Virus record (IMG/VR): IMGVR_UViG_3300044974_001280
Location: 1 to 64,000 of that record
DNA length: 64,000 bases
Direction: 5' to 3' (one strand)
In this document: piece after piece, positions 1-64,000 of the stretch
Numbering within the stretch: position 1 is the stretch's first letter
Layout of the letters: every line of letters starts with the position of its first letter
Position numbers and translations under genes: made by a program
Notes under the pieces: generated by a model
Seen by the model: only the letters and a program-made list of their open reading frames with translations
What the model was told of the DNA's origin: nothing
Database searches by the model: none

Positions 1-642
1 GGTTCGTCCGGAACCTCTGGTTCGAGTGGATCAAGTGGATCTTCCGGATCTTCGGGTTCTTCTGGATCCTCGGGCTCTTCGGGTTCATCTGGAACTAGAG
101 GGACTTCTGGAACCTCTGGTTCGAGTGGATCAAGTGGATCTTCTGGATCTTCGGGTTCCTCCGGAACAAGAGGAACTTCTGGAACCTCTGGTTCAAGTGG
201 CTCTTCTGGATCATCAGGCTCGTCTGGATCTTCGGGTTCTTCTGGAACATCCGGCTCGAGTGGTTCTTCTGGATCAAGTGGATCTTCGGGATCATCAGGG
301 TCTTCTGGTTCTTCTGGATCGTCAGGTTCTTCAGGAACCTCTGGTTCGAGTGGATCAAGTGGATCATCAGGATCCTCTGGCTCTTCTGGATCTTCGGGCT
401 CTTCAGGTTCATCTGGAACTAGAGGGACTTCTGGAACCTCTGGCTCTTCAGGATCTTCAGGCTCTTCAGGATCATCTGGCTCTTCAGGTTCCTCAGGATC
501 TTCAGGTTCCTCTGGAACTAGAGGGACTTCTGGAACCTCTGGCTCTTCAGGTTCATCTGGCTCTTCAGGGTCTTCAGGCTCTTCAGGTTCATCAGGAACC
601 TCTGGCTCCTCTGGAACCTCTGGTTCATCAGGAACCTCTGGT
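1..642 (+). repeat. 9-bp-period Gly-X-Y repeat (about 71 triplets, X/Y almost all Ser/Thr)
   Basis: GGN codon every third codon, with register kept from 1 to 642. Confidence 0.95.
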
Positions 643-3600
643 GAATCTTTAACTATCAACGATAACATAGATAATTATGTTTTAACAGCAACGGGTTTAA
701 CTAATGTAATTCAAGGAGAATCCTTGTTAACATTTGATGGTTCACTACCATCTCCCTTTTTGAACGTAAATGGTGTACACGTTGGCCCAGGTGGTGGTAA
801 TTGTTCAACTAATATCGCTATTGGTGAGTGTTCTCTCTCAAGTAACACTACAGGAATTAAAAATGTTGCCGTCGGATTTGGAAGCCTTTATTCGAGTTCT
901 TTCGGAATTGCCAATGTTGCGGTAGGTTACACTGCCCTCTATAATTTTACATACCCTTCTGATTCTTCGACTGCTTCTTTGGCCGTTGGTTACAAAGCTC
1001 TTTGTTCTTCTACAAATGGTAGAAGTAACACTGCGGTTGGCACCAGATCTATGTTGTCAAATTCAACAGGAGAACGTAATACTGCTTTGGGGTCTGATTC
1101 CCTAATAAGTAACTTAACCGGGTGCTTTAACACAGCCGTAGGTTTTAAAAGTTTGTATAGCAACCTAGGAGGATCTGCTAATATAGCCATTGGTAATCAA
1201 TCTCAATATTCTAACATAAGCGGAAGCTCTAATGTTGCTATTGGCAATTCAGCTTTGTCTTCGAATGCCGGAAATGCTAATGTTGCTATCGGTCAATCCG
1301 CTTTATGCTCGCAGAATTTTGCCTCCGCCTCAAACACCGCCAATGTTGCAGTTGGATATTTTGCCATGGCCTTTAATACAACGGGAAGTGGTAACGTCGC
1401 CTTAGGTACCAGAGCTCTGTTGTGTAATACGACTGGAAATTTTAATACTGCGGTAGGAATCTCTGCTTTAGCAGCAAACAACACTGGTAAATACAACACA
1501 GCCTTGGGCAGATATTCTCTTCGGTGTAATACCTCAGGAAATTTCAATACAGCAGTAGGTTTAAATGCTCTTTTTGCTAACACAACAGGCGCAAGCAACA
1601 CCGCAGTAGGTATCAGTGCTCTTCGATGTAACACAATAGGCACATGCAACACCGCACTAGGTACATCTGCTCTTTATGATAACACAACAGGCTCAGACAA
1701 CACCGCAGTAGGTACAAATTCTCTTCGATTTAACACAACAGGCACAAACAACACCGCAGTAGGTACAAATTCTCTTCGATGTAACACAATAGGTATAAAC
1801 AACATCGCAGTAGGTTCAAGTGCTCTTTGTTTAAACACAACAGGCGTAAACAACACCGCAGTAGGTTATAATGCTCTTCGATGTAACACTTCTGGTTCTA
1901 GCAACACTGCAATAGGGACCAATTCTCTTTTGGTTAATGTAACCGGAAACTCCAACACAGCTCAAGGTTTTTATTCTCTAAGATCCAATACCACAGGGGG
2001 TAATAATACTGCAGTAGGAGCTAGCTCTCTTAGATGTAACATAACAGGAAAATATAACGTAGCAATTGGATCAGGTTCTCTTTGTTGTAATTTAACAACA
2101 AACGGGAGTGTTGCAATAGGTGTAAATGCTCTAAACTTAAACCTAGTTTCTTATAATACCGCCGTAGGTGCTTTTTCACAAAGGTGCACCTCTACAGGTA
2201 CGGAAAATGTTTCTGTAGGATCAAGCACTTTGTTCAATAACACGACTGGTTCAGGTAACACCGCAGTAGGTACAAATTCATTGTGTTCAAATGTATCCGG
2301 TTCAAACAACGTAGCAGTAGGTAGATCTTCTTTATTAACAAATACTACCGGCGGATTTAACACTGCTATTGGATTTGATGCATTAAGAAGTCAGAATTTT
2401 GGTTCAACCTCTACAACTGCCAATGTAGCAGTTGGTTATGGGGCGTTAAAAACAAATTCTACAGGCACAAATAATACAGCTATAGGTACACGTTCGCTGG
2501 AACAAAATGATGCTAATTTTAATACTGCGATAGGTGCATCCGCTCTTCGATGTAACACAACAGGAATACAAAATGTTGCTGTTGGGGCAGGTGTATTGCT
2601 TGTTAACACGGGAGGATGTAATAACTCTGCTGTGGGTTTCTATGCTCTAAGATCAAATACAACAGGAGCCCTTAACACCGCAGTAGGTCAACGTGCTCTT
2701 TATTGTAACACAACAGGCTTAAATAACACCGCAGTAGGTAGCTCTTCTTTATTAACAAATACTACCGGCGGATTTAACACTGCTATTGGATTCCATGCAT
2801 TAAGAAGTCAAAATTTTGGTTCAACCTCTACAACTGCCAATGTAGCAGTTGGTTACAGAGCTTTAACAGTTAATACCACTGGTTGTTGCAATACAGCCTT
2901 AGGTAATAGATCTTTTCAAGCTAATACAATTGGAAACACTAATGTGGCCGTAGGATCTGATAGTTTATTTTCCAGCGTTTCAGCTAACAATAATGTGGCA
3001 GTGGGTATCAATACCCTCCGTAGTAATCTATCGAACGGTAACTTGGTTGCCGTAGGAGCAAATGCCCTTTGTTGTAATTGTGCTGCTAATAATGTGGCCG
3101 TTGGAGCTTTTGCTATGAGATATACCACAACAGGAACAGGGGTAGCTATTGGGTTCCAGGCACTAAGAGATAATGTAACTGGTGCCAATAATGTTGCTAT
3201 CGGTGCTAACGCGATGCGAGATAACAAAGGAGCTAATAATAACGTAGCAGTTGGATATCAAGCTCTCTTTTGCACAACGGGTTCTTCGAACGTTGCACTT
3301 GGCTTTTGTTCTCTAAGAAATAACCAAATCGGGGTCCACAATGTAGGAATAGGCTGCAATGTACAACTTCAAAATATATCAGGAGATAGAAATATAGCTG
3401 TAGGTACACTATCTCTTTCTTGTAATACCACCGGTAACTCGAATGTGGCAATAGGCTATCAATCTTTAAGAAATTCAAACTTCGGTTCCATCTCCACTAC
3501 TGCCAACGTGGCCGTGGGTTACTGCTCATTGGCATGTAATTGTATCGGAAATTCTAATGTAGCAGTTGGAACGAGAACTCTTATTAGCAATCAAACAGGT

Positions 3601-4878
3601 TCTTTTAATACTGCCATTGGGGCAAACGCCCTGAGATCTTTTGCCCCGACCCTCCCTGACACTGTTGGCAACACCGCTGTTGGAGCTTTCGCCTTAGAAA
3701 TCACAACCACAGGAGAAGGAAACGTGGCGGTGGGAAGCAATGCCTTAGATTCGAACGTCGTCGGTAATTTCAATGTGGCCATCGGAACATTCACCTTGTC
3801 CAATCAAAACTTTGATTCTGCCTCCAACACCGCTAATGTGGCGGTGGGTTACAGAGCTTTGGACTCTAATACAACAGGATGCTGGAACACAGCTCTGGGT
3901 ACCCGAGCTCTTGCTTCCAACACAACGGGTTGCGGAAATACGGCGGTGGGTTTAATGTCGCTTTTATGTAACACTTTTGGTAGTTTCAATACTGCCGTTG
4001 GTAATTGTACTTTAATAAGTAACACCACCGGGATTTGGAACACTGCTGTTGGAATGTGTAGTCTCACATGCAACACAACTGGTTGTAACAACACCGCTAT
4101 TGGGGTTGGTGCTCTTTTCTGTAATACAGGAGGGAATAGGAATGTTGCTATCGGTATAAATTCTTTATACTTTAACACTACAGGTTGCGAAAACGTTGCA
4201 GTTGGAAGTTATTCTTTAAAATGTAATAATTCGGGCATTAACAACATTGCAATTGGGATCTCATCTTTATGCCAAAATGAAAATGGTTTCCAAAATATCG
4301 CAATTGGAAACACGTCTCTCTTTTCTAACACAATTGGCTATAGAAATACTGCAGTAGGAAACTTGACATTAGGTTGTAATGTTACTGGTCGAGGTAACAC
4401 AGCAATAGGTCATTCTGCTCTTGGATGTCAAAACACAGACACCACAGGTTCTAACGCCAACGTAGGGGTTGGTTATGGAGCTTTAGAGTGTAATATAACA
4501 GGGAAGTGCAACACAGTAGTAGGCACATTCGCGGGTAGATGTAATCTTGCCTCGGGTAACACTTTTGTGGGCATCATGGCCGGCGCATCTGGCGGCACGG
4601 GCGCTTGCAACACCGCTATTGGAGCATGTGCCATGAGCACTAACTTGACAGGCAGTAGCAACGTAGTGGTAGGATTTAACCAACAAGCATGCAACCGAGT
4701 AGGTGTTTCCATGATTGGAGTGGGTGACACAGCCACCGGTAACAACCAGATGAGATTTGGAAGTACCACAGTAAACAACGGAGAAGTGGTAATGACTCCG
4801 TTATCTGTAGAAGGTTACTGGAAAGTCTTCATAAACGGTACAGAATATTGTTTATTATTACATTCAGGAGGGGTCTAA
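1..4878 (+). CDS. Large fibre/adhesin-like protein (5' partial): collagen-like G-S-S/G-T-S region followed by a long NTAVG beta-roll repeat domain; probable tail or head fibre
   Basis: Frame +1 is open from base 1 (GSSGTSGSS...) through GESLTINDNIDNYVLTATG into the track's 724..4878 ORF, so the true CDS starts before the window. It carries dozens of N(T/V)A(V/I)G repeats. Confidence 0.85.
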   Translation, partial: GSSGTSGSSGSSGSSGSSGSSGSSGSSGSSGTRGTSGTSGSSGSSGSSGSSGSSGTRGTSGTSGSSGSSGSSGSSGSSGSSGTSGSSGSSGSSGSSGSSGSSGSSGSSGSSGTSGSSGSSGSSGSSGSSGSSGSSGSSGTRGTSGTSGSSGSSGSSGSSGSSGSSGSSGSSGTRGTSGTSGSSGSSGSSGSSGSSGSSGTSGSSGTSGSSGTSGESLTINDNIDNYVLTATGLTNVIQGESLLTFDGSLPSPFLNVNGVHVGPGGGNCSTNIAIGECSLSSNTTGIKNVAVGFGSLYSSSFGIANVAVGYTALYNFTYPSDSSTASLAVGYKALCSSTNGRSNTAVGTRSMLSNSTGERNTALGSDSLISNLTGCFNTAVGFKSLYSNLGGSANIAIGNQSQYSNISGSSNVAIGNSALSSNAGNANVAIGQSALCSQNFASASNTANVAVGYFAMAFNTTGSGNVALGTRALLCNTTGNFNTAVGISALAANNTGKYNTALGRYSLRCNTSGNFNTAVGLNALFANTTGASNTAVGISALRCNTIGTCNTALGTSALYDNTTGSDNTAVGTNSLRFNTTGTNNTAVGTNSLRCNTIGINNIAVGSSALCLNTTGVNNTAVGYNALRCNTSGSSNTAIGTNSLLVNVTGNSNTAQGFYSLRSNTTGGNNTAVGASSLRCNITGKYNVAIGSGSLCCNLTTNGSVAIGVNALNLNLVSYNTAVGAFSQRCTSTGTENVSVGSSTLFNNTTGSGNTAVGTNSLCSNVSGSNNVAVGRSSLLTNTTGGFNTAIGFDALRSQNFGSTSTTANVAVGYGALKTNSTGTNNTAIGTRSLEQNDANFNTAIGASALRCNTTGIQNVAVGAGVLLVNTGGCNNSAVGFYALRSNTTGALNTAVGQRALYCNTTGLNNTAVGSSSLLTNTTGGFNTAIGFHALRSQNFGSTSTTANVAVGYRALTVNTTGCCNTALGNRSFQANTIGNTNVAVGSDSLFSSVSANNNVAVGINTLRSNLSNGNLVAVGANALCCNCAANNVAVGAFAMRYTTTGTGVAIGFQALRDNVTGANNVAIGANAMRDNKGANNNVAVGYQALFCTTGSSNVALGFCSLRNNQIGVHNVGIGCNVQLQNISGDRNIAVGTLSLSCNTTGNSNVAIGYQSLRNSNFGSISTTANVAVGYCSLACNCIGNSNVAVGTRTLISNQTGSFNTAIGANALRSFAPTLPDTVGNTAVGAFALEITTTGEGNVAVGSNALDSNVVGNFNVAIGTFTLSNQNFDSASNTANVAVGYRALDSNTTGCWNTALGTRALASNTTGCGNTAVGLMSLLCNTFGSFNTAVGNCTLISNTTGIWNTAVGMCSLTCNTTGCNNTAIGVGALFCNTGGNRNVAIGINSLYFNTTGCENVAVGSYSLKCNNSGINNIAIGISSLCQNENGFQNIAIGNTSLFSNTIGYRNTAVGNLTLGCNVTGRGNTAIGHSALGCQNTDTTGSNANVGVGYGALECNITGKCNTVVGTFAGRCNLASGNTFVGIMAGASGGTGACNTAIGACAMSTNLTGSSNVVVGFNQQACNRVGVSMIGVGDTATGNNQMRFGSTTVNNGEVVMTPLSVEGYWKVFINGTEYCLLLHSGGV
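1579..1884 (+). repeat. Six tandem 51-bp (17 aa) units of the fibre beta-roll
   Basis: Units of type aacacaacaggcNNNNNCaacaccgcagtaggt...ctctt start at 1579, 1630, 1681, 1732, 1783 and 1834. Confidence 0.9.
2314..2855 (+). repeat. 125-bp near-identical direct repeat (2314-2438 and 2731-2855)
   Basis: Manual alignment shows 4 mismatches; both copies encode SSLLTNTTGGFNTAIGF.ALRSQNFGSTSTTANVAVGY. Confidence 0.9.
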
Positions 4879-4909
4879 AAATTAACTTAACAAAATACTT
4901 GAAGTTGAA

Positions 4910-4937
4910 GGAACACTCTTGATTAATTGAGATAAAA
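4910..4937 (+). promoter_or_regulatory. Putative ECF-sigma (middle) promoter for the glycosylation cluster
   Basis: GGAAC-N17-ATAAAA, the same layout as 7 other intergenic sites. Confidence 0.55.
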
Positions 4938-4942
4938 AAAAG

Positions 4943-5599
4943 GTGAAAAAAGTACTCATCGGAACCCCATCCTACGACGGTCGAATTGACACCTGGTTTG
5001 CAGATTCTCTAGTAAGAACTATTAAACAGGCAGACCCCAAACTGATAAACATTCACGCCATTTATCCTTCATATGATTCTCTGGTCCAAAGGGCTAGAAA
5101 CGATCTGGTCAGAATGGCAATGGATGGTGGCTATGACACCCTCTTTTTTATTGATTCCGATGTGGAGTGGGAACCCGAATGGTTTTTTAGATTTTTGGCC
5201 AGACCTGAACCGATCGTGGGAGCAGCCTTGATCAAAAAATCTGATCAAGAGTCCTATACGGTCAAGATCATAAAAAAGAATCTGACCAAATCCGAGGATG
5301 ATGTATTAGTTCAGGTAGATGGTTTAGGAACAGGTTTTCTAAAGGTGGACCGATTTGCCTTGGAAAAACTCTGGTTGATGAGTGAACCTTACGTCCACGA
5401 CGGAGTTCCCAATCGGATGGTTTTTGATTTGAAGATTGTGGATGGTGATTTGATCTCCGAGGATTACGTCATGTGCCACAAATGGCAAAGTTTAGGCTAC
5501 AAAGTGTGGCTGGATCCTAGCATCACCATCAATCACAACGGGGTGAAAAAATATCAAGGCAACTTGTCCTCCTTCCTTCAAAGAAATGGCTATGTTTGA
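4943..5599 (+). CDS. GT-A fold glycosyltransferase (GT2-like)
   Basis: IGTPSY start, RARN, FFIDSD (DxD), GTGF and SEDY motifs. Confidence 0.8.
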   Translation: MKKVLIGTPSYDGRIDTWFADSLVRTIKQADPKLINIHAIYPSYDSLVQRARNDLVRMAMDGGYDTLFFIDSDVEWEPEWFFRFLARPEPIVGAALIKKSDQESYTVKIIKKNLTKSEDDVLVQVDGLGTGFLKVDRFALEKLWLMSEPYVHDGVPNRMVFDLKIVDGDLISEDYVMCHKWQSLGYKVWLDPSITINHNGVKKYQGNLSSFLQRNGYV

Positions 5600-6512
5600 A
5601 AAACCTATGGGTGGCACCGAACTGATGTTCGAAGAATTGAAAAGAAGATTACCTGATTCTGTTTGGGGTAATTACTCCATTTTTAATTATCTTCCCCAAG
5701 CTGATTTTACCAAAAAGACTATTTACTGGAATCAGCTTTCCTGGGATCAACAGGCGGTTCAATTTCTAAAGGATCGGGATCTGGTGGAAAAAATAGATCA
5801 TTTCGTCTTCGTCAGCCACTGGCAGGCGGAGCAATTCAGACAGAGGTACAATATTCCTGGTTATAAGACCCATGTCCTAAAGAATGCCTCTCTCGGAGTG
5901 GAAACCAGACCTGTAGGTCCCCGATCTATCGTCAAATTGTGTTACACTTCCACCCCTTGGAGAGGACTAAATGTTCTTCTGCGAGCCTGGGAAATACTTC
6001 AGCCCCAGAATTGTGAACTCCACGTCTTTTCTTCCTGCCACATTTACGGTCCAGAATTCGGTAAATCTGATGCCCAATACGCAACCTTATACGAAAAGTG
6101 CCGAACCACTCCTGGTATAGTTTATAGGGGCTCTATTCCCAATCCACAGCTAAGAGGGGAGTTACCGAATTTCGATCTGTTGGCCTACCCCTGTACCTTC
6201 GAGGAAACCTCCTGTATCGCCGTCATTGAATCTCTATCCGCCGGTTTAAGGGTTGTTTGTTCCAACCTGGGTGCCCTGCCTGAAACAACAGAGGGCTGGG
6301 CTCGGCTGTACCCTTATCTCATGGATCCCGAAACCCACGCCCGCAGATTTTCAAAAATTCTGAGTTCAGAAATAGAAAAGGTCAGAGACGGCGGTTGGGA
6401 TTCTTCTTTACAAGCTGTCCATTATTCTCGGGGTTGGAGTTGGGACGAGAGAATAAAAGAATGGGTCGATTTTTTTCATCAATTGGCGAATGAACTGGAC
6501 GAAAATTTTTGA
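5586..6512 (+). CDS. GT-B glycosyltransferase (GT4-like); may start at 5592
   Basis: GGTE, FVSHWQ, YTSTPWRGL and YPCTFEETSCIAVIES (EX7E) motifs. Confidence 0.85.
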   Translation: MAMFEKPMGGTELMFEELKRRLPDSVWGNYSIFNYLPQADFTKKTIYWNQLSWDQQAVQFLKDRDLVEKIDHFVFVSHWQAEQFRQRYNIPGYKTHVLKNASLGVETRPVGPRSIVKLCYTSTPWRGLNVLLRAWEILQPQNCELHVFSSCHIYGPEFGKSDAQYATLYEKCRTTPGIVYRGSIPNPQLRGELPNFDLLAYPCTFEETSCIAVIESLSAGLRVVCSNLGALPETTEGWARLYPYLMDPETHARRFSKILSSEIEKVRDGGWDSSLQAVHYSRGWSWDERIKEWVDFFHQLANELDENF

Positions 6513-7104
6513 AAAAATTCAACCTCAGACCTTTTTGGACATTGGAGCCAACGAAGGTAATTTTACCTCTACCCTTTTAAAATTTTATCCTGACTGCAAG
6601 TGTCTGATGGTAGAGCCCAACCCAGCTTGCCGTCCCTTCTTAGTTTCGATCGGTCACCCTTTTGAGATCGTTGCTGTTTCTGGCTCTAACGGTAAGGGTC
6701 TTCTTCATGTTGAAAACTCTAACTCTTTGGCAACAGGTGCTTCTTTGTACAAAGAAAACACTCAATTTTATGCCCCAGGAAAATCACACCAGACAGAAGT
6801 TCAATTGATTACCTTGGATTCTTTGAACCCTTTTCCTAACACCGAGATAGATCTCATTAAGATTGACACACAAGGGTCTGAATTGGACATTTTAAAGGGC
6901 GGGAAACTAACGATTCAACGCACAAAATTTCTCTTGCTGGAAGTATCTCTCTTAGAATATAATTTAAATGCTCCTTTGATAGATGAAGTTCTTGATTGGA
7001 CTTCTGCACACAATTTTAACTTATGTGAGATTGTAAATTATCACCGGCTAGCTAATAATCAAATATTTCAGCTAGATGTTTTATTGATGAGATCTAGCAT
7101 CTGA
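6490..7104 (+). CDS. FkbM-family SAM methyltransferase
   Basis: LDIGANEG, VEPNP and IKIDTQGSELDIL motifs. Confidence 0.9.
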   Translation: MNWTKIFEKIQPQTFLDIGANEGNFTSTLLKFYPDCKCLMVEPNPACRPFLVSIGHPFEIVAVSGSNGKGLLHVENSNSLATGASLYKENTQFYAPGKSHQTEVQLITLDSLNPFPNTEIDLIKIDTQGSELDILKGGKLTIQRTKFLLLEVSLLEYNLNAPLIDEVLDWTSAHNFNLCEIVNYHRLANNQIFQLDVLLMRSSI

Positions 7105-7115
7105 CCTGATATCTT

Positions 7116-7268
7116 GTGATTTACAATTTTAAATATTCCAACTACAATTCAAGGGGAGCAGTAATTGACTATCTAAAAGAAAACAATTTCGGCCGATCTA
7201 TAGACGTTGGAGCTTCCATGAATGGCTGGTCAAAAGATTTCACGACTCATTATGATGTATCCTGGTAA
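7116..7268 (+). pseudogene. 50 aa ORF, probable truncated class I methyltransferase fragment
   Basis: GTG..TAA encodes MIYNFKYSNYNSRGAVIDYLKENNFGRSIDVGASMNGWSKDFTTHYDVSW; IDVGAS resembles SAM motif I. Confidence 0.45.
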
Positions 7269-7303
7269 ATGATGATTTAGATTAAGAAACAATTCTAATT
7301 TTT

Positions 7304-7311
7304 GATATATA
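7304..7311 (+). promoter_or_regulatory. Putative late promoter GATATATA
   Basis: Recurrent motif, 16 nt upstream of the ATG. Confidence 0.7.
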
Positions 7312-7327
7312 GTAACAAAATAATCTT

Positions 7328-7684
7328 ATGGCAAATACACTTTTGTTTGGAAAAATAAGTCCTGTTTTGAGTGTACCACAACAAGCAAATCAATTCAGTC
7401 AAAATATCACTTTTTTAACGGCCGATTATATGGCCGCTATCGCTGATCCATATCCTCTCGGAGCGACACAAGTCAACTTTTCTGTCCTATACGGTAACTG
7501 TCAGTTCAATGAATCTAACGAAATTATAGGATTTACGACCCTCTCTAGATCTGGGATCAATCTATCAGGTTCAGTGATCCAAAGCTGGGGTGTTGATGAC
7601 AAGGTTGTTCTAAATGCTATTGCATCTGCTCAAGGAACATCTATAGTTTCGACCCAAATTGGAACAGTGGATTCTTTTTTCTAG
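7328..7684 (+). CDS. Hypothetical protein, possibly fibre-associated or virion
   Basis: Clean ORF behind a late motif; no family recognised. Confidence 0.6.
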   Translation: MANTLLFGKISPVLSVPQQANQFSQNITFLTADYMAAIADPYPLGATQVNFSVLYGNCQFNESNEIIGFTTLSRSGINLSGSVIQSWGVDDKVVLNAIASAQGTSIVSTQIGTVDSFF

Positions 7685-7704
7685 TTTTTTTAAATTTCTG
7701 ACCT

Positions 7705-8526
7705 TTGGTTCAAAAAATCTTTTACAACAGTTCAATGCCCAGAGCAGGGTCTACTCTGATCCAAAATATACTGGGTCAGAATCCTCTTATTTACCCAACT
7801 CCAACCTCTGGTGTTTTCGAGATGCTCGCCGGGGCTAGAACAATTTTCACAGATGGTATAGAATTTAAAGCTCAATCGGAACAGGAAATGCTGGAGGGGT
7901 TTAAAGGATTCTTGAAAGGGGGACTTTATGGATTCTATAACAATATTACAGATAAACCTTACGTGATGGAAAAGTGTCGGGGCTGGAATTCGGAATGGGA
8001 GTTTGTGAATGCCTTCGATCCCAATCCAAAGATGATCTGTATGATTAGGGATATTAGGGCGGTCTATGCTTCTTTAGAAAAGAAATTCAGACAACATCCC
8101 CTTTTGGATCATCATCTAGCCAACTGGGGTAATTTGTCTGGAACTACCACCGATAAAAGGATCCAGGTTTGGTCGACTTCTCCGCCTATTGGTCCTTCCA
8201 TGGATAGAATCTACCAAGTTTTGGTCCAAGGGTTGCACGAAAAAATTCTGTTTGTTAAATTTGAAGATCTCTGTCGGGATCCAGAGTTTCAGATGAAAAG
8301 AATTTATGAATATCTCGATCTTGAATTTTTTCATCATGATTTTTACAACATTCCACAAATAACCAAAGAAGACGACCGGTGGTACGGTATTTTTGGAGAT
8401 CACGTCATTAGAAAGGAATTAAAGCCAGTGAGGGATGATTTCAGAGAAGTTTTAGGAACTAATGCCTGTAAATTAATTGAGGACAGCTATGCCTGGTTTT
8501 TTAACGATTTCGAATATCAAAGATGA
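7705..8526 (+). CDS. PAPS-dependent sulfotransferase
   Basis: 5'-PSB loop SMPRAGSTL, 3'-PB motif IRDIRAVYAS, and KFEDLCRDP. Confidence 0.9.
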   Translation: MVQKIFYNSSMPRAGSTLIQNILGQNPLIYPTPTSGVFEMLAGARTIFTDGIEFKAQSEQEMLEGFKGFLKGGLYGFYNNITDKPYVMEKCRGWNSEWEFVNAFDPNPKMICMIRDIRAVYASLEKKFRQHPLLDHHLANWGNLSGTTTDKRIQVWSTSPPIGPSMDRIYQVLVQGLHEKILFVKFEDLCRDPEFQMKRIYEYLDLEFFHHDFYNIPQITKEDDRWYGIFGDHVIRKELKPVRDDFREVLGTNACKLIEDSYAWFFNDFEYQR

Positions 8527-9542
8527 AGGTAGGATATAAAACTTCTTCTGAAATCCAGATCTCTCCCGAGCAAAAAGGAGAGATGAATTTACCCAAAGCG
8601 ACTGCCCGTAATTCAGACACAATAGTATCAATAATCACACAACAACAACAGTCCATGGAACATAAATATTTAGTTTGGCACATCGAAGGAGGTTTGGGTA
8701 AAAATGTTGCGGCTACTTCTCTTCTTTTACCCCTGGTAGAGAGATATCCCGAGAGAAAAATAATTGTGGTGGCTTCTTACCCTGAGGTTTTTTTAAACAA
8801 TCCGAACATCTATCGAGTTTATCGAGTTGGTATGACACCGTATTTTTATGACGATTACATTTTGGGTAAGGACACTTTAGTTTTTCGGCAAGAGCCTTAT
8901 TTTCAAAGCGGGCATATTCTGAAACAGAAACATCTGATTCAAAATTGGGCGGATCTTCTAGGATTAGATCTGGTTCAAAATCCTCTGCCTGATTTGAGAT
9001 TTAATATGGTTCAAAGCCAATTAACGAGCAATTGGAAAAGGGAAAGACCCATCTGTCTTATTCAAACAAACGGAGGACCCTTAGAAAATCAAGCCTACAC
9101 CTATGCCTGGACCCGAGATATTCCTATCGATTGGGCAATCTATCTGGCCAACAAGCTTTCCGACGTGTACCACATCATACAGGTCACTAGACCAGGTTCT
9201 CCTCAAATTCCCGGAGCTGAAGTGATTACTTCTCACTTGACCTCCTCTGATCTTTTTTCGCTCCTCAAAATGTCGGAAAAAAGAATTCTGATCGATTCTT
9301 GTCTCCAGCACGCCGCGGCAGCCTTCGGACTTCATGCTTTTGTTTTTTGGATAGGAACATCACCTGAGAACTTTGGTTACGGCTTGCATACTAACATCAA
9401 AGCCCTCCCACCTACAGGACAAACAAAGATGGTGGACTCTTATCTCTTCGATTATTCTTTTGACGGCGTTCTACACGAATGCCCCTATCAAAACGTGAAT
9501 GATATGTTTGATCCCACCCACTTAGAACAGATCTTTGTATGA
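8523..9542 (+). CDS. GT9-like (heptosyltransferase-fold) glycosyltransferase
   Basis: GGLGK N-terminal loop, EVFLNNP and IDSCLQHAAAA motifs. Confidence 0.7.
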   Translation: MKVGYKTSSEIQISPEQKGEMNLPKATARNSDTIVSIITQQQQSMEHKYLVWHIEGGLGKNVAATSLLLPLVERYPERKIIVVASYPEVFLNNPNIYRVYRVGMTPYFYDDYILGKDTLVFRQEPYFQSGHILKQKHLIQNWADLLGLDLVQNPLPDLRFNMVQSQLTSNWKRERPICLIQTNGGPLENQAYTYAWTRDIPIDWAIYLANKLSDVYHIIQVTRPGSPQIPGAEVITSHLTSSDLFSLLKMSEKRILIDSCLQHAAAAFGLHAFVFWIGTSPENFGYGLHTNIKALPPTGQTKMVDSYLFDYSFDGVLHECPYQNVNDMFDPTHLEQIFV

Positions 9543-10000
9543 TCTATTGGTTTACCGGTCAGCCGGGGGCTGGAAAAACAACCCTGGCCAAAGCTTTGAA
9601 GGAGACTTTGGAAATGCAAAACTCGAAAGAGGTAATGCACATTGATGGGGATGATATTCGATCCATCTTTAACAACACAGATTACAGCAGAGCTGGACGA
9701 GAAAAAAACATTCAATTAGCTCAACAGATTTCTCATTTTTTATCTATCAAGGGTCTGGATGTTGTGGTTAGTCTGGTGTCACCTTATTTGGAACAGAGAG
9801 AAGAGTTCAAAAAAAGGATGGGCTCCTCCTTGCAAGAAATTTACGTGCACACAACTGAAATCAGAGGCAGAGAAAAATTCCACGTCGAAGACTACGAAAA
9901 ACCTGAAACTAATTTTATTGAAGTAGATACTACTAATACTTCTATCATCTCAAGTCTAAATCAATTCTATGACCAAAAAATTTTCCCTTTTCATCGGTAG
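9539..10000 (+). CDS. cysC: Adenylyl-sulfate (APS) kinase, compact form
   Basis: WFTGQPGAGKTT, IDGDDIR, DYSRAGREKNI, VSPY and YEKP motifs. Confidence 0.9.
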   Translation: MIYWFTGQPGAGKTTLAKALKETLEMQNSKEVMHIDGDDIRSIFNNTDYSRAGREKNIQLAQQISHFLSIKGLDVVVSLVSPYLEQREEFKKRMGSSLQEIYVHTTEIRGREKFHVEDYEKPETNFIEVDTTNTSIISSLNQFYDQKIFPFHR

Positions 10001-10325
10001 GTGGCAGCCTTTACACGAGGGACATAAACATATTTTTAATGAGAGATTAAAATTAGGTAAGAATGTCTGGATAGCTATTCGAGATGTTACGCCCGATGAA
10101 AACCAACCCTGGACTGCTTCAGAAATCAAAGACAATATAGAAAAAATTTACTCTCGGGAAATCTCGGAGGGAAGGATTATTGTTACCATAGTTCCTGATA
10201 TTGAATCTATTAACTATGGTAGAGGAGTAGGCTATGAGATTATAGAACACGTGGTCCCAGCTGAAATTGCTTCTATTTCTGCTACCAGCATCAGAGAACA
10301 GATGAGAAAAGAAGGAACTTTATAG
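9969..10325 (+). CDS. HxGH-family nucleotidyltransferase (cytidylyltransferase-like)
   Basis: FIGRWQPLHEGH and ISATSIR motifs. Confidence 0.8.
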   Translation: MTKKFSLFIGRWQPLHEGHKHIFNERLKLGKNVWIAIRDVTPDENQPWTASEIKDNIEKIYSREISEGRIIVTIVPDIESINYGRGVGYEIIEHVVPAEIASISATSIREQMRKEGTL

Positions 10326-10334
10326 ATATAAAAC

Positions 10335-10607
10335 ATGAACCAAGAATCTAAACTAACACCAGAAGAGTTAGAAAAAATCATCACTCTTAGAGACAGCATT
10401 AGAACCAATGTTGAAAAAATTGGCAAGATGAACATCCAAAAATACTTCCTTCAAAAGGAACTGGATTTTGTCAATGAACAATTGTCTGCCCTTTATGACG
10501 AAAGCATGACCCTGTCAGAGCAGGAAAAGGCATCGATTCAAGAAATTGTTACAAAATACGGCGAGGGTCAATTAGATTTCTCAACAGGAGTTTACTCTAA
10601 GTCATAA
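10335..10607 (+). CDS. Small coiled-coil hypothetical protein
   Basis: Heptad-rich, ending YGEGQLDFSTG. Confidence 0.65.
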   Translation: MNQESKLTPEELEKIITLRDSIRTNVEKIGKMNIQKYFLQKELDFVNEQLSALYDESMTLSEQEKASIQEIVTKYGEGQLDFSTGVYSKS

Positions 10608-10609
10608 AG

Positions 10610-11674
10610 ATGACTCCAGTAGAGGTTCTCAGAAGTACCAAAAGGCATCTATTAAAATCCCTGTGGGAAGTTCAAAAGGCACTGGATGAAGCTACCAATT
10701 CACAATTGAGAATTCTTTACGTGGCCCCTCATCTTTCTACAGGAGGTATGCCACAGTACCTATATAAACTCATTGAAATTTTCAATACCCAGGCGGATGT
10801 TTACTGTTTAGAATACAGCAACATCTCTGACGAGTACGTCGTGCAAAGAAACAAAATTCAAAAATTACTAGGCAGCAGATATTACCGGATAGACGATCAC
10901 GAGGACAAGAGTCAGTTTTTGCAAATTCTAGACGAGATCTGTCCAGATGTCATTCATTTTCAAGATTTTGTAGAATTCTTTTTGGATAGGAAAATCTGCG
11001 AACACGTCTATGCCTACAATCGGCCCTGGTACATCATGGAAACCCCTCACTCTTCGGCCAATGTACCGAGTGACAAATATTGGTTACCTGACAAACTAGT
11101 TATGGTCAATCAGTGGATGGCGGATAAATTTTCCGACTGTGGCATTCCGACCGATGTTTTAGAATACCCTATTGAGCATTTTGAAAGAAGAATCTCCCGA
11201 TCAGAAGCCCAAGGAATCCTGGGTTTAGACCCTGGAAAGAAACACGTTATCAATGTCGGTCTTTTCACTCCGGGAAAAAATCAAGGTGAACTGATATCCT
11301 TTGCTAGCCAGATGTTGGATTTGCCCGTTGAGTTTCATTTCATCGGCAACACGGCAGTTAATTTTCAAGAATATTGGCAGCCTCTCGTTTCAAATCTTCC
11401 TGAAAACTGTCGTGTGTGGGGAGAAAGAGGGGACGCCGAAATTTTTTATCAAGCGGCAGATCTGTTTGTTTTTAATTCAACTTGGGAACTGAATCCAATT
11501 GTTATTAAAGAATGTCTTTCTTGGCAACTTCCGATCCTCATGAGACGTCTGACCTCATACGGTGATTTCTACGACACTGATCCCTTAGTAACTTATTTAG
11601 AAGAAGGAACTACAGGCTTGGATTTTGAAACAAATCTTGATAGACTAAAAAATTTAGTGCAGCCAGAATCATGA
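10610..11674 (+). CDS. GT4-family glycosyltransferase
   Basis: PHLSTGGMPQY, VGLFTPGKNQ and ADLFVFNSTWELNPIVIKE motifs. Confidence 0.85.
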   Translation: MTPVEVLRSTKRHLLKSLWEVQKALDEATNSQLRILYVAPHLSTGGMPQYLYKLIEIFNTQADVYCLEYSNISDEYVVQRNKIQKLLGSRYYRIDDHEDKSQFLQILDEICPDVIHFQDFVEFFLDRKICEHVYAYNRPWYIMETPHSSANVPSDKYWLPDKLVMVNQWMADKFSDCGIPTDVLEYPIEHFERRISRSEAQGILGLDPGKKHVINVGLFTPGKNQGELISFASQMLDLPVEFHFIGNTAVNFQEYWQPLVSNLPENCRVWGERGDAEIFYQAADLFVFNSTWELNPIVIKECLSWQLPILMRRLTSYGDFYDTDPLVTYLEEGTTGLDFETNLDRLKNLVQPES

Positions 11675-12855
11675 AAAACAGAGGTATCAAAGTTTACACC
11701 GAGGTAATCAGACAGAAAAAATCCAGAGTTCCTGATCAAACGGGTTTTGTATTCACCTTTGATTATGGACCAAAAGTGGTGATGAGTGGTAATAATCCAG
11801 AGCTCAAAAGAACCGTTAAGTTTTGGGACAAAAAAAATTCTAAATACGAGTATATTGGTGAAATACAGCCTGGTCTTTTTACAACTTTGTTTAGAAAATG
11901 GTATACCCCCTGGGTAGCTGAAATTTTTGATGGAGAAGAAAAGATTTGGTCGTATGATTTCGAGGAAAATCTCAAGGGCCAAAAAATTTTAGTATCTATT
12001 GACAGTGCCTCTATAGGAGATACTCTAGCCTGGATGCCTGTTATAGCTAAATTTGGTCAAAAGCACGAAGCTGAACTACTGGTCAGTACTTTTTGGAATC
12101 CTCTTCTATCTAATTTTTTTGAGAGCATTCAATTCGTAAATCCTGGCTATCGTCATCCCTCCATTCACAGCATTTTCGGAATTGGTTGGTACGAGGAGGA
12201 CGATAGATACAAACACCCCAGAGATCCAAGAACCATTTCTCTCCAGCACGTGGCTTCGGATCTTCTAGGGATCGAAGAGACCTCAGAATTGCTGATGCCT
12301 AACATCTCAGCCCAACTGGGATCTCAGCCTCGTCCTATCGAAGAAAAATATGTTTGTATAGCAACTGAATCGACAGCTAACGCAAAACATTGGCACTATC
12401 CTGGAGGATGGCAAGAGATAGTTAATTATTTAAGAGAACTCGGTTACAAGGTTGTAGTAATTCATGAACAAGCCAACAGATTAGAAAATGTAGAGGATCG
12501 CACTGGTTCAATTGATCTTTGGGAAAGAATGGTAATGCTGCATCACGCAGAGTTTTTTATTGGGATAGGGTCTGGAATTTCTTGGTTGTCCTGGGCGGTG
12601 AACGTTCCTGTCGTCATGATCTCTGGATTTTCTCTCCCTTTTTGTGAATTTTCCACCCGAAATTATCGGGTGATAAATCCCCATGTGTGTCACGGATGTT
12701 TCAACGATCCAAGATTTAAATTCGATAAAGGAGACTGGAACTGGTGTCCTAAATTAAAAAACACGGAGAGAATTTTTGAGTGTACGCGTCAGATCACTCC
12801 TGGAATGGTTAAAGAGGCCATTCACAATCTAATTCAAGATATTTCTCAGGGCTAA
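11671..12855 (+). CDS. Autotransporter strand-loop-strand O-heptosyltransferase (TibC/Aah, BAHT family)
   Basis: SIGDTLAW catalytic-loop motif, GIGSGISWLSW, VMISGFS, and a four-Cys Fe site (CHGC...WCP...FECT). Confidence 0.85.
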   Translation: MKNRGIKVYTEVIRQKKSRVPDQTGFVFTFDYGPKVVMSGNNPELKRTVKFWDKKNSKYEYIGEIQPGLFTTLFRKWYTPWVAEIFDGEEKIWSYDFEENLKGQKILVSIDSASIGDTLAWMPVIAKFGQKHEAELLVSTFWNPLLSNFFESIQFVNPGYRHPSIHSIFGIGWYEEDDRYKHPRDPRTISLQHVASDLLGIEETSELLMPNISAQLGSQPRPIEEKYVCIATESTANAKHWHYPGGWQEIVNYLRELGYKVVVIHEQANRLENVEDRTGSIDLWERMVMLHHAEFFIGIGSGISWLSWAVNVPVVMISGFSLPFCEFSTRNYRVINPHVCHGCFNDPRFKFDKGDWNWCPKLKNTERIFECTRQITPGMVKEAIHNLIQDISQG

Positions 12856-12866
12856 TAATTTCTAGG

Positions 12867-12874
12867 GATATATA
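12867..12874 (+). promoter_or_regulatory. Putative late promoter GATATATA
   Basis: Recurrent motif upstream of a structural gene. Confidence 0.7.
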
Positions 12875-12903
12875 GGAAACGATGCTAAATAAAATCGTTT
12901 CTT

Positions 12904-15453
12904 ATGTCCATTGTTCCTCCTAATAAAGCTCCCTTTGAAGGTTTACCTGTCTACAATGGCAATGGCAAACAATTAAACATTACTGACCCCAGATATGCAT
13001 ATCAGGATAATCTCCCTAACACGGAGAAGGTAGTAGATTCTAGTACCAATAACCTTTACAGCACAATCGATGCAGCTACGGCTAGAGCCATTCAGATAGG
13101 ATGTAACGGACACCACGTTGTTTTAGGCAGCGATGGTGTTTATTACTATGCTCCCTGTGCTACTGAAACCTGGTTGGTAGAAAGACTTGAACAATTAGAC
13201 AGTGCTCTCAACTTCACCTATATTGGAAACTATCGGGTTTTAAGCTGGGATGCTCCTTTCTATTATGTCAATTCTTTTGATGGCTGGATCATAGATACGG
13301 CGGGTGCTGTTAATGCCTATCCCATTAACTTGGATACAGTCTCCAATGCACAGATCACCAATGACATTGCTATAGATTTTAGATATTCGGTGGACGGAGA
13401 GACATGGTCCTTGTGGGTACCAGTTGGAACAGCACTGACCGGTTACAATAAATCTTCCACTTCGGGGGAAAAAGCCGAGATTTTTTCCATTCCTCTTAAT
13501 CCAACTAAACCTTTCTATCCAGAATTTAGATTTACTTCGGTGGTGGTAAATCAGGATGGCACTATTGCCTATTCCACCGATCAGCCAATCGATCCCAGTG
13601 TAGTAATAGTTTCTTTTGATCTTGATTTGACATATAATACCAATGTAGTGGATGGACCTGATAAGTTGGTGATCCGCAATCCTGTCCCTCAATGTTCTCC
13701 CGAAAAATCAAATCGGCCAGTTGTTTTTAACGAATGTGGTCCCTTCACTTTTCAGCCCTACAACATTAACAAGGCGATCAATTTGTATCAGGATTTGAGC
13801 TTAATAGTCAACCGGATGTTTGGTTTTGAAACTAATTACTATTCGGTGCAACCACAGTCTAGATCCAAGGACGTTATTCTTAAGGAATGGACTTTATTTG
13901 ATGTGGTAGAGGAAAAATGTGTCAAGGTCATGGTTCCCCAGAATCAGTTCCCAGACAATAAGGTGAACTACGATCCCTTTGGTATTTCTTTTGAAGAGCC
14001 CTTTGAAGTTCATATCGACAAAATTTATTTCGAATCCCTTTTCGGAAGAGGATCCCAGCCCCGAAAGAGGGACATCATTTATTTTCCTTTAACCAATAGG
14101 ATCTATGAAATAAACTCAACCTACCTGTTCAGAGATTTCATGTACTCCCCTGTTTATTTCAAATTGGAACTCAAAAAGTACAACCCAAAATCAAATACTT
14201 ATTTCAGAGATCCTGCCTACAAGGAAGAACTGGATGGTATAGCGATCAACTCCCAAGAGCTTTTCGGTCAAGAAACAACCTCGCAAGAAGAACAGATCAC
14301 AAAACCTCAACAGTACGTCACAACCACCAATGAAAGGGGTATAGATCCAACTCGGGGTTATGTCTATCAGAATTTACCTATCATCAACTACGAATTGAAC
14401 AACAACTGGACCATTATTTTAAACCAGTATTACGACCTGAACGATGCCTTTTTGACGGACAGCAATTTTCAATTCGAACCCAACAAATACCGCAATGCGG
14501 TCAGATACAGAGTTGCTCCAAAACTGGATTCAAACGGAGAAATTGCTTATTCTTCTTGGTTTAGCCTCAAAAATTACGTCAACGAGAATTCATTGACTAA
14601 AAAACCATTCCCCCCGTTGGCAATGGTGAAAGAAGGTGAAACCGAGTCTAGAATAGTTTACAATACCTATCCCTACAAACACGGCTTGAGCGTCTGGAGA
14701 GGATTCGATTCTAACCCGGAGGGCTATGTGGCCATTAAATCTGATGCCAACCACAGTGGAGGATTTATGGTCTCTTCGGTCATAGATCCGTATAAATTTT
14801 CAGTGGTTAATCCCAATACTCCTTTCTCTCAGGGAACAACCCCTCTCAAAATGCAGAAGGCACAGGCCCGAAATTTAATTTCGGCAGATCTCATCAATAG
14901 TATAGGTCAACTAGAGGGTTTTAGGATCGACCTGATCCATTCGGGAGTTCAGGAACCTGGTAACACCAATTTCATTCAAGAAGGGTCGATTCAGATTTAT
15001 CTCAATTCTTTAACCTATAATTCCAAACTCCAATTCGTTCCCCAACTGGGAGACTGGTACGGGGTAGTAGTGAATATTTCTAATAAGTACCAACAAATGT
15101 CTATCAACATTTGGGGCTTATCCTATGATCCCAATAATCCACAAGAACAAACTTCTGAATTAATCCCTCTCCATCAGGATTTTGTGGCTTTAACCCAAAC
15201 CTACACCTTCGATTTACCCAGACAAATAGTAGAAGATGTAGCAAATCCTCTTTATGGCACCAATAATAACAGTTATCGTATTTACACCTCTCCGCTGTTG
15301 TTAAGCAACATCAGAATTTTCAATTCCATGATCGATATAGATAAACAATCGATTGTCCTGAACCAGAATGTGGTCAGAGATTCTCAGTTAGCCCAGATCA
15401 TCGACAACGCCAAACCAACCTTAGCTATTCCTAAAATTTTGAGAAAGGGGTAG
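12904..15453 (+). CDS. Large structural protein containing a T4 gp14-like neck domain
   Basis: Central DVILKEW...FEVHIDK...PRKRDIIYFPLTNRIYEI matches the gp14 pattern; located upstream of terminase. Confidence 0.6.
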   Translation: MSIVPPNKAPFEGLPVYNGNGKQLNITDPRYAYQDNLPNTEKVVDSSTNNLYSTIDAATARAIQIGCNGHHVVLGSDGVYYYAPCATETWLVERLEQLDSALNFTYIGNYRVLSWDAPFYYVNSFDGWIIDTAGAVNAYPINLDTVSNAQITNDIAIDFRYSVDGETWSLWVPVGTALTGYNKSSTSGEKAEIFSIPLNPTKPFYPEFRFTSVVVNQDGTIAYSTDQPIDPSVVIVSFDLDLTYNTNVVDGPDKLVIRNPVPQCSPEKSNRPVVFNECGPFTFQPYNINKAINLYQDLSLIVNRMFGFETNYYSVQPQSRSKDVILKEWTLFDVVEEKCVKVMVPQNQFPDNKVNYDPFGISFEEPFEVHIDKIYFESLFGRGSQPRKRDIIYFPLTNRIYEINSTYLFRDFMYSPVYFKLELKKYNPKSNTYFRDPAYKEELDGIAINSQELFGQETTSQEEQITKPQQYVTTTNERGIDPTRGYVYQNLPIINYELNNNWTIILNQYYDLNDAFLTDSNFQFEPNKYRNAVRYRVAPKLDSNGEIAYSSWFSLKNYVNENSLTKKPFPPLAMVKEGETESRIVYNTYPYKHGLSVWRGFDSNPEGYVAIKSDANHSGGFMVSSVIDPYKFSVVNPNTPFSQGTTPLKMQKAQARNLISADLINSIGQLEGFRIDLIHSGVQEPGNTNFIQEGSIQIYLNSLTYNSKLQFVPQLGDWYGVVVNISNKYQQMSINIWGLSYDPNNPQEQTSELIPLHQDFVALTQTYTFDLPRQIVEDVANPLYGTNNNSYRIYTSPLLLSNIRIFNSMIDIDKQSIVLNQNVVRDSQLAQIIDNAKPTLAIPKILRKG

Positions 15454-15459
15454 AGTTTG

Positions 15460-15467
15460 GATATATA
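15460..15467 (+). promoter_or_regulatory. Putative late promoter GATATATA
   Basis: Recurrent motif. Confidence 0.7.
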
Positions 15468-15498
15468 AATTTCAAACCGAGCCTAAAAGTTCTAAGCT

Positions 15499-16401
15499 AT
15501 GCCTAGAAGAAAACCAAAAGTTCCCAAAGAAGTCCAGGAAAAAATTAAGATTTCACTGGATAAAATCCTCCTGGACGAGAATTTGGATCAGAGTGTGGTG
15601 GAGGTGGGAGATCTACCTAGACTTAAAACCACAGGGGTTTTAGATTTTATTGATGTATCACAATCCACAGGAACCGACTCCAGAGATCTAGTGGAATCCA
15701 TGGCCAAATTTCACGTTGATGACAACCTGGTTGACGAGACAAGCTATATTCAGGCTAGAAAAAAACTAGATTCTTCAAATCTGGCTTTAATGATGATGCA
15801 GTTTAAAACTGCCCAACACGCCATCACTAAATTAGTAGAGGAAATAGATTTAGGAAACACCGCACCTAAGATGTTTGAAGTCTTAGCCCATTTGCAGGGA
15901 CAAATCATTCAGATGCCAAAAGATCTCCAGAATTACATTGAAAGATCCGAAAATTCCTACAAGAATTTGAACAAGGATCTGGAGAAAAAAACAACCTCCG
16001 GTTCCATTGATATTCATCAGCCCGGCATGGTGTCTACCCATACCCAGCCTTCTGGATTTCATAACGGTCATTCTCACCAAAATCCGAATTTTGGATCTGG
16101 CCAAGTGTACAGAAATCAAGACTCAAACCAAAATCAGGTTAACTCCCAAGATCAACCCGGAGCCCAACAGGGACAAAACCCTACTGGGAGGGACAACCTG
16201 ATTAAGGTCAGAGGAACTAAAAGTTTAATGGAAGGACTTAGAGACATTATCGGAGCTGAGATACAAGACGTTAACGTTGTGGAAGAACAGAGCGAAACCG
16301 CAGTCGTTAATGCCCGACAAAAAGTAGAATCGGATGGCTTGAAAAGCATTAGTGTGGCTGAAGAAAAAGGATTTGATATTGACGATGAACTTTTTCAATA
16401 A
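15499..16401 (+). CDS. Probable terminase small subunit (gp16-like)
   Basis: Directly upstream of TerL; APKMFEVL resembles the gp16 PR.(Y/F)EV motif. Confidence 0.5.
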   Translation: MPRRKPKVPKEVQEKIKISLDKILLDENLDQSVVEVGDLPRLKTTGVLDFIDVSQSTGTDSRDLVESMAKFHVDDNLVDETSYIQARKKLDSSNLALMMMQFKTAQHAITKLVEEIDLGNTAPKMFEVLAHLQGQIIQMPKDLQNYIERSENSYKNLNKDLEKKTTSGSIDIHQPGMVSTHTQPSGFHNGHSHQNPNFGSGQVYRNQDSNQNQVNSQDQPGAQQGQNPTGRDNLIKVRGTKSLMEGLRDIIGAEIQDVNVVEEQSETAVVNARQKVESDGLKSISVAEEKGFDIDDELFQ

Positions 16402-16408
16402 ATCTTAG

Positions 16409-18202
16409 ATGAAAGAACAAGTAGTAGAAAGAGATTCAAATTATTGGAGTACTCAGAAAATTCAAGAACTACTCAGAAAAGGTGAGGAAGAAGGACTGGA
16501 TTATAAATCGGTTGACAACCCCTTTCACGAGGGTGAGACAGATCTTAAAAGAGCCAATCTGCTGTATGAATACACTCCAGAGGAAATAGTTGAAATTCAA
16601 AAGTGCGCCCAGGATTCTGTTTATTTTGCTAAATATTGTCAGGTCATGACTGACGACGGTCTCAGGAACATTGAATTGAGGGACTATCAGAAATCCATTT
16701 TAAGAGAGTATCAAAGACATCGTTTTTCAATTTTACTCGCACCACGTCAGATAGGTAAGAGCGTTACCAGTTCCATGATTTTAGTCTGGTATTTGCTCTT
16801 TAACCACGATAAAAACGCCATGATTTTGGCCAACGTGGGCTCGACTGCAGAAGAATTGATGGATAAAATTAAGGGCATAGTTAAAGGATTGCCTTGGTTT
16901 CTAAAACCGGGCATGGTTGTTAATAATGTCATGTCCATGAAATTCGACAATGGGTGCAGGGCTATAGCTAAAACAACCACTAAAACTTCTGCCATTGGAT
17001 TTACCATCCATTTTCTCTACATGGATGAGTTTGCCCACATTCACCCCAATTTCATTGAATCTTTCTTCAGATCGACCTACCCTACTGTTTCATCTTCTAA
17101 AGTCTCAAGAATTATTATTACTTCTACCCCTAATGGCATGAACAAATTCTATGATTTGTACCAAGGGGCTTTAACGGGGGAAAATTCCTTCAATCCTATA
17201 AGGGTTGATTGGTGGCAAGTACCCGGCAGGGATGAGGACTGGAAAAATCAAGAAATAGCCAATCTGGGCAGTGAAGAACTCTTCAACCAAGAATATGGCA
17301 ATCAATTTCTTAGCTCAACTACTCTTCTTCTCAGCTCGGCAGATTTAAGAAAAATGAAATCTAACGAGGCTGAATACACCTGGAGGGAAATAGATGCTTT
17401 GAGCGATCAGAAATTGAAATACCACAACTTCAGATGGCACCCTAAATTCCAGCTAGGAAGTGATTCTCTAGATGGAAAAAGCTTTGTTATTTCGGTCGAT
17501 TTGGCCTCGGGAAGCAGAGGTGACTACACTGTCGTCAACATCTTTAGGGTTGTACCTCTCCCCAAATCTTACATCGAAGAAATGTATGATTATAGCGATG
17601 AGGCTGATTTTTTCGGGCTTCTTCAGGTTGGCATCCTCAGAGACAATGAGATAGAGATAGAAGATTTTAAGAGAATGCTAGAGGCCTTAATTCTAAAGGT
17701 TTTCGACAGGGAAAGACTTACAGTTATCTTGGAAATGAATTTTAAAGGAGAATTGTTACTGGATAAACTCCTCCTTCACGATGACATTTCTCTGGATATA
17801 TTTTTACACACCAAACACACTGAATCTGCCAGAACTCCTAAGCCTGGTATTAAATACAATGAAAAAAACAAGCTCAAATACTGTGAAAGGTTGAGATACC
17901 TGGCCCGCAATAATAAAATCATCCTGAACGAAAAAAACTGGACCATCCCTGAAATGTTCTCTTTTGGTCTTAATACTACCGGTACTTATTCGAGCCAGTC
18001 AGGTCATGACGATGTGGCTATGTCGGTGGTAAATCTTTCGGGCCTGTTTGAAAGTACAGCTTTCCACGATTTAGTGGGTCAGATTTATGATGAGATAGAC
18101 GAAAATTACAAATCCCTAATCGACAAAAAACTCTCAGCCAAAATGGGGGAATTTGGAAGTAAGGAAAGCGATTTTTATTCTTCTTTCAGCAAGCTTCTTT
18201 AG
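16409..18202 (+). CDS. terL: Terminase large subunit (T4 gp17-like)
   Basis: LRDYQ, PRQIGKS (Walker A), YMDEFAH (Walker B), TSTPNG, QEY and HDDVAM nuclease motifs. Confidence 0.95.
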   Translation: MKEQVVERDSNYWSTQKIQELLRKGEEEGLDYKSVDNPFHEGETDLKRANLLYEYTPEEIVEIQKCAQDSVYFAKYCQVMTDDGLRNIELRDYQKSILREYQRHRFSILLAPRQIGKSVTSSMILVWYLLFNHDKNAMILANVGSTAEELMDKIKGIVKGLPWFLKPGMVVNNVMSMKFDNGCRAIAKTTTKTSAIGFTIHFLYMDEFAHIHPNFIESFFRSTYPTVSSSKVSRIIITSTPNGMNKFYDLYQGALTGENSFNPIRVDWWQVPGRDEDWKNQEIANLGSEELFNQEYGNQFLSSTTLLLSSADLRKMKSNEAEYTWREIDALSDQKLKYHNFRWHPKFQLGSDSLDGKSFVISVDLASGSRGDYTVVNIFRVVPLPKSYIEEMYDYSDEADFFGLLQVGILRDNEIEIEDFKRMLEALILKVFDRERLTVILEMNFKGELLLDKLLLHDDISLDIFLHTKHTESARTPKPGIKYNEKNKLKYCERLRYLARNNKIILNEKNWTIPEMFSFGLNTTGTYSSQSGHDDVAMSVVNLSGLFESTAFHDLVGQIYDEIDENYKSLIDKKLSAKMGEFGSKESDFYSSFSKLL

Positions 18203-18235
18203 AATAAATAATTACAAAATTCCTGTTTTTTTGTG

Positions 18236-18243
18236 GATATATA
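18236..18243 (+). promoter_or_regulatory. Putative late promoter GATATATA
   Basis: Recurrent motif. Confidence 0.7.
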
Positions 18244-18269
18244 AGCTGAAAAATATCCTCTGTAAAATA

Positions 18270-21200
18270 ATGGCAAAGAAAATAAAATTAGATCTCTCTC
18301 AATTCAAAGCTTCTGGTGTTTATACGCTGGAGTTTGATGCCTCCGAAAACGTCATTCTCACCTCCCAAACAATCAGGCTGGTGGTAGGATTTTCTAATAA
18401 AGGACCATTTAATGCTCCTGTTTACATTCCAGACATCACCACTGCTATAGCCATTTTTGGTGATATTGATAAGACTTTAGAAAGTCAAGGTTCTTATTTT
18501 CAAAGATCTATTTTTACTTGTCTGCAAACAGGTCCAGTTTTTGCCTTGAATCTATTAAAGCTAAACAATGATGAAGATAGTCCTACGGCAGATAAGGTAA
18601 ACTATTTTGGCTTTTCTGTTGCAACAGATGAACCTAATGGGGTTTTAACCTCTAGGCTCTATTCATCTTTCTACAATAAAGAAAGATTTTGGTACGCCGA
18701 TGTAGATTATTTCTTGGCAACAATGTCAATTCCTGATCAAGGTAGAATTTTTAATTTAGTGAATCTGGGTCAAGAGCCCATGAGCGTTATCGTCAGAAAA
18801 TCTACTGATGCTAACCCACCTTTACAAGGCTATGATGTTTTTGCCATCGATTGGTACGGAGCTGACAATGTTCCTAGCTACGTTCATCCTTATGACTACA
18901 TTTCAGATTGGTTCATAGATATTATTGCGGTGTCTGGTAACTGGACTGATTATGCATCTTTGTCACAAGACCCCGAATGGGCAGAATATTTTACTAGAAA
19001 TGGATTTGTTAAAAGTAAAATCAACCAATTCTTAAGCCAACAAAACGTTAATATCATTTCACAAACTACGGGCTGTTTGATCGTTGACTTTGTAGATCTG
19101 AATGGTAATAACCAATTCATCCAGACCCTAGTCAATAATAACACTCCTTCAACGGGTCTATTTTGTGCGGTTGACGCAGAAGCTTTGGATTATTTGTGTC
19201 AAAATAGGTTTAAAGTCGATTTAGTCGGTAATTTTTTAATTGATGAACTAACTGGTGACAGAGATCTTGAAGATCCAACTCTGAACTTTTTGAGCTACGA
19301 CCAGCAGCTCGTTCAAGATTACGTTTATACCCAAAATTACATAGGAATTACTGGTGCTGGTGGGGTAACAGGGGGAACAGCCGCTATTGCCTATTCGGGA
19401 TTGAACGTTGGTACTTTGCACAGAATAGATGGCGTAACAGGATCTTATGGTATTCCTGCCTCAGCTCTAGTTCCTTACAGTTCCACAGCTACTTTCGGGG
19501 GTCTACATTACGTTAGAACCAATTCGGGCGTGACGGGGGGTGCAGTTGTGAATGTTTATATTACCAACGGAGGTACCGGTTACACTAGTGCACCAACAGT
19601 CACTTTCTCTGGACCTGGAACTGGTGCTGCTGCCACTGCGGTCATAACTGGAGATGCGGTTTCTAGCATTACTTTAACAGCTAGCGGATCTGGATACACG
19701 TCCGCTCCTTCGGTCACTTTTTCGGGAGGCGGAGGCACGGGAGCGGCCGCTTCTGCAGATATCTTAACAGAACCTTCTTTGACCTCTGCTCAAAAAACTT
19801 TACTGAAAGATTTCTTGACCCCTTCTGCTACCAGTTCGCCTTTCATAGTAGGAACGGTCACTATTCCTGCGGGAGCATCGGGTAATGTCGTAAATCAGTT
19901 CTCTTCAGGGAATTTGGTTAAATTAAAAGTATCAGGTGTAGCTGAAACCTCTGGTGATTTAACTATCACCTTTACCCATCCATTGGACACCGGATTTTAT
20001 TCGGCTCAAGGAATTTCAGTTCAACCTACTTTCTTAACTGCCGGTATTACTGGAAGTTTTGTTAATGCCTTCTATCAGCAATTTGGAGCATCAGATTATT
20101 TAAATATAGATGCAATTGCTTCCGTCACAGGGGCAGCTCAAAGTAATACCCTCGTCGGACAAATTTCAACTAGTTTGTATCAAAATATTCAATACGATGA
20201 AATCCAAGACGGAGATACGGTTTGGTTGAACTCGGAGGGATCTTCTATTTACTACCTCGACACACAGTTAACTGTAGATAGAGATCAATACAACGTGGCT
20301 TACGTCAGGGCATTCGATAATATTGCCAGACAAAACCCTGACGATTTGGTGAATTATCCTCCCTTCGGTTCTGTTTATGCATCAGACAACATTGGAATTG
20401 GTGTTACTGCAGGTAAGACCGATATAGTTTCATCTGTTGCTTCCATAAATCAGTTTTTGGATGTAGTTCCTGGAGCTACAGGGTCCAGATCTAATCCCAA
20501 CACTTTTCTTTTTGCCCCAGATCAGGCGAACGATAAAATTATTTCAGTTGGAGATTTGCTGGTTTCTACTGATTTGGAACTCTGTGAAACTGTGGGGGCC
20601 AACCGACAGTCCAGACTAACCAAGGTCACTTCAGTGGCTCAGACGACAACTTCAGGGATAGTAAGAGTCACATGTTCCAGACCAATCTATTTCTATGCTG
20701 GAGACCCCGTCCAAGTACAAAAATTCAAATCGATCCCTCAATTTACTAGATCCTTCGATTTCATTTATTTACAGGGTTACACTATGAGAGATGCTCAGAG
20801 ACCTAACGGTTCTGATCTAAGGGTCAACGAAATTTTAGATGTCTTATACAACACGAACTTGGCTGCGACTCTTGCCACTAAAGACGTCATTTCATTCCGT
20901 TACATTGTCGATACCTTCAGCGGAACTATTCAGCCTAATTCTAAATTCCAGCTTTCAAAATTGGCAATGATGAGACAAAAAGCTTTGGCCTTCATCAATG
21001 CTCCTTCTATGGCTCAATTCAGAGCCAGTACGGATCCCAGATTTACTAATGCACCAACAGCAACAGATCCATTCCCTCCTTTGGAAGCCAGATATATCGC
21101 AGAGGGTGGAAATCTATCTTTAAATCCCTCCTACACCTTTAGCTTACCAACCCAAGATTTAGGAGCATCGTATGCTGCTTTCTACACTCCTTACATCACG

Positions 21201-21815
21201 GTCAGAGAGAACAACAGAAATCTAAACGTTCCTCCAGCTGCTTACGTTTCGAACAACTTTGTCCGGAAGTTTGCCAACGGAGAACCTTACAACATTATAG
21301 CTGGTCAGAAAAGAGGTACGATCTCAGGAGGTACTATCGTAGGAGTAGAATACGACTTCACCAACGACGATAGGGGCTGGCTAGAACCTTTCGGTCTCAA
21401 TCCAATCATCAAGAAGAGAGGATTCGGGGTCGTTATTTTCGGAAACCAAACCGCTTATCAGGTTGTAAATTCTGCATTTAATCTTGTGCACGTTCGGGAT
21501 TTACTGATCAGTCTTGAAAACGACGTCGAAGAAATTCTCTCTAATTATCTCTTTGACTTCAACGAGGACTCAATTCGTTTAGAGATCAAGACTATCGTTG
21601 ATACCTATTTGGATGGAGTGAGAGCAGGGGGTGGTATTTATGCCTACCAAGTTATTATGGATGCTTCCAATAATCCTCCTTCTATTATCGATCAGAACAT
21701 CGGTATCATCGATGTGATAATCGAGCCAGCAAGGGGTATTCAAAAATTCATTAACAGAATCACAGTCACCCGAACCGGAGGCATAGCTGCAGGAGGTTTC
21801 ATCAACTTTGTGTAA
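18270..21815 (+). CDS. gp18: Contractile tail sheath protein (gp18-like) with large insertion domains
   Basis: ASGVYTLEFD and GFSNKGPFNAP at the N-terminus; VPPAAYV, GNQT, VHVRDLL and FDFN at the C-terminus. ATG 18270 is preferred over 18153 because it follows the promoter. Confidence 0.92.
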   Translation: MAKKIKLDLSQFKASGVYTLEFDASENVILTSQTIRLVVGFSNKGPFNAPVYIPDITTAIAIFGDIDKTLESQGSYFQRSIFTCLQTGPVFALNLLKLNNDEDSPTADKVNYFGFSVATDEPNGVLTSRLYSSFYNKERFWYADVDYFLATMSIPDQGRIFNLVNLGQEPMSVIVRKSTDANPPLQGYDVFAIDWYGADNVPSYVHPYDYISDWFIDIIAVSGNWTDYASLSQDPEWAEYFTRNGFVKSKINQFLSQQNVNIISQTTGCLIVDFVDLNGNNQFIQTLVNNNTPSTGLFCAVDAEALDYLCQNRFKVDLVGNFLIDELTGDRDLEDPTLNFLSYDQQLVQDYVYTQNYIGITGAGGVTGGTAAIAYSGLNVGTLHRIDGVTGSYGIPASALVPYSSTATFGGLHYVRTNSGVTGGAVVNVYITNGGTGYTSAPTVTFSGPGTGAAATAVITGDAVSSITLTASGSGYTSAPSVTFSGGGGTGAAASADILTEPSLTSAQKTLLKDFLTPSATSSPFIVGTVTIPAGASGNVVNQFSSGNLVKLKVSGVAETSGDLTITFTHPLDTGFYSAQGISVQPTFLTAGITGSFVNAFYQQFGASDYLNIDAIASVTGAAQSNTLVGQISTSLYQNIQYDEIQDGDTVWLNSEGSSIYYLDTQLTVDRDQYNVAYVRAFDNIARQNPDDLVNYPPFGSVYASDNIGIGVTAGKTDIVSSVASINQFLDVVPGATGSRSNPNTFLFAPDQANDKIISVGDLLVSTDLELCETVGANRQSRLTKVTSVAQTTTSGIVRVTCSRPIYFYAGDPVQVQKFKSIPQFTRSFDFIYLQGYTMRDAQRPNGSDLRVNEILDVLYNTNLAATLATKDVISFRYIVDTFSGTIQPNSKFQLSKLAMMRQKALAFINAPSMAQFRASTDPRFTNAPTATDPFPPLEARYIAEGGNLSLNPSYTFSLPTQDLGASYAAFYTPYITVRENNRNLNVPPAAYVSNNFVRKFANGEPYNIIAGQKRGTISGGTIVGVEYDFTNDDRGWLEPFGLNPIIKKRGFGVVIFGNQTAYQVVNSAFNLVHVRDLLISLENDVEEILSNYLFDFNEDSIRLEIKTIVDTYLDGVRAGGGIYAYQVIMDASNNPPSIIDQNIGIIDVIIEPARGIQKFINRITVTRTGGIAAGGFINFV

Positions 21816-21819
21816 AAAA

Positions 21820-21827
21820 GATATATA
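21820..21827 (+). promoter_or_regulatory. Putative late promoter GATATATA
   Basis: Recurrent motif. Confidence 0.7.
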
Positions 21828-21835
21828 AATGAATC

Positions 21836-22390
21836 ATGGCAGGTTTACCTCATTTTCAGAATTCTCTGTACTCTATTAACAAATACGAGCCAGTTTATCT
21901 CAACCAATTCGAAGTGGTTGTAATTCCTCCAGCAGCTGTGGCAGGGGGTCAGCTTCTTCTTGAACAAGTTATGAGCGTAACCGGAATGGACGTGGATAAA
22001 AACCCGTCCTTTGTTTTCCAGAAGTACAAGTTTGCCAAAAGAAACTATGCCGGTGGTAAGCCAGATAGTACCGTCTTCGATTTAGGCTTAAGATTCAATG
22101 TCAATTTGAACGATGACAATTCAATGTACACTTTCAAGACTTTAAGACAGTGGACCGATTTGATCTATAATCCTTTGACGGGAGCCATGGGCATTAAATT
22201 AGATTACACAGGCACTATCATCATTTCGATTTTTAATAAAAATGGTGATGTTTTCAGAAGGATTACCTGCCGAGATTGTTTTCCGCTCAAGGCAATCGAC
22301 CCCATGGAACTTGATTACACTAATGGCACAACCTTGTATGAAATCAACATGAATTGGGCAGTTGATTATTGGGAAGATCTTTTCCTCTAA
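21836..22390 (+). CDS. Tail tube protein (gp19-like), paralog 1
   Basis: Follows the sheath; EPVYLNQFEV, LRQW.DLIYNP.TG and DYW motifs. Confidence 0.8.
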   Translation: MAGLPHFQNSLYSINKYEPVYLNQFEVVVIPPAAVAGGQLLLEQVMSVTGMDVDKNPSFVFQKYKFAKRNYAGGKPDSTVFDLGLRFNVNLNDDNSMYTFKTLRQWTDLIYNPLTGAMGIKLDYTGTIIISIFNKNGDVFRRITCRDCFPLKAIDPMELDYTNGTTLYEINMNWAVDYWEDLFL

Positions 22391-22405
22391 AAAATAAAAT
22401 TCACT

Positions 22406-22987
22406 ATGTCCGGTTTACCACATTTCAATAATTCACTAGCAGCCAGGAACAATTTCGAGCCAGTTTTCTTAAACCAGTTCGAAGTTATCATTACCCCACC
22501 TGCTGCCGTGACTTTAGCAAATGTCAGATTTAACGGGGAGTCTATCATGACACAGCAGGTAAAAAGTATTGGTGGGAGTTTAGCAGTAGACATCCAGCCA
22601 GCCGCGCCGGTGACTCAATACTACAAATTCGCCGAAAGAAGATATGCCGGCGGTGAACCGTCAACTTCGGACGTAGAGTTTACCGTTAATTTCGAGGTGA
22701 ATTTAGATGAGAACAACTCGATGACTATTTACAAAATCCTGCGCCAATGGTCCGATTTGATCTACAATCCTTTGACAGGTGCGATGGGCCTAAAAAGAGA
22801 TTACGTTGGTCAAATGATTGTTTCTATTTTTAACAAACAAGGGGATGTATTCCGACGTCTAACTTTTAATAACTGTTTTTTGGTCAATCCTCTAACTACT
22901 ATGGCCCTTAGCTACGAGACTGGTGACGGCCTTTACGAGCTTGAAACAACCTGGAAGTCTGACTATTGGCAAGATCAGTTTTTATAA
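22406..22987 (+). CDS. Tail tube protein (gp19-like), paralog 2
   Basis: Clearly paralogous to the preceding gene. Confidence 0.8.
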   Translation: MSGLPHFNNSLAARNNFEPVFLNQFEVIITPPAAVTLANVRFNGESIMTQQVKSIGGSLAVDIQPAAPVTQYYKFAERRYAGGEPSTSDVEFTVNFEVNLDENNSMTIYKILRQWSDLIYNPLTGAMGLKRDYVGQMIVSIFNKQGDVFRRLTFNNCFLVNPLTTMALSYETGDGLYELETTWKSDYWQDQFL

Positions 22988-23014
22988 GAAACTTTTCTCT
23001 TTTTCTTTCTATGA
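22988..23014 (+). promoter_or_regulatory. Possible ECF-type promoter
   Basis: GAAAC-N16-CTATGA (weaker -10). Confidence 0.4.
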
Positions 23015-23073
23015 ATTAATATATTGGATCGTTGTGTTTTATAATCGGCTGATTCACAAAAATAATTGCATTC

Positions 23074-24156
23074 ATGGATTTATCAAACTTGTCTCCCGAA
23101 AACATACTTAAACAAAAGGAATTGGCCCACGGGATTGTTTATGATGATCCCATCCCAGAACCACAAAATTCTCCTCAATTAACGGCAGAGGATAAAATTG
23201 ATAGAGAGATCGAATCCATTAAAGTTAAAAAGGAAGAGATTCTGATGGAATCTTCCCTGGTCAAGCAAATCAAAAAAGCTCCCGATAGCAATCCTGCAAT
23301 TCCAGAGAACGGACCACCTCTTCAAACGGGCTGGAAAAACCTACCGGTTTCTATTCTACCTTCTGAAGGTTTTTTCTATCCACCTAATACCCAAATTGCA
23401 ATCAGATCAGCAGAGGTGAAGGAAATACGGCATTTTTCTTCTATTGATGAAAGTGATGTCTTAGATATCAACAGCAAGTTAAATATGATTCTATCGTCTT
23501 GCTCTGTTGTTAAATTTGGAAGTCATGGTGTGGTCTCCTACAAAGAATTGAAACAGGAAGACAGGTTCTTCATAGTTATGGCTATTAGAGATTTGACCTT
23601 CATTAAAGGGGAAAACAGAATCATTTTAAAACCTCAAACTGATTGCGGAGGACAGAAAGATTGTCCATTTTCCCAAGGTGTTGAACTCAGAACCGGTGTT
23701 TTATCCAGATACAAGATTCCTGATAAGCTGATGCAGTATTATTCCCCGGCTGATAGAAAATTCATTTTCCAAATTCCTAAAGTAGGTAAAAAGCTAAGCA
23801 TCACAATTCCCTCTATTGGTGTCATGGAAATATTTTCCAATTACACAAGTCAAAAAATTCAATCTGGGCAGGAGGTAGACGAAAGTTTTATTAAGATAGC
23901 CCCATATATCTACGAAAACTGGAAAGATTTAGACGTCAAGAAAATAGAGCAACTAGAAAAAGAATCTAGCAATTGGTCTAAGGAAGAGTTTTCGGTTTAT
24001 TTTGAAGTAGTTGATCAACTAAAAATTGGAACTAAACTGGAAGTCAGTTTGCCATGTTCAAAATGCGGTGCAGAGGAGGTCACCGCCAGAATCTCCTTTC
24101 CCCGAGGGTTCAGATCTCTTTTCGTTATTTCAGATATCTTTGGAGAACTTCTTTGA
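23074..24156 (+). CDS. Baseplate hub / tail assembly chaperone (gp26-like)
   Basis: LPSEGFFYP, DRFFIVMAIR and C-terminal CxxC; located after the tubes. Confidence 0.65.
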   Translation: MDLSNLSPENILKQKELAHGIVYDDPIPEPQNSPQLTAEDKIDREIESIKVKKEEILMESSLVKQIKKAPDSNPAIPENGPPLQTGWKNLPVSILPSEGFFYPPNTQIAIRSAEVKEIRHFSSIDESDVLDINSKLNMILSSCSVVKFGSHGVVSYKELKQEDRFFIVMAIRDLTFIKGENRIILKPQTDCGGQKDCPFSQGVELRTGVLSRYKIPDKLMQYYSPADRKFIFQIPKVGKKLSITIPSIGVMEIFSNYTSQKIQSGQEVDESFIKIAPYIYENWKDLDVKKIEQLEKESSNWSKEEFSVYFEVVDQLKIGTKLEVSLPCSKCGAEEVTARISFPRGFRSLFVISDIFGELL

Positions 24157-24328
24157 TATTAAATTCAGGCTTTGGAGAGAACACCGTTTGGATCCAGTCT
24201 GGATTGAATCTTTGCCTTATTACGAATATCAAATTTGGTTAGAAAAGTTGAACAAATCCATCGAAAAGGAAAACGCAGATAGAATGAGTGAGTCTGGTCA
24301 AGTCCAAGTTTTCAACTTTACCAAATAA
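24140..24328 (+). CDS. gp51-like small assembly protein (TTG start or frameshift product)
   Basis: LENFFDIKFRLWREH...IESLPYYEYQIWLEKL resembles gp51-like proteins; no ATG nearby. Confidence 0.55.
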   Translation: MENFFDIKFRLWREHRLDPVWIESLPYYEYQIWLEKLNKSIEKENADRMSESGQVQVFNFTK

Positions 24329-24376
24329 TTCCTATCCTTTTCTTTTAGAATATATAGTCTAAAAGAGACCTAAATT

Positions 24377-26053
24377 ATGGCAGACGATTCTCAAAAGATC
24401 TTGAAAGAATTATCCAGTTTGTCTTCTAACTTGGATGTTTTGAGTCGAGAGCTGAGACAGAACAACAAACTCTTGTCAGACCAAAAACAGGTTCAAACAA
24501 AAATTCTAGAGGACAAAGCAGACGAAAAAACGGAAGAAAAAGGAGATTCCAAACAACCCTTCGATCAAAAATTTTTCGAAAATTTTGCAAAATCTTTAGC
24601 CGATAATTTTCAGAAAGATCAGGGTAATTTGACCAGCTCTATTACTCAAACCCTAGGCAAAGAACTGTCTGGAATCCTGCAGAAAAAAGAGAACAAGCCT
24701 GCCCAGATCAAGCCTTTACCTGCCGGTGATAAAGAAAATAATCCCATCAATTTTTTATTGAATAGTCTTAAGTCACTCCCTAAAATGCAGGATGGAGGTA
24801 AAGTCACTTCTTCAGGAACTGCCATTGTGGGAGAAAAAGGACCAGAAGTTGTAAACCTGGTCCAAGGTAGTAAAGTCAGTCCTACTTCTAATTCTGGAAG
24901 CTTTGTAAATCAAGGAAACAAAAAATCAGGAGAAGAACTTGGGAAGCTCCTATCAAGTCCAGTCGATGGAAGTATGACCAAAAAAATAGACTACGCCTCA
25001 GAAAATAAAATTCAACCTACTGGGAAAAAAGAAATCACAAAGAACGGATCTACCGTAGCTCAGACATCCCTTTCTTCAATAGAAAGCTCAATCCAAAAAA
25101 ATGGTCCTCCGCCGATCAGAGATGTAGAAAAATTCGAAAATTTCAAAAACGTCTGGGGGATAAAAGTTCCAATGGATGTATTAAATAGTTACAGATACAG
25201 ATTATACCACGAAGATCCAGATTTTTATTCACAATATGATGATGGTAGTGATCTGGATTCAGATACTTTGAGACATTTCAAATACAGTACAGACTATCCT
25301 GAATATCTCCCTAATTCAACGGAACCCGGTCAAATTGATGAGACTTTAAAAAAGGGGATTGAGGATGATCCTGAATTAATGACCCCACAAGATGTGGCTA
25401 AACTAGCAACCCCGGTTAAAACTCCTCCTCCCGCCTCTAATGTTGATATGCAGTCCCCTTCTTCTAGTTCCTCTAAAAAGAAAGAAAAAAAAGGTGCAAA
25501 GGAAACAGTAGAGGGTGAGTTAGAAAGAAAGAGAAGAGATGGAAAAAAATTATCGGAAACTAAATTCGGCAAGACCGTTACTAATTCTGCAAAGTTGATA
25601 GGGGAAGTCGGAAAAGAAGTAGGGAAGAATTTTATCAATAATAAAATAGAATCCTTTACTGGGGTTTCTCCTACTTTTTTGAAAGAGAGGGTCAAAGAAT
25701 TTCAGGAGAGGCAGAAGGGAACTTCGGAGATCTCAAATGAGCAACAGCAGTTAAAAGTCATGGAAAAACCCAGAGTAGAAAATAAGGAGACCCAGCCTAA
25801 TCCTGTCCCTCAACAAGTCGAAAAAAGACAGGAAACAACTTCAGCCCAAACTGAAACAAAAACACCAACTACTTCTATACAATCACCCCAGACACAATCT
25901 CAACCTAAAATTAACGGCGGCCAAGAACCTATGGACTTGACTAAGGATATGAAAGAGTTAAAAGGTTTATTAGCAGGGATCTATAAATCCCTGCAGTCGC
26001 ATTTAGATATTTCATCCAATTCCCCCTATAGACCAAATTCCAATATCATTTAA
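24377..26053 (+). CDS. Tape-measure/hub-like low-complexity protein
   Basis: GG.VT...AIVGEKGPEVV motif typical of tape-measure proteins; follows the chaperones; AATATATA at 24349. Confidence 0.5.
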   Translation: MADDSQKILKELSSLSSNLDVLSRELRQNNKLLSDQKQVQTKILEDKADEKTEEKGDSKQPFDQKFFENFAKSLADNFQKDQGNLTSSITQTLGKELSGILQKKENKPAQIKPLPAGDKENNPINFLLNSLKSLPKMQDGGKVTSSGTAIVGEKGPEVVNLVQGSKVSPTSNSGSFVNQGNKKSGEELGKLLSSPVDGSMTKKIDYASENKIQPTGKKEITKNGSTVAQTSLSSIESSIQKNGPPPIRDVEKFENFKNVWGIKVPMDVLNSYRYRLYHEDPDFYSQYDDGSDLDSDTLRHFKYSTDYPEYLPNSTEPGQIDETLKKGIEDDPELMTPQDVAKLATPVKTPPPASNVDMQSPSSSSSKKKEKKGAKETVEGELERKRRDGKKLSETKFGKTVTNSAKLIGEVGKEVGKNFINNKIESFTGVSPTFLKERVKEFQERQKGTSEISNEQQQLKVMEKPRVENKETQPNPVPQQVEKRQETTSAQTETKTPTTSIQSPQTQSQPKINGGQEPMDLTKDMKELKGLLAGIYKSLQSHLDISSNSPYRPNSNII

Positions 26054-26092
26054 TTTTTTTTTTTTGAGAGGTTACATACACATCTTGTGATG

Positions 26093-26100
26093 TATATTTG
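26093..26100 (+). promoter_or_regulatory. Bacteroidota-type -7 element TAnnTTTG (putative early promoter)
   Basis: TATATTTG upstream of the dCMP deaminase-ECF sigma operon. Confidence 0.6.
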
Positions 26101-26123
26101 CATCTCTTCCCCAATCAATCCTT

Positions 26124-26732
26124 ATGTCAAAATTTCTCAAAATCGTCGGATTCGATGAAGTCTTTTCCGTCCTCCAAAGTCTACCCACTCAGGTTCCCGA
26201 GCACCCCCTGTTTTCTCATTCCTGGGTAGCTAAATTTAATCCTTTTGAATTGATTTTCTTCAATGATATTAACAGCGAAATCGACGAAACTTTTTATCAC
26301 CCTAAAAATATTAAGAACGATCGGGTATATTTAACTATGGCGGAAGTGTGGTCTAAAAATTCTCATTGTCAAAGAATGAAAGTCGGAGCACTTATAGTTA
26401 AAAATAGATCTATTATCTCAGATGGTTATAATGGATCCCCCTCAGGATTTCCCAATCCCTGTGAAGGCCCAGATAATGTCACTTTGCCATACGTTTTACA
26501 TGCCGAAGCAAACGCCATTACTAAACTAGCAAAAAGCACCCAAAGCTGTGAAGACTCAACTCTTTTTGTAACAGTTTCCCCCTGTTACGATTGCTCCAAA
26601 TTGATAATTCAATCCGGAGTAAAAAGATTGGTTTTTAGAGAACTATATCGCAAAACAGAATCCTTGAGTTTTCTCTATCAAGGAGGACTAGAAATTATTC
26701 GTCTTAAAAATCCAACTCTCCCCAATGATTAA
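26124..26732 (+). CDS. cd: dCMP deaminase
   Basis: VGALIV, GYNG, HAEANAI and SPCYDC motifs. Confidence 0.92.
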   Translation: MSKFLKIVGFDEVFSVLQSLPTQVPEHPLFSHSWVAKFNPFELIFFNDINSEIDETFYHPKNIKNDRVYLTMAEVWSKNSHCQRMKVGALIVKNRSIISDGYNGSPSGFPNPCEGPDNVTLPYVLHAEANAITKLAKSTQSCEDSTLFVTVSPCYDCSKLIIQSGVKRLVFRELYRKTESLSFLYQGGLEIIRLKNPTLPND

Positions 26733-27336
26733 AGAAAAAAACATTCAGGTTCTGGCCGAAAATTTTATCTCTCAACGCGACAACAAGACCTTTAAAATTC
26801 TCTACGACAGGATCAGACCTGGTGTTTTGAACCACTGTTACACTATTCTAAAAGACCTCGAGCTGGCAGAGGATGCATTTATGAATTCCATGGCCAAAGT
26901 CTGGGAAAAAATTGAACAGTATGATTTATCAAGAGGTAACTTTTCTACCTGGTGCTACAATATAGCTAGAAACGAATCTCTACTTCTACTTAAAAGCAGA
27001 AAAAAATACATTTCCAAATCTTCGGAAGATTTAGAAATAGATTCCACCCAAAACGAGGAGTCAGGGGGTTTTCATGATGTAGAAACAGATCCTTTATGGC
27101 ATTTCTTCTTCCAAAGTCCAAATATTGATGAACTTTATGATCAGATTGTTGATGAAATTAGAGAGCTCCCAATTCTTTACAAGGACATCATGATAGATAG
27201 AGAGATCAATGGCATGAAATACAAAGATATAGCAGACAAATACGACATTAAAAAAAGATCTATTGCCACAAGAATAAGAAGGGCTCGAACCAAAATCAAG
27301 AACAAGATCGAAAAGTTCAACAAAATGAAGAAATAG
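26725..27336 (+). CDS. ECF-type sigma-70 family RNA polymerase sigma factor
   Basis: Region 2 AEDAF...FSTWCYNIARN; region 4 YKDIA...IATRIRRARTKI. Confidence 0.9.
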   Translation: MIKEKNIQVLAENFISQRDNKTFKILYDRIRPGVLNHCYTILKDLELAEDAFMNSMAKVWEKIEQYDLSRGNFSTWCYNIARNESLLLLKSRKKYISKSSEDLEIDSTQNEESGGFHDVETDPLWHFFFQSPNIDELYDQIVDEIRELPILYKDIMIDREINGMKYKDIADKYDIKKRSIATRIRRARTKIKNKIEKFNKMKK

Positions 27337-27340
27337 TCCT

Positions 27341-27820
27341 ATGAAACATCTGTCAAAAATTTTTGTAATTTTTAGAATCTTTGGAGTGCTAAAGGATCTG
27401 AAGCTTTATTCAGATTTTCTCACCATAGTAAAGAACGAATCTCTCAACTCTCCCCAGTGGAGCAGACTGAAGCTCAGGAGGGATTGGATCGGAAGAATCT
27501 ATACCGTTGTAAATCTTCCTCCTGAAGTAACAATGTCCAGAGATTTTCCTAGAGAAGCCCGACCAGCTTTTGTATTCGAAGAAATCCGGCCCATCAACGA
27601 ATATCTAACGAAGCTGAATCTCCATGAAATCATTACTCCCCTGTTAAAACCAATTCCTGAAACAAATGATGATTCTTTTCTTATCATCTATTCTTTTGTG
27701 TTCAGAGAATTGAGTTGGTTTTGGCTCATTAGATTCTTCATCGAAATTTTTCTATTTATCTGGCTTTATAACCACCTAGATCAAGTAACCCAAATTTTAA
27801 ACCTTAATGCAATTGGATAA
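27341..27820 (+). CDS. Hypothetical membrane-associated protein
   Basis: Hydrophobic C-terminal helix. Confidence 0.6.
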   Translation: MKHLSKIFVIFRIFGVLKDLKLYSDFLTIVKNESLNSPQWSRLKLRRDWIGRIYTVVNLPPEVTMSRDFPREARPAFVFEEIRPINEYLTKLNLHEIITPLLKPIPETNDDSFLIIYSFVFRELSWFWLIRFFIEIFLFIWLYNHLDQVTQILNLNAIG

Positions 27821-28601
27821 ACTGAAGGAAGAGTACCAGCAAAAATTAGATTTTTTTAAAGACCCTAATTTCCTATTTGAAGAAAAAGCTCACGTTTATT
27901 CTTACGAAGGTTCTAAATTTGATTCCGTTACAACCTTTTTAAGGAGATTTAAAACCCCATTCGAAAGAAATTATTGGATTCAAAGAAAAGCACAGGAAAG
28001 AGGAGTAGATCCGTCAGTCATAGATGCGGAATGGACCCAACTGGCCACTCACGCCGCTGCTCTTGGTACCAAAGTACATAAATGGATTGAGGATTTTTGG
28101 TCTGGATTGGAACCAGAGTTACCAGAAAACCCAGAAGAATTACAGAGGGTCAATTCTTTCTTAGATCTATACGAGGCCAGATTATCAAAACTAGTTCCCC
28201 TGGAATCTGAATTGAAAATTTTTTCCAAAAAATGGAGATTAGCTGGAACGATAGATCAACCTTTTTTAATGTGGGACGAAAAGTCGGGTAAGCCTCTTTT
28301 TTTGCTTGGAGACTGGAAAACGAACAAGGATTTCAAAGACGATAATCATCCCAAGGGTAGGTACAAGAAATTGCTCCACCCTTTTGTGGATCTTTTTGAA
28401 AATTCTTTGAATGAATATTCTATCCAGATCAGTCTCTATCGTTTGATTTTAGAAGAAGAACTAGGTATAGAAACTCACAGTGGTTTTTTGGTACATCTAG
28501 GACCAGAAGGGTCAAAAATTTATCAAGTTAAGGATCTTAGGGAGAGACTTAAAGTTTACCTGCAACACAACAGAGAAAACATGGATATTTTCGATGTTTG
28601 A
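27807..28601 (+). CDS. PD-(D/E)XK exonuclease
   Basis: SVTT, GTKVH, E...AGTID...DWKT and QISLY motifs. Confidence 0.85.
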   Translation: MQLDKLKEEYQQKLDFFKDPNFLFEEKAHVYSYEGSKFDSVTTFLRRFKTPFERNYWIQRKAQERGVDPSVIDAEWTQLATHAAALGTKVHKWIEDFWSGLEPELPENPEELQRVNSFLDLYEARLSKLVPLESELKIFSKKWRLAGTIDQPFLMWDEKSGKPLFLLGDWKTNKDFKDDNHPKGRYKKLLHPFVDLFENSLNEYSIQISLYRLILEEELGIETHSGFLVHLGPEGSKIYQVKDLRERLKVYLQHNRENMDIFDV

Positions 28602-28603
28602 TT

Positions 28604-28630
28604 GAAACAAATCCAAACCCAATCGTAAAA
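28604..28630 (+). promoter_or_regulatory. Putative ECF-type promoter
   Basis: GAAAC-N16-GTAAAA. Confidence 0.55.
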
Positions 28631-28645
28631 TAAAAAAAACATAAA

Positions 28646-29158
28646 ATGGCAAAGAAAAAAACAGATACTCTCAAAGGTACCGTTGTCCAATTACAATCTG
28701 AGGATTTAGGAGAAACCATCTTGAATTCCCTTGATCAGGCAAGAATAGAAGCATGTCAAAAAAATCTAGACGAGACAAAAGAAAGAATTTCAAAAAAAGT
28801 CTATGCAGTTAAATTTGATGCTCAGGAGGATTTAAATAGATTTATTGATTTTATTAATAATAAAGCTCAGTGGAAAGAGAAAGAAGCCTTGGGTGTCATT
28901 GAAATCAACAAGGTTTTAGAAAAAGCCCAGCGGGAAGGAATTCAACAAAACGCTCTTTATCTTCAAGCCTTACCTTTAGAAGCCAGCTATTATTTCTTGA
29001 GCAAAATCACGGGTTCTGGTTTGGAGGAAGCTAAAAAATATATTGCTATGCTCAAACCTTTTGACGTAGCACTTAGTTCGGTTAAAGCTGACGCCGTAGA
29101 AATTCAGAATTTAGAGAAAGAATTAGCTGCAGCTCAGCAAGGAATAGAAATCTCCTAG
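28646..29158 (+). CDS. Hypothetical helical protein
   Basis: Clean ORF with an A-rich leader. Confidence 0.7.
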   Translation: MAKKKTDTLKGTVVQLQSEDLGETILNSLDQARIEACQKNLDETKERISKKVYAVKFDAQEDLNRFIDFINNKAQWKEKEALGVIEINKVLEKAQREGIQQNALYLQALPLEASYYFLSKITGSGLEEAKKYIAMLKPFDVALSSVKADAVEIQNLEKELAAAQQGIEIS

Positions 29159-29182
29159 ATCAGAGAAATCTATCCTTCGTCG

Positions 29183-29211
29183 AAAGTCCAGTTCCCAACT
29201 GGACTTTTTTT
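29183..29211 (+). terminator. Intrinsic terminator
   Basis: AAAGTCCAGTT-CCC-AACTGGACTTT stem-loop plus T tract. Confidence 0.85.
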
Positions 29212-29226
29212 GTGAGAAAAAATGTG

Positions 29227-29234
29227 GATATATA
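29227..29234 (+). promoter_or_regulatory. Putative late promoter GATATATA
   Basis: Recurrent motif. Confidence 0.7.
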
Positions 29235-29254
29235 AACAAACTAAAAAAACATTT

Positions 29255-29545
29255 ATGATGCAAAAATTAAAAGAACATTCCTGGCTTATCACAATGTGCC
29301 TATTGTTCTTTGTTTTTTTTAAACAATGCGGAGTTTCCTCCACCTTGAAAAAGACAAACAAGAGGCTGGAATATCTGACTGAAGAAGTGTCAAAATTGAA
29401 GGACACCGTTGCCACTAAACAAGATCTAGAAATTGAAGGGCTTAGAGCAGAAAAAAGAATGATCCAATCAACAGATCGAAGAATGATGGATGTGAACAGA
29501 CAGTCTGAAATAGATTCAAAACTCAAAAATTTAGAAAATAGATGA
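29255..29545 (+). CDS. Membrane-anchored coiled-coil protein (spanin-like candidate)
   Basis: N-terminal TM helix ending KQCG, then coiled coil; ATG 29255 lies after the promoter. Confidence 0.55.
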   Translation: MMQKLKEHSWLITMCLLFFVFFKQCGVSSTLKKTNKRLEYLTEEVSKLKDTVATKQDLEIEGLRAEKRMIQSTDRRMMDVNRQSEIDSKLKNLENR

Positions 29546-30339
29546 ACCAATCTTGGGTCCGAGGGTTTATTATCACAACTTTTGTCTCTTTGTACCTAGT
29601 TGTGTCAATCATCTCGACTATACACGTGATAGATTTTTTCAGACTCTCCAACCCTAATTGGCTGGCAGTTTCGTTGGCTATTGCTTTTGAATTGGGAGCA
29701 GCTGCTTCTTTGGCTTCTTTGATTGCCTTGGATAAAATGAACAAAGCCCTGATTTGGTTTCTTTTTATTCTTCTAACTGCCATGCAGATGATGGGAAACA
29801 CCTACTATGCCTTTACCCATTTGAACGACTACCAAGCTTGGGTTGATCTCTTTGGTCTGAATGAAGAGGACGTCCTTTATCAAAAGCGGTTTCTCTCTAT
29901 CATCAGTGGGGCTATCCTCCCCATCGTGGCTTTAGGATTTATCAAATCTCTGGTCGATTATATTCGTCCGTCTGAAATAAACACCATAGAACAAAAAAGC
30001 GATTTATTATTCACCTCCGAAGAAGTTACTCAGGAAAAAGAGGATCCTACACCCCCCATCGAAACAGAGACCGTCGAAGAAGGAGTAGAAGAAAAAGTCG
30101 AGAAAGTTGACGATATTGTCTTCGACGGGGGCGGCTCTATTTTTGGAAACCCCACACCTCCTGAGCCAGAATCAGAATCCCAAGAAGAACCAAAACCAGA
30201 TGAGATTATTGAAGAGGTACCAGAGGCACCAGAACCCGGTGGAGTTACTTTTATAGAAAATTCTCCGACTTCAATTAATTATGCTAAAGCAAAGTCCTCA
30301 CACCAATCGGTCTACATCGATCCTACAAAAATAATCTAA
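29542..30339 (+). CDS. Multi-TM membrane protein with acidic Pro-rich tail
   Basis: About 4 hydrophobic helices; overlaps the upstream stop. Confidence 0.65.
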   Translation: MNQSWVRGFIITTFVSLYLVVSIISTIHVIDFFRLSNPNWLAVSLAIAFELGAAASLASLIALDKMNKALIWFLFILLTAMQMMGNTYYAFTHLNDYQAWVDLFGLNEEDVLYQKRFLSIISGAILPIVALGFIKSLVDYIRPSEINTIEQKSDLLFTSEEVTQEKEDPTPPIETETVEEGVEEKVEKVDDIVFDGGGSIFGNPTPPEPESESQEEPKPDEIIEEVPEAPEPGGVTFIENSPTSINYAKAKSSHQSVYIDPTKII

Positions 30340-30340
30340 C

Positions 30341-31015
30341 ATGTCTCAAAACTCAATCACCGGCGGAGATCTTGATATTTTTGGTGGTTCTTCTACCAAC
30401 GAATCTCCCCAACCCCTCTTTGGAGAAGGAACTGCTATTTCGGGTTTAGACCCTGGACCTAGTGCTACCTTCGAAACCCGCTATACCTTAATAGCCCTGA
30501 ACCCCAGCGGTCTTGAGAGAGTTAACTTGACATTTTCTGACGTCAATGATCCTAACAACATTCGATTTTATAACACCTCTATGAATGTTGCATGGCAGGA
30601 TGTTACCGAGCAAAAGTTAAATCTAAGCGACTTCTTTTACCCTCTACAAGATTTTTCAGGTTATCAGCAACAGACTTTTGTCATTTCCCCTAATACCTCT
30701 GTTAATTTAGATCAAGGAGATTTCGACACTACCCTTGGGGAGATAGGTCTTTTAATGGCCAGAGCCCAGTTCAATGCTGATGCAGAACCGGAACAACGTC
30801 TTCTATATTGGCAATACGGAGGAGATGACCGTTATATTATGGCAGATTTTATGATGCTAACTGGCCAAGTTAAAAACGGATTTCCTTGGAAGGGCTGGCA
30901 AACAAGTAACAACGTTAGCCAAGAAATAGGCTATACAGGAGCCGCTACTGGTGGATTTATTTTTTCGAATCCGACCGAGTATTCTGTAAAATTAACAATA
31001 TTAACAGCAAGCTAA
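30341..31015 (+). CDS. Hypothetical structural protein, paralog of next gene
   Basis: Shared ending: M.LTG...GW...GG..F.NP...VKL.IL. Confidence 0.65.
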   Translation: MSQNSITGGDLDIFGGSSTNESPQPLFGEGTAISGLDPGPSATFETRYTLIALNPSGLERVNLTFSDVNDPNNIRFYNTSMNVAWQDVTEQKLNLSDFFYPLQDFSGYQQQTFVISPNTSVNLDQGDFDTTLGEIGLLMARAQFNADAEPEQRLLYWQYGGDDRYIMADFMMLTGQVKNGFPWKGWQTSNNVSQEIGYTGAATGGFIFSNPTEYSVKLTILTAS

Positions 31016-31557
31016 TGGCAACTAGACCTATCCCTTGTCCTCCTGCAGTTCCTAATGGCTGGGTTTTTTTTAAGGACCAATTTGTGTTAGAACAAGACTA
31101 CCAATACACCACTTTTTTTAATTTCAAAGATTTGGCTTTTGGAGTTGTAGCATATTCCAGGCTTAGAATTAGTTTAAAAAGAGGCAGATCTGTTAAATTA
31201 AGTCAATCCAATATTGGAACTGAAGGTTTTGTTCGATGGATAGCAGTAAAAGTGCAGTATCCAGCTCCTAAGAATCCTATCCTTTATGCATCTCAAACCC
31301 CAATTATTCCAGGTGTTCCAACTCCTACCAATGGCACACCCCAAATTCAGAAATATATCACCTGGACCTATCAGGGTAGAACTTTAAATCTGGGAGATAT
31401 GATGGTGCTTACAGGTAATCCTTTAGGGTCGACTGATTCTGAAGTTACTGGTTGGAACCTGAGTGAGGATGATTTCCTATTTGCTGGAGGCGGAATTACT
31501 TTCACGAATCCTCATTCAGATTTTGATGTCAAACTAGAAATTTTAGTTGCAAAATGA
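31015..31557 (+). CDS. Hypothetical structural protein, paralog of previous gene
   Basis: As above; coupled by a TAATG overlap. Confidence 0.65.
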   Translation: MATRPIPCPPAVPNGWVFFKDQFVLEQDYQYTTFFNFKDLAFGVVAYSRLRISLKRGRSVKLSQSNIGTEGFVRWIAVKVQYPAPKNPILYASQTPIIPGVPTPTNGTPQIQKYITWTYQGRTLNLGDMMVLTGNPLGSTDSEVTGWNLSEDDFLFAGGGITFTNPHSDFDVKLEILVAK

Positions 31558-31591
31558 ATATATACTAAACAAATTTTCAAGTTTGTCTTTA

Positions 31592-31599
31592 GATATATA
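31592..31599 (+). promoter_or_regulatory. Putative late promoter GATATATA
   Basis: Recurrent motif. Confidence 0.7.
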
Positions 31600-31626
31600 A
31601 AATGTAAAAAAACAAAATAAATCAAA

Positions 31627-34335
31627 ATGGATTTACTCACACAACTCAAAACCCTCAAAGAAAATTCTCAGAATCCTGAGGTTGTTCTTTTTTGCGAAAA
31701 TAGCATCAGGGAGATACAGCAAGGTAACAGCAACCTAAATGAAACAATGCTGTTTGATCAGGTTCAATCTTTGCAAAACACACAGCAGTCAACGGAGAAA
31801 AATCCTTTGGAAATCATTAGAGAGCAAGAAATGTCAACCTCTAAGAATGCTGCCACTAGAATTCTTGAATCATGGGGTGGTATAGGTTCTAAAACTTTCA
31901 AAAGTGCTGGTAGCTATGTCGATGGTGTTGAGGAGAAAAAACAGGTCTCACATCAGAACATCAATGAGGGCATTTCTTCTTTTGCATCTCAAGACGCAGG
32001 AGTAGCTTCTCTGATGAAATCTCAAGAAGTTCACAATCTTGGAATTTTAGAATCCATTTTGAGCCTTAAGGATGCAGGAATCTTCGAGCATCCTTCTGTT
32101 AAGATCCTGGCAGAAAGATACTATCATTTGTTGAAAGGGAAAAATCTGCCTGAATTTATTATAGCAGAATCTTTTCTTGGAGAACTAGGTAACTTCAACT
32201 GGGATCAGGACGTTAAACGGATGTACGAAGGTATTTCGAATAAAATTTCTAATTTGAGACCTGAAATCGAAGTGGCCAAAGCTTTGTACGCAATCAGTCA
32301 AAATGGAACACCTGATTTTTACTCTCCAGTAACAGAATCTCTGAACAAATGGCTGGTGTCTGAAAACAAATCGATTTCTCTACTTTCTCAAGAGATTTCT
32401 AGATGGCAGTTCAATCCTATTGTTAAAAATCTCCTAAACAATCTTTCTCTGATGGAAAGTACAAGCCGTCAGCTTCATGTTCCTGTTAGTTCTGGTAACA
32501 GTGAAGTGAGTAAAGTTTATTCTCCTGTTTTTGTAGAAGGTGGAAAAACCCTATTTGTTCTGGGCAAAAATGTTTTCGAAGCAACTTCAAATGGAATTTC
32601 AAAGCTCAGACACGGTCAAATAGCTTCTCTGCCAAACCGGTATCTGTCCTTGTTAGAGTCCTATGCTAATTTGAACACCAAGGCTGATGAAAAAGGTCTT
32701 TCGATTTACTTAGGCAAAACCAGAATTCTTTTGGTGGAAGAGAGCGAAAAAACTTCGGTTTACTTCGGTGGTAAGAAATTGAACTTCTCTGACTATAATC
32801 AATTTGCTCGAATTCTGTCGATTGAGATGAGCAAAACTTTGGGTCTCAACGAGAACAAGATCATCAGAGACGTTATCAATATCTATGAGAATTTCAGTAG
32901 CATCGTGGAATTGGATTTCGCCAAAACTATTTCTTCTAAATTGTATGAAGGTGCCGCAGTACATTTGATGAAATGGGACGGTAAGATCTATTTGAACAAG
33001 ATCAACGAGTCAATGAGAGAAGATTCTTTCTATGTTGTGAATGGCAATCAGGCTACATCAATGGTGAAAGAATTCTTGAAATATGATATTTCTGAAGGTC
33101 TCACTCAATTTTTAGATGGTGAGAATAGAGTTAAATCTGTTATGATGAACGATAGAAAAGTTCTGATGGAGAATATAGCTCTAGTTGAAACTCAGATCCA
33201 GAAGATTGAGAACCAGATGTCAAAAAGTCCTTTGTTTGCAAATTCTCAAGAAATGCAAAATGCCAAATACCTCTTAGAAAGAGAGCTTGGAATTCTGAGA
33301 CAGAAATGGTCGGTTGTGAATGAAGAAATTAAGAAAATTGAATCTGCTCCAGATCCAATTCATAACATGAACGAGGACGATGATTTCAATGTGGGGGAAT
33401 ACGTAAAGGTGAAAGAATCAGGCAACACGGGTAAAATCATTTCTATCAACGGTTCATCTGGTTCCTATACTGTCTTAATGGACAACGGCAGAACTGGAGA
33501 ATTTAGATTGGATGAAATCATCAATCTAGACGATGCGCTGGCTGCCGCTGGTGACGAGAACGAAGCCGAAGCAGAAACCCAAGAAGAATTGAAAGAAGGA
33601 ACTCAGCCTTTAGCATCGGCTCCAGGTTCGTCAAAAACGGGTAAATTAGACAAATCTGTTGCTGCCACTATGAGAAAAAGTACCACAAAAGCTCCTGCAG
33701 GTTCTCATCAAAACGAAGCTGGAAAAAAGGACATTGAAGATCTGGATGACGCCAATCTAGAAGAAGCACCAGCAGGTCAAAAACTAACAAAATATAAGGC
33801 TTACAAAAAAGCTGGATATAACCTGGCTGAATCTAAAGGCACAGGTAAATCCACTTCAGCCCCAGAAACCAGTTGGGAATCAGCAAAGGCAAAGGAAATG
33901 AATCTGGCAGTTGCCCCAGGTAAAACAAACTATGACTCCAGTTATTTCTACAAGACAAAAGTCACTCAAGGGGAATCTAAGAATCCCGAAGTGATGAAAA
34001 CGGACCCCAATTTTGCTGCTGCTCCAGGTACTCAAGGAGCTGGTAAAGATCTGAAGTACAGAGTCAGCTCGGAGATGGGTTACAACGTAGATGAAATGGC
34101 GGAGATCGAAAAGACCAATCAAGAGTTGGCAAAAGCCCCTGGTCCTATTGGAACATACGGCAAAAAATTCGGCGCCAGAACCATCCACGGAAAACCAGGT
34201 AAACCCGAGGTCATGAACATCGATCCTAATTTTGCTAATGCCCCAGGAATGAACTCAAAAGGTGAAGTTGATTACGATCTAAATGACGAAATGGGTTACA
34301 ATCTGGACGAAAGCCAGGAGTCAAAAAAAAACTGA
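31627..34335 (+). CDS. Large probable prohead core/internal protein with a KOW/SH3-like domain and C-terminal APG...GYN repeats
   Basis: Many (L/I)NE-type protease sites; FNVGEYVKV...GKII; repeated APG and GYN(L/V) motifs. Confidence 0.6.
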   Translation: MDLLTQLKTLKENSQNPEVVLFCENSIREIQQGNSNLNETMLFDQVQSLQNTQQSTEKNPLEIIREQEMSTSKNAATRILESWGGIGSKTFKSAGSYVDGVEEKKQVSHQNINEGISSFASQDAGVASLMKSQEVHNLGILESILSLKDAGIFEHPSVKILAERYYHLLKGKNLPEFIIAESFLGELGNFNWDQDVKRMYEGISNKISNLRPEIEVAKALYAISQNGTPDFYSPVTESLNKWLVSENKSISLLSQEISRWQFNPIVKNLLNNLSLMESTSRQLHVPVSSGNSEVSKVYSPVFVEGGKTLFVLGKNVFEATSNGISKLRHGQIASLPNRYLSLLESYANLNTKADEKGLSIYLGKTRILLVEESEKTSVYFGGKKLNFSDYNQFARILSIEMSKTLGLNENKIIRDVINIYENFSSIVELDFAKTISSKLYEGAAVHLMKWDGKIYLNKINESMREDSFYVVNGNQATSMVKEFLKYDISEGLTQFLDGENRVKSVMMNDRKVLMENIALVETQIQKIENQMSKSPLFANSQEMQNAKYLLERELGILRQKWSVVNEEIKKIESAPDPIHNMNEDDDFNVGEYVKVKESGNTGKIISINGSSGSYTVLMDNGRTGEFRLDEIINLDDALAAAGDENEAEAETQEELKEGTQPLASAPGSSKTGKLDKSVAATMRKSTTKAPAGSHQNEAGKKDIEDLDDANLEEAPAGQKLTKYKAYKKAGYNLAESKGTGKSTSAPETSWESAKAKEMNLAVAPGKTNYDSSYFYKTKVTQGESKNPEVMKTDPNFAAAPGTQGAGKDLKYRVSSEMGYNVDEMAEIEKTNQELAKAPGPIGTYGKKFGARTIHGKPGKPEVMNIDPNFANAPGMNSKGEVDYDLNDEMGYNLDESQESKKN

Positions 34336-34508
34336 AAAAAATCCTGAGCCGAGTTTGGTCTTTCGCTCCTTCCAGCCCGGATCAAAACGACAAGCCTAAG
34401 CCTTTTGTGGTAGACTACAAAAAAGGCATGAGCTTTGCCCCCACCGGCAAGAATGAGGGTGAAAACCTCATCTCTGATGAGGATGGTGATTTTTCAGAAA
34501 AAGAATAA
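34329..34508 (+). CDS. Putative -1 frameshift extension (59 codons) of the 902 aa protein
   Basis: Slippery A_AAA_AAC precedes the TGA; the -1 frame is open with SFAP motifs and ends at TAA 34506-34508. Confidence 0.55.
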   Translation, partial: KLKKILSRVWSFAPSSPDQNDKPKPFVVDYKKGMSFAPTGKNEGENLISDEDGDFSEKE

Positions 34509-34511
34509 ATG

Positions 34512-34539
34512 GGAACTTTTCTAATTTTAGTTGATATAA
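34512..34539 (+). promoter_or_regulatory. Putative ECF-type promoter for the late sigma gene
   Basis: GGAAC-N17-ATATAA, overlapping a GATATAAA late-like site. Confidence 0.5.
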
Positions 34540-34563
34540 AAAAAACAAGATATGTTTTTTTAA

Positions 34564-34923
34564 ATGTCGAAGATCTATGTAACTAATCAAAATCTGATGG
34601 AGGCAATTCTTGAATCTAAAGAGAAGGGAGAATTAACACCAGCAGCCATAGAAATGTTCACTCTGATGATCTCGGGCATTTCTAAAAAAATGTCTTATAA
34701 GGATCCTGATGATAAAGATGATTGTATGGCTTTTGCCATGGAGGATCTTTGCAAATATTGGAATAGATTCGACCCAGAAAAATCCAACAATCCTTTTTCC
34801 TATTACACCCAAATAGCCAAAAATGGGTTTGCAAAAGGCTGGAAAAAAATACATCCCCCCAAATCACCTAAGACTATTCCTTTTTCTCACATCACGGGAG
34901 AAGATAATTCTTATAATGTGTAA
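34564..34923 (+). CDS. gp55: Late-transcription sigma factor (T4 gp55-like), minimal
   Basis: YVTN...FDPEKSNNPFSYYTQIA motif. Confidence 0.85.
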   Translation: MSKIYVTNQNLMEAILESKEKGELTPAAIEMFTLMISGISKKMSYKDPDDKDDCMAFAMEDLCKYWNRFDPEKSNNPFSYYTQIAKNGFAKGWKKIHPPKSPKTIPFSHITGEDNSYNV

Positions 34924-35405
34924 TGACTGATATCAAAAAAATCAAGCCAAATGGCAATTTTAAATCTGGCGTATTTGCCCCTTTAAATCCAGAAAAATAC
35001 ATCGGAGATATCAATAACATCATTTGCAGATCAAGCTGGGAATACAGGTTCTGTAAATACTGTGATTCGAATCCACTGATTTTAAAATGGTCTTCTGAGC
35101 CCCTGCCAATTCCTTACTACAACCCTTTAGATCAGAAAGATCATAAATATCATGTTGACTTTTACATGAGGGTCCAGCAGGAAAACGGGGAACAGCAGGA
35201 ATGGCTTATCGAGGTAAAGCCCCAGAGACAGCACGAAAAACCAGTTTTCGAAGGAAGCAAAACCAACGAAAAATTGAAATCCTACAACGATAAGATGAAA
35301 GTCTGGATCACCAATCAGGCTAAATTTAAAGCGGCAAAAATCTGGGCAGAAGCGAGAGGAATGAAATTTGGAGTAGTAAACGAGAATTTCCTATTTAACA
35401 AGTAA
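34923..35405 (+). CDS. gp4: Head completion nuclease (T4 gp4-like)
   Basis: NPEKYIGD, RSSWE, WSSE..IPY, Y.VDF, IEVKP and NQAK motifs. Confidence 0.9.
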   Translation: MTDIKKIKPNGNFKSGVFAPLNPEKYIGDINNIICRSSWEYRFCKYCDSNPLILKWSSEPLPIPYYNPLDQKDHKYHVDFYMRVQQENGEQQEWLIEVKPQRQHEKPVFEGSKTNEKLKSYNDKMKVWITNQAKFKAAKIWAEARGMKFGVVNENFLFNK

Positions 35406-35440
35406 AAAATACCGACTGGAAAAAGCAATATCATCCAACG

Positions 35441-35448
35441 GATATATA
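35441..35448 (+). promoter_or_regulatory. Putative late promoter GATATATA
   Basis: Recurrent motif. Confidence 0.7.
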
Positions 35449-35506
35449 CTTGCTGTAAATCGAAATAAAATTCACGTCGGTGGTAAAAAGGAGGAATAGT
35501 TTCTAA

Positions 35507-37111
35507 ATGGCAGGTTTTAGCGAGAATCCAAACACCAATCCAATCTTTCAGAAGATTAGGGATTCGGTTAAAAATCTGAGTAATTTCGGGATCCGATATG
35601 GTGACATGGTTGTCAAAAATTCTCAGGCTATTGGGGCCACTGAAGCTGAATTTTTGAAAAAAGGACCTATTGAGGATGAAACCACCTTCTTTTCTTTAGG
35701 TCGCCAAGACACAACCACCAGGCAGTATATTTCTTATTTTGATAAAGACTATGCGGGAAAAAGAGATTATCTGAGAAAATTCTCTTTGAACCCTGAGATA
35801 GAATACATTTTAGACACTGTCTGTGATGAATCTATTACTTACGATTCTTATAATTTCTTTGCCTATCCAGCTTTTCTGAACCTATCTAATCTTAAAAAGT
35901 CCGTTATCGATCGCATCGATTCGACTTATAAGAAACTGTATGACATGTTCGGTTTCAACGATGACATTTCGGCCTGGCAGTATTTCAGGCAAATGCTGGT
36001 GGATGGATTTATTGCCTTTGAGATTGTCTTTGATGATAGCGGCAGAAACATCATCGGATTTAAAGAGCTAGATGCCACGACCCTCATGCCTTCTGTGGAA
36101 AAACAGAAAGACGGAACTTTTTTGAATGTTTGGTATCAATACCCTAAAGATGAAAGAAAAAGAAGAATGTTGTACGACTCTCAGGTCATCTACATTTCTT
36201 ACGCCAAAGGCAATTCTATTTCTAGAGTTAGCTACACAGAAAGACTGATTAGACCTTACAATGTCTTGAGAATTATCGAATACACCAGAGTTATTTGGTC
36301 GGTCATGAATGCTTCTTTTAGGATGAAGATGACCATTCCGGTGGGATCTAGATCCCAACAGAAAGCAATGCAAACTCTGGGAGAATTGATGTCTATCTAC
36401 AAAGAGGACATCCAGTTTAACGACGAGAGTGGAGAACTTTCTGTTAACGGCCAACCCAAGATTCAGTTCTATAAGAACTATCTAATGCCCAAAGGAGCAG
36501 GAGGCACCCCTTCTATTGAGCCTCTAAACACGGCAGGCCCCAATCTGAATGATCCTGCCCCATTAGCCTATTTTTTCGATAAATTAGTGCAGGAATCAAA
36601 AATTCCTTTTTCCCGGTTTCAGGGGCCTGATGGCGGATCTATTGGAAAATACGCTAATGCTGCCGAAGGTTTAGATAAAGAAGAAATCAGATTCTCTAAA
36701 TTTATTATGAGGCTTAGATCTGTATTTCAGGATATCCTGGTTAAGCCTCTATGGATTCAAATCTGTAAAGATTTTCCCCAACTAGAAAAGGATTACACTT
36801 TTAAATCCCAATTAGGTCTAAGCTATGTTTCAGATAACCCCTTCCGGGTTAACCAGGAGATTGAAACCATTACGAAGAGAAAAGAATTTATAGATTCTCT
36901 TTATACCCTCACCGACGAGGAAGGAAATCCTTTCTTTTCTATCTCATATCTAGTGGAAAACTACATGGGTCTTACTGAGGATGATATAGCTTCTAATAAA
37001 AAAGCCAGAAGTGATAACAAATTAAAATCTGCTGAAGAAGCTGCGGCTGCCAGCGCATCTCCGCCAGCGGGCGAGTCCGAGCCAGAAGTAGCACCAGAAA
37101 CCCCAGTATAA
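35507..37111 (+). CDS. Portal protein (gp20-like), paralog 1
   Basis: EIEYILDTVCDE, WQYFRQMLVDG, SY.ERLIRPYN.LR, KIPFSRF and EEIRF.KFI.RLR motifs. Confidence 0.85.
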   Translation: MAGFSENPNTNPIFQKIRDSVKNLSNFGIRYGDMVVKNSQAIGATEAEFLKKGPIEDETTFFSLGRQDTTTRQYISYFDKDYAGKRDYLRKFSLNPEIEYILDTVCDESITYDSYNFFAYPAFLNLSNLKKSVIDRIDSTYKKLYDMFGFNDDISAWQYFRQMLVDGFIAFEIVFDDSGRNIIGFKELDATTLMPSVEKQKDGTFLNVWYQYPKDERKRRMLYDSQVIYISYAKGNSISRVSYTERLIRPYNVLRIIEYTRVIWSVMNASFRMKMTIPVGSRSQQKAMQTLGELMSIYKEDIQFNDESGELSVNGQPKIQFYKNYLMPKGAGGTPSIEPLNTAGPNLNDPAPLAYFFDKLVQESKIPFSRFQGPDGGSIGKYANAAEGLDKEEIRFSKFIMRLRSVFQDILVKPLWIQICKDFPQLEKDYTFKSQLGLSYVSDNPFRVNQEIETITKRKEFIDSLYTLTDEEGNPFFSISYLVENYMGLTEDDIASNKKARSDNKLKSAEEAAAASASPPAGESEPEVAPETPV

Positions 37112-37116
37112 TAGAC

Positions 37117-38742
37117 ATGGCAGGATTTTTAGATAATGCTCAGGAAAAATCTTTTTTGGGGGTTCTGTACAGAAACCTCGGAAAGATTAGTAAATTCGGG
37201 ATGCAATATGAAGATATGGTTATCCGTAATTCTCAGGCCATTGGTGCTACCGAATCGACCTTTTTTAACAATCAAGGCACTGGTTTTACCGAAAATGATG
37301 CCTTTTTCTGGACTTTAGGTTACCAGGATACCAGAATCAGAAAATACATCGCCTATTTTGATAAGGATTATCTTGGTAAAAGAGAATTCCTTCGCAAATT
37401 TGCTCTCAACGGAGAAATAGATTTCATTCTAGACACCGTTACTGATGATGCGATAAACTACGATGACAAGAATTTTTTCTGCTACCCCAGTTTGGTGAAT
37501 ATTGAGCTGAAAGACAACGTCAGGGAGAGAGTGGAAGAAAATTTTAGAACCTTATATAATCTTTTTGGCTTTCAACAAAGCATTCTGGCTTGGCAGTACT
37601 TCAAGCAGTTTTTGGTTGATGGTTTTTTGGCTTTTGAGATTGTTTATTCTACAGATGGCAAGAAAATAGTTGGATTCAAAGAACTAGACGCCACCTCACT
37701 TCAGCCGGCCACTGAAAAACAGCCCAACGGGGAATTCCAACAAATTTGGATCCAATATCCTCAGGACAACCGAATGACCAGAAAGCTGAAATCGGAACAG
37801 GTTATTTACTTGTCTTACGCCAAGGGCAATGCTGTCTCCAGAGTTAGCTACACAGAAAGGCTCATTCGTTCCTATAACATTTTAAGGGTGATGGAAAATA
37901 CGAGAGTTATTTGGAATGTCATGAATGCATCCTATCGACTGAAGTTCATTATCCCTGTTGGTACTCAATCCATGCAAAAAGGCATGCAGACTCTTGGTCA
38001 ATTGATGTCCCAGTACAAGGAGGAGATCCAGATCAACGACACTTCGGGGGAACTAACGGTCAATGGTGCACCCAGAGTCCAGTTTTATAAAAACTATCTG
38101 TTCCCTGAGAAGGACGGCGAATCTCCTGATATTAGCACACTCAACCCCAGCGGACCGGATTTTAACGTGATGGAAAATGTTGTTTATTTTTACAACAAAT
38201 TGAAGTTGGATTCTAAAATCCCTTACGCCAGGTTTTCAGCCAGATCCGGAACCCCTGCTAATTATCAGATTAGCATAGATCAGTTGGAGAGGGACGAAAT
38301 TCGATATGAAAAATTTGTAACTCGTCTGAGATCTGTTTTCCAGGAGATCCTAGTTAAACCTCTTTATATCCAAATGTGTCTAGATTTTCCTGTTTTGTCA
38401 AAGGATCGTACTTTTAAGGTAAATTTGGGTTTAGATTATGTGAAGGAAAATGTCTTCGAACAAATGATTCAGTTGTCCAACTATTCCAAGAGAGCATCTT
38501 TTATTTCCAGCATGGGTGAGATAAAAATGAAAGTGGGGGAAGAGGAATTACCCTATTTTGACAAAGAATGGCTTATCAAAAGATGGCTGGGTCTTAGTAT
38601 GGATGAATACAGGATGAACGAAAAGTACAAGAAGGAAGAGAAGGAAGAAGCAGATAAATTAAAGAAAGATCAAGAGAAAGAAGGAGAGAAGAAAGGAGAA
38701 GGGGGAGAGGGACAAGCAGAAACACCTAGTTTTACCCTATAA
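37117..38742 (+). CDS. Portal protein (gp20-like), paralog 2
   Basis: Same motif set, collinear with paralog 1. Confidence 0.85.
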   Translation: MAGFLDNAQEKSFLGVLYRNLGKISKFGMQYEDMVIRNSQAIGATESTFFNNQGTGFTENDAFFWTLGYQDTRIRKYIAYFDKDYLGKREFLRKFALNGEIDFILDTVTDDAINYDDKNFFCYPSLVNIELKDNVRERVEENFRTLYNLFGFQQSILAWQYFKQFLVDGFLAFEIVYSTDGKKIVGFKELDATSLQPATEKQPNGEFQQIWIQYPQDNRMTRKLKSEQVIYLSYAKGNAVSRVSYTERLIRSYNILRVMENTRVIWNVMNASYRLKFIIPVGTQSMQKGMQTLGQLMSQYKEEIQINDTSGELTVNGAPRVQFYKNYLFPEKDGESPDISTLNPSGPDFNVMENVVYFYNKLKLDSKIPYARFSARSGTPANYQISIDQLERDEIRYEKFVTRLRSVFQEILVKPLYIQMCLDFPVLSKDRTFKVNLGLDYVKENVFEQMIQLSNYSKRASFISSMGEIKMKVGEEELPYFDKEWLIKRWLGLSMDEYRMNEKYKKEEKEEADKLKKDQEKEGEKKGEGGEGQAETPSFTL

Positions 38743-38752
38743 ATTTCAATGA

Positions 38753-39751
38753 ATGAATTTACTAAAATTATTTTCCACCCAAAGGATCTTGGTGGTTGGA
38801 GATTCGATTCTAGATCACTATGTCTATGGTAAAGTTCACCGGGTTTCCCCTGAGGCACCAGTCCCGGTTGTTCTCAAGAACAGAGAAGAGTATTTTCTAG
38901 GAGGAGCGGCAAACGTGGCTCAGAACATCACCGCCTTCGGAGCTAAGTGTACCCTGTTGTCCTTGATAGGGCCCGACGTCGAAAGCAAAATTCTTTTGCA
39001 AAAATGCCTGGATGAAAACATCGAGCCTCTTTTTATTGAAGAAAGAGGAAGACCGACAACCAAAAAAACAAGAGTTTTAGGCAATAGACATCAGATTGTT
39101 AGAATCGATGTGGAAGAATCCAGAGATTTATCTTTGGGCTCCAGTTTAAAAATCATGAAAATTTTCGAAGAACAAATTCAATCCCACGATGGGGTCATTT
39201 TCCAAGATTACGGTAAAGGACTATTTACAAATTCCCTTCTGAATCAGCTTGTTCAGATTTGTCAAAAACACGACAAAAAGATTCTGGTGGATCCTAAAGA
39301 GCCAGATCTTTTTCGCTACCAAGGTGCCTGTTTTATCAAGCCCAATCTGGCAGAGTTCAAAGCCATGTTAAAACTAAAGACCGAGGATGAATTAGAAATC
39401 CATCAAATCTCTGATTATGCCCAACGAGCCCTGGAAGAATTTGATTATAATTTCTTTTTGATCACTCTGTCTGAACGGGGTATTTTATTAGTGGGCAGAG
39501 ACTTTTCCCGACATCTCCCAGGTATCAATGTGGATGTCTCGGATGTGTCAGGAGCAGGAGACACAGTTTCTGCTGTTTTTGGTTTGGGTTTTTTCTCTAG
39601 CCTTAAAAATCCAAAGCCTGGACTGGAGCTACACCACATAGCCGAACTGTCCAATTTGGCTGGATCTCTGGTGTGCAGACACTCTGGAGCGGTTCCTGTT
39701 GATCCTGAAGAATTACAAAAATTATTTGAAAAAAGTTCGTTTTTTTCCTGA
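38753..39751 (+). CDS. rfaE: D-glycero-D-manno-heptose-7-phosphate kinase (RfaE/HldE domain I, PfkB fold)
   Basis: VGD.ILDHY.YG...RVSPEAPVPV, GGAANVA, DYGKG, VDPK, KPN and DVSGAGDT motifs. Confidence 0.9.
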   Translation: MNLLKLFSTQRILVVGDSILDHYVYGKVHRVSPEAPVPVVLKNREEYFLGGAANVAQNITAFGAKCTLLSLIGPDVESKILLQKCLDENIEPLFIEERGRPTTKKTRVLGNRHQIVRIDVEESRDLSLGSSLKIMKIFEEQIQSHDGVIFQDYGKGLFTNSLLNQLVQICQKHDKKILVDPKEPDLFRYQGACFIKPNLAEFKAMLKLKTEDELEIHQISDYAQRALEEFDYNFFLITLSERGILLVGRDFSRHLPGINVDVSDVSGAGDTVSAVFGLGFFSSLKNPKPGLELHHIAELSNLAGSLVCRHSGAVPVDPEELQKLFEKSSFFS

Positions 39752-39780
39752 ATGGATTTTTTTTCTACGCAGTTTAGTTC

Positions 39781-39788
39781 TACATTTA
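39781..39788 (+). promoter_or_regulatory. Near-consensus Bacteroidota -7 element (TACATTTA)
   Basis: One mismatch to TAnnTTTG; ends 5 nt before the ATG. Confidence 0.35.
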
Positions 39789-39792
39789 CATC

Positions 39793-41130
39793 ATGATAAA
39801 CGAACTAAAAATCCTCTCCACCCTTGAATCCCTCACGGGCAACGGGTCCCAAAAAGAGAAGCAAAGACTTCTTTCCGAAAATCTCACCGAAGTAATGTCT
39901 TACTTGCTGGATGTGTGCTTCAATCCATTTGTGACTACTAAGTTACACAAGCTGGATCTACAGCCAACCCCGACAGGGGAATTTCCTGGTTTCGAGACCT
40001 TTAAATCCGTAATGGAAAACTTGAAATCGGCCCCGGCTGCCAACGACAACCTTAGAGGTCAAGCCACATCACTCATCAATTCCCGTCTTTCAGAAGATCC
40101 AATCGAAGACAAACAGCTTCGGGAAATTCTAATGAAGATTTTTACCAAAAGAATGAACTCCGGAATTGGTGCCAAACTCATCAACAAAGCTTTAGGTACA
40201 GAGCTAATTCCGGACCCATCTTTGATGCTGGCCACTGATGATCAAAAGGAAGTTCTGGACTGGGATAAGATCTATTGTGAAGAGAAATATGACGGGGTAA
40301 GAGTAATAGCAGTTGGTGATAAAGATAAGGGATTCCAATTTTACACCAGAGCCTTTAACGAGTTGGATAAAAGCAGACTTTCTTCTATCGAACGGGATTT
40401 GATTCAAATCTTACACAATGCTAATATCGTAGGGGAGATATTTTTTGATGGTGAATTGACAGACCTAAATAGAAAGTCGGTTTCAGGAAAGGTAACACAA
40501 ATTCTGAAGGGCACAGCACCCAAGGATATAGATAAGGAATTCATGTTCAACGTGTTCGACATAGAAAAGGCCTCAGTGCTCAAAATTGGCAATGGAACCA
40601 CCCCCTTTCTCAAAAGAAGAAAAGAACTGGAATTCTTAACTTCCTTTCTGTCCCCTAATTCCCAGGTTAAACTTGCTCGTCAGTGGGTAGTTGATTCAAT
40701 GGAGGAAACCCAAAAGATTTATGGTCTAATCATTTCTATGGGTGGAGAAGGGGTCATTCTAAAACCAGGTAATCACGTGTACGAGTGTAAACGAAGTAGA
40801 AGCTGGGTTAAATTGAAGCAAGTCCAAGATTGTGATTTGGAAATCATCGGTTGGTATCCAGGAGAAGGTAAGAGAGAGGGATTGATCGGGGGTTTCATTT
40901 GTACCGATGCTTCCAGAACTTTACAAGTAAAAATAGGATCTGGATTTACCGATGCCGATTTAAAAACTCTCAGTTCCAATCCAGATCAATTCATTGGTCG
41001 GGTTGCTGCCGTTCAATTCAACGAGCCCATCACAGACAAATTTGGCAATCGGAGCTTATTTCTTCCCCGTTTCATCGAAGTTAGATCCGATAAGAATCAA
41101 GCTGATGATATGTCCCCCTTTTTCAAATAG
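39793..41130 (+). CDS. lig: ATP-dependent DNA ligase
   Basis: EEKYDGVR, DGEL, EGVILK, WVKLK, GSGF and LFLPRF motifs. Confidence 0.95.
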   Translation: MINELKILSTLESLTGNGSQKEKQRLLSENLTEVMSYLLDVCFNPFVTTKLHKLDLQPTPTGEFPGFETFKSVMENLKSAPAANDNLRGQATSLINSRLSEDPIEDKQLREILMKIFTKRMNSGIGAKLINKALGTELIPDPSLMLATDDQKEVLDWDKIYCEEKYDGVRVIAVGDKDKGFQFYTRAFNELDKSRLSSIERDLIQILHNANIVGEIFFDGELTDLNRKSVSGKVTQILKGTAPKDIDKEFMFNVFDIEKASVLKIGNGTTPFLKRRKELEFLTSFLSPNSQVKLARQWVVDSMEETQKIYGLIISMGGEGVILKPGNHVYECKRSRSWVKLKQVQDCDLEIIGWYPGEGKREGLIGGFICTDASRTLQVKIGSGFTDADLKTLSSNPDQFIGRVAAVQFNEPITDKFGNRSLFLPRFIEVRSDKNQADDMSPFFK

Positions 41131-41133
41131 GAG

Positions 41134-41161
41134 GAAACAAATCTTTGACTTTTTTGTAAAA
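41134..41161 (+). promoter_or_regulatory. Putative ECF-type promoter
   Basis: GAAAC-N17-GTAAAA. Confidence 0.6.
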
Positions 41162-41175
41162 AGACAAAGACAAAT

Positions 41176-42126
41176 ATGGTCAACCAACTTCTTACTGAAA
41201 AGCTCAGGCCCCGGGAGCTAAAACACATGATTCTTCCTGAAAGGATCCGGGTTCTCTTCGAAAATAAACCCTTGAGCCAAAATTTACTTCTGGCGGGTTC
41301 TCCTGGGTGTGGCAAAACAACACTCGCCAAAATTTTAGCTACTGGATCTCCCTATTTGTTCATCAATGTTTCCGACGAAAGCTCTGTTGATGTTATCAGA
41401 ACAAAGATCAACGACTTTTGTTCTACCCTCAGTGTGATGGATGGCAAATCAACCTTTAAAGTTGTCATTCTGGACGAGTTTGATGGAGCATCGGATCAGT
41501 TCTATAAAGCTCTCAGAGGAACCATTGAGAAATTTGCCAAAAACGCCAGATTTGTAGCTACCTGTAATTGGATTACGAAGGTTCCTGATGCTATTCAATC
41601 TAGATTTGAAGTCATTAATTTTGACCCAGTTAACCAGCAGGAAGAAGATCAATTGAAGTCAGAATGGAAAGCCAGAATATCTTTGATCCTCTCCAAATTA
41701 AACATCCAGATTCAGCCCGATGCCTTGGATGTCTTTGAAAGAGACTATTTTCCGGATTTAAGATCTGCCTTGAATAAAATTCAATCTTGGTCTATCGAAG
41801 GAATCTCTGAAGTTGATGCCAAAAAAATCCAGGACACTGCTTTTTCCTATGAAGAGCTCTATCAGTTAATTTGTTCCTCTCAGGATCCGATCAAAAATTA
41901 TCAGTTTGTGATCGGTCAATATTCTGGTAAAGTTGACACAGTCATGCAGGCTCTGGGCAGTGAATTTATCAATTGGTTGATTCGGCATAGACCTGAATTA
42001 TCCAAGACTATCCCCATGATTTTAGTCATGGTGGCAGAACACCAGGCCCAAAGATCATCAGTGATAGATCCTATCGTCTCTCTTTTGGCTCTAATCTTCA
42101 AAATACAGAAACAAATACAAGCCTAA
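41176..42126 (+). CDS. gp44: Sliding clamp loader AAA+ subunit (gp44/RFC-like)
   Basis: EKLRP, GSPGCGKTT, ILDEFD, QSR and PDLR motifs. Confidence 0.92.
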   Translation: MVNQLLTEKLRPRELKHMILPERIRVLFENKPLSQNLLLAGSPGCGKTTLAKILATGSPYLFINVSDESSVDVIRTKINDFCSTLSVMDGKSTFKVVILDEFDGASDQFYKALRGTIEKFAKNARFVATCNWITKVPDAIQSRFEVINFDPVNQQEEDQLKSEWKARISLILSKLNIQIQPDALDVFERDYFPDLRSALNKIQSWSIEGISEVDAKKIQDTAFSYEELYQLICSSQDPIKNYQFVIGQYSGKVDTVMQALGSEFINWLIRHRPELSKTIPMILVMVAEHQAQRSSVIDPIVSLLALIFKIQKQIQA

Positions 42127-42431
42127 TGGAATTATTACCAGAAGAAATACGAAAAGGCAGCTACATGTACAGGCTGGTAAAGAGAGGAAAAAAAGCTCTG
42201 TGGTACGAGCAATTTTGTTTGGACTCTGAAAAAATCGTTGCCTGGGAGGTTTTCAAAATAAAAATAGATCCGCCTAAAGAACTTTTTGGAGTTCAGATGG
42301 GGGAAAGGGAGATTTTTCCAGGTAATGAAGATTTTGGCAAATGGGCTTGGGCACCTTTCAATTTCGATATAGCTGCCACTTATTACGAAAGATTAGAACA
42401 AGGTTTGCACCCTAAAGATTGCGAGATTTAA
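42126..42431 (+). CDS. Hypothetical protein
   Basis: Coupled ORF; E.FP..EDFGKWAW motif, family not named. Confidence 0.65.
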   Translation: MELLPEEIRKGSYMYRLVKRGKKALWYEQFCLDSEKIVAWEVFKIKIDPPKELFGVQMGEREIFPGNEDFGKWAWAPFNFDIAATYYERLEQGLHPKDCEI

Positions 42432-42440
42432 TAAAATTTT

Positions 42441-43019
42441 ATGAGACAGTCCCAGTACGACAAGGAATTTCCTATATACAATTACACCTTTTTCCAAAAA
42501 CCAATCAAGAGGCTGATTATCTGTGGACCCGGTGGATCTGGTAAGGACTATTACCGCTATCATCTACAAAAAAAGGGATTCAAATATTCCATCCCCTGGA
42601 CTTCTAGACCTATCAGGCTTGGGGAAGTGCAAGGAGTAGATTACTTTTTTGTCTCTCCTGAAGAAGCTTCTGCTGCTATTGCCCAGGAATCTTTTTACGA
42701 GTATAATTTTTTTGCTAGCTGGTTTTACGGAACACCTAAAGCCGAATTTTATGCTAGTAATTTATTCATTATGACCCCTTCTGGAATTGCCAAGCTCCAT
42801 CAAAAAGACAGGTCAGAGTCCTTTATTCTGTACTTGGATATAGATCTGGAGGTTCGTCGAGCTAGGATGCAAAATAGAAATGATGCCGATTCCGTGGAGA
42901 GAAGACTTAAAACAGACAGTGAGGATTTTTCAGATTTCGTGAATTTTGATTTGTCAATTACAGATCCCTCCTATAAAATAACTGACGAAATTTGGTCAGA
43001 CCCTTCCTACTATAAATAA
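42441..43019 (+). CDS. gmk: Guanylate kinase-like protein
   Basis: GPGGSGKD, TSRPIRLGEVQGVDYFFV and YGT motifs. Confidence 0.85.
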   Translation: MRQSQYDKEFPIYNYTFFQKPIKRLIICGPGGSGKDYYRYHLQKKGFKYSIPWTSRPIRLGEVQGVDYFFVSPEEASAAIAQESFYEYNFFASWFYGTPKAEFYASNLFIMTPSGIAKLHQKDRSESFILYLDIDLEVRRARMQNRNDADSVERRLKTDSEDFSDFVNFDLSITDPSYKITDEIWSDPSYYK

Positions 43020-43024
43020 AAAAT

Positions 43025-44176
43025 ATGTTAAACGTTCTTATTGATGGACACTATTTGTTCCATAAAACTTTTGGTATTTTCAGTGGTTACGGCACGAAAG
43101 AACCCAATGAAATTCTAGGCCACAAAAACGACAGGGCTATGTTCATCAGAAAGCTGGCAACCGACCTGTGTTCATCTCTGAAACAAATCCCTATTACCGG
43201 GAGAGTGGTGTTTGTTTCTGATTCAAGAAGTTGGAGAAAAGATATTCCAATCGAAGGTGGGGGATACAAATCCAATCGGGTTAAGAGTCCCCAGGTCGAT
43301 TGGAGCATTTTCTTTAATTTAATTAATGAATTTGGTCAACATCTAGAGCAGAAAGGTTTTATTTTTTCAAAAGTGGAGGGAGCAGAGGGAGATGATCTTC
43401 TCTATTTCTGGTCCAAATATTTCAATGAAAAAGGAGAAAATTGTCTCATTGTTTCGGGTGATAAGGACATGGATCAACTTGCACGTTGGACAGAAGATAG
43501 CTGGACAGTCGTTTGGAGTTCTAACTCTAAAAATAACACCTTTAGAGTTCCTCTGGGTTGGGGCTCAGAGTATTTGAACAAAAAGACCGAAATTACGGTT
43601 TTTGATCTAGGTGAATCTATTTCACCAGAAAAGAAAAAAATTCAAGAACTAGTTGGCAAGTGTAACATTGAGGAAATAGATGCCCAGACTTTTGTTTTTT
43701 TAAAAATGATGGAAGGTGATAAGGGTGATGCCGTTCCCAGCGTTTGGGAAGTTAAAAGCCCGGACGGGAAAACCTTCAGAATCACTCCTAAAAAAGCCCA
43801 ACAAATTTTAGACTCAGTCAGAGAATCGGGATGGAGCATTTCAGATTTTCAATTGTTGTTGATGGATGAAGCTTTTCTGGAATGGATTAGCGGGTTTGTT
43901 CTAAGATTCATGAAAGATTTAGATAACGAAACCAACAGACAGAAAGTTGTCGATAATTTTCAAAGAAATTTCTCTTTAATGTGGTTGGATACCTCAGTTA
44001 TTCCAGAGGCTGTTGCAGATAGAGTCACTTCCCAAATTAAAGGGTATTCTATCCTACCCAACTCAAGTGTTCCTTCAGATTGGAAAATTTTGTTGGAAGG
44101 TACAGAGTGGTTGGAAAGTAAAGCTCCTTCTTATTTAGACCCTTTTTCAAATTATCAGTCCAATGGATTTATTTGA
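43025..44176 (+). CDS. rnh: 5'-3' exonuclease / T4 RNase H-like (FEN family)
   Basis: IDG, SWRK, YKSNR, EGDD, SGDKDMDQL and GDKGDAVP motifs. Confidence 0.88.
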   Translation: MLNVLIDGHYLFHKTFGIFSGYGTKEPNEILGHKNDRAMFIRKLATDLCSSLKQIPITGRVVFVSDSRSWRKDIPIEGGGYKSNRVKSPQVDWSIFFNLINEFGQHLEQKGFIFSKVEGAEGDDLLYFWSKYFNEKGENCLIVSGDKDMDQLARWTEDSWTVVWSSNSKNNTFRVPLGWGSEYLNKKTEITVFDLGESISPEKKKIQELVGKCNIEEIDAQTFVFLKMMEGDKGDAVPSVWEVKSPDGKTFRITPKKAQQILDSVRESGWSISDFQLLLMDEAFLEWISGFVLRFMKDLDNETNRQKVVDNFQRNFSLMWLDTSVIPEAVADRVTSQIKGYSILPNSSVPSDWKILLEGTEWLESKAPSYLDPFSNYQSNGFI

Positions 44177-44588
44177 GCTAGTTAAATCGGTTTTTAAATC
44201 CGACGAAGAGTGGAAAAAGGTGCCAAGAAGTGTGAAGACAAAACATTTTTTCATGGTTAATAGAATTATGTCCATCCAGTTTCCGATTCATGCCCATCTA
44301 TTTAACCACTCCAAGATCGAAATGGTGCCAGTAGTGGATTGGTGGCACGGATTTTTATGCAATGCTTTTAAAAAACCACCCACCTGGATCTATACAACTG
44401 GACCTAAAAAAAATGCGGTTCAGGCAGTAGAGAAAAATCATGACACAGAAGAATTCATTAGAACCAAATACGAATTAAGCTCCAGGGATCTGAAACAGCT
44501 CCAGACCTTTTACCCTGAATCTTACTCCCAGTGGATGGACTCAATCTCTGACCAATTGGGAAGAAATAAAAAACAATCGGATATATAA
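44163..44588 (+). CDS. Possible clamp loader small subunit (gp62-like)
   Basis: FMVNRIMS resembles the gp62 core; near gp44. Confidence 0.4.
   Translation: MDLFELVKSVFKSDEEWKKVPRSVKTKHFFMVNRIMSIQFPIHAHLFNHSKIEMVPVVDWWHGFLCNAFKKPPTWIYTTGPKKNAVQAVEKNHDTEEFIRTKYELSSRDLKQLQTFYPESYSQWMDSISDQLGRNKKQSDI
44580..44587 (+). promoter_or_regulatory. Putative late promoter GATATATA
   Basis: Recurrent motif. Confidence 0.65.
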
Positions 44589-44598
44589 ACCAACTATC

Positions 44599-45135
44599 AT
44601 GGAAAAGCAGCACCAAAAAATTGTCAAAACCATTATTAAAAACTTGGATTGGGATTCTATTTCTCGAATTCATGACTCTTTTAAGTATGGGGTAGGACAA
44701 TCTAATCAAGTCTTACCTGGGATGAAGAGAAAAGATTTTTCTCAAGGCATCACCAAAAAAGACATTCAGGACGAGCTCACTGTGGTTCTACAATATGTTA
44801 TCGACAACGATTTTCAAACCTATATTTACGGACCCTGGATAATTTCTTGGTACAATCAGGAATGGGGAGAAAAGATCGTGCAAGAAACAAAGTCAAACGG
44901 AGAAGAAGATATTCAGATAGAAATTGAGGTTGATCAAGATTCCAAACTGGAAGTTGCCTATGCTCCTCAGAGAATTTGTGTCACGATGGACACGGAAATC
45001 TTCAGTGATAGTACAGGTTCAGTGTCCGAGAGTACAACTCTTCAGAAAATGCTCGATAAAGCTATTTCTCAAGAAAAATATGAAATCGCCCAGAAAATTC
45101 AGGAAATCCTGAAATTGACAGAGATAGATTCCTAA
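44599..45135 (+). CDS. Hypothetical protein with C-terminal UVR (UvrB/C) motif
   Basis: LQKMLDKAISQEKYEIAQKIQE. Confidence 0.65.
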   Translation: MEKQHQKIVKTIIKNLDWDSISRIHDSFKYGVGQSNQVLPGMKRKDFSQGITKKDIQDELTVVLQYVIDNDFQTYIYGPWIISWYNQEWGEKIVQETKSNGEEDIQIEIEVDQDSKLEVAYAPQRICVTMDTEIFSDSTGSVSESTTLQKMLDKAISQEKYEIAQKIQEILKLTEIDS

Positions 45136-45150
45136 AAAAAAGAAAAAAAC

Positions 45151-45633
45151 TTGAAACATATCCTCAGCCTGCATGAATTTTTCGACACAGGAATCTTCGG
45201 AGACACTTACGGCTATGGGGGAGCAAATGGAATTTTTAAGGTTGCCTATAAACCATATAAAGATCTCTCCGTTTCGGTAGGTCCGGATCCCAAAGTTCCC
45301 CGCAACATTCCTGGTTCTAAATTTCAGGTGGGAGACATCGTCATTGGAATGCCGATCGAGGGCAAGAAAAAAGTTGCCGGCATGGTGGTGAAAAATGTGC
45401 TGGCACCAGACCAAAAAAGCTACAAATATTTCGTCCAGGTCCACACTAAAGGGAAAAAAGAACAGAAAGTAATGGAACTGGTTCCTGATTCTGTCGAGTT
45501 TGTAGATATGGGGGACAAGGGACATCGCCAGATTGTTTCTCAGTATAAGTTCAACGATCTACCAGGAGATGTGTACAATTCTAAAACAGTCTACAACAAT
45601 CCTGGTTTGGGGATAGAGGCTGTTGGTTCTTAA
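45151..45633 (+). CDS. Hypothetical protein with CTS-like N-terminus and SH3-like core
   Basis: MKHILSLHEF; FQVGDIV. Confidence 0.65.
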   Translation: MKHILSLHEFFDTGIFGDTYGYGGANGIFKVAYKPYKDLSVSVGPDPKVPRNIPGSKFQVGDIVIGMPIEGKKKVAGMVVKNVLAPDQKSYKYFVQVHTKGKKEQKVMELVPDSVEFVDMGDKGHRQIVSQYKFNDLPGDVYNSKTVYNNPGLGIEAVGS

Positions 45634-45635
45634 GG

Positions 45636-45663
45636 GAAACTTTTTGTTCATCTTCCTGTAAAA
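45636..45663 (+). promoter_or_regulatory. Putative ECF-type promoter
   Basis: GAAAC-N17-GTAAAA. Confidence 0.6.
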
Positions 45664-45669
45664 ATTCAG

Positions 45670-46554
45670 ATGATTCTCAGTAAAACAAGACACGGCTTGG
45701 GTGTCGTGTATCGACATTCTAATTCAGGATTGGAACCTCAGGAAGAAGCTTTAAATTTTTTAAATGTGATGCTTCGGAAGGTCTCCCAGAACAATAAGCA
45801 CGGAATTGATGTTACCTGTCTTGAGCTAAAAGAGTCGGATTTTCCCAAATTTTTCTACGACAGAACCTCTGAGTGTGATCCTTTGCAAGAAAGGATTCAC
45901 GAGCTTTCAGGCTTCTTAAAAGCCTCGAACCATCGTCTTTTTTTCTTCCTGTCTTCCTATTACTACTTCGGGAGTCAGTTGACCCAGCCCGTTGAAGACA
46001 CCCGAAAGATTGTGCAAAACATCTACCATTTGCTCGAGGATCTCGGAATTCAATATCCTGCTGTCATTCTGAAGATCGGATCTGCCTATGGGAAAAGAAA
46101 AGAAACGATGGCCAGATTTGTTGAAGAAATAAATTGTTTAGAACCAGAGGTCAGAAAAGTGCTGGCGGTAACAAATGACGATAAACCATCTCTCTTCTCG
46201 GTTACCGATCTGCTGTCCGGGATTTTTTATTCCTCTGGAATTCCCATTTGTTTTCGTACTTTGGCCCACAATTTTAACACCGGAGACTTATCGGTCAGAG
46301 AGGCTCTTTTTCTGAGCTGCTCGACCTGGCAAAAGGGGATTAAACCAATTTTTCTGCATGCAGAAAGTCTCAAAGTTGATCCAAAGGGGTTTCCTTTGAG
46401 TCCCTTGCCTTCCGAGGATTTAAAATACAGAATTCCTGTTTTTGGTTTGGATGTGGATGTTGTGATAGAATGTCCCACCTCTTTTGAGACTGCCGTTAAA
46501 TATCTAGGAGCATATCAGAGTCTTAAACCTTTGGTAATTGATAAAGACTGGTGA
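45670..46554 (+). CDS. Divergent UV-damage endonuclease (UvsE/UvdE-like)
   Basis: IGSAYG.R..T..RF, TNDDKPSLFSV.DL, STW...KP and DVVIE motifs; several metal ligands substituted. Confidence 0.65.
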   Translation: MILSKTRHGLGVVYRHSNSGLEPQEEALNFLNVMLRKVSQNNKHGIDVTCLELKESDFPKFFYDRTSECDPLQERIHELSGFLKASNHRLFFFLSSYYYFGSQLTQPVEDTRKIVQNIYHLLEDLGIQYPAVILKIGSAYGKRKETMARFVEEINCLEPEVRKVLAVTNDDKPSLFSVTDLLSGIFYSSGIPICFRTLAHNFNTGDLSVREALFLSCSTWQKGIKPIFLHAESLKVDPKGFPLSPLPSEDLKYRIPVFGLDVDVVIECPTSFETAVKYLGAYQSLKPLVIDKDW

Positions 46555-46586
46555 AATTTTATCAGAGCTAGATCAAAAAATTTTCT

Positions 46587-46594
46587 TAAATTTG
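46587..46594 (+). promoter_or_regulatory. Bacteroidota-type -7 element TAAATTTG
   Basis: Perfect TAnnTTTG, ending 5 nt before the ATG. Confidence 0.55.
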
Positions 46595-46598
46595 CTGC

Positions 46599-47402
46599 AT
46601 GCCAGAATTAGCCGAAGTCAGATTGACCTCAGAGTACGTCAGTCAAGTTTCAGATAGAATTGTTTTTCATTCTGTTTGGAAAAATCCAGTTCACAAAGGA
46701 AAAGAAGTAGAAATTAGAACTCCTTTTTCTCTGCGGGCAGAGTCCAGAGGGAAGGAGATGAGACTGACTATTTCTCCAGCCCCCAATTTTTTTTCTGATG
46801 CTACCCAAGAAAAAAAGACCCTCTATTTAATGATGACCATGGGCATGTCCGGTCATTTCAAATGGGCGCCGAAGATCGATGAAATGCCTAAACACACCCA
46901 TTTAAGTTTCAATTCTAACTTGGGAAATCTGTGCTTCGTAGATGTCAGAAGATTTGGCAAGTGGTCTTTTGGATCTTGGAATCCTCAAAGAGGTCCAGAC
47001 CCAACCCAAGAGTTTTTCCTCTTCTCTGAGCATGTGACCAAAAATATGTTCACTAAGGCTTTTCAAAAACCGATTCACGAGGTTCTCATGGACCAGTCCT
47101 ACTTTAACGGAATTGGTAATTATCTTAGGGCTGAGATTTTATACAGAACTGAATGTGACCCCTTTTCTTCGGCTACATTAGCTTTACAGGCTCACCCCGA
47201 AATCCTAACTCTCTGCCGGGATCTCCCTTTGCAGGCCTATGCCTTGGGAGGGGGAAGATTAAAAGACTGGGAGAATCCCGCTGGCGTGCCCGTGCCCGAA
47301 GGATGGAATTCATTCATGCTCTGCTACGGCAACCCGGTCATGTCCAGAATAAAAGATAGAAACGGCAGAACTTTCTGGTACGATCCTAAATGGAACTCTT
47401 AA
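46599..47402 (+). CDS. nei: Fpg/Nei DNA glycosylase, NEIL1-like (no Zn finger)
   Basis: MPELAEV, RGKE, GMSG, DVRRFG and H2TH FNGIGNYLRAEILY; no CxxC finger. Confidence 0.9.
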   Translation: MPELAEVRLTSEYVSQVSDRIVFHSVWKNPVHKGKEVEIRTPFSLRAESRGKEMRLTISPAPNFFSDATQEKKTLYLMMTMGMSGHFKWAPKIDEMPKHTHLSFNSNLGNLCFVDVRRFGKWSFGSWNPQRGPDPTQEFFLFSEHVTKNMFTKAFQKPIHEVLMDQSYFNGIGNYLRAEILYRTECDPFSSATLALQAHPEILTLCRDLPLQAYALGGGRLKDWENPAGVPVPEGWNSFMLCYGNPVMSRIKDRNGRTFWYDPKWNS

Positions 47403-47417
47403 ATAAAAAATAAAAAA

Positions 47418-48122
47418 ATGATCCCTTCCTACACTCTTGAAAAGCACCTTTACTTCGACGTCGAAACTGCGGGAATTACCCCAGATTTGCAAACTCTTCA
47501 GCAAACAAACCCCAGATTGGCAAAACTCTGGGAAAGAAGGGTCAAATACTACAGATCCTACCCCGAATACGCCCAAGCCACTTCGGATGCTATTTTCTTG
47601 GATAAAGCTGGGCTAGAACCAGAATTTGCCCGGGTTGTCTGTGTTTCTTTTGGTCAGATAGATTCAGATGGAAAAAGTAGATTCGTTTCTTTCTCAGGGG
47701 AAGAAGAGGCAGAAATCCTCGCCAAATCCAAAAAAGTTATTATCAACGCCCAGGGCAAAAACATGAAGCTGGCAGGCCATAATATCAAAGGCTTCGATGT
47801 GCCCTGTCTGTGCAAAAGGATGCTTTTCAACGGAATCAAACCCCCAGCCTTACTTCAGGTTTGGGATAAAAAACCCTGGGACATTCCCTTTTTGGACACC
47901 TCTGAAGTGTTTGCCTTTGGGAGCTGGTCCCAACAGAAATACTTGAGCCTAGATCTATTGGCCTGCTCTTTGGATGTTGTTTCCCCGAAAGAGGATATCG
48001 ATGGCTCACAGGTTCATCGGGTTTTCTGGGAAGAAAAAGATCACGCCAAAATCTCTCAATATTGCGAAAAGGATGTTGAAACTGTCATCAACGTGCTTCA
48101 AAAGGTTGCCCGGTTGGAATAA
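47418..48122 (+). CDS. Stand-alone DEDD 3'-5' exonuclease (PolB-exo-like)
   Basis: FDVET, GHNIKGFDVP, LDT and YCEKDV motifs. Confidence 0.88.
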   Translation: MIPSYTLEKHLYFDVETAGITPDLQTLQQTNPRLAKLWERRVKYYRSYPEYAQATSDAIFLDKAGLEPEFARVVCVSFGQIDSDGKSRFVSFSGEEEAEILAKSKKVIINAQGKNMKLAGHNIKGFDVPCLCKRMLFNGIKPPALLQVWDKKPWDIPFLDTSEVFAFGSWSQQKYLSLDLLACSLDVVSPKEDIDGSQVHRVFWEEKDHAKISQYCEKDVETVINVLQKVARLE

Positions 48123-48148
48123 AAAATTTTAATTTAACAGACACTGAG

Positions 48149-48183
48149 ACTGGTTTAGATATATACTCTAAACCAGTTTTTTT
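48149..48183 (+). terminator. Intrinsic terminator whose stem/loop contains a GATATATA late motif
   Basis: ACTGGTTTAGA-TATATAC-TCTAAACCAGT plus T run; GATATATA at 48158-48165. Confidence 0.8.
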
Positions 48184-48888
48184 GTGGCCTACATTTCAGA
48201 TTTTGAAAATTTTCTTCTAGTTGAATCCGATTCAACTTCCCAGCCTGTTTTTAACGGGATCTGGGATCCTATGGTAGACGGAAAGGGAAAAAGACACTGG
48301 AGGTTGAATGTGTTAGTCTTATCCAAACTCAAAAAGATAGCAGAGGAGGCTCACGATCACTGCCGGGGGAATTTCCAAACTGAATTAAAGGATGTGGTTC
48401 TACTGTGTCCTGCTAATTTTACGAATTCCGAGGACGATCTGGATCTGGTTCTGCTCGTGGAAAAAAGAGGGAATTTAAAAAAAGGATCCAGATCAGAAAT
48501 GGAAGACCAAATGAACGAACATCTCTCTGACTACGTGGCTGAAAAAAACCCCCGTCTTAGAGGCAAAGAGGTGGAGATAGAAGCTTCTACATCCGATTAC
48601 TTTCCTAAAAGGCTAGGAGTTTATTCACTTTTTGACAACAAGTGGCTCCAATCACCTCCCTCTGATCAGGATTTAGATTTTGTGGGGGTATCAGTCAAAA
48701 AAATTATCGGAGCAATCAAAAAACTAGATTCTTCTTCTTTATCAGAGACCCCCCGAAAAAAAATTCAGAAAATATCCAGACAGATCCAGAGACTCAAAAG
48801 ATCCGGTCCAACTGGCATAGGGTCCTACAATCATCTGTTGTCGGGTGGATATATACACAAAATAATGGATCTCCTTTCCAAAAAATAA
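48184..48888 (+). CDS. Degenerate nucleotidyltransferase-like protein with CTS-like N-terminus
   Basis: MAYISDFENF; DVVLL...AN...DDLDL...GVYSL..NKW pattern but lacking the GS motif. Confidence 0.5.
   Translation: MAYISDFENFLLVESDSTSQPVFNGIWDPMVDGKGKRHWRLNVLVLSKLKKIAEEAHDHCRGNFQTELKDVVLLCPANFTNSEDDLDLVLLVEKRGNLKKGSRSEMEDQMNEHLSDYVAEKNPRLRGKEVEIEASTSDYFPKRLGVYSLFDNKWLQSPPSDQDLDFVGVSVKKIIGAIKKLDSSSLSETPRKKIQKISRQIQRLKRSGPTGIGSYNHLLSGGYIHKIMDLLSKK
48848..48855 (+). promoter_or_regulatory. Putative late promoter GATATATA (inside upstream CDS)
   Basis: Recurrent motif, about 40 nt before ATG 48896. Confidence 0.55.
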
Positions 48889-48895
48889 TTTTCTT

Positions 48896-51397
48896 ATGTA
48901 CACCATTCTCGACACAAAAAAAATCATCAAGGGCAGTTATGCTGACCCTAAAAAAGAACCTGGTATTTTTCCAATTGTTAATTTACCACTGGACGACGAG
49001 GGCGAGGACATGGAGTTAAACGACTTTCAGTGGGTTGCCCCAACAGATAGATGGTTGGAGTGGTTAAAAGAAAACCCCAGAGATTGGCAAGCCGAGAGCG
49101 AAGATTCTCGATATGAATTCGACTATATTCTGGTTGAATCATATTCAACAGAGGAAGATCCCTACCTATTTCTATTTCAACCTCAAAATTACGACCAGCC
49201 CACATCAGAAAGTTATCTCCAGTCCTTCGATGAGTTTGCCCAGATCTACGAGGAGGAATTGGACGGTGGATCGGAGGAATTAACAGGCAGAGCGGTCAAA
49301 CTTGCCTTTGCCTTAGAGAAATTAAACAAAGAAGGCAAACTGAAAGAGGAGCTCAACCCCAGCGAGCTAGACAAAGCTAAAGAATATGCCATCATTTTCG
49401 ACCCGGTCGACTCCGCCAAGAACGAGGTCATTCCAAGCGGGAGAAACGCAGTCCGATTTAAACTTCTCTCTCAAGATGAAGACACAATTTCAGTTGGTAA
49501 AATAGATTATTCCCTGTTGACCGACGAAGACCTGCCCGACAATATGACAGCTGAAGAGCAGAGTGAGTGGATGAAAGGGTTACTTGATGAGGCAGGAGAC
49601 ATAGGAAAGGCAGGGATCTGGGGTTTAACTGCCTATGGTGTAGCAACAACTGTAGGTGGAACAGTCGGTACCTATCTTAGTTATAAGGGTATTCAGAAGT
49701 GGATGCGAAGAGGAACTACAACACCTCCTCCAGGTGGTACCCCTCCAGCCGGTCCTGGTTTAGTATCCAGAATTGGAACCTGGCTCAGCGGACGTAGAGC
49801 CTGGCTTAGCGGAACACGAGCAGCCTCAGGACTAAGATCACTTCACGTTGCGGCAGCTGGAATTCCAAGACTTGGCTCTTTATTTGGAGGAGCCGCATCC
49901 GCTGCTGCCGGAGGGTCAGCTGCAGTTGGAGCCGGTATAGCTGCTGGTGTTTTAGCAATAGTTTCAGCTGCCCAACAAGTTTATAATTGGTCGTCTACCA
50001 ATCAAGCTCCCACATACAGTAAACTGAAATCTTTCGCCAAAGATTCTTTCGTTCCTAGAAACACTCCTGCCGGTGGTTTAATTACTGTGTGTTGGACCGC
50101 AGACGGAGGGAAAGGTTTTTGGGGAAATATAACAAATATCTTCAAAGACGATACTAGAACAACCATGAATCTAATGAAGCTGGCAAACACGGATAAAAAA
50201 GCTGTTTTTCTCCTTCTCTCTGTCAACTCTGAACAAATCCAAAAAGAGAGGAACCAGTACGATGCTATTCTTTTTTCTTTCGATCTAGATTCTGCTTTTG
50301 AACACGGATATTTGGATAACGACGATTTAGAATTCCAAATCATTAGGATCAAACCTCTCAGTGATTTCTCGACCCCGACCTCGTTTGTCGCCTACTGTGA
50401 ATGGTCGGAACTAAAATCAGCTTTTGATTCGGCTCCAGATAGTCCGTTTGTTGTTCCGGCAGATGCTCCTGACAGCTATGTCTTTAATTATCAGCAAGGA
50501 GATCAGAGAGCCAATATACAAGGTTCTCTTCTATCAGCTGAAACCATAGCTTCTCAACGTAGTTTGTTTGAGAGTGATTCGGCAGATCTTTCGGATGTTG
50601 TCTTTATTAGTAACACCTCGGTTCTGGAAGGCAACAAGGCTTTAGGCTTCAATGAATTCTGGAGATCTAACTCTATCTCTCTGTTCGAAGAAGACAAAAA
50701 TTCAGCAGATGAGAGCAAAAAAGATTCTAAATCGGTTCAATTAGGAATCTCGAAAGATTCGGATTATTCACAAACCGAAATCATAGTGTACGAGGTCAGT
50801 AGTAACGAATTTGCCAACCCCAATGCCAGCGGAAACCCTCCAGAAGTTAACTACTTTATAGTAGACAAAAGAAGCTTATCAGCCACTGATGGCCAATCTG
50901 TGAAAGTTGAATCGTCGGCAGGAAAAAGATTCCAGGATGCTAAATACGGTTTAGCAATTTATAAAGAAGAGACCGAAGACACAAAACAGAAAAAAGGGGA
51001 AGGAGATGAAGAAGATGAGGAATCTTTAGCCCCAATTCCACCAACAGATGGCAAAAAAGACACAGGTTCATTACTCACCTCTCCTGATGATGTTTCAATC
51101 AAGGATAGAAGAAGAAGAACTGTTATTAAAGACAAACCAACCAATAGGGAGGAAGATGTCAATATTATAGATGATATTCTTACAAACGATGATAAAAAGT
51201 CTTTAGGTATTCAGGATTGGAAAACCCTCACAAAAATAGTTCTAGTTAAAGATAAAGAAGGTTATCCAGAAAAAGTCATTCTGAAAAATCAAACCCAAGG
51301 CAGAGATAGAACTAGAAGAATTAAGAGAGGTGAATCAGGATTTGAAACCGCTGTTAAGATAGCTGATAAGGTTAAAAGTTCAATCAAATACAAATAA
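48896..51397 (+). CDS. Large hypothetical protein with Gly/Ala-rich hydrophobic segments (possible ejected/membrane-inserting protein)
   Basis: GGAASAAAGGSAAVGAGIAAGVLAIV segment; internal F.EF motifs. Confidence 0.65.
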   Translation: MYTILDTKKIIKGSYADPKKEPGIFPIVNLPLDDEGEDMELNDFQWVAPTDRWLEWLKENPRDWQAESEDSRYEFDYILVESYSTEEDPYLFLFQPQNYDQPTSESYLQSFDEFAQIYEEELDGGSEELTGRAVKLAFALEKLNKEGKLKEELNPSELDKAKEYAIIFDPVDSAKNEVIPSGRNAVRFKLLSQDEDTISVGKIDYSLLTDEDLPDNMTAEEQSEWMKGLLDEAGDIGKAGIWGLTAYGVATTVGGTVGTYLSYKGIQKWMRRGTTTPPPGGTPPAGPGLVSRIGTWLSGRRAWLSGTRAASGLRSLHVAAAGIPRLGSLFGGAASAAAGGSAAVGAGIAAGVLAIVSAAQQVYNWSSTNQAPTYSKLKSFAKDSFVPRNTPAGGLITVCWTADGGKGFWGNITNIFKDDTRTTMNLMKLANTDKKAVFLLLSVNSEQIQKERNQYDAILFSFDLDSAFEHGYLDNDDLEFQIIRIKPLSDFSTPTSFVAYCEWSELKSAFDSAPDSPFVVPADAPDSYVFNYQQGDQRANIQGSLLSAETIASQRSLFESDSADLSDVVFISNTSVLEGNKALGFNEFWRSNSISLFEEDKNSADESKKDSKSVQLGISKDSDYSQTEIIVYEVSSNEFANPNASGNPPEVNYFIVDKRSLSATDGQSVKVESSAGKRFQDAKYGLAIYKEETEDTKQKKGEGDEEDEESLAPIPPTDGKKDTGSLLTSPDDVSIKDRRRRTVIKDKPTNREEDVNIIDDILTNDDKKSLGIQDWKTLTKIVLVKDKEGYPEKVILKNQTQGRDRTRRIKRGESGFETAVKIADKVKSSIKYK

Positions 51398-51430
51398 TCT
51401 CAAAAATTTAAAATTTCAGAAATTAGAATA

Positions 51431-51438
51431 GATATATA
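51431..51438 (+). promoter_or_regulatory. Putative late promoter GATATATA
   Basis: Recurrent motif. Confidence 0.7.
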
Positions 51439-51462
51439 ATTCTAAATAAAAAATAACAGCCC

Positions 51463-53493
51463 ATGAGTCTAGGTCCTTTTGGAGAAGATATGGTTTTCAT
51501 TCTGGAAAAACAGAATCACCATGTTAATGTTTCGAAACAGAAAGTAGATGGGGACAATGTTTACACATTGAAAGGAATTGCTGCTCAATTTGGTAAAGAA
51601 AACAACAACAATAGAATCTACGAAGAAGCAGAATATCTACCCCATCTTGACTACTTGAACGAGAAAATCAAACAAAAAAGATTGGTTGGTGAACTAGATC
51701 ACCCCGAGAAATTTGATGTCTCTCTCAGAAACATTTCACACATCATCGAAAATCTCGAGTATGATAAAAACGGTCGGGTACTGAACATTAAAGTCAAGTT
51801 GCTTGATACTCCCGCAGGTCAGATTGCCAAGAAGCTGGTTGATGCCGGTGTTCCTCTTTCTATTTCTTCAAGAGCTGCTGGTAATGTGGGTCCGGATAAA
51901 AAGGTTCAGATCAAAAAGATCTTCACTTACGACCTAGTCGCAGATCCTGGTTTTCAAGACGCCCAATTAGAAAGAGTCTATGAAAGCGCGGGCTTTTCTT
52001 TTTCGGAATTCGCCGACAAGACTAAAAATTCCATTGTGAGCCATTTAGAGTGTATCAATGAATCTTTGGGTCTAAAAAATAACGATTCAGTAAAGATATA
52101 TAGAGTCGAAAATAACGAAGAATTCGAAAAAATATTCACAACAGAAAAAAATAACATCGATATTATGGAGTCACAAAAAAGAGAATTCGTTACGGCCGAA
52201 GAGCTCAACAAATATTCTATTTTTCTGAAAAAGAAAATGGAGGAAATGGAAATGCAAATTCAGGAGATGAAGAGCAGTTCACCACAGTCAAGCAATGCAT
52301 CTGAAAATGCTCAGCTGTTGGAGAGAATTGACCGTCTAGAAGAATATTCCGAATATCTAGCCGAAAATTTAGAGGATGCTATCAAATACGGCGAATATTT
52401 GGCTGAAAATTTGGACGACTCCATCAATTACAGCAAGTATCTGGCCGAGAGCCTGGATAAATCGATCTCTTACTCGAAGTATTTGGCCGAGAATGTAGAC
52501 AACTCTATTTCTTATTCAGAATACGTAGCAGAGAATGTGGATAGAACCATCAACTACTCGAAATATTTGGCAGAAAAGATCGACGATGGTATTCAGTACA
52601 GCGAGTATGTGGCTGAAAACCTAGGTAACAGTATTGCCTACTCTGAATATCTGGCCGAAAACGTCGACAGAGGAATTGCCTACTCTGAATATCTGGCCGA
52701 GAAGGTTGATAGGAACATTTCGTACTCTGAATATCTGGCCGAGTATATCGATAAAGACATCGCCTACTCTGAATATCTAGGAGAAAAAATAGATCAAGGT
52801 ATTTCTTACTCTGAATATCTGGCTGAAAAACTAGATCAGGGTATCTCTTATTCGGAATATCTGGCTGAAAATGTGAACAGGACTATCTCTTACTCTGAAT
52901 ACATTGCAGAAAAATTAAACGGCACAATTGAATTTGGTGAGGCACTATCAGAAAAAGTTGGTTATCCAACCCATCTGAATTCCAGAGCCAGATCAGAAGC
53001 AAATCTTGCCGCTAAAACTGAATTATTTGAATCAGGATTTGCCGGGGATTATAATAACCTCGGAAGTCAAATCGATTCATTAATCGAATCGGTCCAAACC
53101 CAAAAGACCGAATTAACCCGGGCCCAACTGGTTGGAAGGCCCTCTGCCCACACTCCAAAGGCAGAAGAGATGCTCAACGAGAATCAATCAGCCACCATTT
53201 CCTCCTCAGGTCATAAATTTATCGACGAAATGCCGGAAAATTATGCTCCAATTTGGGAATCTCTCAACGAAGGACAGAAGCAATCTATTATTGCTCAGTC
53301 CGCTTTCTATCGATTGGAGACACCTTATCAGATCAACAATTTCTGGTCTACTCGTAACTTGAGGAAAGAAACGGTGACTATGCAGAGACTCGATGAGAAT
53401 CAACAAACCCATGCTCTTCCCCAGTCGACGACTCGTGCTTATGGAAGTGATTACCTAAACTGGGTAGCTCAATCACTGGAGAAAAGATTCTAA
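51463..53493 (+). CDS. gp21: Prohead protease (gp21-like) fused to a scaffold-like region
   Basis: N.N.RIY, GELDHP, LLDTPAG, ISSR and TYDLVADPGF, followed by coiled-coil repeats; upstream of the capsid gene. Confidence 0.9.
   Translation: MSLGPFGEDMVFILEKQNHHVNVSKQKVDGDNVYTLKGIAAQFGKENNNNRIYEEAEYLPHLDYLNEKIKQKRLVGELDHPEKFDVSLRNISHIIENLEYDKNGRVLNIKVKLLDTPAGQIAKKLVDAGVPLSISSRAAGNVGPDKKVQIKKIFTYDLVADPGFQDAQLERVYESAGFSFSEFADKTKNSIVSHLECINESLGLKNNDSVKIYRVENNEEFEKIFTTEKNNIDIMESQKREFVTAEELNKYSIFLKKKMEEMEMQIQEMKSSSPQSSNASENAQLLERIDRLEEYSEYLAENLEDAIKYGEYLAENLDDSINYSKYLAESLDKSISYSKYLAENVDNSISYSEYVAENVDRTINYSKYLAEKIDDGIQYSEYVAENLGNSIAYSEYLAENVDRGIAYSEYLAEKVDRNISYSEYLAEYIDKDIAYSEYLGEKIDQGISYSEYLAEKLDQGISYSEYLAENVNRTISYSEYIAEKLNGTIEFGEALSEKVGYPTHLNSRARSEANLAAKTELFESGFAGDYNNLGSQIDSLIESVQTQKTELTRAQLVGRPSAHTPKAEEMLNENQSATISSSGHKFIDEMPENYAPIWESLNEGQKQSIIAQSAFYRLETPYQINNFWSTRNLRKETVTMQRLDENQQTHALPQSTTRAYGSDYLNWVAQSLEKRF
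52345..52932 (+). repeat. 14 tandem 42-bp (14 aa) repeats YSEYLAE(N/K)xDxxIx
   Basis: Direct translation; tactctgaatatctggccga recurs. Confidence 0.92.
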
Positions 53494-53519
53494 AAAAAAA
53501 CAAAAAAAACAATAAAAAA

Positions 53520-55241
53520 ATGAAACTAATTAACGAAGCCGAGATTTTTGATACCTGGGCACCTATTATTGAACAAAAAGCTGGTATCACTGATCCCTCA
53601 AAACAAACTTGGTTGGCAAAATATTGCCACTACCACTCCCTCAACGAGTCTGCCGGTGCATATCAGTCGTTGAATGTCGTCAACGGTATGGGTGCCGTTA
53701 CACCTCCTACCTTCCCAGCAGCAACAGCAGCCGGTTCTCTTGGCGGTCTAACTCCTAACCAAGGATTCTACAGCCAGTCTTGGCAAGGATCTGGCGATAA
53801 GTTCCCTTCACTTCTTCCTTTGGCTATTCAGGTAGCTGCGAAGACTGTAGGTTTCGACATCGTTCCAGTTATTCCAATGTCCGGTCCTTCTGGCGTTTTG
53901 TCCTACCTTGACTATGTGTATGCCGGTGGTAAGATCAGCCCGCAAAACGCCGGAACTACAGCTGCCGAGGCTTTGGCAAATGCTCCTACAATGATCAAAT
54001 TGCAAATCACTACCCAGACGAACATGTCTTTACTAGAGGTAGGACCAAATACACCAGGTACAGATTATTACATCTCCAACGCCAGTGCTTCAGCTACTGA
54101 ATACATCACTGCTAGGTTTGTAGGCTACTCTAGAATTGATGGATTTCCAATTTTTGAAATCACAGCAATGACCGCAGGTGAAACTGTTGCCTCCGTTCTT
54201 AGCGGAGGTGCTTTCATTGGTACTACAATTGCCGGAGATGAAGTTGGTAGTACCACAGCTACTGCTTCTCTGGTTAAGGCTCTAGAGGATCACATTCAGG
54301 GTTTCTCTGGTGCAGGTTTTTATGACGATCAGAATTGGCAAGGTCCCTTCACCGATGGCACACAGACTTACAATCCGATGCTAAGAAGTGTAGGTGAAGA
54401 AAACTACTACAATTTGATGGGTCTAACGACTTTCACTAAGTTCGTAGAAGCCGACACCTTCCAGGTAGCCGCTTCCGTTACCACGGAGCAAATCCAGGAT
54501 CTCAACAAGCAATTCGGAATCGATGTTATCTCAATGATCGAAAACGCATTGGTGAATGAGGTTTCTCAGGCTATCAACAAGCACATCTTGTCAAGGGCAT
54601 TTGCTTTAGGATGGTCTAACACCTATGCTTTCTTCCAAACAGAAGCACAGAATTTGAACTTGAGCCTAGTATTGGGTGGTGCAACAGGAACTACCCTTGC
54701 CTATGTTACTAAAACTGACGGAACCCAATCAATGTCTATCCCAGCCGGGCCTGCTAATGGAGGTTACGAGAATTTGTCAACTCTACAGAGAAGGCTTTTC
54801 TCCCGGATCTTGGCAGCTGCCAACATGGTAGCTAACAGAGGTAGAAGAGGTCCTGCTAACTTCATTGTTACCAACGCTAATTTGGCTTCGGCAATGCAGG
54901 ACATCAGCCAATTCACTTTCGCTCCTTTCACTAACACCTTGACTCAGAACAATGGTACTCTGTATCCAGTAGGTTCTTTGGCAGGTATGACTGTCTACGT
55001 CGATCAAAACATGAGATTCTCCGATAACCGTATCCTAGTCGGTAGAAAAGGTGGAGACGACGAGCCAGGTCTAAAATTCATGCCTTACATGATGGCTGAA
55101 TCTATCCAGACTATCTCCGAGGGAACTATGTCTCCTAAAATCGCGGTCAAGTCTCGTTACGCTCTAGTAGAAGCTGGTTTCCACCCAGAAACCATGTATG
55201 CTACTTTCTTCGTACAAGTTCCGGTTGGAGGTATCAACTAA
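53520..55241 (+). CDS. gp23: Major capsid protein (gp23-like)
   Basis: PMSGPSG, EQIQDL, EV...INK, ANRGRRGPANF, PY and KSRY motifs. Confidence 0.92.
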   Translation: MKLINEAEIFDTWAPIIEQKAGITDPSKQTWLAKYCHYHSLNESAGAYQSLNVVNGMGAVTPPTFPAATAAGSLGGLTPNQGFYSQSWQGSGDKFPSLLPLAIQVAAKTVGFDIVPVIPMSGPSGVLSYLDYVYAGGKISPQNAGTTAAEALANAPTMIKLQITTQTNMSLLEVGPNTPGTDYYISNASASATEYITARFVGYSRIDGFPIFEITAMTAGETVASVLSGGAFIGTTIAGDEVGSTTATASLVKALEDHIQGFSGAGFYDDQNWQGPFTDGTQTYNPMLRSVGEENYYNLMGLTTFTKFVEADTFQVAASVTTEQIQDLNKQFGIDVISMIENALVNEVSQAINKHILSRAFALGWSNTYAFFQTEAQNLNLSLVLGGATGTTLAYVTKTDGTQSMSIPAGPANGGYENLSTLQRRLFSRILAAANMVANRGRRGPANFIVTNANLASAMQDISQFTFAPFTNTLTQNNGTLYPVGSLAGMTVYVDQNMRFSDNRILVGRKGGDDEPGLKFMPYMMAESIQTISEGTMSPKIAVKSRYALVEAGFHPETMYATFFVQVPVGGIN

Positions 55242-55265
55242 TCCATCGGATCAAATACGTCAACA

Positions 55266-55299
55266 AAAATCCCAGTGTTTTTCACTGGGATTTTTTTTT
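55266..55299 (+). terminator. Intrinsic terminator after the capsid gene
   Basis: AAAATCCCAGTG-TTTTT-CACTGGGATTTT plus T run. Confidence 0.9.
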
Positions 55300-55331
55300 G
55301 CAGTATTGTCTTGGATTATATTCGATGGAAG

Positions 55332-55339
55332 GATATATA
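55332..55339 (+). promoter_or_regulatory. Putative late promoter GATATATA
   Basis: Recurrent motif. Confidence 0.7.
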
Positions 55340-55359
55340 CTTAGAAAATAATAAAGGGT

Positions 55360-56052
55360 ATGTCATACATTTTAGATTTTGAATCTTATGATTCTGGAAG
55401 AAAAAAATCTGAGGACACTCTGGATGAAAAATCTCTACTAGCTCTAGAATCCTGGATTGAAGACCTGAACGAATCTCGACTACTGGACGAAATAAAAAAC
55501 AGATTTTCCAAACTGTTGGGCGGTTTTTCTAATATCAATGCAATAGACGAAATTAGAAAAGGTATGCTGAAACTGAAAAAAGAAATTCTGGAGAAAAAAT
55601 ACGAAACCCAAGAAGAGATCTCAGATTTAGAATTAAAACTTGAGCAACTAGAGCAGAAGAAAACTAAAACATCTACCGATAAAACAGCTATTGAGGCAGT
55701 CGAAAAAGAAATTATAGCCAAAAAAGAAGAGTATAGAGCTTTCTTAAAAAGTCAAAACGACAGAATGCAGAAAGGCAAAGAACTGCTCCAGAAAACAATA
55801 AGCAAAAAAGACCGGCTCAAGAGGTACTTAGAATCTGTCGAGACTGATGATAAATTAGAAATCTCTGAGTATGAGTACGAGCTGGCCAAAAAACACTCGG
55901 CCGATGCGGCTGAAATCTCTAAATTAAAGAATCGAATAGATAAGGCAAAAAAAGATGCCAAAGATCTATTAAGCTCTTTAAGAAAAAAGCCCAGTCCGGG
56001 CGCAAGAGGTTCAACAAACTCGTCAAGCTCTGGTTGGGGATTTTTTCCTTGA
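55360..56052 (+). CDS. Coiled-coil protein with CTS-like N-terminus
   Basis: MSYILDFESY; LNES site. Confidence 0.7.
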   Translation: MSYILDFESYDSGRKKSEDTLDEKSLLALESWIEDLNESRLLDEIKNRFSKLLGGFSNINAIDEIRKGMLKLKKEILEKKYETQEEISDLELKLEQLEQKKTKTSTDKTAIEAVEKEIIAKKEEYRAFLKSQNDRMQKGKELLQKTISKKDRLKRYLESVETDDKLEISEYEYELAKKHSADAAEISKLKNRIDKAKKDAKDLLSSLRKKPSPGARGSTNSSSSGWGFFP

Positions 56053-56103
56053 GAATCTAGGTAATATAATTCCTTAAAATCAAACACAAATTAGTTAAAA
56101 GTT

Positions 56104-57048
56104 ATGTTGTACACATTCGAACAATGGGATCAAAACCTAAAACATAAAACCGGATCGGTCGAAGAGAGTGTTTCCCTTCAGGGGATTCTGAAGTGGTTTT
56201 CAAACACTTTTGGCGGGGACAAAAATAAAATCGATCTGCTCATTTCGGATCTCCAGGAGATAGAATACAAATTTGCCGAAGAATGGAATGAGATTCAGGT
56301 GGATATCGACGAACTAGAAGTACAGAAAGCTCAGATCAAAAACGACCCAGCCGAAATTAGAAAACTAGAAAGGTTAATCGAAAGAAACGATAGATTGTTG
56401 GATGCCTTAACCAAAAAGAAAAGAACTGCAATCTCAGAAATAGAAAGCAAAATAGAAAAAATAACCGACAAGAAACCAAAATTGGTTTCTTATTGGAATT
56501 TGCAGAAAACCAAAGCCGAGGCAGAAATAGCAGAAAATTTGTATCAATTGGCTAAAAAATTATCCAGGGAAGAAGTAGCAGAAGAACTTTACTCCAAGTA
56601 CAAAGAAGCTTCTCTCAGGGCAAAAAAGAAAGACGAGGAATTTAAAAGAAAATTTGGAAACCTAAAAATGCCATCAGGCCTAAAAACAAGAGTACCTAAA
56701 GAAGACAAAGAAACCTCTAAAAGAACTTCAGTGCCGGCAGAAATCTCCCACAAGTACACTGCGGAGTTTGAAGAATCGATGGATTTTCCTCCCCTCGAGT
56801 TCGATCGTTATGTTAAGGGACTAGATAAGAAGGTAGTTCAGCAGCTCAAGAAATATTTAATTGAGCAAAGGAATGAAAGGTATGTCTTGATCGATAGTAG
56901 AGAAGCCAAAGTCAGCGAGATGAAAAAAACTATGAGTGCCGTAGAGGCCAAAGAAATCCAAGCCAGATTCATAGAATTCAGGAAATCTACCATGGAGCAG
57001 ATCCGTCAGCTTCGCACAAAAATAACTATTTGCAATAGATATGATTAA
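56104..57048 (+). CDS. Coiled-coil protein with CTS-like N-terminus, likely paralog of previous gene
   Basis: MLYTFEQW; shared FS...GG...ID pattern. Confidence 0.7.
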   Translation: MLYTFEQWDQNLKHKTGSVEESVSLQGILKWFSNTFGGDKNKIDLLISDLQEIEYKFAEEWNEIQVDIDELEVQKAQIKNDPAEIRKLERLIERNDRLLDALTKKKRTAISEIESKIEKITDKKPKLVSYWNLQKTKAEAEIAENLYQLAKKLSREEVAEELYSKYKEASLRAKKKDEEFKRKFGNLKMPSGLKTRVPKEDKETSKRTSVPAEISHKYTAEFEESMDFPPLEFDRYVKGLDKKVVQQLKKYLIEQRNERYVLIDSREAKVSEMKKTMSAVEAKEIQARFIEFRKSTMEQIRQLRTKITICNRYD

Positions 57049-57301
57049 AAAATTTGACTCCTTTAGACTGAACGAGGATGTGAACAAGGACCTCTCTACA
57101 GCTAAAAAGCTTGTTAACGATCAGATGGATCTGATTCGTCAGGAGATTAGCAATGAAAAATCGCAGGAGGATCCACTCCAAAAGATCGGCAGTATTAAGA
57201 AGCAAGCCACGCTATATGCAGCCTTGCCTGCTCTGTTGAATAAACTAGCTGCTGCCATGGATGCAAAACAAAAATCAGGAGATAAAACAAACGTCTATTA
57301 A
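57041..57301 (+). CDS. Small protein with CTS-like N-terminus
   Basis: MIKKFDSFRLNED. Confidence 0.7.
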   Translation: MIKKFDSFRLNEDVNKDLSTAKKLVNDQMDLIRQEISNEKSQEDPLQKIGSIKKQATLYAALPALLNKLAAAMDAKQKSGDKTNVY

Positions 57302-57302
57302 T

Positions 57303-59771
57303 ATGAACAATTATTTCAGGAGTAACCCAGTAGCACATCAATTTCTTATCAGTACTCTGAATTTAAACGAGAATGCCTCGGTCGACAATTTGTTGAAGAA
57401 AACCACAGAGGCAGCTTTGGACACTTTCAAAAAGATCGTTTTTGATTTAACCACCAAAGAGAACAGAAACCCAGATAAATTTAGGAGTATGCTCAATGAG
57501 GTTGGGTCTGCCAAAGGGGTTAGAGGAATGATCGCCAAGATGAAAGATTTCGCAGAAGAAGCTGATATTTCTGATTCAAAATTAGCCCAGGTAAAGCAGA
57601 TCTATCTGGATGCCTTGGGACAAGTGGGAGAGGCTTTAAAAAGATTGGTTGAGATAGATGGTAAAATGGGAGCCATGATTTTGGATCACTATCGGCTCAT
57701 GGCAAAGAGACTTATCTCGGCCATGGATGATATTGCCTCTGCCTATTCTAAGAAGATTCTTCTAACTGAAAATTTTAGGACTGCCCTGAATTTGCCCCTT
57801 AACGAATCAGAAAACGTTGGGTTCCACGGGAGGATCAACAAGCTGAAGAAAAAGTTGGTTAATCTTATTTCAGATGCACAGGGAAAAGATGCCAAAAACG
57901 GATATGGCAGAGACTGGCAAAGGCTTTTCTCTGGGATCCACCAAAAACTCGAGGCCCTGATCAGCGATAAATCAGTTGTCTCCGAGCGGGAAAAGAAAAG
58001 TTTGCTAGAGATAGAAAAGCAGTCCGATAATTTAGCGGAAGAATATTACAACTACAAGATTAAGGCGGCTGAATTGACGATGAAGAAAATTATTGATGAT
58101 GATGAATTAGTAACCAAGTTTTCCGATGTAACTGATCTGTTGACCAAATCTTTAGATCTTATAGCCAAGGCTAACGTGCAAGAAGTTCTGATCGACCAGA
58201 AAATCAGAGAGGAATTGGAAGAGGTTGAAAACAAGATCGTGCAGAAGGTTTTTCCCGTCCGCCCGGGAGCGAAAGATTCTGATCTGAAGTTCAAAAAATC
58301 AGGTCTCATCTCTGCTGTGCAAAAGGCCTTAATGTCTGCATTTCCCTCTGTCAAAAAACTGCTTTCTGACCACGAGAAAGACAGTGGCACTTTTGGTCCG
58401 GCTACATCCCTGGCTATCAAATCCATCCAGACCTCATTGGGTAACAAAAATGCTAATGGTGACCTGGATAAACCCCTGCTGGATCTGATCTTGACTATGG
58501 AACAGGTAGCCGACGTGGACAAGAAAAAGATTTCAGCCGCTCTTAAATCGCTCAAAAGCTCCTATGCCATGTCAGAATCAAGAGTCCTGCAGATGTCCGA
58601 TTTCTCCAGACTTTCCGAGGCGGTTTATATCGATGATGATGACTTGCAAAAAGAAATCGAAAGAGGTCAGGAGGAACTGAAGAAATCTGGGTCTGGAAGT
58701 CTTTCTCATCTAGCCTCGGACGAAACGACGGGTGCGGATACAGCTCTGGCCAAGAAGCTGGCCAAATTACTGAGAGGAGGTGGTTTTAATAAAAACGCCG
58801 AAGAAGAGGATTTTTTAAAAGACGATGGCACCTTTAAGAATTCTTACCCCACCCGTTTTATCGAGTCTTGGCTCCAGTGCCTTTCTGCCACCAAAGAATC
58901 CAAAGACAAGCCTGGTTTCTTCTGGATCCAAGGACCTGATGAAAAAATTGGAGCACTATATTCAACCAAAAGAATTGCAGGAAACGTTAAAAAACCCTAT
59001 AACTGGGCCAAATGGAAAGAGATTTCAGGTGATGATTCTCAGGAAGAGAGAGAAAGGTTTGCCCGTTGGTATACCTCCTATTTCTCAGGTTTCGGGGGAC
59101 TCATGGACAAACAGAGATTGAATGTTGCCTCAGAGATTCTAACCTACTACGGAGATCCAAAAAACAGTACTGAGGCACCTGAAAATCTTCAATCTGAATT
59201 TAAAGACTACTGCTCAGTTTACGATGGTCTGAAAGATGTTCTGAGAAGCGGCAGAACTTCAAGGGACTCAGAACCCTATCAGTATTTTGCCCAAGGCTTG
59301 TTGACGAAAGAGACCATGAAGAAAATCTCTGAAGCTGTTTCTAAATTTTCTCAGTTGGACAAATCGGATCCAGATTTGACTTTTTATGATTTTATGATCT
59401 TAACAGTGTGTGTGTTTTTAACGGCTTCCTGTGTTGCCTGGGACGAGTCTAATAGAAAGTGGGCTCCTGCCTTTTCTATTTTGACCGACGGTGCACTATC
59501 TGATTCGGTTGTTAACAGAATCCTAGACGACCAGATTCACGATGCAGATCCCAGCGCACCCGTTCCTCAGATGTCAAAAGAATCTGGAGCCATGGTTATC
59601 AGCAAGGGCTACGATGGAAAAATCAAGACCATTTTCAAACAGAACTACAACAGAGCCCAAAAAGTATTAGAACCCCTGGTACAAAGACACGCGGACCGGA
59701 TGAACTATGTTGACAAAGACGATATAGAAAATTTCGATCGAGAAAATGTGTATGTAATTCCGAATTCTTAA
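57303..59771 (+). CDS. Large helical protein with a peptidoglycan-binding-like domain
   Basis: AVQKAL...GTFGPAT..AIKSIQ...GDLD pattern; LNE sites; ATG 57303 follows the upstream stop. Confidence 0.6.
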   Translation: MNNYFRSNPVAHQFLISTLNLNENASVDNLLKKTTEAALDTFKKIVFDLTTKENRNPDKFRSMLNEVGSAKGVRGMIAKMKDFAEEADISDSKLAQVKQIYLDALGQVGEALKRLVEIDGKMGAMILDHYRLMAKRLISAMDDIASAYSKKILLTENFRTALNLPLNESENVGFHGRINKLKKKLVNLISDAQGKDAKNGYGRDWQRLFSGIHQKLEALISDKSVVSEREKKSLLEIEKQSDNLAEEYYNYKIKAAELTMKKIIDDDELVTKFSDVTDLLTKSLDLIAKANVQEVLIDQKIREELEEVENKIVQKVFPVRPGAKDSDLKFKKSGLISAVQKALMSAFPSVKKLLSDHEKDSGTFGPATSLAIKSIQTSLGNKNANGDLDKPLLDLILTMEQVADVDKKKISAALKSLKSSYAMSESRVLQMSDFSRLSEAVYIDDDDLQKEIERGQEELKKSGSGSLSHLASDETTGADTALAKKLAKLLRGGGFNKNAEEEDFLKDDGTFKNSYPTRFIESWLQCLSATKESKDKPGFFWIQGPDEKIGALYSTKRIAGNVKKPYNWAKWKEISGDDSQEERERFARWYTSYFSGFGGLMDKQRLNVASEILTYYGDPKNSTEAPENLQSEFKDYCSVYDGLKDVLRSGRTSRDSEPYQYFAQGLLTKETMKKISEAVSKFSQLDKSDPDLTFYDFMILTVCVFLTASCVAWDESNRKWAPAFSILTDGALSDSVVNRILDDQIHDADPSAPVPQMSKESGAMVISKGYDGKIKTIFKQNYNRAQKVLEPLVQRHADRMNYVDKDDIENFDRENVYVIPNS

Positions 59772-59803
59772 TTGCAAAAGGACTTAGTTTGAATTTTTAT
59801 TCT

Positions 59804-59811
59804 TATATTTG
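59804..59811 (+). promoter_or_regulatory. Bacteroidota-type -7 element TATATTTG
   Basis: Perfect TAnnTTTG upstream of ATG 59834. Confidence 0.55.
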
Positions 59812-59833
59812 GGTTCTTTATAAACCCATAATT

Positions 59834-60199
59834 ATGAATAGAAATTGGTTTTCTATTTTTTTAGCTGTGACAATTTCTTGCACAGCCGATCCTCAGCCCA
59901 TTCAAACAGAAATTCGCCCTGTCGACAAAACTGTTTATTTTCAGGATAAAATGCTCCAGACTGCCAGAATTTTAGAAAAGTCTGGCATCGATTTCAAATC
60001 TTCAGGAAAACTTCTTCATGCCCTGTATTTGTACAAAGAAAGGTACGGCACCATCGAGTTTGAAAAATTTCACGCCCAACTTCAGCAGGCAAACGGGTGG
60101 GGCAAGGCTAAAATTCTCAAAAAGAATCGAAAATTTGTCAGGATTGCAAAAGAAGTGAATCTAGACCTGACCAAGTTAGATTACATTAAATCCTTGTAA
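59834..60199 (+). CDS. Putative lipoprotein
   Basis: MNRNWFSIFLAVTISC signal peptide with lipobox-like ISC; this start is preferred over 59789. Confidence 0.6.
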   Translation: MNRNWFSIFLAVTISCTADPQPIQTEIRPVDKTVYFQDKMLQTARILEKSGIDFKSSGKLLHALYLYKERYGTIEFEKFHAQLQQANGWGKAKILKKNRKFVRIAKEVNLDLTKLDYIKSL

Positions 60200-60203
60200 A
60201 GGG

Positions 60204-60231
60204 GAAATTATTTCCCCTCTTGTTTCTATAA
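60204..60231 (+). promoter_or_regulatory. Putative ECF-type promoter
   Basis: GAAAT-N17-CTATAA. Confidence 0.45.
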
Positions 60232-60247
60232 AACAGAAACATCCGCG

Positions 60248-60790
60248 GTGATTAAAATTTTCGAAGGAGCTAGAAATTCAGGGAAAACATATCTGTCCTC
60301 TGAATTTTCTAAAATGTCCAACCTCCCCCTCTTTAAATTCCAATTCTCAGATTGGTTTGGCCTGCTGAATCTGACCGATCAAGATCCCAAGACCCACTAT
60401 TTTGCCCTGGGCAAAGAGCTCATGCTGCTCCAGACCAACAAAGAAGGTCTTTTAGCTGATTTAATCCTAGATAGAGGATTTTTAACTGTTTTTACCTGGG
60501 CTATTCTCAGTAGCAGAACCACTGAAGAAAATGCCATGACCCAATTTGATCTGCTTCAAACCATGGGTCTTCTAACCAATCTGCAGATCTTCCTGGTTGT
60601 TGGTAAAAATCCTAGTCAAGACCCCAGGAATAAGGACCACTGGGATTTCAGAGACGGCCAAGACGACGAGGCCAGAATCCTACTGAAGCTCTTGTCTCAC
60701 CTGAAAAAAATTGCTCCTCAGGTTCCCGTAATTGAGATCCAGAATGATTTTAGCCCTCGTACTCTTGCCCAATTAAGACAAAATTTTTAA
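60248..60790 (+). CDS. P-loop nucleotide kinase (dTMP-kinase-like)
   Basis: IFEGARNSGKT and LDRGFLT motifs. Confidence 0.75.
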   Translation: MIKIFEGARNSGKTYLSSEFSKMSNLPLFKFQFSDWFGLLNLTDQDPKTHYFALGKELMLLQTNKEGLLADLILDRGFLTVFTWAILSSRTTEENAMTQFDLLQTMGLLTNLQIFLVVGKNPSQDPRNKDHWDFRDGQDDEARILLKLLSHLKKIAPQVPVIEIQNDFSPRTLAQLRQNF

Positions 60791-60791
60791 T

Positions 60792-62195
60792 ATGTGTGGA
60801 ATTTTACTTTCCTTATCCGGGACCGACTCTGTTTTGAATAGCATCTCCCATCGGGGAATAGAAAGGAACACCCTAGAAAGAGATGGTGTTTTTTTAACCC
60901 ACCATCGTCTGCCCATTCAGACAGAGGCAGGAGACGGCTGGAAGCAACCTCTAGAAATTTCTCCTGGCATTTTCTTGATGTACAACGGAGAGATCTTTAA
61001 CTATGATAAATCTCTTTACACCTCTGATATTGATTATCTGTCCCGCCTTTTTGGGACTTGGACGGGAGGGGATTTTCAGATGTTCTGTGCAATTTTTCTA
61101 GCCCGTATTCAGAACTGGGATGGTTTTTGGTCCGTAGTCATCTACGATTCAAAGCAGAAGAATGTTATTTGCTTTACTGACCCTTTGGGTAAAAAATGTT
61201 TGTATAAGAACGAGGACGGGGAATTGTCTTCTGAAATTAAGTCCCTGGTGACCGAGTTTTCTCCACTTGATGTTTCCTATTTAAGTTCGGTAAAGAAATT
61301 TGGTTACGTGCCAAACGGTGACACTCCTTACCGAAATGTGAAGAGGCTGCTTCCCAACACAATCTATTCTTATTCTCTTCAGAGTCCTGATTTTGTCACA
61401 GTCTTTCCTCACTATTACAGATTTTTGAATTTTCCTCTTGCTGAATTATCTAATGCCTCCTACGATGAGCACATGGAGTGGTTATGGAACAAACTTTTCG
61501 AATCCGTTCAGAACAGACTTCTGTCTAAAAATTATCCTATTTCTCTCCTGGTGTCAGGGGGTTTAGATTCTTCTATCATAGCTGGTATTTTATCCGAATT
61601 AAAAGCTAGTACTACCTGGTTTAGTATCGAAAACGGAGAAAGAGAATACGTGGATCTTCTCTCCAAACATCTGGGACAAGAGGTTGTGTTTTTGGACTAC
61701 GAGGTTCAAAACGAAAAAAACGCCGAAATTTACGCCAGATGGAACGAGGGCCCGGTCGATCTAGGCTCGGTTATTCCCCAATATTATTTGTTCGAGTCCA
61801 TTAAGAAATTTGGTCAGCATCGGATAGTTCTGAGCGGGGATGGAGCAGATGAACTGTTTGGAGGTTATTCTCGCATTTTGGATTACGATTCCCAACAATC
61901 AGATGTCTTTCAAGAACTGTCTTTTTATCATTTACCCAGATTGGATAAACTCTCTATGGCTCACACTCTAGAACTGAGAAACCCTTTTTTGCACCTCGAT
62001 CTAGTCAGATTTGCCTTGTATCTGCCTTTGGAATGGAGAACAGGCAAAAAAATTCTTAAAGACACTTTTGGTCCTTTGCTCCCTTCTGCAATAATCGATA
62101 GACCCAAGGAGGCCCTTAAAAATCCTTTAATCAAACAGGATAAAATCAAATACAGACTCTGGGTAGCGGATCTCTTTGAAAACAATCATATTTAA
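60792..62195 (+). CDS. asnB: Asparagine synthetase B-like glutamine amidotransferase
   Basis: MCGI, HRG, NGEIFN, SGGLDSS, SGDGADELFGGY and E.R.PFL motifs. Confidence 0.9.
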   Translation: MCGILLSLSGTDSVLNSISHRGIERNTLERDGVFLTHHRLPIQTEAGDGWKQPLEISPGIFLMYNGEIFNYDKSLYTSDIDYLSRLFGTWTGGDFQMFCAIFLARIQNWDGFWSVVIYDSKQKNVICFTDPLGKKCLYKNEDGELSSEIKSLVTEFSPLDVSYLSSVKKFGYVPNGDTPYRNVKRLLPNTIYSYSLQSPDFVTVFPHYYRFLNFPLAELSNASYDEHMEWLWNKLFESVQNRLLSKNYPISLLVSGGLDSSIIAGILSELKASTTWFSIENGEREYVDLLSKHLGQEVVFLDYEVQNEKNAEIYARWNEGPVDLGSVIPQYYLFESIKKFGQHRIVLSGDGADELFGGYSRILDYDSQQSDVFQELSFYHLPRLDKLSMAHTLELRNPFLHLDLVRFALYLPLEWRTGKKILKDTFGPLLPSAIIDRPKEALKNPLIKQDKIKYRLWVADLFENNHI

Positions 62196-62206
62196 AATCT
62201 TTTGGA

Positions 62207-62214
62207 GATATATA
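62207..62214 (+). promoter_or_regulatory. Putative late promoter GATATATA
   Basis: Recurrent motif. Confidence 0.7.
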
Positions 62215-62257
62215 AGTCAGATGTTGCATCTACCTTATAAAAAACCAAAAGATTGTT

Positions 62258-63001
62258 ATGATTAAAAAGTTTTCTGAATTTAGAAATAGGGTCACACCAG
62301 GTCCCGATGACCAACCTGAACTCAATGAAGGAATAGGAGATTGGCTAGGTCAAACCTTTGGCAGTATTTGGGGAGGAGCCAAGGATCTATTGACCAAAAA
62401 AATAACAGCTCATCTGCTCAGTAAACTTGGTATCGAGGAGAATAGCATTTTCGCAGAGCTGGTGAGCAAATTCGTTCAGCAAATCCCAATCAGTGACTAT
62501 TACGGTATTTTGTTCAATTCTAAACTGAACGCCAAATACTTGGCTCCCAAAATGGCTGAAGCGGCAATGGAATTTATTTCAGGCCAGGGTTACGATGGTA
62601 TAGCTCAGTCTTTAGGTTTTAATCGTGATGGATTAATATACCAATTATTAAGGGAGACCTTCACTAACGAGGCAGCTAAATTGAATTTTAAAAAGAATTT
62701 AGAAAATTTCTTCCTATCGGTGTTTCAAGGATTTCCATCCACTAGTGCGACTGAATTTGAAAAAAGTTTGACTAGTTCTGAAAAATCCGCCTTAACGAGG
62801 CCTCTTCTTCAAACAGCCAAAGATAAAGGAATAAAGATGGATAAATCTGCTAGGGGAGAAGGAAATATTCTGACTAATTTCCTTACTAACATGCAGAATG
62901 CTAACCAGGCTAACTCTGCCCAAATTGCATCTTCCTCAACCACTTACAATCAAGGTCTAACTGCTCAGCAGTATGAAGATTTAATAAAATTCAGATCTTA
63001 A
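62258..63001 (+). CDS. Hypothetical protein with CTS-like N-terminus
   Basis: MIKKFSEFR...ELNEG. Confidence 0.7.
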   Translation: MIKKFSEFRNRVTPGPDDQPELNEGIGDWLGQTFGSIWGGAKDLLTKKITAHLLSKLGIEENSIFAELVSKFVQQIPISDYYGILFNSKLNAKYLAPKMAEAAMEFISGQGYDGIAQSLGFNRDGLIYQLLRETFTNEAAKLNFKKNLENFFLSVFQGFPSTSATEFEKSLTSSEKSALTRPLLQTAKDKGIKMDKSARGEGNILTNFLTNMQNANQANSAQIASSSTTYNQGLTAQQYEDLIKFRS

Positions 63002-63019
63002 AAATATAACCCCGAATTT

Positions 63020-63376
63020 ATGAACATTAACGACGTTGCCCAAAGAGAAATTTTAGATTTCAAACAGTTCAGAGGAAAGGTAATGGATGACACCTACAAA
63101 CCTTTCGATCCTCAGAATCAGAAGGACTCTTATTCTAGAACAGGACTGCACCCCATCAAAAGGGAACCTGCTTATGATTTCGTAGGGTACGCGGACGCCA
63201 TCTTTTCTCCTGACAAGGCTGGTATTGGCCTGCCTGGTTACAACGCAGGACAAAGCAGACAGTACATCAACGCTATCGGTGGTCCTGGTCTGGCACAAAC
63301 CCCTGCTACTAACGAGTCTGAAAATCAGGAAATTGACGAACCTATAATTTTAGGTCTCAGAGATTTTAGAGGCTAG
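63020..63376 (+). CDS. Hypothetical protein
   Basis: ILDFKQF motif near the N-terminus. Confidence 0.65.
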   Translation: MNINDVAQREILDFKQFRGKVMDDTYKPFDPQNQKDSYSRTGLHPIKREPAYDFVGYADAIFSPDKAGIGLPGYNAGQSRQYINAIGGPGLAQTPATNESENQEIDEPIILGLRDFRG

Positions 63377-63391
63377 GTTTGATTCAAGCCC

Positions 63392-63418
63392 GAAATTTTT
63401 TTTCATTCTGACGTAAGA
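63392..63418 (+). promoter_or_regulatory. Putative ECF-type promoter
   Basis: GAAAT-N16-GTAAGA. Confidence 0.45.
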
Positions 63419-63423
63419 CGAGC

Positions 63424-64000
63424 ATGGAAAAAATTAGACTCGTTCACATTCTGACTGAATTAGATCACACAAGAGAAATAGCATCCGTAAATTCTCTATC
63501 GGTCTTGCCGAGTGTGGGAATAGAATACATTCAACAGGTAAATCAAAGATACACTGGTGACGATTGGAAGTTAGTTAAAGCTTTATCTCAAAATGAACAT
63601 ACCCGACACGGAGCAGGACATTATGGGGCTTTTCAATCTTTCAAGAAAGCCATTTTGGAAAATTTCACTCCTGATCTGGACGCCTTGATATTATGTGAGT
63701 GTGACTGCGTGCTTGAAGTATCCCCCGAGGCTTTCTTGATTAACGTTAAAAGAGGTTTAGAATTTTGTCAAACACACCAACTAAATTATTTTTCTTTGGG
63801 TGGGAGGTTTGCTTTAGGACATCTTCAATCTCCTATTTTAGAAACAGATCCCAGGTTCGAAGATTTTTACGTCACTAATAAAATTATTCTGGCCCATTGT
63901 ATAGTCTTAACCCCAATAGGCCGAGAATTTTATTTGAATGTACTGCAGGGAGATTCTTGGGACAGTCCAGATCTATGGTTTTTTGAAATCAATTGGAAGC
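63424..64000 (+). CDS. Probable GT25-like glycosyltransferase (3' partial, not in the ORF track)
   Basis: My translation: MEKIRLVHILTE...GHYGAFQSFKKAI...LILCECDCVL, similar to the GT25 G..GC..SH...ILEDD pattern. Confidence 0.5.
   Translation, partial: MEKIRLVHILTELDHTREIASVNSLSVLPSVGIEYIQQVNQRYTGDDWKLVKALSQNEHTRHGAGHYGAFQSFKKAILENFTPDLDALILCECDCVLEVSPEAFLINVKRGLEFCQTHQLNYFSLGGRFALGHLQSPILETDPRFEDFYVTNKIILAHCIVLTPIGREFYLNVLQGDSWDSPDLWFFEINWK

What the first reader, a model, noticed from the sequence alone, without database searches (positions are those of the whole stretch)
26093..34923. Three-tier sigma cascade readable from the sequence
Seen: the operon carrying the ECF sigma is preceded by host-type TATATTTG (26093). 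The gp55-like late sigma gene is preceded by GGAAC-N17-ATATAA (34512), an ECF-like layout. Structural genes carry GATATATA. Known: T4 uses MotA/AsiA for middle transcription and gp55 for late, and ECF promoters typically have an AAC-containing -35. Inference: host sigma drives the phage ECF sigma, which drives gp55, so an SPO1-like sigma cascade runs on a T4-like chassis.
Basis: partly seen in the sequence, partly recalled or inferred. Interest (0 to 1): 0.75.

Follow-up and report, generated by a model that had tools for sequence, protein, structure and literature searches.

The report
Three-sigma relay in Bacteroidota jumbo phage
An uncultured 230-kb T4-related freshwater phage carries three conserved promoter types arranged so that the host sigma factor should switch on a phage ECF sigma, which switches on DNA-replication genes and a gp55-like late sigma, which switches on virion and lysis genes. 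This replaces T4's MotA/AsiA step with a second phage sigma.

Summary
All three motifs sit at the stated coordinates, and each belongs to a non-random, strand-specific promoter class that is conserved in related phages.

- **Context.** The window is the first 64 kb of a 230,445-bp IMG/VR phage contig. Its nearest named relatives are Lak megaphages, LR756500, and Tenacibaculum, Flavobacterium and Chryseobacterium phages, so the host is probably Bacteroidota.
- **Sigma genes.** The contig has only two: an ECF-type sigma (26725-27336) and a 119-aa gp55-like sigma (34564-34923).
- **Late class.** GATATATA is the top intergenic 8-mer. It lies before neck, sheath, tube, portal, protease and endolysin genes, and before 41 of 43 distinct portal upstream regions in relatives.
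- **Middle class.** GRAAC-N16-18-TAnAA lies before gp55, gp32, both topoisomerase II subunits, the clamp loader, a gp47-like exonuclease and RNA ligase genes. It is kept upstream of the three genes tested in relatives (gp55, gp32, one topoisomerase II subunit) although the spacers differ.
- **Early class.** TATATTTG matches the Bacteroidota sigma-A -7 box. It precedes the conserved four-gene operon (dCMP deaminase, ECF sigma, p159, exonuclease) and several small early-type genes.
- **Missing parts.** No MotA, AsiA, gp33 or gp45 homolog was found.

The cascade reading is well supported by sequence and comparison. Start sites, timing and the sigma-to-promoter assignments remain untested.

The parts
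26093..26100 (+). Host-type (Bacteroidota sigma-A) -7 box TATATTTG. Predicted start site is near 26105.
   Evidence: Read. Conserved before the orthologous operon in relatives. The -7 box spans -12 to -5 in Flavobacterium (PMC9723704).
26124..26732 (+). dCMP deaminase, first gene of the ECF operon.
   Evidence: Pfam PF00383 E 3.5e-23 and phrog_174 E 6e-54.
26725..27336 (+). ECF-type (group IV) sigma factor, 203 aa. Overlaps the deaminase gene by 8 nt.
   Evidence: Sigma70_r2 and r4_2 both above Pfam cut-offs. TIGR02937 above its cut-off, and the best subfamily is the Bacteroides-type TIGR02985. Aligns end to end with SigW and sigma-E.
27341..27820 (+). p159, a conserved protein with hydrophobic N- and C-terminal helices, directly after the sigma gene. 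Function unknown.
   Evidence: Present in the same position in 80 of 80 related loci. Confident model with pLDDT 86 but no fold match.
27807..28601 (+). PD-(D/E)XK exonuclease, last gene of the operon.
   Evidence: phrog_298 E 6.4e-32.
28604..28630 (+). Middle-type promoter, GAAAC-N17-TAAAA, before the 170-aa gene at 28646-29158.
29186..29211 (+). Terminator-like hairpin (8-bp stem, 3-nt loop) followed by T7. It closes the early/middle block.
   Evidence: Read directly. The terminator scan did not list it.
29227..29234 (+). Late promoter GATATATA.
31592..31599 (+). Late promoter GATATATA before the 902-aa gene at 31627-34335.
   Evidence: All 11 distinct upstream sequences recovered for the gene's relatives also carry the motif.
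34512..34539 (+). Middle-type promoter of the late-sigma gene: GGAAC at 34512-34516, 17-nt spacer, ATATAA at 34534-34539.
   Evidence: The two-block motif is conserved before gp55 homologs. It scores 6.3 bits on the late PWM against a minimum of 11.4 for the 47 late sites.
34564..34923 (+). gp55-like minimal late sigma, 119 aa.
   Evidence: phrog_234 E 1.4e-14. T4 gp55 27% identity over 117 aa, E 5e-8.
34923..35405 (+). gp4-like head-completion gene, start overlapping the sigma gene's stop.
   Evidence: phrog_218 E 4.8e-46.
35441..35448 (+). Late promoter GATATATA before the portal gene at 35507-37111.
   Evidence: Found in 41 of 43 distinct relatives' upstream regions.
39781..39788 (+). Host-type -7 box TACATTTA, ending 5 nt before the DNA ligase ATG. 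This predicts a leaderless start.
41134..41161 (+). Middle-type promoter before the clamp-loader gene at 41176.
45636..45663 (+). Middle-type promoter before the endonuclease-like gene at 45670.
22988..23014 (+). Middle-type promoter, GAAAC-N16-CTATGA, before the gene at 23074 of unknown function.
4910..4937 (+). Candidate middle-type promoter before the gene at 4943.
7304..7311 (+). Late promoter GATATATA, with GAAAC 13 nt upstream (a hybrid site).
12867..12874 (+). Late promoter before a neck-type gene.
15460..15467 (+). Late promoter.
18236..18243 (+). Late promoter at the start of the tail-sheath gene.
21820..21827 (+). Late promoter before the tail-tube gene.
44580..44587 (+). Late promoter.
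48158..48165 (+). Late promoter.
48848..48855 (+). Late promoter.
51431..51438 (+). Late promoter before the prohead protease gene.
55332..55339 (+). Late promoter.
62207..62214 (+). Late promoter.

Best explanation
The phage runs its gene expression as a relay of three sigma factors on the host core RNA polymerase.

1. **Early.** The host primary sigma reads Bacteroidota-type -7 boxes (TATATTTG and close variants). This transcribes small early genes and the four-gene operon of dCMP deaminase, ECF sigma, p159 and exonuclease.
2. **Middle.** The phage ECF sigma has a region 2 and a region 4. It reads two-block promoters, GRAAC at -35 and (C/G)TA(T/A)AA at -10, 16-18 nt apart. These stand before replication, repair and nucleotide-metabolism genes and before the gp55-like sigma gene.
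3. **Late.** The gp55-like sigma has only a region-2-like domain. It reads the -10-only element GATATATA before virion and lysis genes.

What is shown: the two sigma genes, the three motif classes, their orientation and distance to genes, their association with gene function, and their conservation in relatives. What is inferred: which sigma reads which class, and the order in time.
For: **Sigma genes.** Only two sigma genes occur in 230 kb.

**Late class.**
- GATATATA is the top non-coding 8-mer, with 38 copies on the + strand and 9 on the - strand. Most lie 12-75 nt upstream of a gene on the same strand.
- An EM search found the motif in about 38% of 122 upstream regions.
- Three near-complete relatives show the same strand-skewed counts: 37:8, 40:8 and 35:8.
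- It stands before neck, sheath, tube, portal, protease and three endolysin-like genes.

**Middle class.**
- G[GA]AAC[TC]T occurs 16 times in intergenic DNA on the + strand, 15 of them 34-86 nt before a gene start, and never on the - strand.
- The two-block pattern occurs 40 times on + and 18 on -, against 21±5 expected. Fifteen copies lie directly upstream of genes.
- Downstream genes include gp55, gp32, both topoisomerase II subunits, the clamp loader, a gp47-like exonuclease and RNA ligase 2. A looser GAAACTT site lies before RNA ligase 1.
- No middle site stands before a structural or lysis gene. Fisher p = 0.001 for class against function.
- In relatives the two conserved blocks persist over different spacers.

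**Match between the ECF sigma and the middle motif.**
- Its nearest solved homologs are SigW and sigma-E.
- From my own knowledge, the -35 boxes of those two sigmas are TGAAAC and GGAACTT.
- The recognition helix SIATRIRRAR aligns with SigW TVKTRIHRGR.

**Early class.** It is conserved before the ECF operon. Two sites end exactly 5 nt before an ATG, which fits the known position of the -7 box (PMC9723704).

**Alternatives absent.** No MotA or AsiA was found. E. coli-type sigma-70 promoters are not enriched.
Against: - There are no start-site or time-course data. Metatranscriptome contigs cover gp32 but do not resolve 5' ends, and one contig bridges both gp32 promoters.
- The host is inferred, not known. 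The tmRNA 3' end gave no clear host.
- Generic TAnnTTTG is not enriched in this genome, and the -33 spacing at 26093 is atypical.
- The middle -10 lacks the CGT typical of ECF promoters.
- More distant relatives that also carry an ECF-like sigma (Lak, LR756500) show no GRAAC before gp55. The link therefore holds only within this family.
- The gp55-like protein lacks the C-terminal third of T4 gp55, and no gp33 or gp45 was detected.
- Some late-motif genes are nucleotide-metabolism genes.
Confidence: 0.66

Rival explanations
1. The GRAAC-N17-TAnAA promoters are read by a host factor rather than by the phage ECF sigma. This could be a host ECF sigma, or host sigma-A redirected by an unrecognised phage activator in the manner of T4 MotA/AsiA. 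The phage ECF sigma would then act elsewhere, for example on host genes.
For: No experiment links the phage sigma to the motif. Bacteroidota encode many ECF sigmas of the same subfamily as the phage protein. Lak and LR756500 have an ECF-like sigma but no GRAAC before gp55.
Against: The motif and the phage sigma co-occur throughout the family. The -35 box matches those of the sigma's nearest characterised homologs (plus established knowledge). No MotA or AsiA is present. A phage relying on a stress-gated host ECF sigma for its replication genes would be fragile.
Confidence: 0.15
2. The cascade is looser than three tiers. The gp55 gene and several others are driven by hybrid promoters in which one AT-rich -10 serves both the ECF sigma and gp55. 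Late sigma synthesis would then be partly self-reinforcing rather than strictly ECF-dependent.
For: In this genome the gp55 -10 (GATATAA) is one base away from the late motif. GRAAC lies 13-17 nt upstream of a late-type 8-mer at 7286, 133035, 173231 and 224884 as well. In this genome and in several relatives (10 of 53 distinct upstream sequences), gp32 carries a late promoter immediately upstream of its middle promoter.
Against: The gp55 site scores 6.3 bits on the late PWM, against at least 11.4 for all 47 late sites. In most relatives the gp55 -10 is CTAAAA or CTAAGA, which is not late-like. No relative has GATATATA before gp55 (0 of 41).
Confidence: 0.12
3. The motifs are not promoters. They could be chance AT-rich words, RNA-processing sites or terminator parts.
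For: Intergenic DNA here is AT-rich. A zero-order EM search drifts to A/T runs.
Against: The motifs show strong strand specificity, fixed distance to gene starts, enrichment over dinucleotide shuffles, and conservation in relatives amid divergent flanks.
Confidence: 0.03

Closest known systems
Bacillus phage SPO1 sigma cascade (host sigma-A, then gp28, then gp33/gp34)
   Same: The logic is the same. An early gene read by the host sigma encodes a phage sigma for middle genes, and a middle gene encodes the late sigma. All act on host core polymerase.
   Different: The proteins are unrelated in detail. Here the middle sigma is a bona fide ECF-type protein and the late sigma is a T4 gp55 homolog. 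The virion and replisome are of the T4 superfamily, and the host is probably Bacteroidota.
Phage T4 late transcription (gp55 with gp33 and the gp45 clamp; promoter TATAAATA)
   Same: The late sigma is a gp55 homolog. The late promoter is an 8-bp AT-rich -10-only element before virion genes. gp32 has both a middle and a late promoter.
   Different: The motif is GATATATA, and TATAAATA is not enriched. The protein has 119 aa against 185 and lacks the C-terminal part. No gp33 or gp45 was detected.
Phage T4 middle transcription (MotA/AsiA sigma appropriation)
   Same: It serves the same gene set: replication, recombination, nucleotide metabolism and gene 55. It also has a box near -30/-35 plus a -10.
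   Different: No MotA or AsiA is present. A complete alternative sigma is encoded instead.
phiEco32 gp36, an ECF-family phage sigma
   Same: It is a phage-encoded ECF-family sigma that drives non-early phage genes (PMC4281155).
   Different: gp36 promoters are a single element, tAATGTATAtA, without a -35, and they serve both middle and late genes of a podovirus. Here the motif has two blocks and a separate late sigma exists.
Group 2.2 jumbo phages of Iyer et al. 2021 (Lak, PTm1)
   Same: This is the same broad clade. That paper notes that these phages carry a minimal sigma and a more complete sigma (PMC7824862).
   Different: That paper describes no promoters, targets or cascade.

Membership tests
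ECF (group IV) sigma-70 family | Only regions 2 and 4, about 200 aa, matching curated ECF models. | tested here: met
   PF04542 47 bits (cut-off 24), PF08281 38.7 bits (cut-off 25.7), and no other sigma-domain family among the hits. TIGR02937 66.7 bits (cut-off 42.9). Full-length alignment to SigW and sigma-E.
ECF (group IV) sigma-70 family | Cognate promoters with AAC in the -35 box and CGT in the -10 box. | tested here: inconclusive
   The candidate class has GRAAC at -35. Its -10 is (C/G)TA(T/A)AA, not CGT. The assignment to this sigma is an inference.
ECF (group IV) sigma-70 family | Co-transcribed anti-sigma partner. | tested here: inconclusive
   A conserved protein with hydrophobic terminal helices (p159) follows the sigma gene in 80 of 80 loci. 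Its model matches no anti-sigma or any other known fold.
T4 gp55 late sigma family | Sequence homology to gp55; a single region-2-like domain. | tested here: met
   phrog_234 E 1.4e-14. BLASTP to T4 gp55 E 5e-8. Sigma70_r2 22.1 bits, just under the cut-off of 24.
T4 gp55 late sigma family | -10-only late promoter with consensus TATAAATA. | tested here: not met
   The architecture is met: an 8-bp element with no conserved -35. The sequence is GATATATA. TATAAATA counts are 1 sense against 2.1 expected.
T4 gp55 late sigma family | Works with the gp33 co-activator and gp45 clamp; C-terminal clamp-binding tail. | tested here: inconclusive
   No hit for T4 gp33, PF09116 or PF02916. The alignment with T4 gp55 stops at T4 residue 126 of 185. 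The contig is 85% complete and these proteins diverge fast.
T4 MotA/AsiA middle mode | AsiA and MotA proteins. | tested here: not met
   PF09010, PF09114 and PF09158 gave no match at E<=10.
Bacteroidota sigma-A promoter | -7 box TAnnTTTG at -12 to -5. | tested here: met
   TATATTTG at 26093, conserved in relatives. Distances to ATGs fit the known position (PMC9723704).
Bacteroidota sigma-A promoter | -33 box TTTG about 19-21 nt upstream. | tested here: not met
   At 26093 the nearest TTTG is 26 nt upstream. Only 192844 has TTTG-N19. Relatives have a T-run instead.
SPO1-type phage sigma cascade | Each tier's sigma gene carries only the previous tier's promoter; the tiers are temporally ordered. 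| tested here: inconclusive
   The promoter wiring is met. Temporal order cannot be tested with these tools, and the metatranscriptome contigs gave no 5' ends.

The most novel reading that the evidence does not exclude
A large, widespread lineage of T4-superfamily jumbo phages of Bacteroidota has replaced sigma appropriation with a captured host-type ECF sigma as its middle-gene switch. The lineage comprises hundreds of environmental contigs, and the runs found for this contig are freshwater. The always-adjacent protein p159, which has hydrophobic terminal helices and a fold with no known match, would be a new kind of anti-sigma or timer that gates the switch. Hybrid GRAAC/late promoters would give the gp55-like sigma positive feedback.
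Probability: 0.12. Interest if true: 0.8.

Novelty: new variant of a known kind. Interest (0 to 1): 0.6.

Why it matters
How T4-superfamily phages outside the Enterobacteria time their middle genes is largely unknown, because most of them lack MotA and AsiA. This family offers a concrete, testable answer: a complete ECF sigma with a readable two-block promoter.

The family includes more than 190 ECF-bearing and 260 gp55-bearing IMG/VR contigs. One member is transcribed in freshwater metatranscriptomes.

The finding also yields three orthogonal promoter/sigma sets that may be useful as genetic parts in Bacteroidota. In addition, it gives a rule for classifying early, middle and late genes in uncultured relatives from sequence alone.

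Tried and rejected
- **Near-identical DNA in GenBank phages.** None was found.
- **Zero-order EM after masking the late motif.** It drifted to A/T runs and was not used.
- **Unbiased dyad search.** It was dominated by A-tracts. Only GAAAC-N17-TATA stood out, with 5 of 5 copies upstream of genes.
- **Generic TAnnTTTG and TTTG-N17-21-TAnnTTTG.** Neither is enriched.
- **E. coli-type sigma-70 promoters.** Not enriched.
- **RNA evidence.** The ECF-gp55 stretch is barely present in RNA runs. gp32 is well covered in four freshwater metatranscriptomes, but only as assembled contigs, so no start sites could be read.
- **Distant relatives.** Lak-B5, LR756500, MA9V-2 and PAU show no GRAAC before gp55. 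This is uninformative about the sigma-motif link.
- **gp33, gp45, AsiA and MotA searches.** All were empty.
- **p159 as an anti-sigma.** There is no family, atlas or fold match. The idea is neither supported nor excluded.
- **Host from the tmRNA 3' end.** It gave two unrelated genomes.
- **The gp55 promoter as a true late promoter.** Rejected on PWM score and on the relatives' sequences.
Full report
**What the window is.** The 64-kb window is the first part of a single 230,445-bp IMG/VR virus contig. The contig is linear, CheckV rates it 85% complete, and its GC content is 39.8%. A home-made gene caller puts about 93% of genes on the + strand.

The gene content is that of the T4 superfamily:
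- Virion genes: tail sheath and tube, neck, gp4-like head completion, portal, prohead protease and a gp23-type capsid protein.
- Replication and repair genes: DNA ligase, clamp loader, gp32, both topoisomerase II subunits, RNA ligases 1 and 2, and a gp47-like exonuclease.

No near-identical DNA exists among GenBank phages. By protein similarity the closest named relatives are:
- LR756500 (462 kb) and the Prevotella Lak megaphages;
- Tenacibaculum phages PTm1 and PTm5, and Flavobacterium phage MaF61;
- for the late sigma, Chryseobacterium phages MA9V-1 and MA9V-2.

Three things point to a Bacteroidota host, which remains an inference:
- these relatives infect Bacteroidota;
- by my reading of the upstream sequences, there are no evident Shine-Dalgarno sequences and the leaders are A-rich;
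- the ECF sigma's best subfamily model is Bacteroides-type.

The sequencing runs that hold the phage are freshwater.

**The observation.**
- The gene at 26725-27336 has sigma regions 2 and 4 above Pfam's cut-offs. It passes NCBIfam's sigma70-ECF model and aligns over its full length with SigW and sigma-E.
- The gene at 34564-34923 is a 119-aa homolog of T4 gp55.
- A whole-contig search finds no other sigma region 2.

**Late class.** GATATATA is the most enriched non-coding 8-mer. It has 38 copies on the + strand, 29 of them non-coding, and 9 on the - strand. Most copies lie 12-75 nt upstream of a gene on the same strand.
- An EM search returns gGATATATAA in about 38% of 122 upstream regions.
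- Against dinucleotide shuffles of 128 oriented intergenic segments, [GA]ATATATA occurs 42 times in sense orientation. Shuffles give 3.5±1.9, and the antisense count is 10.
- No conserved -35 accompanies it (consensus).
- Downstream genes include neck, sheath, tube, portal, prohead protease and three endolysin-like genes. They also include a MazG-like and a kinase-like gene.
- GATATATA stands before the portal gene in 41 of 43 distinct upstream sequences from relatives. The background is 3.2% of random 120-nt windows.
- Three near-complete relatives show the same strand-skewed counts.
- T4's own TATAAATA is not enriched.

**Middle class.** G[GA]AAC[TC]T occurs 103 times on the + strand. Sixteen of these are intergenic, 15 of them 34-86 nt before a gene start. 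None of the 68 copies on the - strand is intergenic.
- Anchoring on GRAAC reveals a second block, (C/G)TA(T/A)AA, 16-18 nt downstream.
- The pattern G[GA]AAC-N16-18-TA.A[AG] was chosen from the relatives' promoters. It occurs 40 times on + and 18 on -, against a third-order Markov expectation of 21±5. Fifteen copies lie directly upstream of genes.
- Genes with a two-block or GRAACTT-type site upstream: the gp55-like sigma, gp32, both topoisomerase II subunits, the clamp loader, a gp47-like exonuclease, RNA ligases 1 and 2, a thymidylate-synthase-like gene, an endonuclease-like gene and several unknowns.
- None is a structural or lysis gene. Among annotated genes, promoter class against function gives Fisher p = 0.001.

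The comparative evidence is the strongest support for this class.
- Among 41 distinct upstream sequences of gp55 homologs, 35 contain GRAAC and 28 contain the full two-block pattern, against a background of 3.5%. None contains the late or host motif.
- The spacer sequences fall into several unrelated groups, so the two blocks are what is conserved.
- The same holds for gp32 (49 of 53 with GRAAC, 34 with the two-block pattern) and for one topoisomerase II subunit (8 of 11).

**Early class.** TATATTTG matches the Bacteroidota sigma-A -7 box TAnnTTTG, which lies at -12 to -5 in Flavobacterium (PMC9723704).
- In this genome the exact word occurs 5 times in sense intergenic DNA, against 0.93±0.85 in shuffles and 0 antisense. 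The slightly relaxed TA[TC]ATTT[GA] occurs 14 times against 3.8±1.9.
- The sites precede the ECF operon, DNA ligase, one topoisomerase gene, RNA ligase 1, and small genes of unknown function concentrated at 189-229 kb.
- Two sites end exactly 5 nt before an ATG, which is where a leaderless start would fall.
- The generic TAnnTTTG is not enriched, and the -33 TTTG is mostly missing, so the own-genome signal is moderate.
- The comparative signal is strong. The deaminase-ECF gene pair is present in 80 of 80 related loci. TATATT lies 18-38 nt before the operon's ATG in 36 of 40 distinct sequences, as exact TATATTTG in 24, with divergent flanks.

**Wiring.**
- In the 70-nt gap before its first ATG, the ECF operon carries only the host-type element.
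- The late-sigma gene carries only the middle-type element. Its -10 in this genome (GATATAA) resembles the late motif, but it scores 6.3 bits on the late PWM against at least 11.4 for all 47 late sites. In most relatives it is CTAAAA or CTAAGA.
- Virion genes carry only the late element.
- Several replication genes carry two classes. One topoisomerase subunit and RNA ligase 1 have early plus middle elements. gp32 has middle plus late.
- From my own knowledge, this pattern recalls T4.
- MotA and AsiA are absent.

**Which sigma reads what (inference).**
- A two-block promoter with a 16-18-nt spacer and AAC in the -35 box is the ECF layout.
- From established knowledge, the -35 boxes of SigW and sigma-E, the sigma's nearest solved homologs, are TGAAAC and GGAACTT.
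- The recognition helix is conserved with SigW.
- A -10-only AT-rich octamer is the gp55 layout.

**Weak points.**
- The middle -10 lacks CGT.
- The gp55-like protein lacks the C-terminal third of T4 gp55, and no gp33 or gp45 was found.
- Lak and LR756500 have a distant ECF-like sigma but no GRAAC before gp55.

**Direct expression data.** Four freshwater metatranscriptomes contain gp32 of this very phage at 99% identity or more. One contig ends at the terminator after gp32. Only assembled contigs are available, and one spans both promoters, so no start site can be read.

**Prior knowledge.**
- Iyer et al. 2021 noted that this group of jumbo phages encodes a minimal and a more complete sigma, but described no promoters or cascade (PMC7824862).
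- An ECF-family phage sigma is known from phiEco32. Its promoter is a single element and it has no separate late sigma (PMC4281155).
- Full-text searches found no description of an ECF-driven middle tier in a T4-type phage.

**Verdict.** It is a new variant of known kinds: SPO1-like logic, a T4-like late sigma and an ECF-type middle sigma. It extends to a large uncultured phage family. Start sites, timing and the sigma-to-promoter assignments need experiments.

Noticed in passing
window 35507-37111 and 37117-38742: Two tandem portal-protein paralogs. Both match phrog_213 (E about 1e-59) and they are 52% identical to each other.
   Followed up: partly
window about 35455-35475; relatives in L013-L092: A block resembling ATAGATCGAAATTAAA lies 6-25 nt downstream of the portal late promoter. 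It is conserved across the distinct relatives examined, and may be a leader RNA element or operator.
   Followed up: no
window 34280-34508: The 902-aa ORF ends in an A-run at about 34325-34345, and a second frame stays open to 34508 without a nearby ATG. Relatives keep a 64-74-codon ORF at the same spot, ending just before the gp55 promoter. It could be a small gene or a frameshift product.
   Followed up: partly
window 27341-27820: p159 follows the ECF sigma in 80 of 80 related loci. Its model is confident (pLDDT 86): a long N-terminal helix, a small alpha/beta domain and two C-terminal hydrophobic helices. It has no fold match in PDB or AFDB clusters.
   Followed up: yes
L009:8897-9336 (genome 168897-169336): A phage-encoded tmRNA (Rfam RF00023, 72 bits), which ARAGORN missed. 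Its tag ends in ALAA. An AATATATA late-type box ends 7 nt before its 5' end, and a middle-type promoter follows its terminator.
   Followed up: partly
L011:2612-2743 (genome 202612-202743): A 132-nt tRNA-like gene with an internal insertion (RF00005, 31.5 bits). ARAGORN did not call it.
   Followed up: no
genome 147039-149948, minus strand (L008): Three tandem genes each have a nearly identical late promoter plus leader, GATATATA followed by the same 25 nt or so. The one scanned matches only unknown-function PHROGs.
   Followed up: no
L013-L092, upstream of gp55 homologs: In many relatives the spacer of the gp55 promoter holds the perfect palindrome AACCTCGAGGTT. In another subgroup an 11-bp inverted repeat brackets the -10 and is followed by a T-run. 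This could be an operator, or a terminator overlapping the promoter.
   Followed up: no
L007:224-1563 (genome 120224-121563): Transcripts of this phage's gp32 gene, at 99% identity or more, occur in four independent freshwater metatranscriptome runs.
   Followed up: yes
window 1-4878: The contig opens inside long Gly/Ser-rich repeat coding sequence (GGTTC/GGATC units), including a 1384-aa ORF.
   Followed up: no

What the first reader, a model, noticed from the sequence alone, without database searches (positions are those of the whole stretch)
34321..34508. Probable -1 ribosomal frameshift extending the 902 aa head protein
Seen: the CDS ends TCA AAA AAA AAC TGA, an X_XXY_YYZ slippery heptamer (A_AAA_AAC) right before the stop. 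The -1 frame reads KLKKILSRVWSFAPSSPDQNDKPKPFVVDYKKGMSFAPTGKNEGENLISDEDGDFSEKE*. It fills the gap up to the next promoter and echoes the upstream AP repeats. Inference: two isoforms arise by frameshifting or by transcriptional slippage on the A9 run.
Basis: partly seen in the sequence, partly recalled or inferred. Interest (0 to 1): 0.6.

Follow-up and report, generated by a model that had tools for sequence, protein, structure and literature searches.

The report
Conserved A9 recoding site, jumbo phage
A run of nine A's at the end of a 902-residue late gene of a 230-kb T4-like lake phage is an evolutionarily conserved slip site that lets part of the product continue for 58 more residues in the -1 frame, so one gene makes a short and a long protein: a well-supported new example of a known trick.

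Summary
ORF 31627-34335 ends TCA AAA AAA AAC TGA, with an A9 run at 34323-34331. The -1 frame stays open for 58 codons, to the TAA at 34506-34508.

Comparative data show a conserved recoding site, not an error or a chance ORF.
- Among 81 distinct relatives (38-100% protein identity) the run is never shorter than nine A's: 76 have A9 with the stop directly after it, two have A10, and three are in-frame fusions.
- The codon before Lys-Lys varies (Ser, Leu, Val, Gly, Glu), but its third base is always A.
- The -1 ORF is always open for 50-63 codons, apart from one 77-codon outlier. It has no usable start codon and shows a coding-type substitution pattern only in that frame.
- One nested clade has fused the two frames but kept A9. 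There the -1 frame stops after 1-3 codons. This inverted layout argues that both isoforms are needed.

No conserved RNA structure flanks the site, and the genome is poor in SD motifs. I therefore favour transcriptional slippage by the host RNA polymerase (A9 to A10 in the mRNA). Unstimulated -1 ribosomal frameshifting at A_AAA_AAC remains possible, and no RNA reads cross the site.

The protein is not demonstrably a head protein. It has a folded core, an SH3-like domain and a disordered tail of AP motifs; its function is unknown.

The parts
31592..31601 (+). Promoter-like motif GATATATAAA, 26 nt upstream of the gene start
   Evidence: the motif occurs 13 times on the + strand and once on the - strand of the 230-kb genome, almost always just upstream of ORF starts, including the tail-tube gene at 21836. 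It resembles a T4-type late promoter; that reading is an inference.
31627..34335 (+). Zero-frame ORF giving the short isoform (902 aa). It has a folded core of about residues 110-640, including a coiled coil and an SH3-like domain at about 590-633, followed by a disordered tail (645-902) with 8 AP motifs.
   Evidence: weak MSSS SH3 match, below the curated cut-off; 231 homologues; AlphaFold model.
34323..34331 (+). A9 run, the slip site
   Evidence: A9 or A10 is present in 81/81 distinct relatives that carry the tail. The third base of the preceding codon is always A across six codon types.
34326..34332 (+). Heptamer A_AAA_AAC in X_XXY_YYZ phase, a possible ribosomal -1 slip site
   Evidence: Relatives carry A_AAA_AAC, A_AAA_AAT, A_AAA_AAG or A_AAA_AAA in the same phase.
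34333..34335 (+). Zero-frame stop TGA, directly after the slip site
   Evidence: In 76 of 81 relatives a stop (TAA, TGA or TAG) directly follows the run.
34332..34508 (+). -1 frame extension: 58 codons plus TAA. It holds two more AP motifs and an acidic C-terminal end. The long isoform is 960 aa.
   Evidence: The frame is open for 50-63 codons in relatives, apart from one 77-codon outlier (L088), and its motifs are conserved. Synonymous/non-synonymous codon differences are 2392/2256 in this frame against 580/3701 and 292/4008 in the other two. There is no start codon upstream, and none within the first 24 codons. The same sequence is in frame with the main ORF in L090, L106 and L107.
34533..34542 (+). 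Promoter-like motif (variant GATATAAAAA) ahead of the next gene
34564..34923 (+). Next gene: T4 gp55-like late sigma factor, a conserved neighbour of this gene
   Evidence: The same order is seen in the distant huge phage LR756500.

Best explanation
The A9 run is a programmed recoding site that splits expression of one late gene into two C-terminal isoforms. Standard decoding stops at TGA 34333 and gives the 902-aa form. A fraction of products continues in the -1 frame for 58 codons and gives a 960-aa form. The long form carries two further AP motifs and an acidic C-terminal end.

The most likely route is transcriptional slippage. The host multisubunit RNA polymerase realigns the nascent A-run on the T9 template and adds one A. 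Ordinary translation of the resulting A10 mRNAs then reads ...S-K-K-K-L... into the extension. mRNAs with two extra A's, or one fewer, end within a few codons and give a near-short form. A small contribution from -1 tandem tRNA slippage at A_AAA_AAC (giving ...K-K-N-L...) may add to this.

Shown: the sequence layout, its conservation, and protein-level selection on the -1 frame. Inferred: that the shift happens at transcription, the isoform ratio, and the role of the two forms. The extra tail probably adds binding valency and an acidic end to a disordered, multivalent interaction region of a late-expressed protein of unknown function.
For: (1) Nearly all homologues end in KKN-stop, although the preceding tail is highly variable: 144 of 146 proteins longer than 600 aa.

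(2) All 81 distinct loci have A9 (79) or A10 (2). The codon 5' of Lys-Lys is TCA, TTA, CTA, GTA, GGA or GAA, so its third base is always A. From this genome's codon usage, the product of the A-ending fractions is 0.0012. This constraint goes three bases beyond what the heptamer needs. It matches the 9-10 bp RNA:DNA hybrid and the run of 9 A/T at which bacterial RNA polymerase slips efficiently (PMC5009743; PMC3711429).

(3) The -1 ORF is always open, and its motifs are conserved through many synonymous changes. The coding signature appears only in that frame.

(4) The extension cannot be initiated on its own.

(5) A nested clade (L107, L090, L106) has fused the frames but kept A9, and its -1 frame stops after 1-3 codons. 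Both isoforms are therefore still obtainable there, with the roles inverted.

(6) No conserved structure lies downstream or upstream of the run (0 pairs; z = +0.70; no Rfam frameshift element). SD-like motifs are rarer upstream of genes than in the genome background, at 7.6% against 13%. The AGGAG 5' of the run in the window is not conserved. In E. coli, A_AAA_AAC is much less shifty than A_AAA_AAG (PMC5009743).

(7) The +1 frame closes after 2-6 codons in most loci, as expected if other slippage products should simply terminate.
Against: No RNA or protein data cross the site. The only RNA run (X20) has contigs at 31814-32042 and 34711-34874 and none over the run.

The heptamer is in the correct phase in every relative, and the direction is always -1, never +1. 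By the criterion of PMC3711429 that pattern points to ribosomal frameshifting.

A9 would also allow the E-site tRNA to re-pair after a -1 shift, so the extra A's are not unique evidence for slippage at transcription.

Two other A9 runs lie inside ordinary genes of the same genome with no alternative frame. Either slippage there is tolerated, or A9 alone is not very slippery in this host.

One 6.2-kb contig (L140) lacks the site altogether, though it looks chimeric.
Confidence: 0.55

Rival explanations
1. The same two isoforms are made mainly by -1 programmed ribosomal frameshifting. tRNA-Lys in the P site and tRNA-Asn in the A site slip back on A_AAA_AAC, and the adjacent stop codon defines the short form.
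For: The heptamer is in X_XXY_YYZ phase in all 81 relatives, with variants A_AAA_AAT, A_AAA_AAG and A_AAA_AAA. The direction is uniformly -1, which is the PRF criterion of PMC3711429. A_AAA_AAC is a recognised slippery heptamer (PMC5009743). From my own knowledge, IS1 uses A6C in E. coli without a strong stimulator.
Against: There is no conserved downstream stem-loop or pseudoknot, no conserved upstream SD, and the genome is SD-poor. Three A's beyond the heptamer are invariant at a synonymous site across six codon types. In E. coli, A_AAA_AAC is far less efficient than A_AAA_AAG, yet most lineages keep C or T at that position.
Confidence: 0.33
2. DNA-level heterogeneity (replication slippage, phase variation): sub-populations of phage genomes carry A10 and encode the fused protein directly.
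For: Poly-A tracts are also slippery for DNA polymerases (PMC3711429). Contigs hide minor variants.
Against: None of 81 distinct assemblies, and none of 146 long homologous proteins, shows a simple A10 fusion. The two A10 loci keep the zero-frame stop and the -1 relation. The three fusions arose through a different change 3' of an intact A9.
Confidence: 0.04
3. Artefact or no function: the A9 is a homopolymer sequencing error in a single continuous ORF, or the -1 ORF is a chance open frame or a separately initiated small gene.
For: A 58-codon open frame in 39% GC DNA is not extremely improbable on its own. Homopolymers are error-prone in some sequencing chemistries.
Against: Independent assemblies agree on A9. 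The zero-frame stop directly after the run is itself conserved, with Ser and Arg codons of the A-starting type following it. The -1 frame is under protein-level selection. No start codon is available. The zero-frame stop varies among TAA, TGA and TAG, so neither stop-codon reassignment nor readthrough explains the layout.
Confidence: 0.02

Closest known systems
Thermus thermophilus dnaX: transcriptional slippage on a run of nine A's giving tau and gamma (as reviewed in PMC5009743)
   Same: A bare run of 9 A's in the mRNA sense. There are no obvious stimulators. Two products share an N-terminus and differ at the C-terminus. Stops lie nearby in the unused frames.
   Different: In Thermus the zero frame gives the long product and slippage gives the short one. 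Here that layout is seen only in the derived fused clade (L090, L106, L107), and the common layout is the reverse. The protein family is unrelated, and the site is in a phage gene. Slippage is not shown experimentally here.
E. coli dnaX -1 PRF at A_AAA_AAG, and IS1 / IS3-family -1 PRF
   Same: An A-rich X_XXY_YYZ heptamer and a -1 direction. Orthologues alternate between fused and frameshift-requiring layouts.
   Different: dnaX has an upstream SD and a downstream stem-loop. No such elements are conserved here. The run here is constrained to 9 or more A's rather than 6.
Shigella spa13 / mxiE and Citrobacter rodentium tssM transcriptional frameshifting (PMC5009743; PMC4256274)
   Same: Homopolymer-run slippage by bacterial RNA polymerase gives a C-terminally extended variant, or two length variants, of a structural or assembly protein.
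   Different: Those are bacterial secretion-system genes. In tssM the site rescues an interrupted gene. Here the site is conserved across a deep phage clade.
Phage recoding that makes C-terminally extended structural proteins: T7 gene 10A/10B, and tail assembly chaperone G/GT (own knowledge; G/GT in PMC5009743)
   Same: A -1 shift near the 3' end of a late phage gene yields a minor longer isoform at a fixed ratio.
   Different: Those are ribosomal events at shorter heptamers, in known capsid and chaperone families. This protein belongs to neither family and its virion association is unknown.

Membership tests
-1 programmed ribosomal frameshift cassette | Slippery heptamer X_XXY_YYZ in the zero-frame phase at the point where the frames change | tested here: met
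   A_AAA_AAC at 34326-34332. In-phase A_AAA_AAY, A_AAA_AAG or A_AAA_AAA in all 81 distinct relatives.
-1 programmed ribosomal frameshift cassette | Stimulatory element: a stem-loop or pseudoknot a few nt downstream, or an SD-like sequence upstream | tested here: not met
   RNAalifold finds 0 conserved pairs downstream and upstream. The window's own fold gives z = +0.70. There is no Rfam frameshift element. The AGGAG in the window is not conserved, and the genome is SD-poor.
-1 programmed ribosomal frameshift cassette | Trans-frame protein with the zero-frame A-site residue (Asn) at the junction | not testable with these tools
   Needs mass spectrometry of infected cells or virions.
Programmed transcriptional realignment (slippage) site | Homopolymer of about 9 or more A/T, the RNA:DNA hybrid length, conserved at nucleotide level beyond coding needs | tested here: met
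   A9 or A10 in 81/81 relatives. The third base of the variable preceding codon is always A, with a chance product of 0.0012. Length criterion from PMC5009743 and PMC3711429.
Programmed transcriptional realignment (slippage) site | mRNA population heterogeneous in run length while the DNA is uniform | tested here: inconclusive
   DNA contigs are uniform at A9. The only RNA run has no contig across the run, and only contigs, not raw reads, were available.
Programmed transcriptional realignment (slippage) site | Orthologues that need shifts in different directions (criterion of PMC3711429) | tested here: not met
   All frameshift-requiring loci need -1 and none needs +1. Only the in-frame fusion clade differs.
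Functional overlapping or extension ORF | Purifying selection at protein level in the alternative frame, and no independent start | tested here: met
   Natural in-frame fusions contain the same sequence.
Phage head (virion) protein | Homology in sequence or fold to a known head protein family, or detection in virions | tested here: not met
   No PHROG family. The only Pfam match is a weak sub-threshold SH3 (MSSS) hit. Foldseek finds nothing convincing in the PDB, and in BFVD only uncharacterised myovirus proteins. The atlas search gave nothing. A late-promoter-like motif and the neighbourhood (gp55, gp4, portal) are only circumstantial.
T4-like (Straboviridae-type) large phage | T4-type portal gp20, head-completion gp4, late sigma gp55, large terminase, sheath and tube | tested here: met
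   The nearest public phages by portal are huge phages (LR7565xx), Lak phages and Sphingomonas phage PAU. The genome is 230,445 bp.

The most novel reading that the evidence does not exclude
A whole clade of freshwater and marine T4-like jumbo phages uses programmed transcriptional slippage by the host RNA polymerase, on transcripts probably driven by the gp55-type late sigma. The slippage sets a fixed ratio of two isoforms of a conserved, partly disordered late protein. Evolution has flipped the default isoform at least once while keeping the A9 run. To my knowledge this would be the first programmed transcriptional realignment described in a T4-like phage, and a phage parallel to the dnaX tau/gamma story.
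Probability: 0.5. Interest if true: 0.65.

Novelty: new member of a known kind. Interest (0 to 1): 0.6.

Why it matters
Gene callers annotate this gene as ending at KKN and leave the 50-63 conserved codons after it as 'intergenic' in hundreds of metagenomic phage contigs. The real product set therefore includes an unannotated long isoform.

The site is an unusually clean natural data set for separating transcriptional from ribosomal frame changes. The run length is invariant and there are no stimulators. Y, G and A variants of the last base all occur. One clade has the layout inverted.

The site also flags the gene as important, since both isoforms have been kept over deep divergence. That gives a handle on the function of a conserved but uncharacterised protein that sits beside the late sigma factor, head-completion and portal genes.

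Tried and rejected
- **Known recoding elements:** Rfam has no match.
- **RNA structure:** no conserved structure downstream or upstream of the run.
- **SD stimulator:** the AGGAG five bases before the run in the window is not conserved, and the genome avoids SD motifs.
- **Phage-encoded tRNA that might promote shifting:** the genome has no tRNA genes.
- **Stop-codon reassignment or readthrough:** rejected. The zero-frame stop varies among TAA, TGA and TAG, the zero frame after it shows no coding signature, and the window is densely coding under table 11. No other genetic code was used.
- **Independent initiation of the extension:** rejected.
- **+1 frame product:** that frame closes within 2-6 codons in most loci and is not conserved.
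- **Function of the protein:** PHROGs, Pfam, Foldseek PDB/BFVD and the ESM atlas gave no named family. The top PDB hit (RqcH-type chains, TM about 0.1) is a coiled-coil artefact.
- **AP motif elsewhere in the genome:** the only hits were structured LRR-like repeats, which are unrelated.
- **Near-identical DNA in the phage collection:** none.
- **Literature:** searches found no description of this family or site. This is absence in a limited library, not proof.
- **RNA evidence:** only assembled contigs were available, and the single RNA run does not cross the run.
- **Handling of the joined product:** the trans-frame protein was never typed or submitted. The natural in-frame fusions (L090, L106, L107) served in its place.
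Full report
**1. The observation**

The window is part of a single 230,445-bp contig of a T4-like large phage. Its genes include:
- a large terminase, a tail sheath and two tail-tube paralogues;
- a gp55-like late sigma factor at 34564-34923;
- a gp4-like head-completion protein at 34923-35405;
- two tandem gp20-like portal genes.

By portal similarity the nearest public phages are metagenomic huge phages, Lak phages and Sphingomonas phage PAU.

ORF 31627-34335 (902 aa) ends TCA AAA AAA AAC TGA. The A run is exactly nine bases, 34323-34331.

The AP echo is real. There are eight AP dipeptides in residues 645-902, against 1.7 expected from composition and one in residues 1-644, and two more in the 58-residue extension. 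In the window this is the only homopolymer of nine or more bases inside a coding region.

**2. It is not an error**

- An identical IMG/VR contig (L001) has A9.
- Nineteen lake-water metagenome runs hold the stretch.
- Contigs of runs not flagged as the possible source cover the run without difference or gap: X19 over 34241-34433, and X17 over 34294-35344, the latter with only 29 letters to its left.
- Only contigs were available, so minor variants cannot be excluded.

**3. Conservation**

A word-index protein search found 231 homologues. Of the best 120 (39-98% identity, 833-990 aa), every full-length one ends in KKN, although the sequence just before it is highly variable. Counting cluster members as well, 144 of 146 proteins longer than 600 aa end in KKN.

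I fetched 80 IMG/VR loci and 58 metagenome loci. Among 81 distinct 200-nt sequences around the site:
- 76 have A9 followed by C, T or G and then directly a stop (TAA, TGA or TAG);
- two have A10 (L121, L099), with the same frame relation;
- three (L090, L106, L107) are in-frame fusions that still carry A9.

The codon before Lys-Lys is TCA, TTA, CTA, GTA, GGA or GAA. That is five different amino acids, yet the third base is always A. With this genome's codon usage, the product of the A-ending fractions for these six families is 0.0012. The constraint is therefore on nine or more A's, three more than the X_XXY_YYZ heptamer requires.

**4. The -1 frame codes for protein**

- It is open for 50-63 codons in every locus, apart from one 77-codon outlier (L088), and carries conserved motifs. 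These are L-K/R-K-I-L-S-R/K-V-W-S/A-F-A-P or L-S-R-N-F-Y-F-A-P-K, then a second ...S/A-x-A-P-D/T-G-K motif, then an acidic end.
- In relatives with 58% identity, the first 18 residues are identical to the window's through many synonymous changes.
- Over the first 16 codons of 32 distinct sequences, codon differences are 2392 synonymous to 2256 non-synonymous in the -1 frame. In the other two frames the counts are 580/3701 and 292/4008.
- Upstream of the run the -1 frame is open for only 4-18 codons and has no ATG, GTG or TTG. Downstream, the first possible start lies at least 24 codons into the conserved region, or is absent. The extension can therefore be reached only from the main ORF.
- The +1 frame closes after 2-6 codons in most loci.

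**5. A natural experiment**

L107, L090 and L106 form one clade (support 97/92) nested deep in the family. It is sister to L099, an A10-G frameshift-requiring locus. In this clade the bases after A9-C changed from TA to CCC, so a single ORF reads ...K-K-N-P-S-R-N-F-Y-F-A-P-K... through to the acidic end.

The A9 is nevertheless kept in all three, which differ from one another at synonymous sites. Their -1 frame now stops after one to three codons. Standard decoding there gives the long form and a slip gives a short one. This is the same kind of inversion known among dnaX genes (PMC5009743; PMC3711429), and it argues that both isoforms are selected.

More distant relatives lack the AP-repeat tail and the A run:
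- L129 and L131 (39-41% identity) still end in a short acidic tail.
- The 617-aa homologue in huge phage LR756500 ends after the SH3-like domain, yet is still followed by a gp55-like gene.

**6. Mechanism**

No conserved RNA structure follows or precedes the run. RNAalifold found zero pairs on 26 and 25 diverse loci. The window's own fold is no better than shuffles. No Rfam element matches.

SD-like motifs precede only 11 of 145 long ORFs, which is below the genome background. The leaders are A-rich, and there are no tRNA genes. This suggests an SD-independent host, probably Bacteroidota. That inference fits the fold-level relatives found in Tenacibaculum phages.

Three facts come from the review PMC5009743:
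- In E. coli, A_AAA_AAC is much less shifty than A_AAA_AAG.
- Bacterial RNA polymerase slips efficiently on runs of nine A's or T's.
- The hybrid in Thermus RNA polymerase is 9-10 bp, and Thermus dnaX uses such a run productively.

Taken with the invariant run of nine or more A's, these facts lead me to favour transcriptional slippage as the main route (about 0.55). Unstimulated -1 ribosomal frameshifting is the main rival (about 0.33), and both could contribute.

Evidence on the other side:
- The direction is always -1 and the heptamer is always in phase. This is the PRF signature in the scheme of PMC3711429.
- A9 would also allow E-site re-pairing.
- Two other A9 runs sit inside ordinary genes of this genome.

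The two routes predict different junction residues, Lys or Asn at position 902, and a different RNA run-length distribution. Neither could be tested here, because the one RNA run has no contig over the site.

**7. What the protein is**

The AlphaFold model was built on 72 sequences (mean pLDDT 63.5). It gives a confident helical and beta core at about residues 110-640, with a long coiled coil and an SH3-like barrel at about 590-633. Residues 645-902 are fully disordered.

Pfam gives only a sub-threshold MSSS SH3 match and PHROGs gives nothing. Foldseek finds only uncharacterised myovirus proteins in BFVD and nothing convincing in the PDB.

The gene is preceded by the motif GATATATAAA. This motif occurs 13 times on the coding strand just upstream of ORFs, including the tail-tube gene, so late expression is likely. 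'Head protein' is not supported.

My working view is that this is a late protein whose disordered tail carries repeated short AP motifs for multivalent binding. The long isoform would add two motifs and an acidic end. This is inference only.

**8. Verdict**

The mechanism is open between the polymerase and the ribosome, with a lean to the polymerase. The finding is a new member of a known kind of system, in an uncharacterised and widespread phage gene family.

No alternative genetic code was invoked. The joined trans-frame sequence was not typed or submitted to any tool.

Noticed in passing
window 35507-37111 and 37117-38742: Two tandem T4 gp20-like portal genes, 52% identical over 503 residues. 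A duplicated portal is unusual, because a capsid has a single portal vertex.
   Followed up: partly
window 15460, 21820, 29227, 31592, 34533, 44580 and seven further sites in G000: The motif GATATATAAA occurs 13 times on the + strand and once on the - strand of the genome. Nearly all copies lie just upstream of ORF starts, including a tail-tube gene. It is probably the late promoter.
   Followed up: partly
window 21836-22390 and 22406-22987: Two adjacent tail-tube paralogues.
   Followed up: no
whole genome G000: SD-like motifs precede only 7.6% of long ORFs, below the genome background of 13%. Leaders are A-rich and there are no tRNA genes. This suggests an SD-independent host such as Bacteroidota.
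   Followed up: partly
G000:C1 170274-170282 (+) and 229648-229656 (- strand gene), outside the window: Two further A9 runs lie inside ordinary ORFs (EKKM and RKKN contexts). Both alternative frames close quickly, so no extension is possible there.
   Followed up: partly
window 53492-53509: An A9 run followed by C and an A8 run, directly overlapping the stop of ORF 51463-53493, in an intergenic position.
   Followed up: no
G000:C1 147039-149936 (- strand), outside the window: Three tandem paralogues with 21-residue leucine-rich-type repeats (...NQLTSLAGAPQTVGG...) and a shared C-terminal domain.
   Followed up: no
L140 4400-4613 (protein P0144): In one 6.2-kb metagenome contig the gene diverges just before the usual KKN end, and the A run and extension are replaced by unrelated sequence. 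It is either an assembly chimera or a recombinant.
   Followed up: partly
L081 (LR756500.1) 3575-8033: In a 462-kb huge phage the distant 617-aa homologue has no tail and no A run. It keeps the order homologue, gp55-like gene, gp4-like gene, with a 537-aa ORF inserted between the last two.
   Followed up: partly

What the first reader, a model, noticed from the sequence alone, without database searches (positions are those of the whole stretch)
35507..38742. Two full-length tandem portal paralogs
Seen: two intact, collinear gp20-like genes (534 and 541 aa) share blocks such as YFDKDY.GKR..LRKF.LN.EI and SRVSYTERLIR.YN.LR, but have different acidic tails. Known: portals are normally homo-dodecamers from one gene. 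Inference: an alternating hetero-dodecamer (6+6, matching tail symmetry) or two specialised vertices.
Basis: partly seen in the sequence, partly recalled or inferred. Interest (0 to 1): 0.65.

Follow-up and report, generated by a model that had tools for sequence, protein, structure and literature searches.

The report
Conserved tandem portal gene pair
A whole group of large lake-water phages has kept two diverged copies of the portal gene side by side since one ancient duplication, which suggests, but does not prove, that their DNA-entry ring is built from two kinds of subunit instead of the usual one.

Summary
Window 35507-37111 (534 aa) and 37117-38742 (541 aa) are two intact, same-strand, full-length T4-type portal genes (PF07230, E 1e-62 and 1e-60), 52% identical and 5 nt apart. 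They lie in a 230-kb uncultured lake-water phage.

The pair is not an accident of this genome. Every related IMG/VR contig with room carries both genes in the same order (59 unique complete pairs). A tree shows one duplication at the base of the group, and independent duplications are rejected (p-AU 0.0015). The nearest outgroups have one portal. Both copies are under equally strong purifying selection (dN/dS about 0.02-0.04).

The copies share the N-terminal segment, wing, stem and clip tip. They differ consistently in channel-lining loops and the crown. Exactly one copy per genome keeps an ancestral C-terminal aromatic anchor, and which copy keeps it differs between the two subclades.

My best reading, at 0.45 confidence and by inference only, is a mixed portal ring, possibly 6+6. 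Separate homomeric rings are not excluded. The tail-tube gene was duplicated with the same phyletic pattern. I found no deposited phage or paper describing this. I rate it a new variant of a known kind.

The parts
35488..35494 (+). Shine-Dalgarno-like AAGGAGG, 12 nt before the start of portal A, inside the 101-nt intergenic region 35406-35506. This is the only non-coding gap of the pair that could hold a promoter.
   Evidence: Read directly. Relatives carry a TCTATAAA-like motif about 20-25 nt upstream of the first copy.
35507..37111 (+). Portal paralog A (first copy), 534 aa, T4 gp20-type.
   Evidence: AF2 model pLDDT 62.9; best Foldseek hits are T4 gp20 chains (9mkb, 6uzc, 3ja7), E 5e-18.
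36488..36511 (+). A residues 328-335, aligned to the T4 inner clip loop (R338/K342 region). Net charge is 0 to +1 in all A orthologs.
   Evidence: HMMER alignment to T4 gp20; charge census over 36 orthologs.
36596..36670 (+). A residues 364-388, aligned to the T4 tunnel loop. Net charge is 0 to +1 in all A orthologs.
36998..37108 (+). A C-terminal tail (residues 498-534): Lys/Glu-rich start, then an Ala/Pro/Glu-rich low-complexity end with no terminal hydrophobic motif.
37112..37116 (+). 5-nt spacer (TAGAC) between the stop of A and the start of B. It holds no Shine-Dalgarno-like sequence, promoter-like or terminator-like site. The spacer is 2-23 nt in all relatives.
37117..38742 (+). Portal paralog B (second copy), 541 aa, T4 gp20-type.
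   Evidence: AF2 model pLDDT 59.0; best Foldseek hits are T4 gp20 chains, E 4e-15.
38104..38127 (+). B residues 330-337, inner-clip-loop equivalent. Net charge is -2 to -1 in all B orthologs.
38212..38283 (+). B residues 366-389, tunnel-loop equivalent. Net charge is +2 to +3 in all B orthologs.
38620..38739 (+). B C-terminal tail (residues 502-541): Lys/Glu-rich helix, Gly-rich linker and the terminal anchor SFTL (38728-38739).
   Evidence: Single-copy outgroup portals also end in a linker plus an aromatic terminus.
21836..22390 (+). Tail-tube paralog 1 (184 aa). It is not part of the portal locus, but it was duplicated with the same phyletic pattern.
22406..22987 (+). Tail-tube paralog 2 (193 aa), 52% identical to paralog 1.

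Best explanation
Both genes encode working portal subunits of one virion. SHOWN: a single tandem duplication of a T4-type portal gene at the base of this lake-water phage group; both copies retained in every sampled genome in fixed order; both under strong and equal purifying selection; a few absolutely conserved differences between them. INFERRED: the two genes are transcribed late as one bicistronic message, and their products co-assemble into one mixed dodecamer at the single portal vertex, most simply alternating 6+6. In that ring both subunit types present the same outer surfaces. These are the N-terminal capsid-anchoring segment, the wing, the stem and the clip tip that binds terminase and neck. 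The ring's inside is two-fold differentiated. Neutral tunnel loops would alternate with +2/+3 ones, and neutral inner clip loops with acidic ones. The crowns would differ, and only half the subunits would carry the C-terminal aromatic anchor. That anchor hangs on a flexible acidic linker inside the head and most likely tethers a core, scaffold or internal partner. The duplication thus lets the channel and crown specialise, for example one subunit type tuned for DNA grip or gating and the other for an internal partner, without changing how the ring fits the capsid, motor and neck.
For: Retention and age:
- All 142 IMG/VR loci with room have both genes, first copy then second, 2-23 nt apart, giving 59 unique complete pairs. 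All 'single' cases are contig-end cuts.
- In the tree the first-copy clade has support 98 and the second-copy clade 88; together they score 99 and show mirror topologies.
- The AU test rejects separate duplications per subclade (delta lnL 42.4, p 0.0015).
- Outgroups LR756500/1/2/4, PAU and PTm1, plus six LR756500-like IMG/VR loci, have one portal.

Selection:
- NG86 omega is 0.018-0.029 for A and 0.014-0.038 for B in every dS bin.
- Third-position identity between A and B is no higher within a genome than across genomes, so there is no gene conversion.
- The post-duplication stems are symmetric, 0.40 vs 0.33.

Same outer surfaces:
- 143 columns are conserved and identical in both clades, against only 11 fixed differences, nearly all conservative.
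- Invariant residues in the first 46 aa and the clip-tip motif P-x-G-x-x-S-x-Q-K occur in both copies. [quoted passage not shown]
- So the interfaces look cross-compatible, and mixing is the default expectation for co-expressed paralogs of a homomer (established knowledge).

Different inside:
- The paralog-specific signal is concentrated at A residues 301-420 and 461-500.
- Loop charges do not overlap between the paralogs, in both subclades.

Requirement at the level of the pair:
- The ancestral-type C-terminal anchor is kept on exactly one copy. It is on the second copy in 46/46 main-subclade pairs and on the first in 12/13 deep-subclade pairs, although the cores group by gene position.

Co-expression:
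- There is no promoter-, terminator- or SD-like site between the genes, and a late-promoter-like motif occurs only upstream of the first.
Against: Nothing here shows physical co-assembly, stoichiometry or order. There are no RNA, proteome or virion data (one search found no RNA run). Every solved portal I know of, and every one returned by the fold searches, is built from one gene product. The fixed differences are few and conservative, so I see nothing that would enforce strict alternation; a statistical mixture or separate rings are equally allowed. The mapping of loops to T4 rests on an alignment of about 20% identity and on AF2 models of only moderate confidence, which are low in the clip and stem. 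One lineage (L078) has the anchor on neither copy.
Confidence: 0.45

Rival explanations
1. The two proteins form two separate homo-dodecamers. Each nucleates its own proheads, so the phage makes two virion populations that differ in channel and crown properties (for example headful sensing, DNA retention or ejection gating). Alternatively, the two rings are used at different stages or places.
For: Both copies keep all portal domains, the capsid-anchoring N-terminus and the clip tip, so each could in principle be a complete portal. The differences are perfectly conserved and paralog-specific. All known portals are homomers (and established knowledge).
Against: The genes are co-transcribed and adjacent, and their shared surfaces are almost identical, so avoiding mixed rings would need an interface incompatibility that I do not see. 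The C-terminal anchor was lost from different paralogs in the two subclades. That is hard to reconcile with fixed, separate roles for each ortholog. No tailed phage is known to have two portal vertices or two portal types (own knowledge; literature searches found nothing).
Confidence: 0.27
2. Only one copy is the virion portal. The other has a non-virion role, for example an assembly chaperone or nucleator, a regulator of terminase, or a decoy for host immune sensors that recognise portal proteins (Avs-type sensors; own knowledge).
For: Duplication followed by a new function is common. The tail-tube gene, a known trigger of another defence sensor (DSR2; own knowledge), is duplicated in the same lineages.
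Against: Both copies evolve at the same slow rate with symmetric post-duplication branches. Both keep full length and the capsid-, neighbour- and terminase-contacting motifs, which is more constraint than a decoy or chaperone should need. Which copy carries the anchor differs between subclades.
Confidence: 0.12
3. The pair is a redundant or dosage duplicate, or one copy is decaying.
For: One contig has an in-frame TAG in the first copy and one has a frameshift in the second.
Against: The duplication predates a split at which orthologs are only about 55% identical. Synonymous sites between the copies are saturated. Omega is about 0.02-0.04 in both. Eleven fixed differences are kept in 36 vs 36 sequences. 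The two broken cases are single contigs out of more than 100 and may be errors.
Confidence: 0.03
4. The tandem arrangement is an assembly artefact, with two strain variants joined.
For: None beyond the metagenomic origin of the record.
Against: 52% identity is far beyond strain variation. Contigs from four independent runs bridge the junction, and more than 100 IMG/VR contigs from many samples show the same arrangement.
Confidence: 0.01

Closest known systems
Bacteriophage T4 portal protein gp20 (Pfam PF07230; PDB 3JA7, 6UZC, 9MKB)
   Same: Both copies match the family model end to end. They fold like gp20. They keep a conserved N-terminal segment and a clip-tip Q-K aligned to T4 R295-K296. 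They lie in a T4-like gene order: terminase, sheath, tube, then gp55-like, gp4-like, portal, then protease and major capsid protein.
   Different: T4 and every other deposited phage with this family have one gene: 1,181 places in 1,179 records, and the only extra place is a 101-aa fragment. Here there are two, about 16-19% identical to gp20 and 52% to each other. They have paralog-specific channel loops, crowns and C-terminal tails.
Portals of huge phages LR756500-LR756504 (Al-Shayeb-type 460-735 kb genomes), Prevotella Lak phages, Sphingomonas phage PAU and Tenacibaculum phage PTm1
   Same: These are the nearest sequence relatives (27-46% identity). The LR7565xx portals end in a Gly/Pro/Ala/Glu-rich linker plus an aromatic C-terminus, like one copy of each pair here.
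   Different: All are single-copy. Their tail-tube gene is also single where tested.
T4 structural paralog pairs: gp23/gp24 (hexamer vs vertex capsid protein) and gp19/gp3 (tube vs tube terminator)
   Same: These are precedents for a duplicated virion protein whose copies take non-equivalent positions in one particle (PMC12929629 for gp19/gp3; gp23/gp24 from own knowledge).
   Different: Those copies form separate homo-oligomers at different places. No such second place is known for a portal.
Rings of alternating paralogs: F1/V1-ATPase A3B3, thermosome alpha/beta, RuvBL1/RuvBL2 (own knowledge; RuvBL1/2 also in PMC5974087)
   Same: A homomeric ring was duplicated into two retained, co-expressed paralogs that share outer architecture and differ in functional sites. 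This is the mechanism I propose here.
   Different: There is no homology to portals. For those systems co-assembly is shown experimentally; here it is inferred.

Membership tests
T4-type portal protein (Pfam PF07230 Portal_T4 / PHROG 213) | Full-length match to the family profile above the curated cut-off | tested here: met
   A: 211.1 bits, model 7-430/433. B: 204.5 bits, model 9-433/433. Cut-off 22.9. PHROG 213 E 5e-59 and 6e-59.
T4-type portal protein (Pfam PF07230 Portal_T4 / PHROG 213) | Portal fold (wing-stem-clip-stem-wing-crown) resembling solved gp20 | tested here: met
   Foldseek top hits for both models are T4 gp20 chains (E 5e-18 and 4e-15, probability 1.00), followed by other phage portals. 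Model confidence is only moderate (pLDDT 62.9 and 59.0; clip and stem low).
T4-type portal protein (Pfam PF07230 Portal_T4 / PHROG 213) | Clip-tip residues that bind the packaging ATPase (T4 N291, M292, R295, K296) | tested here: inconclusive
   The aligned motif P-x-G-x-x-S-x-Q-K is invariant in both paralogs, with K aligned to T4 K296 and Q to R295. The alignment is at about 20% identity and function was not assayed.
T4-type portal protein (Pfam PF07230 Portal_T4 / PHROG 213) | Encoded among T4-like head and tail morphogenesis genes of a tailed phage | tested here: met
   The same window holds terminase large subunit, sheath, tail tube, gp14-like neck protein, gp55-like late sigma, gp4-like head completion protein, prohead protease and major capsid protein.
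T4-type portal protein (Pfam PF07230 Portal_T4 / PHROG 213) | Assembles as a dodecameric ring at one capsid vertex | not testable with these tools
   Needs purified protein or virions.
Canonical single-gene (homo-dodecameric) portal | One portal gene per genome | tested here: not met
   Two full-length genes occur here and in all relatives of the group, against one in 1,179 deposited phage records with this family.
Hetero-oligomeric ring made of retained paralogs | Both paralogs retained long-term under purifying selection with fixed paralog-specific differences | tested here: met
Hetero-oligomeric ring made of retained paralogs | Co-expression of the paralogs | tested here: inconclusive
   The genes are 2-23 nt apart with no promoter- or terminator-like site between them, and a late-promoter-like motif occurs only upstream of the first. 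No RNA run holds the phage.
Hetero-oligomeric ring made of retained paralogs | Physical co-assembly in defined stoichiometry | not testable with these tools
   Needs co-purification, native mass spectrometry or cryo-EM.

The most novel reading that the evidence does not exclude
These phages build an obligate, ordered A6B6 portal. That would be the first exception to the one-gene homo-dodecamer rule of tailed phages and herpesviruses. The DNA channel would have six-fold rather than twelve-fold chemistry: alternating tunnel-loop and clip-loop charges, and only six internal C-terminal anchors. It would have evolved together with a duplicated tail-tube protein, so the whole DNA conduit would be re-symmetrised.
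Probability: 0.3. Interest if true: 0.85.

Novelty: new variant of a known kind. Interest (0 to 1): 0.66.

Why it matters
The portal is the most conserved machine part of tailed phages and herpesviruses. It nucleates the capsid, docks the packaging motor, senses a full head and gates DNA exit. In every studied case it is twelve copies of one protein.

A large, widespread environmental phage group has kept two diverged portal genes for a very long time. Its differences are concentrated on the DNA-facing loops and the crown, and the C-terminal anchor obeys a 'one per pair' rule. This is a natural experiment on which portal functions can be split between subunits.

If the ring is mixed, symmetry arguments about portal-DNA, portal-motor and portal-core interactions become directly testable, because two chemically distinguishable subunit classes are available. 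The test needs no cultured phage: the two genes can be synthesised and co-expressed.

Tried and rejected
Tools that gave no usable answer:
- Complex prediction of A(1-497) with B(1-501) returned 'no answer' (score 0.02, mark 0.34, controls not run).
- The search for RNA runs found 20 lake-water DNA runs and no RNA run, so expression could not be checked.
- I hoped the T4 gp20 paper's supplement held an inter-subunit contact table for mapping the paralog-specific sites, but it has none. Model coordinates are not exposed, so I could not run an interface-enrichment test.
- Six literature searches for portal paralogs, two portal genes or hetero-dodecameric portals found nothing relevant (one search gave T4 background only). 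The library is incomplete, so this is weak evidence of novelty.

Ideas tested and rejected:
- Independent duplications in the two subclades would have explained the swapped tails trivially. The AU test rejects this.
- Ongoing gene conversion as the cause of the identical central region is rejected, because third-position identity is the same within and across genomes.
- A shared C-terminal docking motif on other proteins of the genome was not found: no other ORF has an acidic linker plus an F-x-L end.

Not run, and constraints observed:
- The protein family is not in doubt, and the INPHARED and IMG/VR scans already covered relatives. As a result, a search for fused A-B portals was not done.
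- No other genetic code was used.
Full report
1. The observation

The window is the first 64 kb of a 230,445-bp IMG/VR virus record that CheckV estimates as 85% complete. Two ORFs lie on the + strand at 35507-37111 (534 aa, 'A') and 37117-38742 (541 aa, 'B'), separated by the five bases TAGAC. They are 52% identical and 71% similar over 503 residues.

Each ORF matches Pfam Portal_T4 (PF07230) over essentially the whole model, at 211 and 204 bits against a cut-off of 22.9. Each also matches PHROG 213, 'portal protein'. AlphaFold2 models built on 72-sequence alignments are of moderate confidence (pLDDT 62.9 and 59.0; good in the wing, poor in the clip and stem). Their best structural matches are T4 gp20 chains (E 5e-18 and 4e-15), followed by other phage portals.

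There are no further portal matches in the genome. An all-against-all comparison of its ORFs shows that this is the strongest long paralog pair it contains.

The neighbourhood is T4-like. Upstream lie a gp14-like neck protein, the terminase large subunit, the sheath and the tail tube. Next come a gp55-like late sigma factor and a gp4-like head-completion protein, directly before the portals. Downstream lie DNA ligase, clamp loader, prohead protease and major capsid protein.

The arrangement is not an assembly artefact. Twenty lake-water metagenome runs hold the stretch, and contigs from four runs not flagged as possible sources each bridge the A/B junction.

2. Distribution and history

Two IMG/VR scans returned 142 related loci. 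Every locus with enough sequence carries both genes, always on the same strand, always first-type then second-type, 2-23 nt apart. This gives 59 unique complete pairs.

All apparent singles are cut by a contig end. The only defects are one contig with an in-frame TAG in the first copy and one with a frameshift in the second.

I built a maximum-likelihood tree of 36 non-redundant pairs plus six single-copy outgroups. It places all first copies in one clade (support 98) and all second copies in another (88). The two together form a clade (99), with mirror-image internal topologies of 27 'main' and 9 'deep' lineages.

Forcing the deep-subclade copies together, which would mean independent duplications, costs 42.4 log-likelihood units and is rejected (p-AU 0.0015).

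The nearest relatives outside the group all have one portal:
- the huge phages LR756500-LR756504;
- six LR756500-like IMG/VR contigs;
- Sphingomonas phage PAU;
- Tenacibaculum phage PTm1.

LR756501 has in addition only a 101-residue fragment. Among 50,697 deposited phage records, 1,179 contain this portal family, in 1,181 places. So no deposited phage has two full copies. No cultured member of the group exists in that collection; the best match is 44% identical.

3. Selection

Pairwise Nei-Gojobori estimates over the 59 pairs give omega of 0.018-0.029 for A and 0.014-0.038 for B in every dS bin. The branches leading from the duplication to each clade are similar in length, 0.40 and 0.33.

Third-codon-position identity between A and B is no higher within a genome than between genomes (0.32-0.47 against 0.32-0.44). 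The copies therefore do not homogenise each other, and their shared protein sequence is maintained by selection.

It is absent.

4. What is shared and what differs

In a joint alignment, 143 columns are at least 90% conserved and identical in both clades. Only 11 columns are fixed differences, nearly all conservative. Examples are Q73/K76, Y88/F91, M327/F329, D358/N360, D390/E391, D409/E410 and A500/Y504. Most are kept in all 36 sequences of each clade, and none in fewer than 92%.

Both copies keep an invariant N-terminal segment (M1, G3, F4, F27, G28, Y31, D33, V35, N38-Q40, G43, E46). [quoted passage not shown]

Both copies also keep the clip-tip motif P-x-G-x-x-S-x-Q-K. It aligns with T4 N291-K296, the site where the packaging ATPase and later gp13 bind (PMC4493910, PMC12929629).

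I compared orthologous and paralogous identity across the two subclades. There is no paralog-specific signal at residues 201-300, which cover the end of the wing, stem helix 5 and the clip tip. The strongest signal is at 301-360, 361-420 and 461-500. By alignment to T4 these regions are the inner half of the clip with the inner clip and channel loops, the tunnel loop with the long helix 8, and the crown.

Loop charges do not overlap between the paralogs, in both subclades:

| Loop (T4 equivalent) | A net charge | B net charge |
|---|---|---|
| Inner clip loop | 0 to +1 | -2 to -1 |
| Tunnel loop | 0 to +1 | +2 to +3 |

These assignments rest on an alignment of about 20% identity and should be read as approximate.

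5. The C-terminal tails

The single-copy portals of the huge-phage (LR7565xx) outgroups end in a Gly/Pro/Ala/Glu-rich linker followed by an aromatic terminus (endings NFDF, EFEF, PTF, SGY). PAU and PTm1 do not.

In the main subclade the second copy ends in a short linker plus [S/E/D]-F-T-L, and the first copy has only a long Pro/Ala/Glu-rich tail. This holds in 46 of 46 unique pairs.

In the deep subclade the arrangement is reversed. The first copy ends in E-F-K-L or S-F-T-L, and the second has the Pro/Ala/Glu-rich tail, in 12 of 13 pairs. One early-branching lineage has the motif at neither terminus.

The cores, the crown and even the proximal tail (A-K versus Y-K at A500/B504) still group by gene position. 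So the anchor was lost, or exchanged, on different paralogs after the subclades split. The constraint therefore appears to be 'one anchored and one unanchored copy per genome'. That is a property of the pair, not of a particular ortholog.

6. Expression signals

A is preceded by a 101-nt intergenic region with AAGGAGG 12 nt before the start codon. In relatives, a TCTATAAA-like motif lies about 20-25 nt upstream of the first copy. It recalls the T4 late promoter TATAAATA (own knowledge), and a gp55-like late sigma factor is encoded two genes upstream.

Between A and B there is no room for a promoter, and no terminator-like or Shine-Dalgarno-like site. I infer a late bicistronic message. This was not verified, because no RNA run contains the phage.

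7. Interpretation

Shown:
- one ancient duplication;
- universal retention in fixed order;
- equal strong constraint on both copies;
- conserved outer surfaces;
- paralog-specific inner surfaces;
- a one-per-pair C-terminal anchor.

Inferred: co-expressed paralogs of a ring-forming homomer whose contact surfaces are nearly unchanged are expected to co-assemble. The pair-level rule for the anchor fits a single mixed ring better than two assemblies with fixed separate roles.

I therefore favour a mixed portal dodecamer, most simply alternating 6+6, at confidence 0.45. It would present uniform outer surfaces to capsid, motor and neck, and a two-class interior. Separate homomeric rings giving two virion types come next (0.27). 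A non-virion role for one copy follows (0.12). Redundancy and artefact are effectively excluded.

In T4 the 12-to-6 transition lies between gp13 and gp14 (PMC12929629).

8. A linked observation

The tail-tube gene is also a tandem pair (21836-22390 and 22406-22987; 52% identical; PHROG 45). It is tandem in 77 of 80 related loci, and the other three are cut by contig ends. It is tandem in long contigs of both subclades, but single in LR756500 and LR756501.

Portal and tube were thus both duplicated on the branch leading to this group. The second tube copy may simply be a terminator or initiator ring like T4 gp3. Even so, two duplications of ring components of the DNA conduit on the same branch deserve a joint test.

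9. Comparison, novelty and limits

Both proteins are members of the T4-type portal family. The defining features that could be tested are met. The dodecameric state could not be tested. What departs from every described case is the conserved two-gene state with divided features.

I found no paper on it in the held library and no deposited phage with it. I rate it a new variant of a known kind, with interest 0.66.

Limits:
- there are no experimental data of any kind;
- the complex prediction gave no verdict (see Tried and rejected);
- structural mapping is approximate;

Noticed in passing
window 21836-22390 and 22406-22987 (+): Tandem tail-tube paralogs (184 and 193 aa, 52% identical, PHROG 45) sit directly after the sheath gene 18153-21815. 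They are tandem in 77/80 related IMG/VR loci and in both subclades, but single in LR756500 and LR756501. This is the same phyletic pattern as the portal pair.
   Followed up: partly
window 38753-39751 (+); also 5586-6512, 10610-11674, 11671-12855: A heptose-7-phosphate kinase of RfaE domain I type lies directly downstream of portal B (TIGR02198 E 1.7e-90, 303 bits, just under the 345 cut-off). The window also holds a family-9 heptosyltransferase-like protein and two other glycosyltransferases. The phage may carry part of a heptose pathway.
   Followed up: partly
window 31627-34335 (+): A 902-aa ORF with no family match except a weak SH3-like hit. Its C-terminal third carries repeated short motifs (A-P-G and M-G-Y-N-[LV]-D-E), which might mark an internal head or scaffold-like protein with repeated sites.
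   Followed up: no
L053/L137 (locus position about 6600) and L012 (about 8170-8310): One related contig has a single-base change that creates an in-frame TAG at codon 201 of the first portal copy, where relatives have K, M or N. Another has a frameshift in the second copy. These may be sequencing errors or rare natural knock-outs of one paralog.
   Followed up: partly
upstream of the first portal copy in relatives (e.g. L098, L121, L034); window 35406-35506: A TCTATAAA / GATATATACAATAAA-like motif lies about 20-25 nt before the start codon in most relatives, resembling a T4-type late promoter. Most relatives lack a Shine-Dalgarno sequence, while the window's phage has AAGGAGG.
   Followed up: no
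LR756501.1 15166-15351 (locus L149): The 735-kb huge phage has, besides its full portal, a 101-aa open frame that matches only the last ~60 positions of the portal model (E 1.8e-5).
   Followed up: no
G000:C1:133330-133806 (locus L158 9330-9806): A 158-aa ORF is 43% identical over 82 residues to the major capsid protein (window 53520-55241). It is a partial capsid-protein paralog far from the head module.
   Followed up: no
G000:C1:147039-149936 and 158793-159611 (- strand): A family of four related ORFs on the minority strand, up to 71% identical, three of them adjacent, with only unknown-function PHROG matches.
   Followed up: no
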